DNA of 30,774 nucleotides, from positions 1-30,774 of the forward strand of contig CAZQEL010000008.1 in NCBI GenBank assembly GCA_964591795.1, in the 5' to 3' direction. How positions within the stretch are numbered: the stretch's first letter is position 1; the number at the start of each line of letters is the position of its first letter. The translations under genes were made by a program, and so were the position numbers. Below are positions 1 to 30,774 of the stretch, one piece after another. The DNA comes from an uncultured archaeon (GTDB taxonomy: Archaea; Iainarchaeota; Iainarchaeia; Iainarchaeales; CSSED10-239). Below the pieces are notes generated by a model, which was not told the origin of the DNA, did no database searches, and saw only the letters and a program-made list of their open reading frames with translations.

Positions 1-48
1 AACATTAATTTTTATAGATGGTGGTTATCTTTCTACAATTACAGCACA

Positions 49-966
49 TTATAATTCTTTAATAAAATTATCTAAAGTTTTTGATAATTCCTTTGTAAAT
101 TTATGAAACTTCTTATTAATAGGTTTTAATAATAATCTTTCTTCTTCTCCAATAATATATTTAAAACCTAATTCTTTTCGTACTTTTAGATTATCTTTAT
201 ATTTAGTATATTTATCTAACATAAATTTGGTTTTTTCAATAATACTTTTCTTAAAAGGTTTAATTTTTTTATCTAAGTATTTTAAAATTAAATAAACATC
301 AATAAAATCTCTAGATTTTAATGCTCTTCTGGTTAAAATAGCTCTATTTTTCTCAATTAATATTTCTCTAATATCATATACTTTAATTTTAGGATATTCT
401 AGTAATTCTTGCATATCTTCAAATAGAAATAAAAATTCTTTTTTATTTATACTTTCTAAAAGATTAATTATTTTTTTATTTTTTATTTTATATTTAAATA
501 ATTCAACAAAATTAATTTGTATTTTAATAAAACTTTTTCTATTTGTTACTAATGATTTATACCAAATCTTAAAAGTTGTAAATTTATTATTTGCTCCAAA
601 ACCATAATAAATAGTGTTAGTTTTATTATCACTAAATTCTAAATTTAAATCTTTTGTTATTTTTAATAATATTTTAATAATATCATTTATAATTAAAGAT
701 AAATCTTTTCTAATTCTTTTTTCTGACTTGTTATTGAAATAATCTTGGTTAATATATGTAAAGTCTAAATCTTCTGAAAATCTATAATATCCTAAATAAC
801 ACTTTGTTAAGCAAGTTCCACCCTTAAATACAAAATTATCTTTAAAATATTTATTTTTTATTAATTTAACTAATAGTAAATGTAGTAATATATCTTTTTC
901 TAATAATTCTTTATTTTTAATATCTAATTTATTTGAAATATAATCTATTAACTCTTTTTTAATCAT
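49..966 (-). CDS. AbiEii/AbiGii-family nucleotidyltransferase toxin (type IV TA / abortive infection)
   Basis: 305-aa ORF. N-terminal FKGGTCLTKCYLGYYRFSEDLDFT fits the KGGT...R.S.DLDF signature of DUF1814/AbiEii. 4-bp ATGA overlap with the upstream partner ORF. Confidence 0.8.
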   Translation of the reverse strand: MIKKELIDYISNKLDIKNKELLEKDILLHLLLVKLIKNKYFKDNFVFKGGTCLTKCYLGYYRFSEDLDFTYINQDYFNNKSEKRIRKDLSLIINDIIKILLKITKDLNLEFSDNKTNTIYYGFGANNKFTTFKIWYKSLVTNRKSFIKIQINFVELFKYKIKNKKIINLLESINKKEFLFLFEDMQELLEYPKIKVYDIREILIEKNRAILTRRALKSRDFIDVYLILKYLDKKIKPFKKSIIEKTKFMLDKYTKYKDNLKVRKELGFKYIIGEEERLLLKPINKKFHKFTKELSKTLDNFIKEL

Positions 967-1592
967 ATGTTTTCCTTTATGAACTTATTAGTTGTTTTAC
1001 TATATTTTATAGAATATTTAATTAGTTTGTTTTTATTACATATTGGTAATAAATCATTTATTTTATTTAATATATTTTTATCTTCTAAACCATTATATTT
1101 AGCTAAATAGATTATATCTAATACTGTTTTGTCTATATTTGAATATTTAATATTTTTATTATTAATACCAAAATTAAATAATTTATCTTTTAATTTAATT
1201 ATTTTAACATTATAACCATTAATTTTTAGTATTTTATTTTTATATAATTTATTATTAATTATATAGATTATATTATCATATTCATGTTTAATATTATTTA
1301 TTTTTAAAGAAGTATCTAATGCAAAATACCATTTATCAACTTTTTTTAATTTTAATGCATTTGTTAATAATGTGAATATATCTTTATTAATTGTTTTTTT
1401 AGATCTTTCTTCAATTGAAGGTATGTAAAAAATACATCTAAATATGTTAATTAGGTAATTATTATTTGTTAAGTAGTTTATTGCTTTGTTATAATCCATT
1501 TCAAGTATATTTAGATATTTACTAAGTTCCTCTTTAGTAACCATATTTTTATCTAATAATCTTAATTTTTCTATAACTATATCATACATCAT
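963..1592 (-). CDS. Putative AbiEi-like antitoxin/regulator
   Basis: 209-aa ORF translationally coupled (ATGA overlap) to the AbiEii-like gene. Call rests on position and size; no strong motif recognised. Confidence 0.5.
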   Translation of the reverse strand: MMYDIVIEKLRLLDKNMVTKEELSKYLNILEMDYNKAINYLTNNNYLINIFRCIFYIPSIEERSKKTINKDIFTLLTNALKLKKVDKWYFALDTSLKINNIKHEYDNIIYIINNKLYKNKILKINGYNVKIIKLKDKLFNFGINNKNIKYSNIDKTVLDIIYLAKYNGLEDKNILNKINDLLPICNKNKLIKYSIKYSKTTNKFIKENI

Positions 1593-1676
1593 TTTAAATC
1601 ATATTTACATACATTATATATAATTATAATACAAAACAATTTATATGTTTATCTATTTAAATATTACTAACATACA

Positions 1677-2627
1677 CTACAACCTAATCTCCTTTTCTAA
1701 CCACTCAATATGTTCATTCTTTCTCTTCCAGAATAAGTCTTCCCAAATATAATGAAAAGCAAGCTTTTCCCAGTCCTTGTAGTTACTTCTAAAGAAATTA
1801 AGTATTTTCTTATCAGAAACTAGTTTTTTATTAAATAATACTCTTGACATTATCTTTTGTTCCCATGGTGGAATAACATCTAATATATCTAACATTAAAT
1901 AATCAACTGAAGCAGGTCCAATTCCATATATATTTAATAATTCAGTTTTAAGTTCTTCTTTAGGTTTAGTTCTTAGTTCAAATTCATTTATTTGTTTATT
2001 ATAAAACTGTTCAGATACTTTTAAAATAAACTTAGCTCTATAACCCACTTTTAGATATCTTAGTTCTTGTTCAGTTAATTTTGCTATTTTTTTAGGTTCC
2101 CAGAAGGAAAATAATTCTTTATTATCAAATACTAGTTTAGTTCCATATTTTTTAAATAAATTTTCAAACATTTGAACTGTTCTTCTAACAGTTGCATTTT
2201 GAAGAACAATCATAATTATTATACTTTCATAAAGTGAGTTTGTATGAATTAGTTTCATTCCTTTCCATTTTTTAATAATGGGACCTAATATTTTATTATT
2301 TTTAAATTTATTAAATTCAGATATATCTGAATCCATATTACATCTCCATCTAATCTCTAATAATAGATTATTAATATACTCTTTAGATAACTTCTTAGAT
2401 GAATAAATAGTTAATTTAATTAGTGGTTTAATAATAGTTCCTTTATTTACAAATTTAAGACCTAATTTTTGTTTATTCCATACCATTGTTTTATAGTATT
2501 TGTTTTCTGTCCATAATACATCAGAAGAAGGAAAATGTGATGGTTTATGGAAATTAGCATTAAAATTATATGGTTCTTTAGGAATTATATCAATATTAGC
2601 CTTATTATTTAGTTTAATTGTTTTCAT
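1677..2627 (-). CDS. HhH-GPD superfamily DNA glycosylase (AlkA-like)
   Basis: 316-aa ORF with a helix-hairpin-helix element LNIYGIGPASVDYLML near the C-terminus and an AlkA-like N-terminal region. Starts 7 nt after the stop of the upstream ATPase gene. Confidence 0.6.
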   Translation of the reverse strand: MKTIKLNNKANIDIIPKEPYNFNANFHKPSHFPSSDVLWTENKYYKTMVWNKQKLGLKFVNKGTIIKPLIKLTIYSSKKLSKEYINNLLLEIRWRCNMDSDISEFNKFKNNKILGPIIKKWKGMKLIHTNSLYESIIIMIVLQNATVRRTVQMFENLFKKYGTKLVFDNKELFSFWEPKKIAKLTEQELRYLKVGYRAKFILKVSEQFYNKQINEFELRTKPKEELKTELLNIYGIGPASVDYLMLDILDVIPPWEQKIMSRVLFNKKLVSDKKILNFFRSNYKDWEKLAFHYIWEDLFWKRKNEHIEWLEKEIRL

Positions 2628-2634
2628 ATTTTAC

Positions 2635-3957
2635 CTACAGTTTAACTACTTCCCAGCTTCCACCTTTATTAGGACCAATTCTTTTAATTTTACCGTCCTT
2701 TTTAAGTTTTTTAAGATTATATTCTATTCCTCTTCTTGTAAGTCCTATCTTTAAGATTAATTCTTTTGTAGTTATATTTGGGTTATTTTTTATTAATCTT
2801 ATTATTTTCTCCACAGTCTTCTCCATAGTCTTCTCTGAACTAAGTGCTTGTTTTGGTCTATAAAATATAATTGTAAACCAATTCTCAGTAATATCAAATT
2901 TATATTCTAAACCATATTCTTTCATTGAATTTCTTATTCTAGTTATACCTGATCCAATCATTTCTCCTAAGTTTACTCTTTGCATAAGACCAAATAATAA
3001 AGGATTTCTTGAAAGACTTTTCTTTCCAAATTCTTCTTTAGAAATTCCTGAAACTAAGCTTCCTGGGTTTGTAATTTCTACTCTATCATAAAATATATCA
3101 ACTTGTATATGTGCATTTAAAAAATAATTTTTATGTGCAATTGCATTAATTAATGCTTCTCTTATAGATTCTTTTGGTAATTCTAATTTTTCTTTTCTTT
3201 CCTTATCTTTAATTATATAATTTGTATTTAATTTTGAACAAGTATAAATAAAAGCATTATCAAAATTAGAATACAAATCAGTATTAAATTCTTTTTTATC
3301 TAAAATTTCAGTTTTTGTAGTTCCTTGATATAATACACATACAATTGTTGCAGTATAGAAAAATTTAGTGATTTTATTACTAAATAATAAAACACCTGCA
3401 TTTTTTAAATATTTATTATCATATAATGATAGATTTGTTAATATATTGATATAATTAGTAATATTACTTAACCCTGCTTTAGATAAATAGTTTTTAAATT
3501 TAGATTTATTAAAGTCATTTTTTAAATTAAAATTAGTATTTAATTTTTCATCAAAAAAGATAAGTCCTTCTTTTTGAAAAAAGCTTCTTAATGCATCTTT
3601 TTTCATTTTTTGAGATGTTGCACCAATTCTAATATAATATTGTTCAGAATAAGCATATGGTTTTTCTTTTCCTTCAGGAACTGTAATAATAGTAATATTA
3701 TCTATTTCTTTTACATTTAAATTAATTGATGGATCTATTTTTTGCCCAATATCTATTATTTGTGAATGTATTTTGTTTGTTAAAGTGAATTTTTTAATAT
3801 TTTCATTATCATAAACCCCTATTAATATTTTTCCACCTGATGCATTAGCAAAAGCAGATATTTCCTTACCAATATCTGTATATGATTCTTTAAATTCAAG
3901 AGTATATCCTTCTCCTATTTTAATTAAATCTAATAATTCTTGTTTGTTTTCTAACAT
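2635..3957 (-). CDS. Schlafen/AlbA_2-domain DNA-binding ATPase-like protein with C-terminal winged helix
   Basis: 440 aa. AlbA_2 signature EGYTLEFKES...ISAFANASGGKILIGV. HATPase_c_4-like REALINAIAHKNY...DRVEITNPGSL. C-terminal wHTH-like ITTKELILKIGLTRRGIEYNLKKLKKDGKIKRIG. Confidence 0.7.
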   Translation of the reverse strand: MLENKQELLDLIKIGEGYTLEFKESYTDIGKEISAFANASGGKILIGVYDNENIKKFTLTNKIHSQIIDIGQKIDPSINLNVKEIDNITIITVPEGKEKPYAYSEQYYIRIGATSQKMKKDALRSFFQKEGLIFFDEKLNTNFNLKNDFNKSKFKNYLSKAGLSNITNYINILTNLSLYDNKYLKNAGVLLFSNKITKFFYTATIVCVLYQGTTKTEILDKKEFNTDLYSNFDNAFIYTCSKLNTNYIIKDKERKEKLELPKESIREALINAIAHKNYFLNAHIQVDIFYDRVEITNPGSLVSGISKEEFGKKSLSRNPLLFGLMQRVNLGEMIGSGITRIRNSMKEYGLEYKFDITENWFTIIFYRPKQALSSEKTMEKTVEKIIRLIKNNPNITTKELILKIGLTRRGIEYNLKKLKKDGKIKRIGPNKGGSWEVVKL

Positions 3958-4009
3958 GTTTTTTCATATATATTAACAACTTTGATTTATATATGGTTTT
4001 CATAGGGGT

Positions 4010-4088
4010 ACATGGCCAGAAAACTGTCCAACAAATACTATTATTTACTAGATAACATGCCTAATAATTTTTCAAAAATATTAAACTT
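4010..4088. repeat. Copy a of a ~79-bp dispersed direct repeat (partner 8987-9065)
   Basis: Core CAACAAATACTATTATTTACTAGATAACA is identical at 4029-4057 and 9006-9034, and the flanks align at roughly 80 percent. The minus strand encodes ..NIFEKLLGMLSSK* here and ..KIFERILGLLSSK* in the partner. Confidence 0.75.
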
Positions 4089-4229
4089 ATCAATTAAACC
4101 AAGTATACCAAAACTAAAAACAACTATTAGTATTACTAAAAAATAGTGAACAAACACATTTCTAAGTAAAATAAAAGGTCAATCAATAATATTTACCATA
4201 CCAAATAAAATATTTATATGATTTTTCAT
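4041..4229 (-). pseudogene. Small membrane-protein reading frame interrupted by an in-frame TGA
   Basis: Manual translation gives MKNHINILFGMVNIID[TGA at 4179-4181]PFILLRNVFVHYFLVILIVVFSFGILGLIDKFNIFEKLLGMLSSK*, which contains one clear hydrophobic helix. TGA is used as a true stop elsewhere in the window (20068-20070). Confidence 0.3.
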
Positions 4230-4293
4230 TTATACTTAAAATTTTATAAGATTATGTTTAAATACTCTTTCCTTTTTAATATATTAGATAAAT

Positions 4294-5184
4294 ATGAATA
4301 ATCTACAAAATATTACAGAAAGTAATAATATAATCACTAATAAACAACTAAATTTAGATATTACATTAGATTCACAATTAAAAAACAAAGAAATACAAGG
4401 TGAACAATGGTTTAGAGATTTTAAAAATTGGTTGTTAATAGTTTTTAATAATCCTTTAAATTTTAAATATCCTAATTCTTAATTAATATTACTTACAGAA
4501 AATAGTGAAAATATATACAAATATATAGATAATTATCAACAAATACATTTTGGGGTTGGTGTTGGGGAAACAGAACTAGAAGTAACCAAATGGCAATTAG
4601 AAAAAAATAACTATTTAGAAGTATGTGCTATTGATATTAATTATGTTTTCTTAGATTTTTTTAAAGAAAATCTGAAATATAAACATATTGAATATAAAGA
4701 CAGTAATATTTTATTTAAAGGTTATAATGATCTCTTTCAAAATATAAATAAATCAAAAATTATTTTCAATAATTCTAAATTAAAACATAAAGTGATTGTA
4801 TGTATAGGTAGTACTATTGGTAATTTTAAAAATCAAGATGAAATATTTTCTCTATTTTCTAATAATTTAAATAAAGGTGATAAATTACTTCTTGATTTTC
4901 AATTAAATACATATTTAGAACAAACTTTTAAAAAATACAAAATTAATAAATTTTATCCACAATTTGGTGTTTTTTGGGAAAAATTTGATGAAAATAAAAT
5001 TAAGTGGATATTAAATAAAGATAATTTTATAACTTTATATTATAATAACATAGATGTTTTTAGATCTAAAAAATATAGTTTAGAAGAAGTAATTAATTAC
5101 TGTAAAAAACATAATTTAAATTATCTAAATTCCTGGAAAGATAAGTATAACAATTCTTGTATTGCAATATTTGAAAAAAAATAA
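4294..5184 (+). pseudogene. SAM-dependent methyltransferase-like frame (EgtD/Methyltransf_33-like) with an in-frame TAA
   Basis: ORFs 4294-4482 and 4792-5184 are in the same frame, and the only stop between them is TAA at 4480-4482. The open stretch 4483-4791 has no ATG/GTG/TTG. It encodes a glycine-rich GVGVGETE motif followed by VCIGSTIGNF, reminiscent of EgtD-type methyltransferases. Confidence 0.45.
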
Positions 5185-5253
5185 AACTCCCAGTCAGGAC
5201 AGAGCCTTGTAGTATTAAGATAAAATAAACTATATAGTTATTAATGTGATATT

Positions 5254-5448
5254 ATGCAAATAGATTGGAACAAAATAATAGAAAACTCAAAAAAGTTAAT
5301 GAAACAACAAACAGAAATAAACCAATCACCATTATGGTTATTAACAGAAATGGCTGTAAAAAAAGGTGAAAAACTCACTGATAAATACAAAGTTGATCAA
5401 AAACTTAATTTTTTTACTTTTCCTAAATGTATAGAAGAAGCTAAATAA
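5254..5448 (+). CDS. Hypothetical 64-aa protein, possibly a gene fragment
   Basis: Short ORF lying among obvious gene fragments. No reliable motif. Confidence 0.2.
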   Translation: MQIDWNKIIENSKKLMKQQTEINQSPLWLLTEMAVKKGEKLTDKYKVDQKLNFFTFPKCIEEAK

Positions 5449-5491
5449 AATATTAAGATAATTAATAATGTTTTGAGGGAAATGTGATAAT

Positions 5492-5785
5492 ATGAATTTA
5501 AAAATAATTAAAAAGGATAATTTAGATACTAAAATTATAATGAGAACTATTTCACTTATAATATTTTTTGATAAAAATAAAAAAATACTATTACAAGATA
5601 GGACTGGAATCTCTAAATTTGGAGAAGAATGGGGTTATTTTGGTGGTAGTGTTGAAAAAAATGAGACTCCTAAACAAACAATAATTAGAGAAACTAAAGA
5701 AGAATTAGATTTTGATTTAATAAACTTTAATTTTAAATATATTGGAAAGCATGATATTGTATTTTGTAATAAACAATTTTTTTAA
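5492..5785 (+). pseudogene. Truncated NUDIX hydrolase
   Basis: Nudix box GGSVEKNETPKQTIIRETKEELDF is present, but the ORF ends at 97 aa, shortly after the box. The intact paralogue at 24555-24977 is 140 aa. Confidence 0.5.
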
Positions 5786-6160
5786 AATATAGCAATAGAA
5801 AACCAAAAAACAATAGAAATTGCAGGAGATTCTGCAAATGGTGTGATCTATTCAGGACCAGAATTTAATTTACAAACAAATAATACTAAAACATTAAAAT
5901 TTATTACCAAATATAAAAAAAAAAATAATGAAGAACCTAGTAACTGGTCAGCAAATTCTTATGATGCTGTTATGATGGTTATTAATTGTATAGATAATTA
6001 TGGATACAATTCAGAAAATATTAAAAAATGTTTATATAATATAAAAGATTATCCTGGTATTGGAGGTAAAACAACATTTGATGAATATGGTGAAGTAATT
6101 AAACCCACAATTATTAAAACTATAAAAGAAGGAGAATTTGTAAAATTTGAAGAAAATTAA
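5786..6160 (+). pseudogene. C-terminal fragment of a type I periplasmic solute-binding protein (LivK-like)
   Basis: Same frame as the NUDIX fragment and separated from it by one stop. ..NWSANSYDAVMMVINCIDNYG...YPGIGGKTTFDEYGEVIKPTIIKTIKEGEFV resembles only the last ~120 residues of ~400-aa binding proteins. Confidence 0.45.
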
Positions 6161-6282
6161 ACCTTATAATTATTTAGCAATTAAATATATTATTACAATT
6201 AAAAACAATGAAATAATTATTTATCTTGCTAAATTTATTATATAAGTAAATTATTAAAAAAATAACATAATTAATTTAAAAA

Positions 6283-7056
6283 CTATTTTTTCCAATCTCT
6301 ATTATACATTTCTTTAATCCATTTTTTATAAATTTTATCATTATTTGAATAATAATCATTTTCAAAATTAGGATCAAACTTATAAATATCTATTTCTTCA
6401 AATTTATTTTTTTGATTTAATATTTTATCAATTGAACCATTTAAAACATCTTTAGGAACCAACCAATAAGCCTTATCAGCATAAGGTCTATAATTTCTTG
6501 TAAGTTTTGTATTAACTGTACTTACATTTAAAACAAATCCTTTAATCCATGTAGAACCATTTGAAAGATTAGATATATAAGATCTAATAATATTTTTTGA
6601 TTCTCTAAAAGAAATAAAAAAAGGTATTTCATATCTATCAGAAATTGCACCTAACATAAGTAACGATAAATTAATATTTTTACCAATATTTCTTTGTTTT
6701 TTAATTAAATCAATGATTATTTCTAAAGGATATTTAAAAGAGTTAACACAAGTATTATAAACTAAAGAATTAATTGTCGTAATTCCAGTTAGTTTGGGAT
6801 AACTTTTATTTTCAAACACATCACTTCCAATAAAATGTAAAACAGATATATTCGAATATTTAGAAATATCAATATTACTTATAACCTCTTTTGTTAAATC
6901 TCTATTTGTAAGATCACAAATTAATGAAGTTATGTTTTTATTTTCTAAAACCCCTCTTCTTGAAATTGCAATAACATGATCCTCTTTTGAAAAATAATTT
7001 AAATACTCTAAACCAATTTCACTTGTTGCACCTAAAACAAATACTAATCTTTTCAT
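6283..7056 (-). CDS. Short-chain dehydrogenase/reductase-like NAD(P)-binding protein
   Basis: 257 aa. N-terminal Rossmann motif VFVLGATSEIG. GGTGG ribosome-binding site upstream of the ATG. Confidence 0.55.
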   Translation of the reverse strand: MKRLVFVLGATSEIGLEYLNYFSKEDHVIAISRRGVLENKNITSLICDLTNRDLTKEVISNIDISKYSNISVLHFIGSDVFENKSYPKLTGITTINSLVYNTCVNSFKYPLEIIIDLIKKQRNIGKNINLSLLMLGAISDRYEIPFFISFRESKNIIRSYISNLSNGSTWIKGFVLNVSTVNTKLTRNYRPYADKAYWLVPKDVLNGSIDKILNQKNKFEEIDIYKFDPNFENDYYSNNDKIYKKWIKEMYNRDWKK

Positions 7057-7068
7057 AATACCACCTTT

Positions 7069-7088
7069 TTAAGTTATAAATAACTTAA
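7069..7088. promoter_or_regulatory. Perfect 9-2-9 palindrome TTAAGTTAT-AA-ATAACTTAA in the SDR/lrp divergent intergenic region
   Basis: Read directly from the sequence. Lies 13 nt upstream of the SDR start codon. Shares the half-site ATAACTT with the palindrome at 7133-7152. Confidence 0.35.
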
Positions 7089-7132
7089 GTTTTTAGTTAA
7101 TATAAACTATTAGTTAGTATTTTTTACAAAAG

Positions 7133-7152
7133 ATAACTTTTTATAGAGTTAT
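7133..7152. promoter_or_regulatory. Inverted repeat ATAACT-N8-AGTTAT around a TATA-like TTTTATAG just upstream of the lrp-like gene
   Basis: Read directly from the sequence. Lies 10 nt upstream of the 7162 start. Has the same half-site as 7069-7088. Confidence 0.3.
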
Positions 7153-7161
7153 TATTACTAT

Positions 7162-8112
7162 ATGTGTATGGATAGAGTAAATAACCAAATATTACTAGAA
7201 TTAATGAAAAATTCAAGAATTACTAATAAACAACTATCAAAAAAAATAAAAGTATCACGAGAAGTTATTGCATATAGAATAAATAAATTAATTAATGAAA
7301 AAATAATTCTTAATTTCACTACTGAAATTAATTATAAAAAGCTAGGATTTATTGCTGGCTCTATTTATTTAAACATTAAAGAAGATAAACAAGATGAATT
7401 TATCGAATTTTTATTTAATTCAAATTATATATCCTGGGCAGTTGAACTTTCTGGAATATGGAATTTTGGATTTTCAATACTAGGAAAAACTGTTGAAGAA
7501 ATAGATGCAAGATTCAATGAAATGTACTTAAGATTTAAAGATGAAATTTTAAATCATAGATTTACAATACACAAACAAACAAAATATTTTTATGAAAAAT
7601 ATTTTAATGAAAGAATTGATTTAAAAATTAAAAAACATAAAAAAGAAGAAATTATTAAAATAGATAATATAGATAAACTAATTTTAAAAGAACTAGTTAA
7701 AAATTCAAGAATAGAACTTACAAAATTATCTTTAATTACAAAGATAAGCCCTCAAGCAGTAAGTAAAAGAATTAAAAGACTTGAAGATAATAATTATATT
7801 TCTAAATATTATATTTTTATAGACATTTCAAAACTAAATATCTACCAATATGAAATTTTTATAACAAACAACAACAAAACAATTAATGAAAGATTATTTA
7901 ACCATTTAGAATTTAGATTAGATATATCTTATATAGCAGAATACATTGGAGACCCTTATCTTGAATTTGGTTTAATTGTAAAAAGCCCTTATGATGTTAG
8001 AAATAAGTTGCAAGAAATTATAAGTTTATTTAAAAATATAACAATTATTCAGATAGACTTATTTCAAAAAGAATATATAGCAATAAGTCCACCTGCATGT
8101 GTTTTTGAATAA
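7162..8112 (+). CDS. Tandem (duplicated) Lrp/AsnC-family transcriptional regulator
   Basis: 316 aa with two HTH_AsnC-like segments (ILLELMKNSRITNKQLSKKIKVSREVIAYRINKLINEKII and ILKELVKNSRIELTKLSLITKISPQAVSKRIKRLEDNNYI). Each is followed by a RAM-like region. Confidence 0.75.
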   Translation: MCMDRVNNQILLELMKNSRITNKQLSKKIKVSREVIAYRINKLINEKIILNFTTEINYKKLGFIAGSIYLNIKEDKQDEFIEFLFNSNYISWAVELSGIWNFGFSILGKTVEEIDARFNEMYLRFKDEILNHRFTIHKQTKYFYEKYFNERIDLKIKKHKKEEIIKIDNIDKLILKELVKNSRIELTKLSLITKISPQAVSKRIKRLEDNNYISKYYIFIDISKLNIYQYEIFITNNNKTINERLFNHLEFRLDISYIAEYIGDPYLEFGLIVKSPYDVRNKLQEIISLFKNITIIQIDLFQKEYIAISPPACVFE

Positions 8113-8121
8113 TAATTATTA

Positions 8122-8198
8122 ATTCTCAAATCTATCCCAAGGAAAACCAGCCCATTGGTTTATTTTTTCAAAATAAAAATCAGGATAATATTTACAAT
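8122..8198. repeat. Orphan copy of the 3' end of the phosphoribosyltransferase gene (direct repeat with 9091-9167)
   Basis: 75/77 nt identical to 9091-9167. The minus strand translates to CKYYPDFYFEKINQWAGFPWDRFEN*, with no ORF upstream of it. Confidence 0.9.
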
Positions 8199-8214
8199 AA
8201 AATTAAATTAATTA

Positions 8215-8763
8215 TTAGATTGTTTTTTTATCTAATCTAATATCAAGATACATAGGTGTTGTACCTTTTTCTCTTTCTTTTAATATTTTAAACTTAAATT
8301 TTTTATAAAAATGTATAGAATCTTTTTTACGATCCTTATTTCTTTTAGCATCTAATACAAGAAATCTACAACCACATATATCATTAGATATCTTTTTAGC
8401 TGCATTATATGCTATTTCTAATAGAATTGTTCCAAAACCTTGTTTTTGATAATTATCATCTACCGCAAGTCTACCAATTTTTAATGCAGGTAATGTTTTA
8501 TAAAGTATATTTTTACGGTTAAATATTTTTTTAAGTGGGTTAGTTAAATTTAATGAATCATTAAGTAAAGTTACATATCCAACAAATTCATTTTTCTGAA
8601 ATAATAAATAAGTTATTGAAATTCCCTGTTCTTGATTTTTAAAAGCATCTTCAATTAAAAAATCTTTTAAATCTTTTTCATATGTAGTAAAATTAGAAAT
8701 TATAGTTATATCATTTTTTTCAATATGTTTAATAGTAACATATTTTAAATTTATTTTCCCCAT
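8215..8763 (-). CDS. GNAT acetyltransferase, TacT/AtaT-like toxin candidate
   Basis: 182 aa. LPALKIGRLAVDDNYQKQGFGTILLEIAYNAA resembles the GRLAVD...QG.G.G..LL core of GNAT toxins. Overlaps a small upstream ORF by 13 nt. Confidence 0.65.
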   Translation of the reverse strand: MGKINLKYVTIKHIEKNDITIISNFTTYEKDLKDFLIEDAFKNQEQGISITYLLFQKNEFVGYVTLLNDSLNLTNPLKKIFNRKNILYKTLPALKIGRLAVDDNYQKQGFGTILLEIAYNAAKKISNDICGCRFLVLDAKRNKDRKKDSIHFYKKFKFKILKEREKGTTPMYLDIRLDKKTI

Positions 8764-8918
8764 AATTGATTATTATAAAACTCTTTATTTTTTTCAGCTT
8801 GTTTAATAAATGCAACTCTTTCTTTAGATGGATGATTAGTTTCTTTTGTCCATTCTCTTATAAATCTATCAGCATCTTCGCCTCTTAAAACAGGAGTTGC
8901 TCTTATTGGTTTTGCCAT
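8751..8918 (-). CDS. Unannotated 55-aa ORF, candidate antitoxin partner of the GNAT
   Basis: Manual translation: MAKPIRATPVLRGEDADRFIREWTKETNHPSKERVAFIKQAEKNKEFYNNQLWGK*. Absent from the ORF track. Overlaps the GNAT start. Less AT-biased than the flanking intergenic DNA. Confidence 0.45.
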   Translation of the reverse strand: MAKPIRATPVLRGEDADRFIREWTKETNHPSKERVAFIKQAEKNKEFYNNQLWGK

Positions 8919-8986
8919 ATATATCACATTAAATTAATTATATATAAATATTATGTGTATATATATTTATAATGCTTTTGTAACTA

Positions 8987-9065
8987 CTTGACCAATAAAA
9001 TTATACAACAAATACTATTATTTACTAGATAACAAACCTAATATTCTCTCAAAAATCTTAAAAAA
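8987..9065. repeat. Copy b of the ~79-bp dispersed repeat (partner 4010-4088)
   Basis: See 4010-4088. Lies between the phosphoribosyltransferase stop codon and the promoter of the GNAT module. Confidence 0.75.
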
Positions 9066-9075
9066 GTTATATAGC

Positions 9076-9546
9076 TTATTTATCTTTATGATTCTCAAAT
9101 CTATCCCAAGGAAAACCAGCCCATTGATTTATCTTTTCAAAATAAAAATCAGGATAATATTTACAATTACTTTCGTTTACAAAAATAGTTAAAGTTTTTA
9201 TTTCTTTTACAGCATACTTAACTTTTAATAAATTAACTAAAAACTCTAAAGTTTTACCACTATCAGAAATATCATCAATTAAAAGAACTGTTTTTCCTTC
9301 TAAATACTCCTTTGATGGAAGATTAACAATTTGAATTTCTTTACGTTCTTTACCGTCATAAGATTTAACAGCAATGGTTAATAAATTTTTAGTATCAAAA
9401 AGTCTTGCAAAATGAATTGCAGGATATACTCCACCAACTGAAACCCCAACAATACAATCTGGAGCAAAAGTTGTTTTTTTAACATCATTAAATAATTTTA
9501 AACAACGATCATCAATTTCATTATAAGTATATTTTATTGTTTCCAT
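9076..9546 (-). CDS. Purine phosphoribosyltransferase (Gpt-like)
   Basis: 156 aa. PRPP-binding loop VLLIDDISDSGKTL. The overall layout and the C-terminal W..FPWD resemble xanthine-guanine PRTs. Confidence 0.75.
   Translation of the reverse strand: METIKYTYNEIDDRCLKLFNDVKKTTFAPDCIVGVSVGGVYPAIHFARLFDTKNLLTIAVKSYDGKERKEIQIVNLPSKEYLEGKTVLLIDDISDSGKTLEFLVNLLKVKYAVKEIKTLTIFVNESNCKYYPDFYFEKINQWAGFPWDRFENHKDK
9091..9167. repeat. Gene-resident copy of the 77-bp direct repeat (partner 8122-8198)
   Basis: Forms codons ..CKYYPDFYFEKINQWAGFPWDRFEN of the live gene, which then continues HKDK*. Confidence 0.9.
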
Positions 9547-9697
9547 ATATTATTATAAAATATTAGTATATATAAAAGTGTTCCTAAATTAAAAATCACA
9601 AAAAAGCTTTAAAAGAGAACCACATATAATATTTAAAGAATAATAATTTTACTTTTAACAGAATAAACAATTTAATTAAAAAAAGGTGAATAAAGAT

Positions 9698-9916
9698 ATG
9701 AATGAAAAAAATGAAAAAGTACAAACTATAAGAGCAATTGCATTTGCAACAGTAACAGTAGCTGCATTAATTGTTATTTTTGCAAGAGAATATGCTTGGG
9801 TTATTATATTTACAACATTAATAATTTGCTTTTTTGGAATTGCAACAACTAAAAATAACTGCTATACTGTAAAAACAGCAGTTGTTAAAGAAAAAGCAAA
9901 ACCAAAGAAAAAATAA
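9698..9916 (+). CDS. Small two-helix membrane protein
   Basis: The ATG at 9698 is preceded by AAGGTGA at an 8-nt spacing, so it is preferred over the track's GTG at 9686. Two hydrophobic segments and a Lys-rich tail. Confidence 0.4.
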   Translation: MNEKNEKVQTIRAIAFATVTVAALIVIFAREYAWVIIFTTLIICFFGIATTKNNCYTVKTAVVKEKAKPKKK

Positions 9917-9917
9917 A

Positions 9918-10646
9918 TTAAATAATAAGCTTAGATCTATTAACTCTAAGCCATTTATTCTTTTTTTTATAATCTGGAATTATTTTTTCAACAATTCCCC
10001 AGAATCTTTTTGAATGATTATGTTGTATTGTGTGAGCTAACTCGTGAACAATAACATAATCTATAATATCCTCTCTTGCAACTAAAAGAGATGTTGAAAA
10101 AATTAGTTTTTTATCATGTGAACAAGATCCAAACTTAGATGAATTGTTCTTAAGTGAAACTGATTTTAAATCTTGTTTAAAATAAAGATTATTATAATAA
10201 TCTACTTTAGATTTAATAACAAAAAGCATATCTTTTTCTAAAATTTTATTTATTAAAATAGATACTTGTTTATCTTGATCTTCTTTAGATTGATTTAAGG
10301 GCAAGGATAGGTGTATTTTACTATCAATTAGCTTCGCACTAGCTGTTTTTTTAAGCTTATACACCATATTTAATGAATATACTTTATTTAGAACACAAAT
10401 AGAGTCACCTGAGCTATAGGATTTATATAAAACAGGAGCAAATCTATCTTCATCTTTTTCAAGATACTTAATAAATTTGTTTTTCATACTTAATATTTGT
10501 TCATTTTGCCTTTTTTCTGAAAAATAAATAGGAACTCTAATATTTACATTTTTACCAATTGACATATAAGTAGATCTTCTTTTTTCAATAAATATTCTTA
10601 AAATATATTTTTTATCATTAAATATTAAAAAATCTTCTTTATACAT
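9918..10646 (-). CDS. YgjP-like (DUF45/M48-related) zinc metallohydrolase
   Basis: 242 aa. C-terminal VIVHELAHTIQHNHSKRFWGIVEKIIPDYKKKNKWL matches the HELAH...NHS..FW...P.Y...WL signature. Confidence 0.7.
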   Translation of the reverse strand: MYKEDFLIFNDKKYILRIFIEKRRSTYMSIGKNVNIRVPIYFSEKRQNEQILSMKNKFIKYLEKDEDRFAPVLYKSYSSGDSICVLNKVYSLNMVYKLKKTASAKLIDSKIHLSLPLNQSKEDQDKQVSILINKILEKDMLFVIKSKVDYYNNLYFKQDLKSVSLKNNSSKFGSCSHDKKLIFSTSLLVAREDIIDYVIVHELAHTIQHNHSKRFWGIVEKIIPDYKKKNKWLRVNRSKLII

Positions 10647-10723
10647 TCTTATACAAATCCAAAAAATAGTAATATATATTATATATAAAATGATTTAAAA
10701 AGAAAATAATAAAAAAGTTAATT

Positions 10724-11479
10724 TTAAATAGATTTATTATAATCTATAAAAAAATAATCTCCACCACAAGTAATATTTGACCAATCTCCACTTGAAGAAC
10801 AAACTGCACTATTATCATCAGCATAGAAACAATTAATTCCACCTTCTAACTTATTTTGATCTAATTTATCAAGATAGTCAATTAGATCTTGTGGAGTACT
10901 ATAATAACAATAACCATTCTTACTTATATTTTTTTTAATAGTATTATTTTCAGCTAAAAGAGATGAAGAAATATTAGAATCATCAATACCATCTTCTTTA
11001 AGTTTTGTTTTATAAGTTTCTTTATATTCAACATTTAAATCAGAAATACTTACATTTACTTTACAATAAATATATTCAATACCAAATATAGTATATTCAG
11101 TAGTTCTTGTAAATATACGGTCTTCAGTTTTAATTTCATCAATAAACACAAACCTTGAGTCTTTATTACAATCAGCAGAGTATGTTTTAAAACAATTTAT
11201 ATTATCCCCACAGTTTTTAGAATCTCCAGCATACACAATTTCTAAAACTAGTTCAGGAACATTAACATCTAAAGAAGTATTAATACCACTATTTGAATCA
11301 ACTATTAAATTTAAATCAATAGAATTATCTAAATCATCATTTTGATTAGAATTATAAAAATTAGGACTTAGGTATGCAAAAATAATTAAAACAAAAAGAA
11401 TCATAATAAGAATAATGTCATATAAAAGAAAAAACTTAGCTTTTTTTGAAAAATTTTTTAAAATTGTATTTTCATCCAT
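10724..11479 (-). CDS. Membrane-anchored, Cys-rich extracellular protein (function unknown)
   Basis: 251 aa. N-terminal transmembrane anchor FFLLYDIILIMILFVLIIFAYL followed by a Cys-containing soluble domain. Confidence 0.4.
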   Translation of the reverse strand: MDENTILKNFSKKAKFFLLYDIILIMILFVLIIFAYLSPNFYNSNQNDDLDNSIDLNLIVDSNSGINTSLDVNVPELVLEIVYAGDSKNCGDNINCFKTYSADCNKDSRFVFIDEIKTEDRIFTRTTEYTIFGIEYIYCKVNVSISDLNVEYKETYKTKLKEDGIDDSNISSSLLAENNTIKKNISKNGYCYYSTPQDLIDYLDKLDQNKLEGGINCFYADDNSAVCSSSGDWSNITCGGDYFFIDYNKSI

Positions 11480-11539
11480 GTATAATACCTATATTATTTA
11501 TATATAGATAAACACCCATAACATTTAAAAACTTATATT

Positions 11540-12580
11540 TTACATAAACTTTTTTGTATAAATTTTATTTATAGTATCTAAAATATTTTTAGCTTTTTGA
11601 AGATCTAAACTTTTAATTTTAGCTAGATCTTGTAAAGTTAAGTTCTTAATGTTATTAATTGATTTTTTAACTTTTACTAAATTTTCAATAATCTTTTCAT
11701 CTAAATTATTCATTGATGCTAAAATTCTATAACCTCTAGGAAAATCAACAGATTTTAAAGATATAAAATCAGAAAGATCTAAAATTTCAATTAATCTTTC
11801 AGTATCAGCAATTTTTCTAATACCCATTTGTTTTAAAGTTGAGATTTTATCTAAAGCTACTTCTTTTGTTTGAAGAGTATTAGAATAATCTCTTAAAATT
11901 AAAGATAATTCTTCATCAATACCAACAGTTAATTCATATAAAGTATTTGCAATATCTTGACCTTGGTTACCTAATTCAACAACCAAATCATCAACTTGCT
12001 TTTCATGTTTTATAAAATAAAGCATATTTTGTATTATTTCAATAATTTCTTCACTTAAATTACTTGAATTATTAATTTCAAGAAAAAGTATATGTTTTAG
12101 TTTTTTATCAAGTTTATTTCTAAAATCTTTTAAATTATTAATAGCATAATTAGCTTTAACCATTAACATATTAAATTCTTGAAGAACATATTTTTGATCC
12201 TTATAATAAAGAGAAATTACATTTCTTCTATGAGAAATTGCAATAACAGGAACTTTTGATTCAATTGCTGTTTGTTCAGCTGATCTATGTCTCATACCTG
12301 TTTCTTTTGAAGCTATATTTTTATTTGGCATTAAATGTTTGTTTGCACTTATAATTTTAGTTAAATCATTAGATAGAACAATAGCACCATCCATTTTTGA
12401 TAATTCAAAAAGTTTTTGTGAAGAAAAAAGAATATCAAGATCAATTCCACCTCTTAAAAGTCCTTTTAAACCATCAGAATTACCTAAAACTATAAGAGCA
12501 CCTAAATTTCCATGTAATATTTCATCAAGACCTTGTCTTAATTCTGTACCTGGAGTTACTAATGGTAATATTTTGTTCAA
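11540..12580 (-). CDS. disA: DisA-type diadenylate cyclase (DNA integrity scanning protein)
   Basis: 346 aa. VTPGTELRQGLDEIL..GALIVLG, DGAIVLS and GMRHRSAEQ are DAC-domain hallmarks. A helical linker and a C-terminal HhH-like region follow. The track start is a TTG; see the finding on the 5' end. Confidence 0.85.
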   Translation of the reverse strand: MNKILPLVTPGTELRQGLDEILHGNLGALIVLGNSDGLKGLLRGGIDLDILFSSQKLFELSKMDGAIVLSNDLTKIISANKHLMPNKNIASKETGMRHRSAEQTAIESKVPVIAISHRRNVISLYYKDQKYVLQEFNMLMVKANYAINNLKDFRNKLDKKLKHILFLEINNSSNLSEEIIEIIQNMLYFIKHEKQVDDLVVELGNQGQDIANTLYELTVGIDEELSLILRDYSNTLQTKEVALDKISTLKQMGIRKIADTERLIEILDLSDFISLKSVDFPRGYRILASMNNLDEKIIENLVKVKKSINNIKNLTLQDLAKIKSLDLQKAKNILDTINKIYTKKFM

Positions 12581-12756
12581 TATCTTCAGCTATTGAAAAT
12601 ACAAAATCAAAATCGGGTTTTTTAAAATTTTTTATTAAAATTATATTTTTCATTATTACCCTTTCATATTATATCCCAAAAGCATTATAAACTTATTGTA
12701 AAAATAATAAAAGTTTATTGATTTTTTTTAATTGGTTTCTTTTTTAATCAAATTAA

Positions 12757-13101
12757 TTATGTATATTGTTGTTTATCAATTAACATTTTTTGAAATTTAA
12801 CACGTACATCAAAATCTTCCAAATGTTCTTTATTATCTATAATAAACTGTTTTAAATTTAATAAAATATTTTTTGAAGTTTTTAAGTCCCTAGAATTCAT
12901 ATGACCAATAAAGCTCTCTATTGCTTTTTCATACATTTCAACAACTTTTTTATTAGAAACATGCATATTTAAAAAAGCACTTAATTCTTTAAATACCATT
13001 TTTTCACTTTCAAATAAATGTGCTTTTTCACACATAATATTGTATTTTTTATTTTTTCTAAAATTAAGATTTAATTTTAAATTATTATTCTTAATAGGCA
13101 T
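12757..13101 (-). CDS. Hypothetical helical protein
   Basis: 114-aa ORF. No motif recognised. Confidence 0.3.
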   Translation of the reverse strand: MPIKNNNLKLNLNFRKNKKYNIMCEKAHLFESEKMVFKELSAFLNMHVSNKKVVEMYEKAIESFIGHMNSRDLKTSKNILLNLKQFIIDNKEHLEDFDVRVKFQKMLIDKQQYT

Positions 13102-13287
13102 ATTTAATCACTTTATTATTAAAAATATAAGCTACAAACGATACTTAAATATTATTAATTTCAAAAAACATATAAATAAATCCTAAAAAACATTAAATTT
13201 TAAAAAATAAAAAATATTATAAACCCTTATATAGTATATTAACATTAATATAGCAATTATAAATAACAATTTAAAAAAAGAATAAAT

Positions 13288-13659
13288 ATGAAAATATTAT
13301 TAGTATCAGACAAGACTTTTTATAAAGAACAAGCACTTATAAGATTTAATCTTAAAAAACACACTGGTATTTTTCAAACAACTGATATTGGTAAAACCCA
13401 TAAGGGTATAAACACAGCAAAAATATTTATTGACAAAGATATTCTTCTTTTAAAAGAATCTGACGCTATACTTATCTGTAATTTTAAAAAAGGCAAACAA
13501 GAAAACCATATTGGAGAATATTCACTAATGATAGCAACACTTGCCTATTTTTTACAAAAAAAGATATATTTATTATATGATATGCCTTCAAATAAATATA
13601 AGGAACAATTAATGATGCTTGAAGCTATTTCATTAAATGGAAACCTTAACAAAATATAA
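13288..13659 (+). CDS. Hypothetical protein, tentatively nucleoside 2-deoxyribosyltransferase-like fold
   Basis: 123 aa. LKESDAILICNF...HIGEYSLMIATLAYFLQKKIYLL loosely resembles NDT/YtoQ-like proteins. Sits 14 nt upstream of the HAD gene. Confidence 0.25.
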   Translation: MKILLVSDKTFYKEQALIRFNLKKHTGIFQTTDIGKTHKGINTAKIFIDKDILLLKESDAILICNFKKGKQENHIGEYSLMIATLAYFLQKKIYLLYDMPSNKYKEQLMMLEAISLNGNLNKI

Positions 13660-13673
13660 AAAAATGATTAAAA

Positions 13674-14300
13674 ATGATAAAATTAATAGCATTTGACCTT
13701 TGGGGAACACTAGCAATAAAAGGAAATCCTTTCATTCATTTTTCAAACATAGTTAAAGAAGAGTTTGAACTTAAAATATCTAAAGATGAAATAATTAAGA
13801 TATATGAAGAGTCTGTTGAAATAAAATACTGGGAAACAGAAATAGATGCATATACTGAATTTGCAAGAAGACTTAAAATATCACCAACAAGGGAAAATTT
13901 ATTAAAAATAATCGCAGCAAGAGAAAAAATTGAATCAGATGTAATTGTTTTTGATTTTGCAATACCACTTTTGAAAAAACTTAGAAAAAACGGATACAAA
14001 ACAGCAATTGTTTCAAACTCATCTATGTTTACATATAATGAACTTAAAAGAAAAACAGATTTACTTGATCATTTTGATTATCAATTCTTTTCATTTCAAG
14101 TAGGTTACCTAAAACCTAATCCACAAATTTATTTAGAACTTCAAAGAAAAGCACTTGTTTATAACAACGAGATGCTAATGATTGGTGATGATTTTGAAAA
14201 TGATTTTAAAGCACCAAAAATTCTTGGAATAAACGCTATAATGTTTAAAAATTATGATTCGCTTCTTCAAGAGTTTAAAAAATACGATATTAAATTATAA
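13674..14300 (+). CDS. HAD-superfamily hydrolase
   Basis: 208 aa. Motif I IAFDLWGTL, motif II VSNS, motif IV GDDFENDF. Confidence 0.75.
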   Translation: MIKLIAFDLWGTLAIKGNPFIHFSNIVKEEFELKISKDEIIKIYEESVEIKYWETEIDAYTEFARRLKISPTRENLLKIIAAREKIESDVIVFDFAIPLLKKLRKNGYKTAIVSNSSMFTYNELKRKTDLLDHFDYQFFSFQVGYLKPNPQIYLELQRKALVYNNEMLMIGDDFENDFKAPKILGINAIMFKNYDSLLQEFKKYDIKL

Positions 14301-14308
14301 AAGGATAT

Positions 14309-15124
14309 TTATTTATTTTTTATATTTTCAATAATTTCCTTATAATAAAATTCAAACTTATTTATATCTTGAAATTTAATTTCATACATATCTTTTGAAA
14401 ATACATCTTTTAATTCTAATAATTTATTTTTAAAACTAACCATACTAAACTTAGAAGGATAATTAGCACCTTTAAAATTTAATTTTTTATTAATAATATC
14501 AGTAACATCTTTAGTTAAATACAAACCTTTCTTATTTATTAAAAACCAAAGATCATAAACATCTCTACCTTTTCTCCTTGTGTATATGGTTCTTATTTTT
14601 TCAAAAAATATTTCTTCTATATTCATACATCTTATTATTTTTATAGGTAAATTATAGGCAGGAAAATCAAGAGAGAAAGATATTGTAGGTAATAAAACAT
14701 CTTCTCTATAGCTAATATCAACATCTACAAAACATAAACTTTCTTTGGTAGTATACAATGGCCCTTCTGCAGATATTTTTAATGAAAAACCATATTCATT
14801 TAAATGAATTATTTTACCTTTAGATTTAACACCAGCTAATATCCAAAGCATATTTGTAATCCTTCCATTTATATGATTAGAAAATGATTTTAAATCTTTA
14901 AAACCATATGGAGAAATAGATAAATCTATTGTAAAATCTAAATCTGTAGAAAATCTATCTAATCCATGAAAAAACCATAAATAAGTTCCACCTTTAAAAA
15001 CTAAAGGATATTCTGAAAGAATATTTAAAATTAAAGTTTGAAGATAATGTTTTTCTTGCTGATTAGGCTTTATACCTCTTATACTAGCTATATCAATTAA
15101 TTCATTTTTACTTAACATTTTCAA
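14309..15124 (-). CDS. AbiEii/AbiGii-family nucleotidyltransferase toxin (second copy)
   Basis: 271 aa. VFKGGTYLWFFHGLDRFSTDLDFT signature. 17-nt overlap with the upstream partner. Confidence 0.8.
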   Translation of the reverse strand: MKMLSKNELIDIASIRGIKPNQQEKHYLQTLILNILSEYPLVFKGGTYLWFFHGLDRFSTDLDFTIDLSISPYGFKDLKSFSNHINGRITNMLWILAGVKSKGKIIHLNEYGFSLKISAEGPLYTTKESLCFVDVDISYREDVLLPTISFSLDFPAYNLPIKIIRCMNIEEIFFEKIRTIYTRRKGRDVYDLWFLINKKGLYLTKDVTDIINKKLNFKGANYPSKFSMVSFKNKLLELKDVFSKDMYEIKFQDINKFEFYYKEIIENIKNK

Positions 15125-15671
15125 TCACATTCCTTATTCTTTTTGGATATAATTTACTATATTTTTTCAATAGTCTAAAATTAATTTTAGATTTATAATC
15201 TTCAAATATAGATTTATTATAAATACCATAATAAATGCCATCAAGAATCGCTTTTTCAGGCTCTGCAATATAAGCATAACTTTGATCTAAGTTATATTTT
15301 TTAAAACCAAAAAATAATTTAGGTGTTATTTTATGATATTTTAATTGCATATCTTTGTAATATCTACTATTTATAGTTGTTACGCAAGTAGTAGTTGTTG
15401 GAACTTGATTAATAATTTTATGAAAAAACAAAGCAGAAGATAAAGATATATATGATGGTTCAATAAATTGAGTACTTATTACATTATCATCTGATGAAAA
15501 TATAACTCTACCATGCTTTCTTTTAGCCAATCCATTATTAACTAGTCTTGAAATATAAACATTACTAACTGCTACTGATTTACCTATAAGATTAGCTAAT
15601 TGTCTTGTATTAAATACAGCTTTCTTAGATTCAATAGCTTTATCTTTAATTTTATATATATTATTCATCAC
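15108..15671 (-). CDS. Putative AbiEi-like antitoxin/regulator (second copy)
   Basis: 187 aa. N-terminal wHTH-like FNTRQLANLIGKSVAVSNVYISRLVNNGLAKR. Overlaps the AbiEii-like gene. Confidence 0.55.
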   Translation of the reverse strand: MMNNIYKIKDKAIESKKAVFNTRQLANLIGKSVAVSNVYISRLVNNGLAKRKHGRVIFSSDDNVISTQFIEPSYISLSSALFFHKIINQVPTTTTCVTTINSRYYKDMQLKYHKITPKLFFGFKKYNLDQSYAYIAEPEKAILDGIYYGIYNKSIFEDYKSKINFRLLKKYSKLYPKRIRNVIENVK

Positions 15672-15678
15672 ACCACAA

Positions 15679-15694
15679 TAACAATATTGTTATA
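15679..15694. promoter_or_regulatory. Perfect 16-bp palindrome ATAACAATATTGTTAT, candidate AbiEi operator
   Basis: Read directly from the sequence. Begins 8 nt upstream of the AbiEi-like start codon. Confidence 0.35.
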
Positions 15695-15874
15695 TATATG
15701 TGACACTAAATATTTATAAATAGATCTAATCTTTATCTTAATAAAAACAACCATTTAATTACTTAGAAGAAGAAGTATTTTCAAAACTTAACTTTTGAAA
15801 TATCTCTGGATATTTTCCTATTAAAAAAGCTCTAAAAATAAATTTATAATAGTCAATTACCTTTATAAATCACA

Positions 15875-16210
15875 TTATTTAAAAATTTTAACAATCCCAT
15901 TTTTTAAATCCAATTCAAGCCTATCTCCTGACTTAACTTTCTTTATGACGTTCTTAACACCAACAATACAAGGGATCCCTAATTCACGAGATACTATTGC
16001 TGCATGAGATAATAATCCCCCTCTTTCGGTTATAATACATAGAAATTTTGTCATAATTGATTCTAAATCTATAAAAGTATGAGTAATTACAAGGATATTG
16101 TTTTTTTCTACAACTATATTTTTATAATTAGTCAAATCTAAAACTTTGGCTACACCAATTATTTTATTTATTTTATTTTTTGATGCAACTATCCCTTTCA
16201 ACATATTCAA
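15875..16210 (-). CDS. Stand-alone PEP-utilising-enzyme mobile (phosphohistidine swivel) domain protein
   Basis: 111 aa. GGLLSHAAIVSRELGIPCIVGV is the conserved phosphohistidine motif of the PEP-utilizers domain. Confidence 0.75.
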   Translation of the reverse strand: MNMLKGIVASKNKINKIIGVAKVLDLTNYKNIVVEKNNILVITHTFIDLESIMTKFLCIITERGGLLSHAAIVSRELGIPCIVGVKNVIKKVKSGDRLELDLKNGIVKIFK

Positions 16211-16856
16211 TCAGCCCACCTATAAATCCTTTTTGTAATTTAAATACATCTTTTTCTAAAAAACGGTTTAAAGTTTTATTATCTATAACTCCCATTCTTA
16301 GAAGAGGTCTGTTTTTTTCTAACTTGAAAAATAAGTTTTTTAAATATTTATCAGATTCGTTTAATTTACAATCCAAAAATAAAAAATTTTTAGAAGATAA
16401 ATATTGGCCAATAATTTCACCAATACAAGAATACATAAATTGTTCTGCTAACCAAAAACTTAATAGTTGATTACATAATTTAGAATATTCTTTTTTCTTT
16501 AAAAAGAAAGTAATATTTGATTTTAATATATCAAATAAATAAAATTCCCCATCAAATAGAAAATCTTGCCACAATCCATGAAATAAAGTATCTACATCTT
16601 TTACAGCCATATGATTGAATGCATTTTTAAGTATCTCATTATTCCCTTCAAAATGGTTAATTAAATACTTTTTAAAATAATTAAAATCATAATTTAACTC
16701 TTTTAAAAAATCATATTTATTAATAATATTTAATGACATCATTTGACATTCAGATAGTTTATAATCTGAATTTTTCTGTAATTCTTCACAACCTATATAT
16801 GAAAAATTGGATGAATCATAGATAATTCCTCCAAAAAAAGTAGGATGATAATTCAT
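16173..16856 (-). CDS. Hypothetical helical protein overlapping the swivel-domain gene
   Basis: 227-aa ORF. 38-nt out-of-frame overlap with 15875-16210. No motif recognised. Confidence 0.4.
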   Translation of the reverse strand: MNYHPTFFGGIIYDSSNFSYIGCEELQKNSDYKLSECQMMSLNIINKYDFLKELNYDFNYFKKYLINHFEGNNEILKNAFNHMAVKDVDTLFHGLWQDFLFDGEFYLFDILKSNITFFLKKKEYSKLCNQLLSFWLAEQFMYSCIGEIIGQYLSSKNFLFLDCKLNESDKYLKNLFFKLEKNRPLLRMGVIDNKTLNRFLEKDVFKLQKGFIGGLIEYVERDSCIKK

Positions 16857-16870
16857 TTTTATACCTAATT

Positions 16871-16945
16871 ACTAATAAGGATTAGTATAACCATAAATTA
16901 ATTGAAAAGATCTGGACTTAATTTTACCTTTTTTTATTTTTTTCA
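16871..16945 (-). CDS. Possible 24-aa leader ORF MKKIKKGKIKSRSFQLIYGYTNPY
   Basis: Manual translation. Ends 14 nt before the 227-aa ORF. An open frame of this length can arise by chance in AT-rich DNA. Confidence 0.15.
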
Positions 16946-17173
16946 TAAAATCACTTCCTATAATTTATATATATATTTTTAATATTAACTAATAAATAAT
17001 ATAAGAATGTAACGATTTAAAAATGTTAACTATAGTAGATAACAGTTAATAGTATTACACAACTATTATGTTTTAACACAATATTTATATAATCGTTTAA
17101 TTAAAACATCAAATATTATTAAAAAATAAATTGAAGATAATATTTAAATAATATATAATAAAATTGAAAAAAC

Positions 17174-17224
17174 TTAACGCCGAAAAAAGCTAAAAACACT
17201 ATTTTTTAAATATTTCGGCGTTAA
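17174..17224. repeat. 51-nt stem-loop element, left copy (12-bp stem TTAACGCCGAAA/TTTCGGCGTTAA, 27-nt loop)
   Basis: Read directly from the sequence. Ends 8 nt before the Fic ATG. The loop carries a TATA-like TTTTTTAAATA centred about 26 nt upstream of the ATG. Confidence 0.85.
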
Positions 17225-17232
17225 ATGTATTT

Positions 17233-18210
17233 ATGTATCTTACAATAAAACAAATTAATTCTAAAAAATATTACTATCTTGAAGAGAAGATAGATAATAA
17301 AACAATAAATACATTTATAGGTATAGATAAAATTAACAATATTAATAAATTTAAAGAGATATTTAAAAAACATAGATTAAATATAATATTAAAACAAACA
17401 AATAAGATTAAAAAAGAAAAAGATATTAAATATTTATCTACCTCTCAAATAATAGAGATTGAAAAACTTAAATATAATTTAAATATATTTAAAACTTATT
17501 TTAAAGAAACATATCAACAATTTAATGAAGATGAATATATTAGATATATACAAGGAAGTTCTTCTGTTGAAGGAAATTCAATTAATCTTGAAGAAACAAC
17601 CCTAATTATTAAAGAAAATTTATCAATACATGGAAAAACAATAAATGAAGTAAAAGAAATTCAAAATTTACTTGAAAGTAAAAAAATTATTGATAAACTA
17701 CCTGAATTAAATGAAAAATTAATTAAAAAAATACATTCTAAAATAATGTCTTCATTTATAACTAAAAAACCAGGTGAATATAGAGATATACCCATATTTG
17801 TAACTGGTTCTGAAGTTAAAAGAGTAAATTATAAAGAAATATCTCTAAAATTAAAAGAATTATTAAATTGGTATATTAAAAATAAAACTAAACTACATCC
17901 AATAGAACTAACTTCTATATTTCATATTTGGTTTGAAAATATACATCCTTTTATAGATGGAAATGGAAGAGTAGGTAGAGAGTTATTAAATTTAATACTA
18001 TTAAAAGAAAATTACCCACGTATAATTATTAATTTAAAAAATAGAACTAAGTATATATCTATTTTAGAAAATTCACAAATACAAGGTAACCAAAAATATG
18101 TGAATTTTTCTGAATTTACATATAATCTTTTAATTGAAAGATCAAATATTATTGAAAAAGAAATTGAAGATAATATTGAAATAATATATAATAAAATTAA
18201 AAAGACTTAA
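17233..18210 (+). CDS. Fic-domain protein (class II, with an intramolecular inhibitory motif)
   Basis: 325 aa. Catalytic HPFIDGNGRVGRE fits HPFx[D/E]GNGRxxR. The upstream SSSVEGN fits the [S/T]xxxE[G/N] inhibitory helix motif. Confidence 0.85.
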   Translation: MYLTIKQINSKKYYYLEEKIDNKTINTFIGIDKINNINKFKEIFKKHRLNIILKQTNKIKKEKDIKYLSTSQIIEIEKLKYNLNIFKTYFKETYQQFNEDEYIRYIQGSSSVEGNSINLEETTLIIKENLSIHGKTINEVKEIQNLLESKKIIDKLPELNEKLIKKIHSKIMSSFITKKPGEYRDIPIFVTGSEVKRVNYKEISLKLKELLNWYIKNKTKLHPIELTSIFHIWFENIHPFIDGNGRVGRELLNLILLKENYPRIIINLKNRTKYISILENSQIQGNQKYVNFSEFTYNLLIERSNIIEKEIEDNIEIIYNKIKKT

Positions 18211-18257
18211 CGCCGAAATATTAAAAAAATAGTATTTATATCTTTTTTCGGCGTTAA
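18207..18257. repeat. 51-nt stem-loop element, right copy, inverted relative to 17174-17224
   Basis: Identical 12-bp stem. The 27-nt loop is the reverse complement of the left loop at 23/27 positions. The Fic stop codon (18208-18210) lies inside the stem. A T6 run sits at 18243-18248. Confidence 0.85.
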
Positions 18258-18269
18258 ACTCTTTAAAAA

Positions 18270-18467
18270 CTATTTTTTGTAAAAATCCATTATTGGTACA
18301 ATTGCTAATAATATGAAAATTATTAAATAATAATACCATTCTAAATATAATAAATCTGGCCATAGTTTTACTACCATTAAAGTAAATGCAACAACTGATA
18401 GTTTAACAAAACCCATATCATACCATTTAAGCTTTTTCATTTTTTTGTTTAAAAATTTAAAACACAT
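18270..18467 (-). CDS. Small membrane protein
   Basis: 65-aa ORF with two hydrophobic helices. The true start may be the internal MKKLKWYD methionine. Confidence 0.4.
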   Translation of the reverse strand: MCFKFLNKKMKKLKWYDMGFVKLSVVAFTLMVVKLWPDLLYLEWYYYLIIFILLAIVPIMDFYKK

Positions 18468-18540
18468 AATCTACATCCCCCTATACTAGTTATTATTAAT
18501 GATATGATTTAAAAAGAGGTTACTTTATTAAAAATAGAAT

Positions 18541-18610
18541 TAATATCCCGGTCTTGTCCCGTAAAATTCACTTTGTTCCGGTGAAATTATATTAATAGTT
18601 CCACTTATAT
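18541..18610 (+). promoter_or_regulatory. Conserved GC-box/TATA promoter element, copy 1 (partner 29841-29910, inverted)
   Basis: Block TCCCGGTCTTGTCCCGTAAAA (18546-18566) is identical in both copies. Block TGTTCCGGT.AAATTATATTAAT.GTTCCACTTATAT (18574-18610) differs at 2 positions. Similarity continues through the AAGGTGATTA ribosome-binding site to the ATG. Confidence 0.7.
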
Positions 18611-18651
18611 GTTTTTTAATAATTAACAAAAAAACAAAAGGTGATTAAAAA

Positions 18652-19095
18652 ATGAATAAAAAAATAATTTCATCAATTCTATTAATTGCTACATTTGCTT
18701 TAGGATTATTTTTCTTAGTGCCTAATGTTAGTGCTTATAGAGGAGACATAATAACACAAGGACCAAACTATACTGAAGAAATGCATGATGCTATGACTAC
18801 TGCTTTTGAAAATATAGACTATGCTACATGGAAAGAACTTATGCTTGAAAAAAATAGTAATGCAAGAATTTTAGATGTAATAAATGAAGACAATTTTGAA
18901 ACATTTGCACAAGCACATGACGCAATGGTTAACGGGGATATTGAAACTTCACAAAAATTAAGAACAGAACTTGGTCTTAATAACGATCAAGGTCCTAGAG
19001 ATGGAACCGGTAACAGATTAGGAAACAATCAAAACAGAAAGAACATGGGTAACTATGATAATTCTGGTTTTGGACAAAGAAATAAAAGAAGATAA
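18652..19095 (+). CDS. Secreted protein of unknown function with a Gly/Asn/Arg-rich tail
   Basis: 147 aa. Signal-peptide-like N-terminus MNKKIISSILLIATFALGLFFLVPNVSA. Strong AAGGTGA ribosome-binding site. Confidence 0.5.
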   Translation: MNKKIISSILLIATFALGLFFLVPNVSAYRGDIITQGPNYTEEMHDAMTTAFENIDYATWKELMLEKNSNARILDVINEDNFETFAQAHDAMVNGDIETSQKLRTELGLNNDQGPRDGTGNRLGNNQNRKNMGNYDNSGFGQRNKRR

Positions 19096-19120
19096 TTCTT
19101 CTTTCTCTTTTTCTTTTAAA

Positions 19121-19687
19121 TTAATAATCATGCCCAGGGCAAAGAATATCATAATCTAATTTTTTTAATTTATCTAGCGATTCATTCATTTTCTCTGGAA
19201 CTGAAGTAAAAAGATCAGTTCTTCCAACATACCCATTATAGAAAAGAGTATCTCCAGAAAACAAAATACTTCGCTTAGTATCATGTATACAAATAGAACC
19301 TTTAGTATGACCAGGTGTGTAAATAATTTTAAAGTAAGTAGGTAGTTTTAGTGTTTCAATATCTTGCAACTTAACATTAAAACTATCAGACAATGGTTTT
19401 AATAAAATAGTTTTAAATTTATCTTTATTTAAAGACAAAATAGCATCTTTTGATGCATAAAAGGTAGCATTCTTAAAAAGAGAATAATTGCCTATGTGAT
19501 CATAATGAAGATGAGTAAAAATAATAGTTTTTATTTTATCTAGAGAAATTATTTTAGAAATATCTTGAATAACCATTCGTTCGTCAGTTGGTGTTCCTGC
19601 ATCAATTAATATGTTTTCTTCTTTTAAAAAAAATATATTTGAGTCTCCTGATATTTTAAAAACACCATTATAAATTTCTTCAAGCAT
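19121..19687 (-). CDS. MBL-fold metallo-hydrolase
   Basis: 188 aa. THLHYDHIGN (HxHxDH), PGHTKGS, GDTLF and CPGHD motifs. Confidence 0.8.
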   Translation of the reverse strand: MLEEIYNGVFKISGDSNIFFLKEENILIDAGTPTDERMVIQDISKIISLDKIKTIIFTHLHYDHIGNYSLFKNATFYASKDAILSLNKDKFKTILLKPLSDSFNVKLQDIETLKLPTYFKIIYTPGHTKGSICIHDTKRSILFSGDTLFYNGYVGRTDLFTSVPEKMNESLDKLKKLDYDILCPGHDY

Positions 19688-19717
19688 ATTTAATCTTATT
19701 TAGTTGTTATTAAAAAC

Positions 19718-20059
19718 TTATTTTAATGATTTTTTAATAGAATTAATTCCATATTTTAAAGGAACAGTATTCATATTCAAAGGTATTGACTTTAATTCTA
19801 GTTTATCTAAAAAATCTCTATATGATAATCCTGCTATTTCACTTGCTTCACTTATATTTATTTCTGTGTTTTTATATAACTCAACTGCTTTATTGAATCT
19901 ATATTCTAATACTTCTTTTTCAATTATAGATCTAATATATTCTGATTCAGTCAAATTTTTTTCTTTAGCAATAGCATAAATTATACTTGATAAAGAGTCT
20001 TTTAATCTTAATGTTTTAACATTCATTTTTTCTTTTTCAGTATATTTTAGTTTAACCAT
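19718..20059 (-). CDS. RHH-like plus UPF0175-like antitoxin candidate
   Basis: The ATG at 20059 is preceded by AAGGTGA at an 8-nt spacing, so it is preferred over the track's GTG at 20071. The UPF0175-like segment is AVELYKNTEINISEASEIAGLSYRDFLDKL. Confidence 0.55.
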   Translation of the reverse strand: MVKLKYTEKEKMNVKTLRLKDSLSSIIYAIAKEKNLTESEYIRSIIEKEVLEYRFNKAVELYKNTEINISEASEIAGLSYRDFLDKLELKSIPLNMNTVPLKYGINSIKKSLK

Positions 20060-20067
20060 ATTTAATT

Positions 20068-20577
20068 TCACCTTTTTAAATAATTATTTATAGATTTTAA
20101 ATAATCTTGAGAAAGCGATTTTTCTATAATACTAATTTTTACTAAAATTTCTTTTTTAGTTAGTTTTTTATTAAAATATAAAAATAATAAGAATTCAATT
20201 ATATTTCCAACTAATATATTATTTTGTTTACAATAATTATAAGGTCTTCCATTATCAATAAAAGTAATTAAACCTAGTTCTTGTGATAAAGCAATACAGT
20301 ATAGTTCACCAGAATCTTTACTTACTTGACTTTCTAATTCTTTTTTAATAGTAGCTGGGTCTTTCACTACTATAATTCCTTCTTTTTTTAATTTATAATA
20401 TAGTTTAATATCATTTGGGGTAAATAATTTAAACTTTAAAGATTCTGCAAACGTAATTTCTAATTCAACTTTAGAAGGAACATATAAATAATTATAATAT
20501 TCTAAAAAAATATCTAGTAAATCAACTTTAACTAAATGTATCCAAAAGGATGCATCAACAATAGCAATCTTTACCAT
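20068..20577 (-). CDS. PIN-like (DUF3368-type) nuclease toxin candidate
   Basis: 169 aa. N-terminal IAIVDASFWIHL is typical of the first acidic strand of PIN-like proteins. Adjacent to the UPF0175-like gene. Confidence 0.5.
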   Translation of the reverse strand: MVKIAIVDASFWIHLVKVDLLDIFLEYYNYLYVPSKVELEITFAESLKFKLFTPNDIKLYYKLKKEGIIVVKDPATIKKELESQVSKDSGELYCIALSQELGLITFIDNGRPYNYCKQNNILVGNIIEFLLFLYFNKKLTKKEILVKISIIEKSLSQDYLKSINNYLKR

Positions 20578-20608
20578 ATATAAATTATATTACGAAATAT
20601 TTAAAAAT

Positions 20609-20625
20609 GTATTACATTGTAATAC
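20609..20625. promoter_or_regulatory. Palindrome GTATTACA-T-TGTAATAC upstream of the PIN-like operon
   Basis: Perfect 8-1-8 inverted repeat, 32 nt upstream of the 20577 start. Confidence 0.35.
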
Positions 20626-20695
20626 AAAATAATTAAAAAAATTAATATTATTAAAAATAAAATTTAAAGAAATTATAATAAAATTATAACTTCAT

Positions 20696-20750
20696 TTAAT
20701 GAGTAAACCAGAAATTATATATTTTTTTACCTTCTTTTTCTTCAATTGAA
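20696..20750. repeat. Orphan copy of the 3' end of gltX (direct repeat with 22266-22320)
   Basis: 54/55 nt identical. The minus strand reads SIEEKEGKKIYNFWFTH*, against SIEEKEGKKTYNFWFTH* in the live gene. Confidence 0.9.
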
Positions 20751-20861
20751 AATAGAAAAGGAACAAGTGATTATTTAACAATTAATTACGATAGCGATGC
20801 TGAGTTAGATTTTAAATTAAAGATAATTAAAAACGGAGAAGTTGTTGCTTATAACAACTAA
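20751..20861 (+). pseudogene. Orphan 3' fragment of a plus-strand gene
   Basis: Open frame ..TSDYLTINYDSDAELDFKLKIIKNGEVVAYNN* with no start codon. It begins abruptly at the repeat boundary. Confidence 0.3.
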
Positions 20862-20874
20862 CTCTTTCTTTTTT

Positions 20875-22131
20875 TTATTTAATATTAAAATCTCTCCAAA
20901 TCAGATAATATTTTAAAATATTAATATTTTCCTTTTTTGAATCAAAATCAATTTTTGAATTTTCTTTAACAATTAAATAATTTTTATTTAATTCTAATTT
21001 TTGTACAGCTTTTAATTTAAAATTTTTAATTTCCTTATAAGTAATTTGATTTTTATATTTTACTTCAACACCTATCTTTTTAGAAGTAATTTGGTCATAA
21101 CTAATAAAATCAATCTCATTTACTCCTCTATTATTCCAAAAATATTCTGCATTTAACTGAAAAGCAACATCTGCTTCAATAAATTTACTTTCATTAGGAT
21201 TATTAGTTACAAAAGAAATTAATGTAGTACAATATGGATAAAACTTTTTTGAACTTTTTTCTACCTTTCTTGCATTATTTGAAAAATTATACACTTTTCT
21301 GATTAATCCACTATTTACTAAATAATCTATATATTTTGAAATCTTATTTCTATCTGTTCCAAAATCCTTAGCTAAATCATTATAATTTATTATTTGACCA
21401 GGATCTTTTAAAATAACTTTTAAAATACTTAATAAAATATCAATATCAACATCTAATATATATTTTTCTGAATCTTCAAATATTATTTTTTTAATTATTG
21501 TGGTAACATAATCTTTAGATTCAATTGAAGAGTTTATTGCTAATTGAGGATATTGTCTTTTTAAATAGATTTTATACTGTTCAATAAATGCATCATCATA
21601 TACAGCTTTTAATAAATTTTCATTATTTGAAAAAACTAAATATTCCTTAAAACTTAATTGTGGCACAAAATATTCAAAAATTCTTCCTGCAAGACTTTCT
21701 TTTTTACTAACTCTTAATGTAGACCCACTTACAATCAATTTAATATTTGGATAATTATCATATATTATTTTCACTTTTTCTTGCCAGTTATATATTTTTT
21801 GTATTTCATCAAAAAAGAAATAAAGTTTTCCAGAATCAATAGATTTACCTCTAATAATTTCATATTCTTTTAATAATTTAAAAATATCTTCAGTAAAATC
21901 ATCATATGAAAAATAAAATATATCTTTTACATTTATTTTATTATTAATTAAATAATTAATTAATTGTTTAATTAAAACAGATTTCCCAACTCTTCTAGAA
22001 CCTTCAATAGATAAAATTAACTTATTAGATAATATATTTTTTTCTAGAATATAATAAACATCTCTTTTTATTGGGTAATCAATAAGATTACCTTTCCAAT
22101 GTTTATTTTGAAAATAAATTATTTCTTGCAT
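20875..22131 (-). CDS. AAA ATPase of the AAA_14/DUF4143 type
   Basis: Walker A GSRRVGKSVL and Walker B-like LYFFFDEIQ. A start at 22131 (MQEIIYFQNKHW) is preferred because TTTATAAA lies about 24 nt upstream, consistent with a leaderless transcript. Confidence 0.7.
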   Translation of the reverse strand: MQEIIYFQNKHWKGNLIDYPIKRDVYYILEKNILSNKLILSIEGSRRVGKSVLIKQLINYLINNKINVKDIFYFSYDDFTEDIFKLLKEYEIIRGKSIDSGKLYFFFDEIQKIYNWQEKVKIIYDNYPNIKLIVSGSTLRVSKKESLAGRIFEYFVPQLSFKEYLVFSNNENLLKAVYDDAFIEQYKIYLKRQYPQLAINSSIESKDYVTTIIKKIIFEDSEKYILDVDIDILLSILKVILKDPGQIINYNDLAKDFGTDRNKISKYIDYLVNSGLIRKVYNFSNNARKVEKSSKKFYPYCTTLISFVTNNPNESKFIEADVAFQLNAEYFWNNRGVNEIDFISYDQITSKKIGVEVKYKNQITYKEIKNFKLKAVQKLELNKNYLIVKENSKIDFDSKKENINILKYYLIWRDFNIK

Positions 22132-22265
22132 ATACAAATAAGATACAAAACATTTATAAATAGCAATCATATTTGTAACAAATATGCATAAATAATTAAA
22201 TTTTGTGCCAAATTTGTTGTTTTTTTGGTAAAAAAATAATTCTATAATCCAAATTTATATGTTTA

Positions 22266-22320
22266 TTAATGAGTAAACCAGAAATTATATGTTTTTTTAC
22301 CTTCTTTTTCTTCAATTGAA
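22266..22320. repeat. Gene-resident copy of the 55-bp direct repeat (partner 20696-20750)
   Basis: Starts exactly at the gltX stop codon and covers the last 17 codons. Confidence 0.9.
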
Positions 22321-23960
22321 TCAAGTCTACAAAAACCAAATCTCTCAAACTGAATAATATCTCCAATATTTAATTGTTCAATATTCTTTTCTGCCTTTCC
22401 TTTGAAAAGATCATGTTCAGGAGTAAACACAGTAGCATCTATTAATTGAAAATCATCGTTTGGTAGAAAATGAATTATTTTTTTATTATTATTTGGAGTT
22501 TCTTTAAAGTTAATATATTCTTGAGAATCAAAAACATATTCTGAATCTTTAACCTTAAAATTAATGTTATCCATTAAACGAATAAGATTACCATCCTTAA
22601 AAGACTCAACATCTTCTTTTTCAAGAAAATAACTACCGTTAGACACAAAATTTCTATCTCCTAGTTTAAACATAGGATGTATTGATAATGAATAATGTCT
22701 ATTAATATCATTTACAACTGATATTTTTACAGGTTCTTTAATAAAGAAAAATCTTTTAGCAGTATCATTTAATATTCTTTTATTATATTTAATTATTGTA
22801 TCCCATGTAATTACAGCACCAGATGACTTAGTAATTCCAGATTCAACAACCATTTGCATAATTGCTTCTTTTGTAAACCCACGTCTTTTTAATGCTCTCA
22901 AAGTAGGAAGACTAGGATCATCCCAACCAATAAGTTCACCAGAATTAACTTTTTCGCGAATTTCTCTTCCTGATGACGCCATACCTTCTAAATTAAATCT
23001 TGAAAACTCATATGTAAAAGTATCATAAAGACCTAGTAATTTTCTAATATAATGATGAAGTTCACTTGCCATTTCAAACTCTAATGTTCTTAATCTATGA
23101 GTAGTATTAAGATATCCATCTAAAAATGCATTTTGAAAATCATAGGTAGGATAAACTCTATATTTAGATCCAATCCTTGGATGTTCAGCATCAATCACTC
23201 TAAAGATAGTAGGATCTCTCATTCTTGAATTTTTATGTTTTAAATCAACTTTAAGTCTAAGTGAGGCTTTTCCTTCCTCATAATTTTTCATTTCATTCCA
23301 TTTAATTAAATTTTCTTCTGGAGAATTATCTCTACAAGAACAAGCTTCTTTTTTCATTCTATTTTCACTCATTTGTTCAGGCTTACAAAAACACATATAT
23401 GCCTGTGATTTAAGGATAAGTTTTTCTGCTTCTTCATGCATTTTACCTATATAATCAACAGCATATAAGACTTTGTCTATTTTTACACCTAACCAATCAA
23501 GATCCTCTAACATTATCTTATAAAACTCAGGTTTTACAAGTCTTGGGTTTGTATCTTCAAATCTTAAATAGAATTTACCATTATATTGTTTTGCTAAAAG
23601 ATAATTAAGTAAAATTGCTTTAGAGTGACCAATATGAAAATATTTTTCAGGGCCTGGTGGAAAACAAGTAACAACCTTGTCACCTTCTTTAATATTTAAA
23701 AAAGCAAAAATGTTTCTTTCTTCTTTTTCTTTCTTATCAAAAAAGCTTGGATTTATTTTTTTAACCATTTCTTGTTGTTTTTCTAAAGATAAAGCATTAA
23801 TTTCTTCAATTAAAGGAATAAGTTCTAAAGATAATTCCTTTGTTTTAGTTCTATATTCAGGAAAATCTTTTAAAACACCACCTAAAATAAATTTAAGTTC
23901 TGCTTTTCCTTTATACTTAACTGCATTTTCTAATATTATTTTTTTAAAAGTATCTTGCAT
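22266..23960 (-). CDS. gltX: Glutamyl-tRNA synthetase, archaeal/eukaryal type
   Basis: 564 aa. Class I HIGH motif FHIGHSKA. Long catalytic core plus a C-terminal beta-barrel-type region. The N-terminal ILENAVKYKGKA..LGGVLK segment resembles a GatB/YqeY-like appended domain. Confidence 0.9.
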   Translation of the reverse strand: MQDTFKKIILENAVKYKGKAELKFILGGVLKDFPEYRTKTKELSLELIPLIEEINALSLEKQQEMVKKINPSFFDKKEKEERNIFAFLNIKEGDKVVTCFPPGPEKYFHIGHSKAILLNYLLAKQYNGKFYLRFEDTNPRLVKPEFYKIMLEDLDWLGVKIDKVLYAVDYIGKMHEEAEKLILKSQAYMCFCKPEQMSENRMKKEACSCRDNSPEENLIKWNEMKNYEEGKASLRLKVDLKHKNSRMRDPTIFRVIDAEHPRIGSKYRVYPTYDFQNAFLDGYLNTTHRLRTLEFEMASELHHYIRKLLGLYDTFTYEFSRFNLEGMASSGREIREKVNSGELIGWDDPSLPTLRALKRRGFTKEAIMQMVVESGITKSSGAVITWDTIIKYNKRILNDTAKRFFFIKEPVKISVVNDINRHYSLSIHPMFKLGDRNFVSNGSYFLEKEDVESFKDGNLIRLMDNINFKVKDSEYVFDSQEYINFKETPNNNKKIIHFLPNDDFQLIDATVFTPEHDLFKGKAEKNIEQLNIGDIIQFERFGFCRLDSIEEKEGKKTYNFWFTH

Positions 23961-23962
23961 AA

Positions 23963-24241
23963 TTAATCATAATTCCTTTTATAAACATCATCTCTATGTT
24001 CAAAATATCTAAATAAAACTTTATTTTCTTTTTTTAAATATCTAAAAATTAAAACAAATCTCTGAGTGATATGAACTCTTTTAAAGTTTTGTAAAGGTGT
24101 TCTTAAATTTTTATAATGCTCGATATCAGAATTATTTTTAATTTCATCTATCTTAGTAAGTACTTGGTAATATAACACTGAATCTTTTTTAGAAAGTTTT
24201 ATTAAATTTTTTAATAATTCTTTATGATATTCAAAATTCAT
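23963..24241 (-). CDS. RelE/ParE-superfamily toxin
   Basis: 92 aa. C-terminal KRVHITQRFVLIFRYLKKENKVLFRYFEHRDDVY fits the RelE-family pattern. Its stop codon is 2 nt from the gltX start. Confidence 0.6.
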   Translation of the reverse strand: MNFEYHKELLKNLIKLSKKDSVLYYQVLTKIDEIKNNSDIEHYKNLRTPLQNFKRVHITQRFVLIFRYLKKENKVLFRYFEHRDDVYKRNYD

Positions 24242-24493
24242 CTATTTACCTTTTATATAATTATCTAAGTCATTTACAGAATTAAATTTTTTATAATCTG
24301 AAGATTTATTTTTTTTATTATCTGATAATACTTTGTTTATAAAATCAGGTCTTAATTCTGGTTCTAGTTCTAATTCTGCATAATATTTTACAACTACAGA
24401 AATAGCCTCTACCTTATTTTTTAAATTATTCTTTGCCTTGATAATATTTAAGGTTTGATTTATATCTATAGGTAAATCTAATAATGCTTTCAT
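24242..24493 (-). CDS. Cognate antitoxin candidate
   Basis: 83-aa ORF abutting the toxin start with no gap. Confidence 0.45.
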   Translation of the reverse strand: MKALLDLPIDINQTLNIIKAKNNLKNKVEAISVVVKYYAELELEPELRPDFINKVLSDNKKNKSSDYKKFNSVNDLDNYIKGK

Positions 24494-24520
24494 GTTCTCA
24501 CCAAATATATTATATATAGA

Positions 24521-24560
24521 AACATTAATAAATGTTAATAGTTGTTAACAAATGTTAATA
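24521..24560. promoter_or_regulatory. Operator-like repeat array upstream of the RelE-like module
   Basis: AACATTAATAAATGTT palindrome, TGTTAACA palindrome and two AATGTTAATA direct repeats 20 nt apart (24531-24540 and 24551-24560). Confidence 0.3.
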
Positions 24561-24977
24561 CTTTTTAAAAATAGACTCAAGAGAGTGTTTTTTAAGAAAA
24601 TGTTGTAAAGGTAAATATACTTTTTTTGGAAATTCTTTTAATGAAAACCAATCAAGAGATTTGCATTTTCTAGGTTCAGTAACAATTGGAGTTCCCGATA
24701 AATATTCAGCTGTGAAAAAGAAAGTAATATAATGATAATTAGCTTTCTTGTACATATCGCTTGTAAAATCAATATACTTAAGATTTTTAATTTTAAGACC
24801 AGTTTCTTCTAAAGTTTCACGTTTTACAGCAGTTTCAAGTGTTTCAAATTGTTCTAAATGACCACCAGGAAGAGAATATGTGTCTTCAGTTAATTTTTTA
24901 GAAGCTTTTCTTTTTTCTAAAATAACTTTATTGTTTTTAATTATAAAAACAGCAACACTTATTTTTGGTTTTGACAT
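24555..24977 (-). CDS. NUDIX hydrolase
   Basis: 140 aa. Nudix box GGHLEQFETLETAVKRETLEETGL. Confidence 0.8.
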   Translation of the reverse strand: MSKPKISVAVFIIKNNKVILEKRKASKKLTEDTYSLPGGHLEQFETLETAVKRETLEETGLKIKNLKYIDFTSDMYKKANYHYITFFFTAEYLSGTPIVTEPRKCKSLDWFSLKEFPKKVYLPLQHFLKKHSLESIFKKY

Positions 24978-25040
24978 ATTACATCATCTTTATTTGAAAT
25001 CAACATACATTTTAATTAACTAATAGATTTTTAAAATAAA

Positions 25041-26021
25041 TTAAAAATCATCAAGCCAACCTGCTTTTTTATTAATTTTCTTTTTAAAAAATCTACTTAA
25101 GTCTTTAGGATCTTTTGCTTGTTGATATTTAAAATACATATATTGTTTATCAAGACCTAAAATTTCAACTTTTCCTGTCTTATGTGACATTGCATACTTA
25201 AATCTCTTAGCATGTCCATTTAATAGTTTTTTTGCATCTTCTACAATTTTATAACCTTCATAAAGTGATATTTGAAAATGATGCTTAACTCTACTTACTG
25301 GCCTACATTGAAAAATATAATAAGGCACAACACCAATACTAGTTAATTGATTCATAAGCTCAGCTAAGGTATTTGGATTATCATTAACATCTTTCATTAA
25401 AACAGTTTGATTACTAATAATTACATTTGAGTTTATTAAAGCATCAATTGCTTTAATTGATTCTTTTGTAATTTCATTAGGATGATTAAAATGAGTTACA
25501 ACATATAATCTTTTAGTTTTAGTTGAATATTTTTTAAAAAGAGCTAATAATTCTGAATCTGCATATATTCTTTTTGGAAAAGCAATTGGTACTCTAGAAC
25601 CAAATCTTATAAATCTTAAATGTTTAATTTTAGTTAATTTTTTAAGAAAGATTTCTAAAATATCAGTAGATAGCATTAATGAATCGCCACCAGTAACTAA
25701 AACATTTGTTATTTGTTTATTTTTTGCAATATAGGATACTGCATCATCAAGTAAATTTAAAATTTCAGTATTTTTAAGCCCAACTAATCTTTTTCTAAAA
25801 CAAAATCTACAATAGGCAGCACATTGGTTAGTTGATAAAAGTAATGCAGTCTGTTGGTATTTATGTTGTAAACCACCTATCTTAGTATTTGTTGCTTCAC
25901 CACTAGTATCATATGACCCAATTGTATTAAGTTCTTCAATTGATGGAATCATCATTTTTTTAATAGGATCTTTTTTATTTTTCCAATCAATTAAGGATAA
26001 ATAATATTTAGTAATACTCAT
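25041..26021 (-). CDS. KamA-family radical SAM protein (lysine 2,3-aminomutase/EpmB-like)
   Basis: CAAYCRFCFRK CxxxCxxC cluster. ITKYYLSLID resembles the conserved ITPYY..L motif. The homologous N-terminal region appears to continue upstream of the first ATG (see findings). Confidence 0.8.
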   Translation of the reverse strand: MSITKYYLSLIDWKNKKDPIKKMMIPSIEELNTIGSYDTSGEATNTKIGGLQHKYQQTALLLSTNQCAAYCRFCFRKRLVGLKNTEILNLLDDAVSYIAKNKQITNVLVTGGDSLMLSTDILEIFLKKLTKIKHLRFIRFGSRVPIAFPKRIYADSELLALFKKYSTKTKRLYVVTHFNHPNEITKESIKAIDALINSNVIISNQTVLMKDVNDNPNTLAELMNQLTSIGVVPYYIFQCRPVSRVKHHFQISLYEGYKIVEDAKKLLNGHAKRFKYAMSHKTGKVEILGLDKQYMYFKYQQAKDPKDLSRFFKKKINKKAGWLDDF

Positions 26022-26167
26022 TGGATGTATTTTTATTATTTGTTCGAATTTTTTTTCATCAGTTTTAGATATTTTTGTATGTTTTTTTAATTCTTTTAAA
26101 TCTACAATATTATCTTTTAATAGTTTATTTAAATTAATTGTACCACTACTCTTTTTTATAATACTTC

Positions 26168-27187
26168 TTAAGGATAAGCTTCTTTTATTAGCTGTTCTTT
26201 GCCAACAAATTTCTGTCTTATAGATTCCAAAAGTTTATTTATTTCTTCAGCAACACCTGATTTCAAATCCATTGGATGTAGTTGTTTTGATGCAAAGGCA
26301 TTCTCTAAATCCTCTTGTGTTTTAAACTTCAAAGGACCACCCCATTTTTCTGGTCTATCAATTATAAACTCTTCACTCTTATCTTGCTTTTGAGTCATAA
26401 TTAATAGCTTTGCAAAATCAAGTACACCGTTTTCTATGTTTCCTTCTTCACAGTATGCTTTTTTTAATTTGTTTTTAATAGTTTCATAATCATCAATTAA
26501 ATCTATTTTTGAAGCTTGATTTGAAGCTGACATTTTACCATCAGGTGTAAGACCTCTAATGAAAGGAATCATAACTTCAATTCTTGATTTATAACCTATC
26601 TTTGGTAAAAATTCTCTAGCTAAAACAAATATTTTTCTTTGATCAACTGCTCCTAGTTGAATATCACAATCAAGGTGCACTTCATCAACAGATTGCATTA
26701 ATGGGTATAATAAACCAGATATTTTCGGATTATCCCCTTGCTTTACAACATCACTTGATGCTTTTTCTGCATTTCTTACAGTTACCTCTGAGGATAACTT
26801 ATAAAGATCTAAAACATATTCTTTAGATAATTGAAAGTCAGAACCTTTAACTATTTCAAAATTATTTAAATTTCCACCAAGAGCTTCAATCATTCCCTTA
26901 ATTACAATTGAATAGTATTCATATCTTTTTTCTAAAAGAGACCATGGTGTATTATCCAATGCACCATGAAGATCTGCTAAAAGAACTTTAACCTTAAAAC
27001 CTGCGTTTAAAAAATCATTTAATTTTTGCGCCCAAGTAAAATAACCAATATGTGGTCTACCAGTAACTGATGTTCCTAAGTAAACAATAGGTTTTTCTTT
27101 TTCTTGTAATAACTTTAGAAGTTCTCCTTCAGTTATTATTTCTTGTGTGTTTCTTTTTATTAAGTTTATTTTTTTGTCTATATTCAT
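26168..27187 (-). CDS. tyrS: Tyrosyl-tRNA synthetase, short archaeal type
   Basis: HIGH-type motif GRPHIGY and KMSKS-type motif KMSAS. A start at 27187 (MNIDKKINLIKRN) is preferred because the longer track ORF overlaps the YbjQ gene. Confidence 0.9.
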   Translation of the reverse strand: MNIDKKINLIKRNTQEIITEGELLKLLQEKEKPIVYLGTSVTGRPHIGYFTWAQKLNDFLNAGFKVKVLLADLHGALDNTPWSLLEKRYEYYSIVIKGMIEALGGNLNNFEIVKGSDFQLSKEYVLDLYKLSSEVTVRNAEKASSDVVKQGDNPKISGLLYPLMQSVDEVHLDCDIQLGAVDQRKIFVLAREFLPKIGYKSRIEVMIPFIRGLTPDGKMSASNQASKIDLIDDYETIKNKLKKAYCEEGNIENGVLDFAKLLIMTQKQDKSEEFIIDRPEKWGGPLKFKTQEDLENAFASKQLHPMDLKSGVAEEINKLLESIRQKFVGKEQLIKEAYP

Positions 27188-27209
27188 ATTTATTTCACAT
27201 TTATTAAGT

Positions 27210-27536
27210 TTATTTAAATTTAACAGCGGTTCCATAAGCAAGCATTTCTGATGCTCCTCGCATAACCATAGATGTTGTAAATCTTACTCCAATAACTGCA
27301 TCTGCTTTTAGATCAATTGCTTCATTAACCATTCGATTGTATGCTTCTTCTCTTGCTTGAATTGTCATTTCAGTATAGGTTTTTACTTCTCCACCAACTA
27401 AATTTCTAAATCCAGCTCCAATATCTCTACCAAGGTTTCTTGATCTTACAGTATTACCTTTAACAACACCTAAAATTTCAGTAATTTTTTTTTCTGGAAT
27501 TTCAACACCTGTAGTAACAACAATTTCTTTTGTCAT
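27210..27536 (-). CDS. YbjQ/UPF0145-family protein
   Basis: 108 aa. Full-length resemblance (GVVKGNTVRSRNLGRDIGAGFRNLVGGE...AVIGVRF) to the YbjQ family. Confidence 0.8.
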   Translation of the reverse strand: MTKEIVVTTGVEIPEKKITEILGVVKGNTVRSRNLGRDIGAGFRNLVGGEVKTYTEMTIQAREEAYNRMVNEAIDLKADAVIGVRFTTSMVMRGASEMLAYGTAVKFK

Positions 27537-27539
27537 AAA

Positions 27540-27719
27540 TTATTTCACCTTTTTAATTTGTTCAATATCATCTTCTTTTTTATTAAATAAAATAAATAAC
27601 CCAATTATTAAAACTGGTACTCCATATATTAAAAAAAATAAATTAAACATTATTCCTAAAAAAATTAAAATTATAGAAATAAAAATACTAATAAAACCAA
27701 TTAACATTCTATCTTTCAT
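27540..27719 (-). CDS. Unannotated 59-aa two-helix membrane protein
   Basis: Manual translation: MKDRMLIGFISIFISIILIFLGIMFNLFFLIYGVPVLIIGLFILFNKKEDDIEQIKKVK*. Its 3' end supplies the GGTGA ribosome-binding site of the YbjQ gene. Confidence 0.35.
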   Translation of the reverse strand: MKDRMLIGFISIFISIILIFLGIMFNLFFLIYGVPVLIIGLFILFNKKEDDIEQIKKVK

Positions 27720-27810
27720 AAATCACATCTTTTTTGAGTATATATATAATTAAAGGTAAGAAGTATATAAAAATATATAGATGTGGTTAAATTCAACTAA
27801 AAACATATAA

Positions 27811-28740
27811 TTAATTAGCATTTTTATTATCCATATTAAAAACTAAAAAATAACCAATAGACATTAAATTATCTAGAACTAGTGGAATTAATTTTCCTGA
27901 AATATTATTATCCTTAGAAATTTGGCTAAGTAATTTTTCGCAAATATAGTATTGATCAATAATTGTTTTATAATCCCATTTTTTTTCAATAACAGGTGTA
28001 ATTTTGTTTTGATTAATGTCGTCTTCTAAATCAATATAATCATCAATCATTTGAACTAAATAACCAACTCCATACATTAAGTCAATATTTTTCTTAGAAA
28101 CATTTTTGTTAATTGTAGAATATAACAAATCCATAGTTGCTTTAACACCACAATCTCTTTGACTAGTTTTAGTTATTATGCTTCTTGCTTCTGTATCACA
28201 CCATTTCTCAAAATATTTAATTTTTTTAGAATGTAAGTTGCTTGCTAAGTAAGATAATAATTTTAATTGATTTGAATTTATTGGAGAACCGTTAATTGCG
28301 TCCTTTATAATAGTTGATCTTTGTTTAGGAGAAAAAGAATTAAGCTCACCATCAAAAACATGGTCAATTAAAGTATTAAAGGCAGCTGCAAATATTATTT
28401 GTTTACGCATTTTTTTTGAAATTGAAATTAAATTTAAAACTGCTAAGAATGATTTCTCATTTAAATTAAATAGTTTAGATACAAATCTATATTTATTGAA
28501 TTTTTTACCACTTATAAAAAGCATCATATATGCTCCAAGTGCATAAAGTGAAGCTGAACCTAATCTTAGTTTTAAATAAAACGCAGTTTTTTTTATTTCT
28601 GGACAATATTGGTTCACTAACGGAACAATATAATTATCAAAATCACGATTTGATTTGTTCATAATTATAGAAATTAATTTATTATTTGATTCTTTTTTAA
28701 AAAAAGTATATAATTGTTCGATTCTCTTAACTCTATTCAT
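27811..28740 (-). CDS. Hypothetical all-helical protein with polyprenyl-synthase-like Asp-rich motif
   Basis: 309 aa. GYLVQMIDDYIDLEDD resembles the second Asp-rich motif (G..FQ..DD..D). The first motif is degenerate (TLIDHVFDGE). Confidence 0.3.
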   Translation of the reverse strand: MNRVKRIEQLYTFFKKESNNKLISIIMNKSNRDFDNYIVPLVNQYCPEIKKTAFYLKLRLGSASLYALGAYMMLFISGKKFNKYRFVSKLFNLNEKSFLAVLNLISISKKMRKQIIFAAAFNTLIDHVFDGELNSFSPKQRSTIIKDAINGSPINSNQLKLLSYLASNLHSKKIKYFEKWCDTEARSIITKTSQRDCGVKATMDLLYSTINKNVSKKNIDLMYGVGYLVQMIDDYIDLEDDINQNKITPVIEKKWDYKTIIDQYYICEKLLSQISKDNNISGKLIPLVLDNLMSIGYFLVFNMDNKNAN

Positions 28741-28811
28741 AATTAACCACTACGATTAATATTAGGAATAGATAAATATAAAAAGAAATAGATAAAAAGA
28801 GAAAAGAAGAA

Positions 28812-29021
28812 TTATTGAAATAATTCTCCAATATCAACAGTTTCAGATAAAGCAGTTTCTTCTGAAAGAGTATAAGGTATTTCATTTGAAGAAAACAGTT
28901 CATCAAAATTAGCATTATCTAAATTAGTTTGGGTAGATGAAGATGCTGAAAATAATAAAAACGCAAAAACAACTGCAACAACTACAATTAATGCTAATAG
29001 AATCATTTTCGTGAATTTCAT
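28812..29021 (-). CDS. Small secreted protein
   Basis: 69 aa. Signal/anchor MKFTKMILLALIVVVAVVFAFLLFSA. 4-bp overlap with the upstream gene. Confidence 0.4.
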   Translation of the reverse strand: MKFTKMILLALIVVVAVVFAFLLFSASSSTQTNLDNANFDELFSSNEIPYTLSEETALSETVDIGELFQ

Positions 29022-29803
29022 CTATTACCACCAAATCCTTGGCCTTGTCCGTTATTGAATTTATTATGTCTATTCATCATCATATTTTGTAATTTGTCAA
29101 AATTTTTATTAACAAGCATTTGATGTTCAATATTTAGTTTAGTTTTACCTTCTAATAATTTATTTTTGAAATTATATTTTAATAATTCCTTATCTTTAAA
29201 ACAATCTGCATTGTTATCACAAAAACCATTTCTAAACTCATTAAATCCTTTGTTCATGTTTTGTTTCATCTTAGAGTTATGTTCTTTTACTAAAGATTTG
29301 ATTCTTTCTTGTGATTCTGTTTTTAATTGTTTATTTGAAGTTACAAGTCTATCTTTAAACTCAGGATATAATTCAAGAGGAATAACATCTATAATCAAAT
29401 CTCTTGTTTCAAAAACAATTCTTTGAGAATCTTGTTTTAATGAAACATAGTTTAAAATTAGATCATCTTTTGAAAAATTATTACTATCTAAAACATCTAA
29501 AACGTCTAATTTAATTTGTTCTAATTCAGTTAATTTATTTTCAACTGTATTAGTGTCAAGATTATATTCGGTTAAAAAATTAATAGTTTCGTTTAATTGA
29601 TAAATTTTATTATCTATTGATCCTAAAAGTTGAGTAAATCTTATTTTTAATGAAAACTCAGTTTGGGAATAGTTATCTAAATCAGATAAGCTATTAACAT
29701 AAATATTTTGATCAGTTTGCAAATTAACTTCGTCTGCATATACTAAATTTATTGCAAATGCAAAAACAAAAGCTAAAAGAATTATACTAAATATTTTTTT
29801 CAT
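29018..29803 (-). CDS. Secreted coiled-coil-like protein with Gly-rich tail
   Basis: 261 aa. Signal peptide MKKIFSIILLAFVFAFAINLVYA. Tail NNGQGQGFGGNR. AAGGTGATTA ribosome-binding site. Confidence 0.5.
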   Translation of the reverse strand: MKKIFSIILLAFVFAFAINLVYADEVNLQTDQNIYVNSLSDLDNYSQTEFSLKIRFTQLLGSIDNKIYQLNETINFLTEYNLDTNTVENKLTELEQIKLDVLDVLDSNNFSKDDLILNYVSLKQDSQRIVFETRDLIIDVIPLELYPEFKDRLVTSNKQLKTESQERIKSLVKEHNSKMKQNMNKGFNEFRNGFCDNNADCFKDKELLKYNFKNKLLEGKTKLNIEHQMLVNKNFDKLQNMMMNRHNKFNNGQGQGFGGNR

Positions 29804-29840
29804 ATAATCACCTTTAATTTTTTTTATTAATTATAAAAAT

Positions 29841-29910
29841 ATATAAGTGGAACCATTAATATAATTTAACCGGAACAGGTCTTGTTTTACGGGACAAGAC
29901 CGGGAAATCA
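29841..29910 (-). promoter_or_regulatory. Conserved GC-box/TATA promoter element, copy 2 (partner 18541-18610)
   Basis: The reverse complement aligns over 70 nt with copy 1 without gaps. It has the same orientation and distance relative to its downstream gene. Confidence 0.7.
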
Positions 29911-29916
29911 AAACTA

Positions 29917-30621
29917 TTAATCTTTAATTTTTAAAATATAAGTTAGTCCTGATTTTTTTCTTTCAATATAACCTTTTGATTCCAAAGATGATATGTTTCT
30001 TGAAAGACTTGATTTTGGAATATTTAATATTTTTAAAAGTTTATTTTGAGAAACTGTTTTTTCTTTAATTAAAATGTTTAAGATGTTCTTTTGTCTTTGA
30101 TTTATATTTTTATAAGTTAAATTAGGTTTATCTTTTTGTTTTGGTTTTTTTAGAAATAACCAAAAATAAATACTCACTAATAATAATAATAAAATCCCAC
30201 TAAAATATAACCAAAAATTAAAACTAGTATTTGTAGTTTGATCTTTAAAATAGTTTATTTTTATATTTAAAGATTCATTTATTCCAAACCCAGTTACTGT
30301 AATTCGATCATTGTTTGAGCTTATTAGATATTTGTTACTTGTAATAATTGCGTTTATTTTATAATCCTTAGGAAGTACCACTGAAAAATAAAACTTATTA
30401 AAAACAGGATAATTAATATCAAAAGCCCAATATTGACTATTTTTAGTTGTATATGCATAAGTATCATTAGGTAGTAAAACAGAAGGATAATCTGTAACTC
30501 CAGAAACTGTAACTAATCCATCATTATCAATAGAAAAAGATAAATCTGCAACTTCTGAATGAATATTAGGAAGAATTAGAATAAATATTAACAGTATAAA
30601 AATATAATTCTTAAAGTTCAT
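29917..30621 (-). CDS. Membrane-tethered winged-helix transcriptional regulator with an extracytoplasmic N-terminal domain
   Basis: 234 aa. Signal/anchor (YIFILLIFILILP), a beta-rich domain of ~115 aa, a transmembrane helix FWLYFSGILLLLLVSIYFWLFL, then KKPKQKDK and a MarR/ArsR-like wHTH QRQKNILNILIKEKTVSQNKLLKILNIPKSSLSRNISSLESKGYIERKK. Confidence 0.6.
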   Translation of the reverse strand: MNFKNYIFILLIFILILPNIHSEVADLSFSIDNDGLVTVSGVTDYPSVLLPNDTYAYTTKNSQYWAFDINYPVFNKFYFSVVLPKDYKINAIITSNKYLISSNNDRITVTGFGINESLNIKINYFKDQTTNTSFNFWLYFSGILLLLLVSIYFWLFLKKPKQKDKPNLTYKNINQRQKNILNILIKEKTVSQNKLLKILNIPKSSLSRNISSLESKGYIERKKSGLTYILKIKD

Positions 30622-30700
30622 TCACATCACATTATAAGTTATAAATAATATAGATATAATTTACAAACAAAATAAAAAGGGTTTTATTAATTATAAAAGG

Positions 30701-30773
30701 CGCCTCAGGTAGGAGTTGAACCTACGACCTATCGGTTAACAGCCGATTGCTCTAACCACTAAGCTACTGAGGC
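30701..30773 (-). tRNA. tRNA-Asn (anticodon GTT)
   Basis: Manual cloverleaf. Acceptor GCCTCAG/CTGAGGC. D stem GCTT/GAGC. Anticodon stem ATCGG/CCGAT with loop CTGTTAA. Variable loop AGGTC. T stem GTAGG/CCTAC with loop TTCAACT. Discriminator G. 73 nt. Confidence 0.85.
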
Positions 30774-30774
30774 A

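Follow-up and report, generated by a model that had tools for sequence, protein, structure and literature searches.

A GNAT toxin-like cassette between two copies of a phosphoribosyltransferase gene end in a DPANN-type archaeon, a probable insertion with long target duplication

The window analyzed here, the whole stretch of 30,774 nucleotides from an uncultured archaeon, carries on its minus strand a gene for a purine-type phosphoribosyltransferase (PRT) of 156 amino acids (9076..9546; Pfam Pribosyltran, 2.9e-17), whose closest NCBIfam models are those of xanthine/hypoxanthine PRT, matched below their cut-offs. The last 77 coding bases of this gene flank an 892-bp cassette on both sides (8199..9090, minus strand), which is co-oriented with PRT and lies between its last sense codon (Asn) and its stop codon. 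The two copies, at 8122-8198 and 9091-9167, match each other at 75/77 positions as direct repeats (BLAST E ~1e-31) and form one of the four significant direct-repeat pairs within the 30.8-kb window, which bears out the duplication of the PRT 3' end claimed from the letters alone. The upstream copy (9091..9167, minus strand) keeps PRT intact as the 3' end of the functional gene. The downstream copy (8122..8198, minus strand) is a dead remnant, recognized by repeat comparison and tblastn; it encodes the same 25 residues (tblastn 100%) followed directly by TAA, and no ORF runs into it, since three codons before its start the frame is closed by another TAA (8203-8205). Read from the sequence, the TAA at 8119..8121 (minus strand) is the original PRT stop codon, stranded with the remnant; together they lie 6 nt from the stop codon (8110-8112) of a convergent gene for an AsnC/Lrp-type regulator with two HTH domains (7162..8112, plus strand; Pfam HTH_24/HTH_AsnC-type, two stretches). 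This lrp-like gene is the original downstream neighbor of PRT and is outside the insert. The reading and tblastn thus agree with the original prediction of a live right-hand copy and, beside the lrp-like stop, a left-hand copy with no ORF upstream.

The two mismatches between the copies, AAG/AAA (Lys) and AAT/AAC (Asn), are indeed both synonymous, an outcome with a probability of ~0.02-0.09 for two neutral changes. The accompanying idea that the two copies evolved as coding sequence in separate lineages is only weakly supported, the strain data being mosaic or ambiguous: live and remnant copies occur across strains in mosaic combinations of variant bases, the live copy of contig L001 has three changes, and the remnant of L003 matches the window's live copy in its variant bases. 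The latter is possibly gene conversion and could be an assembly path switch at k=31; it was set aside because an assembler at k=31 cannot phase the two variant sites, which lie among stretches of 34-36 shared nt. Mis-joins at repeats can occur in metagenome assemblies, but an artefact or a chance repeat is hardly credible as an explanation for the locus, given the E value of the repeat pair, a repeat length of 77 nt that is below that of typical reads and below the k=141 of one assembly, and two further assemblies that span both junctions identically. These are a JGI contig (L001; 99.7% over 12.6 kb) and an ENA contig (L002; MEGAHIT, k=141; 100% over 3.9 kb), both with the same architecture across both repeat copies, and two partial contigs are also consistent with it. 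The architecture of the PRT locus is no assembly artefact. Nor is the repeat a dispersed element unrelated to PRT, a possibility that had been named as part of a ground for abandoning the idea of an insertion: it is present in only two copies per locus (window, L001, L002 and L028) and absent from 36 other loci and from viral contigs. It is local target sequence, the true C-terminus of PRT.

The PRT ORF ends in ..CKYYPDFYFEKINQWAGFPWDRFEN-HKDK and stop, the last four codons and the stop (15 nt; 9076..9090, minus strand) being a read-through into the cassette. In an alignment of 13 PRT sequences, all 12 homologues (43-73% identical) end in ..FPWDRFE[K/E] plus 0-1 residue, except that the most distant one stops a little sooner, and none of the 12 has the HKDK tail. 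The ancestral length is therefore that of the remnant, ..DRFEN and stop, and HKDK is a feature of this locus alone, with HQDK and stop as its counterpart in L001. These C-termini support the original prediction that the live PRT gene was regenerated by the duplicated 3' end while its former terminus stayed next to the lrp-like gene. They do not bear out the suggestion that a captured PRT gene end had been brought in, since HKDK and its stop resemble the start of the cassette and match no homologue PRT terminus. The cassette starts with CATAAAGATAAATAA in the window and with CATTAAAAT.. in a related cassette at an NDK gene (see below), and by this comparison the tail looks like the cassette's own first bases rather than the PRT terminus of another lineage. 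All four contigs that carry the PRT locus (4/4) are occupied by the cassette. Neither a strict empty site, with PRT ending in ..DRFEN and stop and abutting lrp, nor any alternative state of the locus was found in exact-protein look-ups with PRT (not on record), GNAT, the lrp-like gene and GluRS, in a metagenome scan with PRT (one match, irrelevant) or in a scan of GTDB genomes, where relatives are <=73% identical. The next PRT relatives beyond the occupied contigs are 67-73% identical and differ in synteny; those in L004-L009 and L022, in this same range of identity, have no cassette downstream. The search for an uninserted allele that had been proposed as a check was thus negative at PRT, where all close contigs are occupied, and positive for the sister cassette at NDK.

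As anticipated, the 892 bp between the repeats contain a single module, consisting of a 15-nt head, a promoter/leader region with a repeat fragment, a 55-aa ORF, a GNAT gene and a 16-nt tail. The GNAT gene (8215..8763, minus strand) encodes an acetyltransferase of 182 amino acids (Pfam Acetyltransf_1/7) with the acetyl-CoA-binding motif Q-x-x-G-x-G, read as YQKQGFG. Its 13 best PDB matches are GNAT acetyltransferases (E 9e-7 to 5e-5), including KacT (5zgn), 6ajm/6ajn, which we take to be AtaT, and 5fvj/7ak8, presumably TacT; judged by sequence similarity, the protein is homologous to the type II toxins TacT, AtaT and KacT. Among its 521 homologues, those bearing names come from DPANN-type archaea. 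The 55-aa ORF (8751..8918, minus strand), a putative antitoxin, overlaps the GNAT start by 13 nt and is conserved upstream of GNAT, the pairing being kept in four lineages in which the 55-aa ORF is 64-71% identical. It matches nothing in Pfam, NCBIfam or PDB, even at E <= 10, and a single-sequence AF2 model of low confidence (pLDDT 64), with an extended N-terminus and two helices, predicts a structure that is compatible with the RHH fold and is not evidence for it. The pair is thus like the type II GNAT-RHH systems TacAT, AtaRT, ItaRT and KacAT in its homologous GNAT with the motif, in a small gene immediately upstream that overlaps the toxin start, and in its compact autonomous operon. It is unlike them in the upstream protein, which at 55 amino acids lacks DUF1778 or any other Pfam match, whereas known GNAT-RHH antitoxins have ~90 amino acids. 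In systems of this type the toxin stops growth through acetylation of aminoacyl-tRNA and is neutralized by the antitoxin.

Upstream of this ORF, a non-coding region of 157 bp (8919..9075, minus strand) contains A/T-rich TATA-like boxes, among which TTTATATA would lie ~25-30 nt before the ATG of the 55-aa ORF. It also contains 66 nt (8997-9062) that are 86% similar to 4020-4085 and form a fragment of a dispersed repeat. A reading of this fragment as the fossil C-terminus of an earlier target (FKIFERILGLLSSK and stop, against FNIFEKLLGMLSSK and stop at 4041-4085) is unsupported: a HMMER search with the putative C-terminus gave 0 matches among 1.84 billion representatives, and mismatches between long copies of the repeat fall on the three codon positions in the proportion 6/4/5, and thus give no coding signature. 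The fragment is treated here as part of the dispersed repeat, which measures ~180 nt in full.

Sister cassettes (~65-70% identical) are present at two unrelated loci, each between repeats of local DNA. In L010 the sister cassette follows an NDK gene and is flanked by a perfect 38-nt repeat (38/38), and empty NDK sites exist in L031/L034 and in L036-L038. The single 38-mer of L031 can be aligned with either copy in L010, the flanks on both sides being 95% identical, and the whole difference between the occupied and the empty site is the 819-bp cassette plus the 38-mer. Rfam found nothing in the conserved spacer downstream of NDK. In L014/L017 a perfect 17-nt repeat spans the stop codon of a radical-SAM gene and is found a second time 5 nt past the stop of GNAT; its score of 17 against a shuffle maximum of 14 puts it modestly above chance. 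At all three loci the cassette ends 4-16 nt after the toxin stop codon. The homology of the window and L010 cassettes extends at the 3' end up to 1-2 nt from the repeat, and both start with CAT[A/T]AA close to the repeat boundary, their repeats being unrelated. This likeness amounts to ~14 nt (3') plus 6 nt (5'), all of it A/T-rich, and the L014-type cassette differs at its 5' end. Beyond the second copy of the repeat, the old flank starts with TAA at 3/3 sites, against a TAA frequency of 0.04-0.06 per position, a pattern noticed post hoc on three sites.

A second footprint of the same form as the PRT cassette lies within the same window. The 3' end of the GluRS gene, 55 nt including the stop (22266-22320), is repeated at 20696-20750 (54/55; whole feature 20696..22320, minus strand), and the 1515-bp insert between the copies has as its sole gene one for an AAA_14/DUF4143 ATPase (20875-22170; Pfam). 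Contig L030 has the same GluRS/AAA_14 architecture. A third arrangement (17080..18258, plus strand) is related to the PRT footprint and not identical with it: ahead of a Fic gene (17233-18210) lies a decayed duplicate of the final 98 nt of that gene plus a hairpin, 84% identical and with in-frame stops, and the 12-bp hairpin stems are identical between the copies.

Toxin-antitoxin (TA) and other addiction or defense modules are scattered through prokaryotic genomes as if they were mobile, and most are without mobility genes. For restriction-modification (R-M) genes of bacteria, insertion with long target duplication was reportedly described in 2000, in Gene 259:99. We consider it probable that the module at PRT is an insertion of this kind, with a long, variable target duplication as known from bacterial R-M genes and here with TA-like cargo in an archaeon. 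One cassette family at three unrelated targets, with local repeats of 17, 38 and 77 nt, makes a repeat derived from the target the easier explanation. The 77-nt repeat would have been made from the target when the cassette entered, either by two strand breaks 17-77 nt apart followed by fill-in, or by a replicative template switch returning upstream of the break. Insertion would depend on host or trans-acting functions, since the cassette encodes only the putative toxin-antitoxin pair. Both routes are proposed from the footprints, the duplications of 17-77 bp. Homologous recombination between the 77-nt repeats could afterwards remove the cassette precisely and restore ..DRFEN and stop; the empty-site junction expected from an insertion with target duplication would read ..GAAAGTA, the 77-mer and TAATAATTATT. 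As a TA pair would penalize loss of the cassette, this would explain why addiction-type cargo is found in such a footprint.

R-M genes of bacteria are inserted with 46-423-bp target duplications and without mobility genes, some of them overlapping gene 3' ends (PMC2853133, PMC2993543). The defining features used by Furuta, Abe & Kobayashi in 2010 were direct repeats >30 bp, an uninserted relative with one copy, an insert <20 kb without integrase or transposase, a local repeat and R-M cargo; no archaeal case passed that screen, and the mechanism of long target duplication was still open (PMC2853133). The repeats at PRT (77 nt) and of the sister at NDK (38/38) exceed 30 bp, the insert of 892 bp is well within the size limit, with no integrase or transposase among the 40 window ORFs, and the repeat at PRT is local and non-dispersed. 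The cargo, GNAT plus the 55-aa ORF, has no R-M genes, which places the locus as a variant within the class but outside the R-M set. The likeness to the bacterial cases thus lies in a short addiction-type insert without integrase or transposase between repeats of target sequence, whose length varies from case to case and some of which extend into the 3' end of a neighboring gene. The differences concern the cargo, a TA-type GNAT in which the DNA-breakage idea proposed for R-M has no obvious counterpart, the DPANN-type archaeal host, and the presence of one cassette family at three targets. In addition, the duplication at PRT is wholly coding, ends exactly at the stop codon and has given the host protein a tail of four residues, and, as compared with R-M inserts with a known uninserted relative, such a relative is available here for the sister cassette at NDK only and not for the PRT site. 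No long-target-duplication footprint for TA cargo or for archaea is reported in the literature searched, and a recombinase-free footprint of this kind seems new for both.

The same topology would result from a Campbell-type event, in which a circle carrying the cassette plus a 77-bp PRT 3' segment enters PRT through a single crossover, homologous or site-specific. Such a circle could stem from an earlier PRT-linked copy in another strain, and a variant of this scheme has a linear fragment for which homology on one side provides the anchor. For homologous recombination, repeats of 38-77 nt are of sufficient length. The copies differ only at synonymous sites, strains are mosaic in the variant bases, and window and L001 have 0 differences over the whole cassette and five in the adjoining PRT (9087-9376), as if recombination tracts ended in PRT, all of which fits recombination between diverged alleles, although the L003 variant among these data could be the assembly path switch mentioned above. 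This scheme accounts for spread among PRT-bearing relatives and not for the origin of the footprint: three unrelated targets with repeats of differing length would each need a separate capture and reintegration, and the HKDK tail resembles the cassette start and not any PRT terminus. A circular or extrachromosomal cassette was not found in viral-contig scans, which gave GNAT relatives at 27-28% and no match to the 77-mer. As the source of the PRT footprint, a Campbell-type event is a possibility to be taken seriously, if on balance a doubtful one. The original prediction of a circle inserted by a single crossover thus holds in that the module is an insertion with this topology and in that a plausible route of spread is named, but it does not extend to the origin of cassettes at three targets with local repeats. 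Single crossover of a circle is a plausible secondary route among strains already sharing the PRT sequence, and is compatible with insertion by target duplication: a circle of the cassette plus one repeat would be released via the repeats, with the junction ..AATTTAATTTT, the 77-mer and CATAAAGAT, and could re-enter a naive PRT allele.

Integrases classically enter gene 3' ends and restore the gene, as e14 and phage 21 do at icd, a protein-coding gene for which they supply a substitute gene end. The cassette might therefore be a site-specific integrative element, mobilized in trans by a tyrosine or serine recombinase encoded elsewhere or decayed from a larger element since deleted, with the 77 bp as the segment of identity between attL and attR. 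CIMEs, for example, retain attL/attR without recombination genes (PMC5704250), and a 41-nt partial duplication around a small insert at tRNA-Ser in L022 indicates that att-like footprints exist in the lineage. Shared with e14, phage 21 and CIMEs are the restored target gene and, as the mark of the other junction, a 3' end that is displaced or duplicated. On the other hand, Pfam finds no integrase or transposase domain in the 40 window ORFs, the cassette included, in line with the earlier statement that none is visible. The insert is 0.9 kb, the repeats at the three sites are unrelated, differ in length and share no common att core beyond the weak A/T-rich likeness at one end, and the new PRT tail comes from the cassette and not, as in e14 and phage 21, from a carried gene end. 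The cassettes at all three loci end 4-16 nt past the toxin stop, and a difference at NDK of just the 819-bp cassette and the 38-mer, with repeats 100% identical, leaves neither room nor time for the decay of a larger element. We regard a site-specific element as quite unlikely.

Integron gene cassettes often carry TA modules, and an insert this small, with one or two genes, cargo of the addiction type and no gene for mobility, also recalls MITEs with passenger genes. The insert at PRT is like integron cassettes in its size of ~1 kb, its one or two genes and its lack of a recombinase of its own. It is unlike them in that no attC-like site was found, the 16 nt from the GNAT stop to the repeat leaving no room for one, in that the window has no IntI, attI or cassette array, and in that the flanking repeats are target DNA. 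For a DDE transposon or MITE, terminal inverted repeats would be expected, and in four cassettes these score no better than shuffles; the duplications, of 17, 38, 55 and 77 nt, are not of a short fixed length. To our knowledge, 17-77 bp is far outside the range of target duplications made by transposases. The longest of transposase type cited is 19-26 bp, for IS1630 (PMC2853133). An integron-type cassette or non-autonomous transposon is very improbable at this locus.

Insertion with long target duplication would mean that a streamlined genome, tiny and DPANN-type, accepts an insertion inside an important salvage gene without losing the gene. A bolder proposal, which we put forward as speculative and consider improbable as it stands, is a dedicated DPANN-type route by which recombinase-free cassettes (GNAT-TA, AAA_14, perhaps Fic) are placed co-directionally at stop-codon boundaries (..AAT^TAA) of expressed genes, with one precise and one variable junction and duplications of 17-77 bp. 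If it exists, such a route would be the archaeal counterpart of long target duplication by bacterial R-M genes and a general answer to how TA modules move without mobility genes. The material in hand comprises one family at three targets, one empty site, exact junctions and a second cargo type in the same 30 kb, and the PRT locus and its sisters could make the phenomenon testable as to how gene ends are chosen as targets, how the length of the duplication varies and how excision proceeds via the repeats. A 29-nt repeat beside PRT in L007, L008 and L024 was considered as a target duplication and rejected; it is an element found beside tRNA genes. Direct repeats around AbiE, AlbA_2 and the UPF0175 pair in the window do not rise above shuffles. 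The only Rfam match in the window is tRNA-Asn, and between the accessory genes of the window lie those for aminoacyl-tRNA synthetase, DisA and PRT.

The 77-nt direct repeats at 8122-8198 and 9091-9167 differ at two positions, both synonymous (AAG/AAA and AAT/AAC), as the original prediction had it, and they align with a BLAST E of about 1e-31 in a self-comparison of the 30.8-kb window, in which only four direct-repeat pairs passed a cut-off of 1e-3. On the right, the repeat forms the 3' end of the phosphoribosyltransferase (PRT) ORF (9076-9546, minus strand; 156 aa, Pribosyltran domain), whose product terminates in ..FPWDRFEN-HKDK*. The left copy encodes the identical 25 residues and is directly followed by a TAA at 8119-8121; because another in-frame TAA occurs three codons upstream, no gene leads into this remnant, which is separated by 6 nt from the stop of a convergent double-HTH AsnC/Lrp-type gene (7162-8112). 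The 892-bp interval between the copies comprises the 15 nt of the HKDK* tail, an A/T-rich leader of 157 bp, a 55-aa ORF (8751-8918), and a GNAT ORF of 182 aa (8215-8763) overlapping the latter by 13 nt. Mis-assembly at these repeats is very unlikely, because two other assemblies, a JGI contig (L001, 99.7% identical over 12.6 kb) and a k=141 MEGAHIT contig (L002, 100%), show the same architecture across both junctions.

Comparison with 12 PRT homologues (43-73% identical) indicates which terminus came first. These proteins end in ..FPWDRFE[K/E] followed by no more than one residue, the most distant one being slightly shorter, and a four-residue C-terminal extension is present in 0 of the 12; since they end like the remnant, its ..DRFEN* terminus has the ancestral form and the live gene has acquired HKDK as a new tail, bearing out the proposal that the insertion regenerated PRT and stranded the old terminus. 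The tail DNA (CATAAAGATAAATAA) is similar to the first bases of a sister cassette found next to an NDK gene (CATTAAAAT..) and most probably represents the start of the insert rather than a PRT terminus from another lineage, a reading that does not support the suggested captured gene end. The nearest PRT relatives belong to unclassified "archaeon" MAGs (67-73% identity) and a "Candidatus Iainarchaeum" MAG (54%); none of the relatives examined carries a cassette downstream of PRT, the neighbors being a tRNA-Thr/MacB-type transporter or a glycosyltransferase. One of these loci (L007; also L008 and L024) contains a 29-nt G+C-rich element, GTTGCGCGCTAACCGAGCGAAACCGGTTA, at 6467-6495 and 11230-11258, one copy of which begins 5 nt past the PRT stop. 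It was rejected as a target duplication, as one copy adjoins a tRNA-Thr gene and the other, 4.8 kb away, a tRNA-Ser gene.

The GNAT cassette is a discrete, mobile unit. Its closest homologue (70% protein identity) is found downstream of an NDK gene in another archaeon of the same sample series (L010-L013), where a perfect 38-nt direct repeat, beginning 12 nt past the NDK stop, flanks the L010 cassette on both sides. The cassette is absent from L031 (and L034), which is 95% identical to L010 at the nucleotide level on both flanks, and from L036-L038, with an 88% identical NDK protein. L031 aligns to L010 over 1-1479 as far as the end of repeat copy 1 and over 1442-2510 beginning at repeat copy 2, so that a single 38-mer matches both copies, and the occupied site differs from the empty one only by the 819-bp cassette and a second 38-mer. 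In L014/L017, a radical-SAM gene is followed by a third branch of the family, flanked by perfect 17-nt repeats (score 17 versus a maximum of 14 in 200 shuffles), the first spanning the radical-SAM stop codon and the second lying 5 nt past the GNAT stop; no such flanking repeat is left in L018, a diverged sister. Each of the three cassettes points in the same direction as the gene upstream of it, lies at or just past that gene's end, and ends 4-16 nt past the toxin stop codon. The old flank past the second repeat copy also starts with TAA in each case (..GAGAAT^TAATAA, ..AGAAAT^TAACAC, and ..AATCT^TAAACA) against a TAA frequency of 0.04-0.06 per position, a pattern recognized post hoc and from only three sites. 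The window and L010 cassettes can be aligned at the 3' end to within 1-2 nt of the repeat and both begin with CAT[A/T]AA, their repeats being unrelated; the 5' leader differs in the L014-type cassette. The spacer of ~300 nt between NDK and Arc_PepC_II (L031 1480-1630; L036 2025-2280) is conserved to an unusual degree across species, has G+C-rich hairpins, and matches nothing in Rfam.

At PRT, the cassette is an insertion with target sequence duplicated on both sides, the duplication preserving the gene, and members of the family have inserted at other targets, where the duplications differ in length. Neither the cassette nor its surroundings encode a recombinase, none of the window ORFs scanned has an integrase or transposase domain, and the cassettes lack terminal inverted repeats. 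The duplication was probably generated during insertion itself, perhaps by two breaks 17-77 nt apart followed by fill-in or by a template switch re-entering upstream. The main rival, proposed originally, is a pre-formed circle carrying a PRT segment and entering by homology through a single crossover; however, such a circle could find only PRT, and three targets would each need a separate capture and reintegration, and the new PRT tail derives from the cassette and not from a foreign PRT gene. For these reasons, we favor duplication at insertion as the origin of the footprint and retain the circle as a possible secondary route, in line with the variant bases of the two repeat copies being mosaic among strains and with the window and L001 showing zero differences over the whole cassette and five in the adjoining PRT segment, although the numbers are small. 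Differences between strains cluster in the repeat (L003 707-783, corresponding to window 8122-8198; L001 4850-4941). Over 2652 nt, L003, a further assembly of the locus, departs from the window only at the two variable positions of the remnant, where it has the bases of the live copy, and the L001 live copy has three changes (a synonymous Asn change, Gly->Asp, and the tail HQDK*); gene conversion could account for these variants, or in L003 a switch of assembly path. Following duplication at insertion, homologous recombination between the repeats should either excise the cassette precisely or set free a circle, which might re-enter naive alleles by single crossover. A toxin-antitoxin cargo would counter-select repeat-mediated loss, which fits the bias of the footprint toward addiction-type genes.

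Among solved structures, the GNAT protein is most similar to GNAT acetyltransferases (E 9e-7 to 5e-5), including KacT, AtaT, and TacT entries, and its sequence contains the acetyl-CoA motif Q-x-x-G-x-G. Its homologues number 521, those named being from Woesearchaeota, Nanoarchaeota, and Diapherotrites MAGs. The 55-aa ORF directly upstream is kept in four lineages (64-71% identity), has no match in Pfam, NCBIfam, or PDB, and gives a weak single-sequence AlphaFold model (pLDDT 64) with an extended N-terminus and two helices. Because of the toxin homology and the conserved context, we call the pair a toxin-antitoxin-type module with a putative antitoxin without family match.

Insertion with long target duplication was reportedly described for bacterial restriction-modification (R-M) systems in 2000. 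In this class, repeats measure 46-423 bp, some overlapping gene 3' ends, and mobility genes are absent (PMC2853133); Furuta et al. (2010) proposed a role for double-strand breakage while leaving the mechanism open, and no archaeal case survived their screen (PMC2853133). A single-gene case, mcrA, has also been cited (PMC2993543). Judging by titles and abstracts, the papers listed in a full-text search on long target duplication deal mainly with R-M or mention the term in passing, and none of those listed reports toxin-antitoxin cargo or an archaeal host. The PRT locus resembles this class in its repeat of >30 bp, small insert, lack of mobility genes, and unique local repeat sequence, the empty site being found only for the NDK-site sister cassette, but differs in cargo and host domain (an archaeon of ~21% G+C) and in that the duplication lies wholly within coding sequence, the host protein gaining a 4-residue tail. 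In contrast to integrase-borne elements and CIMEs (PMC5704250), the cassette has no integrase or shared att core; unlike integron cassettes, it has no room for attC and no IntI; and relative to DDE transposons, it lacks terminal inverted repeats, and its duplications are too long and too variable. The PRT/GNAT locus is a variant of this known kind of gene mobility, set apart by its cargo and host domain.

The same form recurs in the window at GluRS, the last 55 nt of which, including the stop (22266-22320), are copied at 20696-20750 (54/55; the one mismatch being non-synonymous, Thr/Ile) around a 1515-bp insert (20751-22265) with a single AAA_14/DUF4143 ATPase gene, co-oriented with GluRS and with the live copy upstream. 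In front of a Fic/DOC gene (17233-18210) lies a decayed copy of the 3' end of that gene (repeats 17080-17225 and 18113-18258; 84%), comprising the last 98 nt of Fic, with stop codons, and a hairpin (DNA fold z-score about -4.6) that has the same 12-bp stems TTAACGCCGAAA/TTTCGGCGTTAA in the two copies but different loops; this footprint is related to the others but not the same. The window is rich in addiction/defense-type genes among housekeeping genes (49-1592, 14309-15671, 2635-3957, and 19718-20577), namely two AbiEii pairs, an AlbA_2/HATPase_c_4 protein, and a UPF0175 pair, and no flanking repeats above chance occur around these. The AlbA_2/HATPase_c_4 gene is preceded by a dispersed repeat of ~180 nt (window 4022-4200; L001 14201-14379; copies 86-89% identical), of which 66 nt also occur inside the GNAT cassette leader (8997-9062); the repeat contains a hydrophobic ORF of 38-45 codons but has no coding signature or homologues. 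In L022, a locus with a 73% identical PRT, a perfect 41-nt partial copy of tRNA-Ser(GCT), spanning the anticodon loop to the T loop and lacking the tRNA 3' end, follows the intact tRNA at a distance of 880 nt (10038-10121 and 10947-10987), the insert of ~840 bp having no integrase and one 218-aa membrane ORF. Gene fragments at 4792-5184, 5492-5785, and 5843-6160 (a C-terminal Methyltransf_33 piece, a truncated NUDIX, and the ~95 last residues of Peripla_BP_6) suggest repeated rearrangement or decay of this region. The window (12580-12600) and L001 (1341-1425), elsewhere 99.7% identical, lose all similarity upstream of the gene for DisA (DAC domain). In L001, this gene follows an AAA_14 gene and encodes 374 aa with a full-length N-terminus and an ATG start, whereas the window copy lacks ~28 N-terminal codons and starts with TTG.

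Follow-up and report, generated by a model that had tools for sequence, protein, structure and literature searches.

Class II Fic proteins are recognized by a catalytic HxFx(D/E)GNGRxxR motif, an N-terminal (S/T)xxxE(G/N) motif and the Fic fold. Elements of the IS200/IS605 type carry like-oriented hairpins at both ends, and these hairpins are unlike a 27-nt loop closed by a perfect stem. A segment of 27 bp is very short for recombinase-mediated inversion, and archaeal transcription termination does not normally need hairpins. Inversions of 4–50 bp facilitated by hairpins are an established class of event (PMC12371153). Integrons and CALINs are known in archaea, DPANN hosts included (PMC9668308), a CALIN call needing two or more attC sites (PMC9024848).

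The locus described here lies in a window of 30.8 kb (the whole stretch of DNA analysed, at 22 % GC) and consists of a Fic gene with a palindrome at either end (Table 1). The reading that we favour, with moderate confidence, is that this bracket is a direct repeat of the Fic gene's own palindromic promoter/boundary module, produced by tandem duplication, in which the downstream spacer has been flipped.

Table 1. Features of the Fic locus, in window coordinates
Feature	Position	Strand	Remarks
Decayed copy of the last ~37 Fic codons	17064–17173	+	Pseudogene remnant with two in-frame stops; tblastn and blastn
Upstream palindrome	17174–17224	+	5' arm 17174–17185, 27-nt spacer 17186–17212, 3' arm 17213–17224
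TATA-like box TTTTTAAATA	17203–17212	+	Within the upstream spacer, centred ~25 nt before the Fic ATG
Fic gene, 325 aa	17233–18210	+	Class II FICD-like AMP-transferase by Pfam and PDB matches and predicted structure
Functional Fic 3' end	18113–18206	+	Counterpart of remnant 17080–17173; left part of the downstream direct-repeat copy
Downstream palindrome	18207–18257	-	Arms 18207–18218 and 18246–18257, 27-nt spacer 18219–18245
Small protein gene, 65 aa	18270–18467	-	Two-TM, conserved; convergent with Fic

The Fic gene, its palindromes and its putative promoter

The ORF between the palindromes encodes a genuine Fic protein, assigned to the class II AMP-transferases by its motifs and predicted fold. 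It matches Pfam PF02661 at E 3.5e-18 and, in a PDB sequence search, FICD at E 6e-22, while its AlphaFold model (pLDDT 93.6) led Foldseek to FICD and BT_2513. The catalytic motif HPFIDGNGRVGR and the N-terminal inhibitory motif SSSVEG, both of the class II form, are invariant in the alignment of Fic homologues. Two truncated Fic matches, P0010 and P0016, look like contig-edge fragments. Autoregulation of the gene through a DNA-binding domain of Fic itself was considered and rejected, the FICD/BT_2513-like fold having no wHTH according to structure prediction and Foldseek.

The first-pass annotation had described two 51-nt palindromes with perfect 12-bp arms around the Fic gene, and every sequence fact in that description proved correct. 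The upstream palindrome is composed of the arm TTAACGCCGAAA, a 27-nt spacer and the arm TTTCGGCGTTAA, and the arms of the downstream palindrome are identical; the former stops 8 nt short of the Fic ATG (17233), the Fic stop codon TAA (18208–18210) falls within the 5' arm of the latter, and the outer ends read ACTTAAC...GTTAAAT and ACTTAAC...GTTAAAC. The downstream spacer is identical to the reverse complement of the upstream spacer at 23 of 27 positions, against 14 of 27 when both are read in the same direction. The arm sequence is absent from the rest of the 30.8-kb window, in which a covariance model of the palindrome found no further copy. As single-stranded DNA, each palindrome folds on either strand at −13.6 to −14.1 kcal/mol (z about −4.2 relative to shuffled sequences; −13.6 kcal/mol and z −4.3 for the upstream palindrome), with an uninterrupted 12-bp stem on both strands. 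At gathering thresholds, the sole Rfam match in the window was a tRNA-Asn at the window end, and at a permissive E-value the palindrome region gave only chance-level matches, none of them to the hairpins. We conclude that the hairpins exist, are not a product of chance and belong with the Fic gene. The whole palindrome has T-runs on both strands. The flipped downstream loop resembles the flank at 18264–18278; this likeness was discarded as a repeat, being accounted for by the stop and C-terminal codons of the convergent small ORF.

A TATA-like box in the upstream loop, and a regulatory role for the bracket, had also been put forward in the first-pass annotation. The box is indeed present, and the Fic gene is not preceded by the Shine–Dalgarno motif GGTG that most other genes of the window carry at −11 to −8. 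Since a TATA-like box lies about 25 nt before the ATG and a Shine–Dalgarno motif is lacking, the role of promoter or regulatory bracket is plausible, and the Fic mRNA is probably leaderless. Across Fic homologues the TATA-like box and the 3' arm are the best conserved part of the palindrome (in the alignment of palindrome copies, columns T44–A55 are invariant and TTTTTTAAATA is near-invariant), so that, by position and conservation, the spacer and 3' arm would constitute the Fic core promoter. The palindrome also stands at a transcription-unit boundary, as a terminator or insulator would, and may have terminator activity. Its role as an RNA hairpin is doubtful, since transcription could already stop at a T6 run within the spacer, short of the 3' arm. 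A generic hairpin terminator was tried as an explanation and rejected: a consensus terminator scan returned 1 site against 2.3 expected and did not pick up the long-loop palindromes. We found no other hairpin terminators in the window, and the genome makes no general use of them.

A head-to-tail repeat and its counterparts in relatives

A direct Fic 3' remnant upstream of the left palindrome had been overlooked in the first-pass annotation. This remnant (94–110 nt, 17064/17083–17173) adjoins the upstream palindrome, and the two make up the upstream copy of a direct repeat, with the remnant on the left. By tblastn, Fic residues 289–325 match 17064–17174 at 62 % identity (E 1.5e-8), and by blastn the segment 17087–17225 matches the Fic 3' end together with its hairpin at 85 % over 139 nt (E 2.6e-40); a longer Fic pseudogene 5' of 17064 was not detectable. 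The two copies of the direct repeat (17083–17225 and 18114–18258) are ~140 nt long, arranged head-to-tail and 1033 nt apart, and the 27-nt spacer is their sole inverted part. Because the Fic 3' end recurs, in direct orientation, ahead of the upstream palindrome, the palindromes are the right-hand ends of a head-to-tail repeat. The proposal that they are terminal inverted repeats of a 1084-bp unit is not supported on these grounds, the left flanks of both palindromes forming a direct repeat in the window, and again in relatives, the two copies being direct in L003/L004, L150 (identical with L006), L012/L013 and L148. What the window contains is what tandem duplication predicts, namely a head-to-tail repeat with a truncated gene copy and paralogous copies that are more alike than orthologous ones.

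Five related DPANN-archaeal lineages, with Fic proteins of 70–88 % identity, have the same palindrome beside Fic, ending 8–9 nt before the ATG. In four of the five (L003/L004, L150, L012/L013 and L148) a second palindrome follows the Fic stop codon, always in direct orientation. Four further lineages, represented by the single-copy loci L007, L140, L141 and L149, have the upstream palindrome only, with a nearly invariant TATA box and 3' arm and a decaying 5' arm, and a Fic homologue of 51 % identity (L144) gave a weak covariance-model match of 23 bits at the palindrome position. The columns of the 3' arm are invariant in 17 copies, while Fic identity at third codon positions is only 63–88 %. 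Selection for pairing is not proven, because stem covariation is thin and not significant, amounting to one compensatory pair, in L007, which 49 of 500 shuffles equalled; a G.G mismatch in the stem is confined to L150, the downstream copy of L148, L141 and L149, and is not conserved.

Within one genome, the upstream and downstream copies are 92–98 % identical (84 % in L148), which equals or exceeds the identity between genomes, and the paired palindromes of one genome have lineage-specific changes in common. Since within-genome copies are more alike than between-genome copies, gene conversion or unequal crossover is indicated, and the paired palindromes point to concerted evolution through one or the other. 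A flank test on the 30 nt preceding each palindrome gave matches solely to the same genome's downstream copy in the window and in L150 (scores of 24 and 16, respectively, against a null 95th percentile of 12–13); in L003, L012 and L148 the test gave no significant upstream extension. Extension of the repeat into the Fic 3' end was accordingly rejected as a general feature, being significant only in the window and L150, and in L003, L012 and L148 a repeat confined to the palindrome could just as well have had a site-specific origin. L150 has another segmental repeat, independent of the first (1.25 kb, 92 % identity), which takes in the HAD 3' end, a Metallophos gene and the palindrome. All repeats, this independent event included, have their right edge at the 3' foot of the palindrome (GTTAAA), which is not predicted by a purely homology-driven model.

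The check for empty sites that had been suggested at the outset yielded a solo site: L047 has a single palindrome without Fic at the syntenic site, between the same neighbours, HAD on one side and small-ORF/Lactamase_B/GluRS on the other. This solo palindrome is followed by a homologous 65-aa ORF with translation start 3604 (69 aa, 3407–3616, if read from an upstream GTG). In relatives the 65-aa small gene identifies the orthologous flank to the right of the palindrome, be it a downstream or a solo copy, and this flank is conserved in L003, L004 and L150. The strains L003 and L004 differ by a breakpoint ~120 nt off the palindrome.

We suggest the following history, in an order of events that we infer. 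Tandem duplication of a unit composed of Fic and its palindrome would have given Fic–palindrome–Fic–palindrome, and most of the first Fic copy may then have been lost, leaving 37 decayed codons before the upstream palindrome. Gene conversion or unequal crossover could have kept the palindromes flanking the surviving Fic alike, and the same exchanges would be able to delete Fic and leave a solo palindrome. The downstream 27-bp spacer may have been inverted through recombination or template switching between the perfect 12-bp arms, which we liken to the hairpin-associated small inversions of AT-rich plastid DNA.

As to this spacer, the downstream palindrome of the window is the only one of 20 copies to score better on the minus strand under the covariance model (69.6 bits, against 50.1 on the plus strand; for the upstream palindrome, 80.9 on the plus and 54.3 on the minus strand). 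The flipped spacer is opposite in orientation to the upstream copy and to all relatives, with which the upstream orientation agrees, and once flipped back it is most similar, at 92 %, to the upstream copy of the window itself. A 27-nt spacer between identical arms, with a collinear left flank, is the footprint of a small inversion, and by analogy with described cases the flip may well have been hairpin-mediated.

Alternative readings of the bracket

Under the alternative that survives best, the arms are a protein operator, that is, symmetric binding sites at which a transcription factor would clamp the TATA box of an AMP-transferase gene that may be toxic. Hairpin potential would then be incidental, and the duplication history could stand alongside; we regard an operator as rather unlikely. 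Such sites would suit the 3' arm, which lies between TATA box and ATG, does not vary and is better conserved in sequence than in pairing; they would also suit the double change in L007, which preserves symmetry, and the HTH regulator genes often found close by (TrmB immediately upstream in L007, AsnC-type in L140 and the window). However, no conserved linked regulator was found, the Fic protein is predicted from its structure to have no DNA-binding domain, and the 39-bp centre-to-centre spacing is unusual for a dimer. Moreover, the 5' arm has decayed in three single-copy loci that retain the gene, and the downstream copies are left unexplained.

If the palindrome were instead an attC- or att-like folded single-strand site, with Fic a cassette inserted at the 3' foot (G/TTAAA), the solo palindrome of L047 would be an empty site and the locus a CALIN of two or three sites whose recombinase is encoded elsewhere; we judge this minority possibility to be unlikely. 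As in integron attC sites and CALINs (PMC9668308; PMC9024848), a palindrome with RYYYAAC...GTTRRRY-like ends stands just after an ORF stop codon, a span of a few kilobases contains two or three similar sites, the cargo is of toxin type and the hosts are DPANN archaea, among which integrons and CALINs occur. The sharp end of all repeats at GTTAAA, in the independent L150 copy as elsewhere, and the solo palindrome at the syntenic position would also fit. The match to the attC core to which the first-pass annotation had drawn attention, with R'' RYYYAAC at the 5' and R' GTTRRRY at the 3' side, holds for the outer ends of the palindromes, and is weak evidence because the motif is short and AT-rich in DNA of 22 % GC. 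The 12-bp stem is short and perfect, and both strands, when folded as had been proposed, show neither extrahelical bases nor an unpaired central spacer between R and L boxes. Neither the 30.8-kb window nor the related loci, ~90 kb in all, yielded a tyrosine recombinase, and no integrase or transposase Pfam domain was found in any of their ORFs. There is no diverse cassette array, the palindromes bounding only Fic or, in L150, a re-duplicated chromosomal segment. The repeats of the window and L150 reach into the neighbouring coding sequence, a hallmark of homologous exchange as opposed to the site-specific kind, and a crossover at a fixed point does not yield concerted evolution of the spacer. 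Furthermore, the breakpoint between L003 and L004 lies away from the palindrome, by the ~120 nt given above, and single-copy loci retain the palindrome upstream of Fic, opposite to the ORF–attC order. A cassette system with an integrase acting in trans in DPANN archaea (Iainarchaeota-like), in which a ~1-kb minicircle of Fic plus palindrome is excised and re-inserted at GTTAAA, would explain the solo site, the precise right junctions and the presence of a promoter-plus-Fic unit in several unrelated neighbourhoods; this too we hold to be improbable. Were the palindrome a true recombination site, it would bear on single-gene movement in DPANN genomes.

Very doubtful is an invertible promoter switch, in which the 27-bp TATA spacer would flip between the 12-bp arms and redirect transcription, antisense transcription from the flipped downstream copy then running into the Fic 3' end. 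The locus has in common with promoter invertons (of the fimS and Bacteroides types) a promoter-like segment, here with a TATA box, between perfect inverted repeats, and two orientations among copies, the downstream one scoring better on the minus strand and the others on the plus strand. The segment is, however, about ten times shorter than in those invertons and very short for recombinase-mediated inversion, and no invertase gene was found near the palindromes in the window. Only one of the 20 copies is flipped, with four substitutions gained since, and it is the one that does not precede the gene; the copy actually ahead of Fic is never flipped. The invertible bracket envisaged in the first-pass annotation has against it the identical orientation, without heterogeneity, in three independent assemblies of the population, namely the window, L001 (ENA) and L002 (JGI).

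Copies of the palindrome number 1–3 per contig and are all at or near Fic or the solo site, among the matches listed. A scan of genome contigs with a 20-base pattern gave at least 120 matches, mostly unrelated GC-rich bacterial hairpins, and among the matches listed only L047 was relevant; a 22-base pattern in JGI metagenome contigs returned the L004 contig again together with chance matches in GC-rich DNA, and two pattern scans of viral contigs returned zero matches. A non-autonomous transposon with Fic as passenger, whether a TIR element or MITE or a hairpin-ended PATE or rolling-circle element, mobilized in trans, is highly improbable: although Fic with its upstream palindrome occurs in at least 4–5 different neighbourhoods among homologues of 65–75 % identity, with similarity between those neighbourhoods beginning exactly at the 5' arm, and although same-orientation hairpins at both Fic ends recall the IS200/IS605 architecture, the ends are direct in all relatives and so are not TIRs, the copies are not dispersed (none elsewhere in the window; in the scans, Fic loci and one solo site among the matches listed), no transposase was found in the window and no TnpA in the sequence examined, the 27-nt loop and perfect stem are unlike IS200/IS605 hairpins, the unit limits are the functional limits of the gene, from promoter to stop codon, as expected from selection alone, and a target-site duplication outside the stem is absent, the TTAA tips once read as such belonging to the palindromic stem.

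Implications and comparison with known systems

Returning to the duplicated promoter/boundary module, we note that, if this reading is right, the locus represents ordinary genome tinkering, a tidy worked example rather than a discovery, in which such a module was duplicated with a toxin-type gene in a tiny and very AT-rich archaeal genome. It also carries a caution, in that direct repeats in which one loop has flipped may pass for 'inverted' hairpin pairs. A conserved candidate core promoter also emerges for this uncultivated clade of DPANN archaea, in the order TATA box, TTTCGGCGTTAA, 8–9 nt and ATG, and the locus marks the HAD–GluRS interval as a variable toxin–antitoxin and defence island.

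Considering the protein, human FICD/HYPE and Bacteroides BT_2513 have the catalytic motif HPFIDGNGRVGR, the inhibitory SxxxEG and the predicted fold in common with the window Fic, which differs from them in an extra N-terminal three-stranded beta-meander (residues 2–30) and in its archaeal host. Considering the palindrome, bacterial REP/BIME and IS200/IS605-type sequences likewise place a GC-rich intergenic palindrome at the endpoint of a duplication; unlike them, the present palindrome is not dispersed (1–3 copies at or near Fic, among the matches listed), has a 27-nt loop and comes with no RAYT or TnpA in the sequence searched. The spacer flip is closest to the hairpin-associated small inversions of plastids (Kelchner & Wendel, 1996, in the account given by PMC12371153), which are described there as confined to the spacer between perfect arms in AT-rich non-coding DNA; the 27 bp of the window fall within their range of 4–50 bp and the context is AT-rich too, whereas the window case lies in an archaeal chromosome and its inverted spacer contains a promoter-like box.

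Finally, the locus as a whole is best compared with the remnants of tandem or segmental duplications. The repeat is very short for such remnants (51–146 nt), yet homogenized although the Fic proteins differ by ~30 %, and its right-hand boundary, at the palindrome foot, is unusually precise. In agreement with such remnants, the window has head-to-tail copies, a truncated pseudogene and greater identity within than between genomes, and its relatives provide both a solo-repeat deletion product at the syntenic site and a larger duplication that ends at the same palindrome.

A direct repeat with an inverted spacer

The structure bracketing the Fic gene is a duplicated, gene-linked palindromic module, which from its sequence would act as promoter and boundary and whose spacer was inverted, by analogy, through hairpin formation; it is not a mobile-element structure. 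Direct reading and script checks bear out the sequence observations of the first-pass annotation: both 51-nt elements carry perfectly complementary 12-nt arms (TTAACGCCGAAA / TTTCGGCGTTAA) around 27-nt spacers, the right spacer matches the left at 23/27 positions as the reverse complement (14/27 in the same direction), the arm sequence is unique to the two elements within the window (22% GC), the left element ends 8 nt ahead of the Fic ATG, and the Fic stop codon lies within the right 5' arm. As single-stranded DNA, each element folds on either strand at about −14 kcal/mol (z about −4.2), with no extrahelical bases. The bracketing of Fic by two hairpins is real and conserved; its geometry was misread, being a direct repeat with a flipped spacer.

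What had been overlooked is the direct repeat itself, together with a Fic remnant ahead of the left palindrome. A repeat search of the window gave a 146-nt direct repeat (17080–17225 vs 18113–18258, spacing 1033 nt), and in the ~95–110 nt ahead of the left palindrome the last 37 Fic codons recur in decayed form (tblastn E 1.5e-8). Remnant and left palindrome together match the live 3' end and right palindrome with 85% nucleotide identity over 139 nt (E 2.6e-40); the remnant translates as ...YNRLIKTSNIIKK*IEDNI*IIYNKIEKT vs ...YNLLIERSNIIEKEIEDNIEIIYNKIKKT in the live gene. Since this upstream DNA is a direct copy of the Fic 3' end, each palindrome closes one unit of a head-to-tail repeat on its right-hand side, and inversion between the two repeats is limited to the spacer. 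With arms that are perfect inverted repeats, spacer inversion equals inversion of the whole element. Once flipped, the window's downstream copy has its nearest match (92%) in the upstream copy of the window itself, which makes the inversion lineage-specific; four substitutions followed it.

Coordinates of the palindromes and neighbouring genes (window positions unless stated)
Feature	Position	Description	Basis
HAD hydrolase gene	13674–14300	left anchor of island	
AbiEii/AbiEi	14309–15671 (minus strand)		
Left palindromic element	17174–17224	51 nt, 12-nt arms, 27-nt spacer	read directly, script
Fic ORF, 325 aa	17233–18210	Pfam PF02661	sequence and fold matches to FICD and BT_2513
Right palindromic element	18207–18257	51 nt, arms identical to left element's, 27-nt spacer	read directly, script
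Small protein gene, 65 aa	18270–18467 (minus strand)	MCFKFLNKKMKK...; probably two-TM, conserved	
Lactamase_B/Apyc1-like gene	19121–19687 (minus strand)		
UPF0175+DUF3368	19718–20577 (minus strand)		
AAA_14/DUF4143	20875–22170 (minus strand)		
GluRS-like gene	22266–23960	right anchor of island	
Direct repeat in L150, 1.25 kb, 92%	1166–2454 and 6558–7907 (of L150)	HAD 3' end, Metallophos gene, palindrome	

Conservation and probable exchange between copies in related loci

The closest Fic homologues (65–88% identity) belong, by record names, to uncultivated DPANN archaea, including 'Candidatus (I)ainarchaeum sp.' and a 'Candidatus Diapherotrites archaeon'; the window sequence itself is found again in two further assemblies (L001 and L002). 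When flanks were compared in DNA fetched around eight Fic homologues (loci given by L-number, with Fic identity), upstream and downstream copies in direct orientation were present in L003/L004 (88%), L006 (= L150; 80%), L148 (72%) and L012/L013 (71%), and an upstream with no downstream copy in L007–L011 (75%; compensatory A>T / T>A stem change) and, with a decayed 5' arm, in L140 (73%), L141–L143 (70%) and L149 (65%). The upstream copy stands 8–9 nt from the ATG in all eight. A covariance model based on 17 copies scored better on the Fic strand for every copy but the window's downstream one (69.6 bits on minus, 50.1 on plus), matched weakly (23 bits) at the upstream position of a 51% Fic homologue (L144), and found no additional copy in the window and the roughly 94 kb of related DNA searched.

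Aligning the 17 copies shows little or no variation in the 3' arm and in the T-run/TATA segment of the spacer; Fic third-codon-position identity among these lineages is only 63–88%. Stem pairing is preserved in 90.7% of cells, with one compensatory pair and a G.G mismatch at the stem centre common to six copies; stem covariation was not significant (49/500 shuffles as good). That the arms are conserved as an operator palindrome, a reading compatible with the main duplication history, seems unlikely; structure prediction and fold search found no DNA-binding domain in Fic itself.

Upstream and downstream copies of the same genome are 92–98% identical (84% in L148), equal to or above between-genome identity, and the spacers of a pair carry the same lineage-specific changes. 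In L150 a 1.25-kb direct repeat (92% identity) 5.39 kb upstream ends on the right in a third palindrome, and the Fic-flanking copies of this genome are 96% alike vs 86–90% to the third. In the window and L150, the 30 nt ahead of each palindrome match only their own genome's downstream copy, with scores above the null; this match was not significant in L003, L012 and L148. Together, the within-genome likeness, shared spacer changes and flank matches of the window and L150 indicate repeated homologous exchange, which would comprise tandem duplication, unequal crossover and gene conversion. For the window, the most parsimonious history would be tandem duplication of a Fic–palindrome unit, followed by loss of most of its first copy. 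L047 has one palindrome and no Fic at the shared position, the state expected if two flanking copies had recombined; alternatively, the site may never have been occupied.

The L150 repeat copies enclose genes for a 746-aa repeat-rich protein and a 498-aa protein, the latter ORF holding perfect tandem 24-nt units (ATAATAATCAATCAACTCAACCAG; L006 3397–3488, = L150 about 5308–5399).

The Fic gene, its promoter region and the surrounding island

The 325-aa ORF is a genuine Fic protein, with catalytic motif HPFIDGNGRVGR and class II inhibitory motif SSSVEG. Residues 2–30 (17236–17322), ahead of the FICD-like helical core, are confidently predicted to form an N-terminal three-stranded beta-meander, kept in all close homologues, with a KKYYYLEEK motif (Y13 invariant). 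A GGTG Shine–Dalgarno sequence at −11 to −8 precedes most window genes and is absent before Fic, where TTTTTAAATA, centred about 25 nt ahead of the ATG, takes its place. We infer that the Fic core promoter consists of the spacer and 3' arm, and the mRNA is probably leaderless. The exact 14-mer TTTTAAATATTTCG (TATA box and first 3' arm bases) also lies at 20593–20606, within a stretch (20578–20640, minus strand) ahead of the DUF3368/UPF0175 pair, where a perfect 8-1-8 palindrome, GTATTACAATGTAATAC, comes before it; with three window matches at ≤1 mismatch vs 0.28 expected, it may represent a promoter type common to toxin–antitoxin-like genes.

The window, L003, L150, L012, L148 and L047 have a common neighbourhood, with a 12x-aa ORF and HAD hydrolase on the left and a small membrane ORF, Lactamase_B gene and GluRS-like gene on the right. 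Content between these anchors varies (AbiE, gene fragments, UPF0175/DUF3368, AAA_14/DUF4143, Metallophos, others), and the window's HAD–GluRS interval (13674–23960) is a variable island of toxin–antitoxin and defence-type genes. The same interval in L047 holds palindrome, small ORF and Lactamase_B only, and in L004 Fic has the AbiE pair on its other side. The 65-aa small protein has no family match; a ~55%-identity homologue follows the L047 palindrome, and truncated remnants occur in L003 and L004. Just upstream of the Fic remnant, a 111-aa ORF consisting of a PEP-utilizers mobile domain alone and an overlapping 227-aa ORF without a Pfam match (15875–16856, minus strand) resemble pieces of a disrupted gene for a PEP-utilising enzyme. 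Short ORFs at 4792–6160 (plus strand), whose matches are confined to the C-terminal ends of Methyltransf_33, NUDIX and Peripla_BP_6, are probably gene fragments; full-length members of these families adjoin Fic in other lineages (L144, L007). At the left end, a second AbiEii/AbiEi-like pair and a Schlafen AlbA_2 + HATPase_c_4 + wHTH protein (49–1592 and 2635–3957, both minus strand) are further defence-type genes.

Comparison with integron sites and small inversions

We regard it as quite improbable that the palindrome is an integron attC site or part of a CALIN. Its ends fit the integron end consensus, L047 has a solo site, the repeats stop sharply at GTTAAA, and CALINs exist in DPANN archaea (PMC9668308; PMC9024848), whereas the Fic palindrome's stem has neither extrahelical bases nor a central unpaired spacer, no integrase was found in the window or related loci examined, the repeats of the window and L150 include coding DNA, the spacers evolve in concert, and the site lies upstream of the gene in single-copy loci. 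An inverton is very unlikely, as the downstream spacer has the same orientation in three independent assemblies, which argues against a fast switch and equally against an assembly artefact. The terminal inverted repeats of a transposon-like unit, proposed in the first-pass annotation, are rejected: the ends are direct repeats and lack a separate target duplication, among the matches listed the element is not dispersed, and no transposase was found in the sequence examined. In our preferred reading, a duplicated promoter and boundary module with a flipped spacer, the flip has its parallel in AT-rich plastid DNA, where hairpin-facilitated inversions of 4–50 bp are well known (PMC12371153) and by analogy with which the window spacer would have been flipped.

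Follow-up and report, generated by a model that had tools for sequence, protein, structure and literature searches.

The locus lies in a window of 30,774 nucleotides (i.e., the whole stretch of DNA that was analyzed) from a Diapherotrites/Iainarchaeia (DPANN) archaeon with a tiny genome. Reading along the minus strand, gltX is followed by an ATPase gene, the convergent 3′ remnant of another gene, a toxin-antitoxin (TA)-like pair and a metallo-β-lactamase-fold (MBL) gene, and the last 55 nucleotides of gltX are present on both sides of the ATPase unit (Table 1). The gltX product matched Pfam tRNA-synt_1c (2.1e-77) and both C-terminal domains, i.e., catalytic and anticodon-binding regions; it had 964 homologues, which their sources annotate as glutamyl-tRNA synthetase (GluRS). 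Compared with the closest relative (L005, GluRS 88% identical), the gltX DNA was ~87% identical overall and uniformly ~86–93% along the gene, with a single dip (71% at nucleotides 451–600) and no mosaic at the 3′ end. The DUF3368/UPF0175 pair is PDC-S70-like (PADLOC PDC-S70), and its two proteins were 82% and 87% identical to those of L005. When the whole window was compared with Rfam, the sole match was a tRNA-Asn.

Table 1. Features of the gltX–MBL interval in the window
Feature	Position	Strand	Remark
MBL gene	19121..19687	-	Pfam Lactamase_B 4.1e-26
DUF3368 (PIN-like, 169 aa) and UPF0175 (117 aa) pair	19718..20577	-	Pfam and precomputed domains
Ancestral gltX–DUF3368 intergenic region	20578..20695	-	118 nt; includes promoter region of the TA-like pair
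Left (orphan) repeat copy	20696..20750	-	Contiguous with ancestral gltX downstream region
Novel (illegitimate) junction	20750..20751	.	Binding-protein gene position -111 joined to gltX position -55
Peripla_BP_6 (Liv-type substrate-binding protein) 3′ remnant	20751..20861	+	36 codons and stop
Spacer between convergent stops (ATPase, gene fragment)	20862..20874	.	13 nt
AAA_14 ATPase–winged HTH–DUF4143 (PD-(D/E)xK) gene	20875..22131	-	418 aa, intact
gltX–ATPase intergenic region	22132..22265	-	Oligo-T tract 22230–22236 (- strand) after gltX
Right (functional) repeat copy	22266..22320	-	gltX stop (TAA), last 17 codons and 1 nt
gltX	22266..23960	-	Intact archaeal-type glutamyl-tRNA synthetase, 564 aa; conserved hotspot anchor

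Direct comparison of the two repeat copies showed 54 identical nucleotides out of 55, and the similarity stopped abruptly at sharp edges on both sides. The pair had an E value of ~1e-25; when the window was shuffled 40 times with dinucleotides preserved, no direct repeat scored above 47 bits. The right copy is translated as SIEEKEGKKTYNFWFTH, the end of the gltX ORF, and the left copy as SIEEKEGKKIYNFWFTH; the sole mismatch, on the gene-sense strand, is a T in the left copy versus a C in the right, i.e., ATA (Ile) versus ACA (Thr). No gltX homology was found at the left copy beyond the residues of the repeat, so that this copy does not belong to any longer gltX pseudogene. Against the gltX end of L005 the right copy matched at 47 and the left copy at 48 of the 55 positions. 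Both departed from L005 at the same 6–7 positions, and from each other at one; because the copies carry common lineage-specific substitutions, the duplication is recent. An earlier note, made from the letters of this DNA, had described the 54/55 repeat, assigned its right copy to the gltX stop and last 17 codons and called the left copy orphaned, and these descriptions held, as did its view of the left copy as a short repeat at the junction. Neither the 55-nt repeat nor a 77-nt repeat found elsewhere in the window (see below) folded better than shuffled sequences (z = +1.45 and +0.23, respectively). A palindrome, TCAATTGA, at the inner repeat boundary was considered as a specific cleavage site common to the relative L013; the idea was dropped because the corresponding tag in L013 is solid over 33 nt only, its 5′ part being A-rich and ambiguous. 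Two candidate recombination motifs, i.e., AATTTGGA, which recurs in direct orientation as a short repeat at either end of the ATPase unit, and CTGGTTT, common to the gltX and PRTase tags, were both estimated to be at chance level for the base composition.

The ATPase matched AAA_14 (3.3e-27; 95.5 bits, cut-off 27), DUF4143 (5.6e-15; 55.9 bits, cut-off 28.1) and HTH_24 (3.4e-4), and the PADLOC profile PDLC04787 of PDC-S01 (1.5e-42) over residues 33–419, a full-length match. The Walker A (G44, R46, R47, G49, K50) and Walker B (D108, E109) residues, and E339/D341 and E356/K358, were invariant in 26 homologues and are all present here. Mechanical extension of the ORF reaches an ATG at 22170. We placed the start at 22131 because homologues and the TATA box back that position over 22170, and the JGI gene calls also give 418 aa. 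Exact-sequence look-ups with a 431-aa version of the ATPase and with the PRTase returned no record, probably because gene callers had chosen different starts. A sequence search of the PDB with the ATPase gave only marginal matches to Walker ATPases and no solved structure of a close relative. The gene combines an ATPase with a PD-(D/E)xK domain, as described for PDC-S01 (COG1373/AAA_14 + DUF4143; PMC12988326, PMC3424549). We regard it as a candidate defense gene of this family, whose "defense" label rests on genomic embedding, with a presumed antiviral function. The promoter of its own that had been proposed for it is well supported: a TATA box, TTTATAAA, lies at 22153–22160, ~22 nt upstream of the ATG at 22131, and is conserved in the upstream region (~22224 onward) that is homologous in L013, L008, L011 and L100. 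The oligo-T tract between this region and gltX may act as a terminator.

The convergent fragment, which had been noticed as start-less, proved to be real and to be the end of a Peripla_BP_6 gene. Its protein sequence was 66.7% identical to L013 and 63.8% identical to L019 (tblastn), and its DNA was 77% identical to L013 3396–3531. The parent gene is full length in L019 (381 aa, Peripla_BP_6 1.5e-49) and partial in L013, where it also lies convergent downstream of the ATPase. Homology to the binding-protein gene starts exactly at 20751, and the 13-nt spacer is a piece of the 3′ flank of the same gene, being homologous to L013 3396–3418. To judge by this arrangement, the remnant probably traveled along with the ATPase. 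No near-identical full-length version, which would name the donor, was found in the protein database, where a padded 52-aa query gave no common words. The junction at 20750/20751 was defined by comparing the window, L013, L019 and the window's own gltX; its microhomology, read by eye, is ~2 nt (TT) and uninformative in DNA of 78% A+T.

In most related genomes the MBL gene is the conserved direct downstream neighbor of gltX, and we therefore took it as the far border of the interval. The two genes adjoin, with a spacer of ~12–160 nt, in 12 species-level genomes (L016, L017, L021–L029, L031, L035). Across the Iainarchaeia clade the space between them forms a hotspot whose small cargo genes vary with lineage and lie between or after the two genes: a TA pair (DUF3368/UPF0175) in L005, the ATPase in L008–L012, a DUF4143 ATPase of 38% identity in L030, Fic in L020, radical SAM plus HTH in L014, and AbiE, the binding protein and HTH in L019. 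In L013 it holds the ATPase, a gltX tag, a 472-aa gene and the binding-protein gene. Thus, gltX lies directly upstream of the ATPase in L008–L013 and of the TA pair in L005, so that the insert is polymorphic among related gltX loci, in line with the earlier reading. In the window the hotspot carries two cargo modules, the TA-like pair being the second. The site in L005 is empty, with gltX running after 97 nt into the DUF3368/UPF0175 pair. This 97-nt spacer aligns with 20578–20695, and the window is colinear with L005 through the orphan copy, the 118-nt spacer, the DUF3368/UPF0175 pair and the MBL gene. A scan of metagenome_contigs with the GluRS protein yielded no relative, the collection evidently being poor in relevant samples, and a DNA-pattern scan of it for the conserved gltX end yielded two contigs only.

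The ATPase has a history distinct from that of its neighbors. The more distant clade III genomes carry the ATPase and its upstream region directly behind the gltX stop, and their ATPases, the nearest relatives, were 77–79% identical to that in the window, compared with 69–72% for GluRS and 53–55% for MBL. Within clade III this order was reversed (ATPase 87–91%, GluRS 92%). The ATPase was absent from the closer lineages L005 and L016–L019, and relatives at 68–73% identity lie behind unrelated genes. Because the ATPase is nearer to clade III than are the flanking housekeeping genes, it would have entered the gltX–MBL hotspot by horizontal transfer, and on these comparisons it probably reached the window lineage in that way. 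Neither a relative of the ATPase nor the gltX-end pattern was found in the viral contigs searched.

Similar 3′-end tags occur elsewhere. In the window itself, the layout at 8122–9167, to which the earlier note had likened this locus, is real and of the same kind: its repeat copies are identical at 75 of 77 positions with a GNAT gene and a small ORF between them, the right copy falls 15 nt short of the PRTase stop codon, and the layout is reproduced in L101, L102 and L103 (JGI, ENA and Logan contigs). Tags of the gltX end were also found in L013 (32/33 over 33 nt, extendable to ~50 nt) and L060 (50 nt at 96%), and a tag of the tRNA-Asn end in L008. The boundaries at gltX were -55 in the window, -33 to -50 in L013 and -45 to +5 in L060. 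A third repeat that had been thought to derive from an ORF end (4010–4088 and 8987–9065) is a genuine repeat (4020–4085 and 8997–9062, 86%), although both of its copies are intergenic and involve no ORF end. In L013 the tag lies on the far side of an ATPase that looks vertically inherited, and its 5′ half is foreign-looking; here the evidence favors the downstream, tag-carrying module as the newcomer. No second copy of the gltX end was present at the gltX–ATPase–MBL loci of L008 and L011. A GC-rich hairpin flanking Fic was rejected as a general cassette boundary: it occurred only beside Fic genes and once downstream of MBL (L017).

We think it somewhat probable that the 55-nt repeat is a recent recombination scar, left when two alternative versions of the hotspot were stacked by homology-anchored illegitimate recombination. 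Version A would be gltX–DUF3368/UPF0175 pair–MBL, still present in the nearest relative, and version B would be gltX–promoter–DUF4143 ATPase, convergent with the binding-protein gene; one recent event would have put them in tandem. Of the two joints, one would be homologous or colinear, hence invisible, with homology between the versions simply stopping at the gltX stop codon. The other, at 20750/20751, would be illegitimate, fusing the terminal 111 nt of the binding-protein gene with gltX at position -55. The last 55 nt of gltX would then be present twice because the illegitimate joint lay 55 nt inside gltX, one copy forming the working gltX end and the other an orphan tag before the older downstream module, and gltX and both cargo promoters would have remained intact. 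The event would belong to homology-facilitated illegitimate recombination (HFIR), or to unequal crossing-over after exchange of DNA between close strains, with no element-encoded recombinase, and the bracketed DNA need not be the DNA that moved. If the direct donor was divergent, recipient-type copies would require a joint within the last 24–27 conserved nucleotides of gltX, or a replication or sister-chromosome event. The recombination pathway is inferred from the arrangement, and either module may have been the last to arrive. Several observations agree with this stacking. The interval is mosaic in composition, the versions share an upstream anchor, and the old 3′ end and downstream module lie colinear behind the new cargo; the hitch-hiking piece of binding-protein gene fits an imprecise chromosomal breakpoint. 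Related version B loci exist in L013, L008 and L011, but the conspecific form that the reading postulates, with a window-type gltX, the ATPase and a full-length binding-protein gene, was not found on any contig. The closest named relative, Ca. Forterrea multitransposorum, is documented to undergo homologous recombination (PMC5905446), and a similar scheme, in which the upstream anchor is conserved and older 3′ ends and cargo are pushed downstream, has been put forward for Rhs loci and the T6SS arrays of V. cholerae (PMC5361080).

The repeats could instead be attL and attR of a small ATPase element, integrated by a tyrosine integrase that acted in trans or has since been lost. We consider this unlikely, although the locus has much of the classical footprint: direct repeats at both ends include the target 3′ end, the right copy restores an intact gltX, and the copies are near-identical, as expected of an attP matched to its host. 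ATPase relatives also lie directly behind the stop codons of three unrelated genes. Crossover by integrases classically takes place in the tRNA anticodon loop, and the tRNA-Asn tag in L008, which brackets a single Fic gene, starts there. In addition, the tags in all five cases (gltX in the window, L013 and L060, PRTase, tRNA-Asn) fall in a narrow range of 45–77 nt, which is the usual range for att sites and the pattern that they would give; the narrowness may also stem from detection limits (at least 30 nt) and the instability of longer repeats. However, none of the ORFs of 60 aa or more in the 30.8-kb window matched an integrase, transposase or resolvase in Pfam, as the earlier description of the insertions as recombinase-less had it, and the 1.57-kb insert holds the ATPase and gene fragment only. 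One end of the element would consist of 111 nt from a chromosomal binding-protein gene, and the junction there has no similarity to the gltX core. The ends of ATPase units were not conserved between contexts: in six of these, homology covered only the gene and ~95 nt upstream, without terminal repeats, and independent insertions did not share ends and core boundaries. The tag boundaries vary from case to case, gltX–ATPase–MBL in L008 and L011 lacks a second copy, the L013 tag lies beyond a seemingly vertical ATPase with its 5′ half foreign-looking, and nothing related was found on viral contigs. Nor does the locus fit a transposon: there is no transposase, the duplication is 55 nt here and has other lengths elsewhere, and of 110 inverted-repeat pairs none of the 25 longest lies at 20751/22265. 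A broader proposal is that a hitherto undescribed trans-acting recombination system in DPANN archaea (Iainarchaeia, Nanoarchaeota) inserts promoter-plus-gene defense units directly behind the stops of conserved genes (gltX, PRTase, tRNA-Asn), duplicating ~45–77 nt of the target 3′ end. This appears rather improbable to us, and we are just as doubtful of its corollary that the units, having no recombinase or terminal repeats, would be integron- or satellite-like, with gene ends replacing attC. The earlier note had likewise suggested a recurrent way of inserting single modules, and a dedicated system of this kind is not favored: conservation of the ATPase unit is limited to the gene and its promoter, and the hitch-hiking gene piece, the ~2-nt junction microhomology and the differing tag boundaries also speak against it.

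Replication-based template switching (MMBIR/FoSTeS-like) also seems improbable, as does the capture of foreign DNA accompanied by a long, staggered duplication of the target. A nascent strand ending in the conserved last 24–27 nt of gltX would have jumped to a foreign gltX–ATPase template and copied 1.5 kb; by resuming on its original template 55 nt further upstream, it would have made a second copy of the recipient's own 55 nt. This would account for two recipient-type copies that differ at 1 of 55 positions with no need for a conspecific donor, and duplications of varying length suit repair rather than an enzyme-defined process. The last 24–27 nt of gltX are nearly identical to those of clade III, unlike the stretch immediately preceding them, and a switch there would account for a boundary exactly at the stop codon. 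Against this, two switches are needed where the other reading requires a single illegitimate joint, the process is not known to occur in archaea of this group, and L013, with an orphan whose 5′ half differs from the resident gltX, would go unexplained; with present data the outcome is indistinguishable from that of the stacking of two versions. Far less probable still is that gltX–ATPase–tag–TA was ancestral to the window and L005, the latter having lost the ATPase by deletion between the 55-nt repeats. Such repeats can mediate precise deletion, the L005 structure is exactly the expected product, and the ATPase lies behind gltX in four lineages. However, if the duplication were older, the non-coding orphan should have diverged, unless gene conversion intervened (strain-to-strain differences within the 77-nt copies hint that it may), whereas the copies are 1/55 apart and each is 7–8/55 from L005 at the same positions. 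Moreover, the ATPase is missing in all other closer lineages and is less diverged from clade III than is GluRS, and the origin of the duplication would still be unexplained. The earlier note had also raised an assembly artifact, to which a strain chimera may be added. SPAdes uses 55 and 77 as k-mer sizes (de Bruijn k values), and these are the lengths of the two repeats in the window; MEGAHIT contigs of ERZ27316756 also break at 20634 and 20955, flanking the left copy. These breaks were discounted as a signal of strain heterogeneity, lying off the repeat and junction in extremely A+T-rich DNA. The artifact is for practical purposes refuted: two JGI assemblies from different samples (L003, 3300039186, and L004, 3300039187) span both copies at 99.8–99.97% identity, without any difference from 19845 to 23216; the mismatch between the copies means that they form no exact k-mer overlap; JGI, ENA and Logan contigs also agree on the 8122–9167 layout; and each segment has a homologous counterpart in relatives.

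The first reports of HFIR concern Acinetobacter, Pseudomonas stutzeri and Streptococcus pneumoniae (cited in PMC5361080 and PMC3240628). The locus resembles it in having one conserved anchor (the gltX or MBL side) and, presumably, a single illegitimate joint at which microhomology is minimal, and in the gain, beside the anchor, of foreign cargo without homology in the recipient, with no element-encoded recombinase. The classical cases, however, are experimental bacterial transformations that usually delete recipient DNA, whereas here the joint would have fallen before homology ends, so that 55 nt are present twice; the host is an uncultured DPANN archaeon and the pathway is read from sequence. 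In displacement arrays (Rhs, CDI orphan modules and V. cholerae T6SS; PMC5361080, and Jackson et al., 2009, as cited there), new cargo similarly appears beside a conserved upstream gene, the former 3′ end and downstream gene are pushed back and kept as an orphan that retains a short stretch of the upstream gene, and the order of the stack records its history. Their displaced 3′ end, though, is a variable toxin tip and the orphans are immunity partners; in the window the anchor gene encodes a housekeeping aminoacyl-tRNA synthetase, and its end is duplicated rather than replaced, and the stacked genes are unrelated single-gene defense or TA-type modules. Tyrosine-integrase islands share repeats that include the target 3′ end, typically of ~50 nt, regeneration of an intact gene, and defense cargo, but the locus differs from them in having no integrase, ends that are not conserved and a chromosomal-neighbor fragment inside, and in that other lineages hold the ATPase at the same place without a repeat. 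Chromosomal integron arrays also consist of serial small single-gene modules, often TA or GNAT, with newer ones nearer the fixed point; by contrast, the window contains no IntI-like ORF and no attC-like hairpin, its repeats are gene 3′ ends without hairpin potential, and its modules are in mixed orientations.

DPANN archaea have very small genomes, mostly without CRISPR and restriction, that are enriched in compact single-gene defense candidates (PMC12988326). The locus provides a concrete, reproducible example of how such candidate defense genes may be gained and shuffled in this group: the gltX–MBL housekeeping pair serves as a class-wide hotspot with cargo exchanged between lineages, and one event would have stacked two cargo sets, leaving a datable 55-nt tag. 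Tags of this kind are easily searched for, and could be used to locate hotspots, order acquisitions and gauge recombination in uncultured archaea. If it were true that the tags are att sites of a trans-acting recombinase, they would represent a new kind of cassette system. Current views are not overturned, the likeliest mechanism being a known class of recombination in a new setting.

The segments 20696-20750 and 22266-22320 were identical at 54 of 55 positions, with an abrupt end of similarity on either side (E about 1e-25; direct repeats in dinucleotide-preserving shuffles of the window, which has about 22% G+C over 30.8 kb, reached at most 47 bits). The duplication of the gltX 3' end described in an earlier note was thus confirmed, the right copy completing an intact gene. 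The peptide encoded by the left copy is that of the right copy with Ile for Thr. As no gltX homology was found further upstream of it, the left copy is not the end of a longer gltX pseudogene, and its description as an orphan holds. Nor is the layout an assembly artefact. It recurs in two JGI assemblies made from different samples (L003 and L004), which span gltX, the ATPase gene, the orphan copy, the DUF3368/UPF0175 toxin-antitoxin (TA) pair and a metallo-beta-lactamase-fold gene (MBL), with zero differences from the window between 19845 and 23216. Two MEGAHIT contigs from a third data set (L001 and L002) were identical to the window in the overlap; they break at 20955 and 20634, in extremely A+T-rich DNA outside the repeat.

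Features of the region between the two copies of the gltX 3' end
Feature	Position	Strand	Description
Left copy	20696-20750		orphan copy of the gltX 3' end
Gene fragment	20751-20861	+	3' end of a Peripla_BP_6 substrate-binding protein gene
ATPase ORF	20875..22131	-	418 aa; AAA_14, winged-helix and DUF4143 domains
TATA box TTTATAAA	22153-22160		about 22 nt upstream of the ATG at 22131
Right copy	22266-22320	-	stop codon and last 17 codons of the intact 564-aa glutamyl-tRNA synthetase (GluRS) gene

The ATPase gave a full-length match to PADLOC PDC-S01 (1.5e-42). All residues invariant in 26 homologues were present, comprising Walker A (GxRRxGK), Walker B (DE) and the D...ExK of the PD-(D/E)xK fold. 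DUF4143/COG1373 is a listed member of the PD-(D/E)xK superfamily (PMC3424549), and PDC-S01, an ATPase fused to a PD-(D/E)xK domain, occurs very commonly, with relative enrichment in archaea, and still awaits validation (PMC12988326). The defence-type content of the window (two AbiEii genes, a Fic gene, PDC-S01, a PDC-S70-like pair, a GNAT module and a Schlafen/AlbA ATPase) is exactly the pattern of enrichment in AbiE, SoFic and PDCs reported for DPANN genomes (PMC12988326). The TATA box, which the earlier note had taken for the ATPase gene's own promoter, was kept in all relatives compared; it supports the start at 22131 and an independent, probably leaderless, transcript.

What had been described as a start-less fragment of a convergent gene proved to be a true gene fragment. 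Homology to the binding-protein gene begins exactly at 20751, and the encoded protein is 64-67% identical to the Peripla_BP_6 C-terminus in relatives, where the gene is full length (381 aa) in contig L019 and partial in contig L013. Elsewhere in the window, 4792-6160 is a series of gene fragments that looks like a graveyard of earlier rearrangements; next to the C-terminal end of a histidine-specific methyltransferase and a NUDIX fragment, it includes another Peripla_BP_6 gene, only distantly related, of which the C-terminal third is left.

By GluRS, the closest species-level genomes were Ca. Forterrea multitransposorum, Ca. Iainarchaeum and other Diapherotrites, which places the organism among the DPANN archaea, in that class. 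In the nearest relative, L005 (GluRS 88% identical), gltX is followed by a 97-nt spacer, the DUF3368/UPF0175 pair and then MBL. Because this empty site has a spacer that aligns with window DNA beyond the orphan copy, the insert is polymorphic; the earlier note had named a lack of such presence/absence polymorphism, combined with signs of an assembly artefact, as evidence against its reading. Across the class, gltX directly adjoins MBL in 12 species-level genomes (loci L016, L017, L021-L029, L031, L035), with spacers of about 12-160 nt. Other lineages have different cargo between these two genes or beyond them: the ATPase (L008-L012); the ATPase, a second gltX-end copy, a 472-aa ORF and the binding-protein gene (L013); an AbiE pair, the binding-protein gene and an HTH regulator (L019); a radical-SAM gene and an HTH regulator (L014); a different DUF4143 ATPase, of 38% identity (L030); or a Fic gene (L020). 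The space downstream of gltX is therefore a hotspot. In the Ca. Iainarchaeum MAG L018, the gltX-MBL gap of 300 nt, a spacer that is short elsewhere, is filled by a tandem repeat (9695-9878; period about 68 nt, 91% identity) starting at the gltX stop codon. L019 (JALNZW010000017.1) is labelled 'Patescibacteria group bacterium', yet it has an archaeal GluRS 77% identical to that of the window and the same synteny, and is probably a mis-binned DPANN contig.

The GluRS of the window groups with that of L005, and the ATPase-bearing L008, L011 and L013 form a separate clade. Between the window and this clade, identities were 77-79% for the ATPase, 69-72% for GluRS and 53-55% for MBL; within the clade, they were 87-91% for the ATPase and 92% for GluRS. 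Between clades the ATPase is thus more similar than its housekeeping flanks, but within the L008/L011/L013 clade it is less similar than GluRS. It was absent from the intermediate lineages L005 and L016-L019, and relatives at 68-73% identity follow unrelated genes, namely a PIN toxin-antitoxin pair (L096) and an RNase H-like gene (L100). Between contexts, conservation was limited to the coding sequence plus some 95 nt in front of it, with homology stopping within the last few codons and no terminal repeats found. These comparisons indicate that the ATPase was acquired horizontally.

The two 55-nt copies differ from each other by one base and match L005 at 47/55 and 48/55, with differences in common; whole gltX is about 87% identical in DNA to that of L005, a pattern unchanged at its 3' end. 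Judged from these sequences, the duplication is recent and was built from this lineage's own gltX. Had it predated the split from L005, the non-coding orphan should have drifted; unless the copies are kept alike by gene conversion, L005 therefore represents the ancestral arrangement and did not arise by deletion.

Only one junction in the region, 20750/20751, lacks a natural counterpart among the relatives. The gltX end adjoins the ATPase upstream region in L008, L011 and L013, the 3' flank of the binding-protein gene that converges with the ATPase gene is present in L013, and L005 has the same order of gltX end, spacer, DUF3368/UPF0175 and MBL. At the novel joint, the binding-protein gene is fused at its position -111 to gltX at position -55, and the two sides share about 2 nt. 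The simplest account would be that a single illegitimate joint and one homologous joint stacked two alternative versions of the hotspot in tandem, by homology-facilitated illegitimate recombination or unequal crossing-over. Homology between the two versions would then end at the gltX stop codon, which accounts for the gene-distal edge of the repeat, and the other edge would be the illegitimate breakpoint. The same process has been put forward to explain Rhs 'C-terminal displacement' and the orphan modules stacked in V. cholerae T6SS clusters (PMC5361080), and for Ca. Forterrea homologous recombination has been inferred (PMC5905446). Here gltX stays intact and both cargo promoters remain in place, which would favour survival of the event. 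Longer duplications would be lost through recombination and shorter ones would go undetected, which may explain the 45-77 nt range of these tags (extra copies of a gene's 3' end).

The stacked structure is symmetric between two histories, in which either an ATPase block would have entered a gltX-TA-MBL genome, or a TA block with a 55-nt gltX tag would have entered a gltX-ATPase-binding-protein genome. The phyletic pattern and the ATPase and GluRS identities favour the ATPase as the later arrival in the window lineage. Near-identity of the copies requires a conspecific partner, a homologous joint confined to the final 24-27 nt of gltX, a stretch with hardly any variation between clades, or a replication-type event; a conspecific partner haplotype was searched for and not found. 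In L013, an independent case, the tag lies beyond the ATPase, before the 472-aa ORF set between ATPase and binding-protein gene; it matches the gltX end of L013 itself at 32/33, but its 5' half differs. There, the ATPase looks vertically inherited within the clade, and the newcomer is more likely the tagged downstream module.

The earlier note had proposed a recurrent way of inserting single modules, an interpretation that is partly supported. Its duplication proved real, polymorphic and recurrent, with tags also at 8122-9167, at gltX of L013 and of the distant Nanoarchaeote L060, and at tRNA-Asn in L008. Integrases, too, leave repeats that restore a target gene's 3' end, and site-specific insertion of this kind might account for the gltX repeats; analogous tags occur at L060 gltX, at the PRTase gene in the window (75/77, reproduced in three other assemblies) and at the L008 tRNA-Asn, where they bracket a lone Fic gene. 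However, we found no recombinase in the 30.8-kb window and nothing related in viral contigs, the ATPase unit has no conserved ends, and the tags lack hairpin potential and vary in their boundaries from case to case. L008 and L011, moreover, carry no second gltX-end copy, and the hitch-hiking gene fragment points to an imprecise chromosomal breakpoint. An integrase footprint therefore seems unlikely, a cassette system of a new, trans-acting type, the bolder variant of this idea, is less likely still, and a special insertion mechanism is not favoured.

In the Nanoarchaeota MAG L060 (GluRS 49% identical), a stretch made up of the final 45 nt of gltX and 5 further nt occurs twice at 96% identity (5058-5107 / 8555-8604); the copies are 3.45 kb apart, with two radical-SAM/SPASM genes and a 279-aa ORF between them, and the orphan directly adjoins a convergent 581-aa gene at its 3' end. 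In L008, a 45-nt duplicate (51-95 / 1197-1241, 95.6%) covers tRNA-Asn (18-90) from the anticodon loop to 5 nt beyond its 3' end and is a classical att-like footprint; no integrase was found in the 1.1-kb insert, whose Fic gene (156-1136) has 36% identity to the window Fic, i.e., is a different gene. The PRTase copies (8122-8198 / 9091-9167) are also seen in the Logan contig L103 (707-783) and the JGI contig L101. The orphan encodes 25/25 identical residues and then stops (…FEN, two stop codons), where the working gene goes on with HKDK and a stop. The L103 orphan matches the window's working copy at 77/77, and within the working copy two positions distinguish L101 from the window. The copies must either be of recent origin or have undergone gene conversion with each other.

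The window Fic gene (17233..18210, +) is bracketed by 146-nt direct repeats (17080-17225 / 18113-18258, 84%) consisting of its last 98 nt and a hairpin with a 12-bp stem (TTAACGCCGAAA-N23-TTTCGGCGTTAA), a pattern observed twice in the window against none expected by chance. The L020 Fic gene, directly downstream of gltX, has 72% identity and the same hairpin at both sides (9721-9767, 10739-10785), and L017 has a single hairpin copy downstream of MBL (2816-2864). This element could mark the boundary of a cassette, or be a terminator that was duplicated. A further repeat that the earlier note had derived from an ORF end, a 66-nt pair of 86% identity (4020-4085 / 8997-9062), turned out to be intergenic in both copies. 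One precedes the Schlafen/AlbA-type ATPase gene (2635..3957, -), the other the small ORF of the GNAT module, and the two genes possibly have a promoter or leader in common here. Two-part inverted repeats (18533-18616 and 29835-29918; 88% and 93%, 11.2 kb apart), each just upstream of an ORF (18652, +; 29803, -) and without an Rfam match, may be leader or regulatory sequences that paralogous genes have in common. L101 is 99.65% identical to window 3214-12585 and diverges beyond 12585, which looks like another strain-level rearrangement junction. In its positions 1-1167 a further AAA_14/DUF4143 gene is followed by a full 374-aa DAC (DisA-like) gene; the window DAC ORF has 346 aa and a TTG start, and was possibly truncated by the rearrangement.

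The duplicated gltX end is best described as a scar of displacement or stacking, left at a hotspot beside a housekeeping gene of DPANN archaea, and as a variant of a known process.
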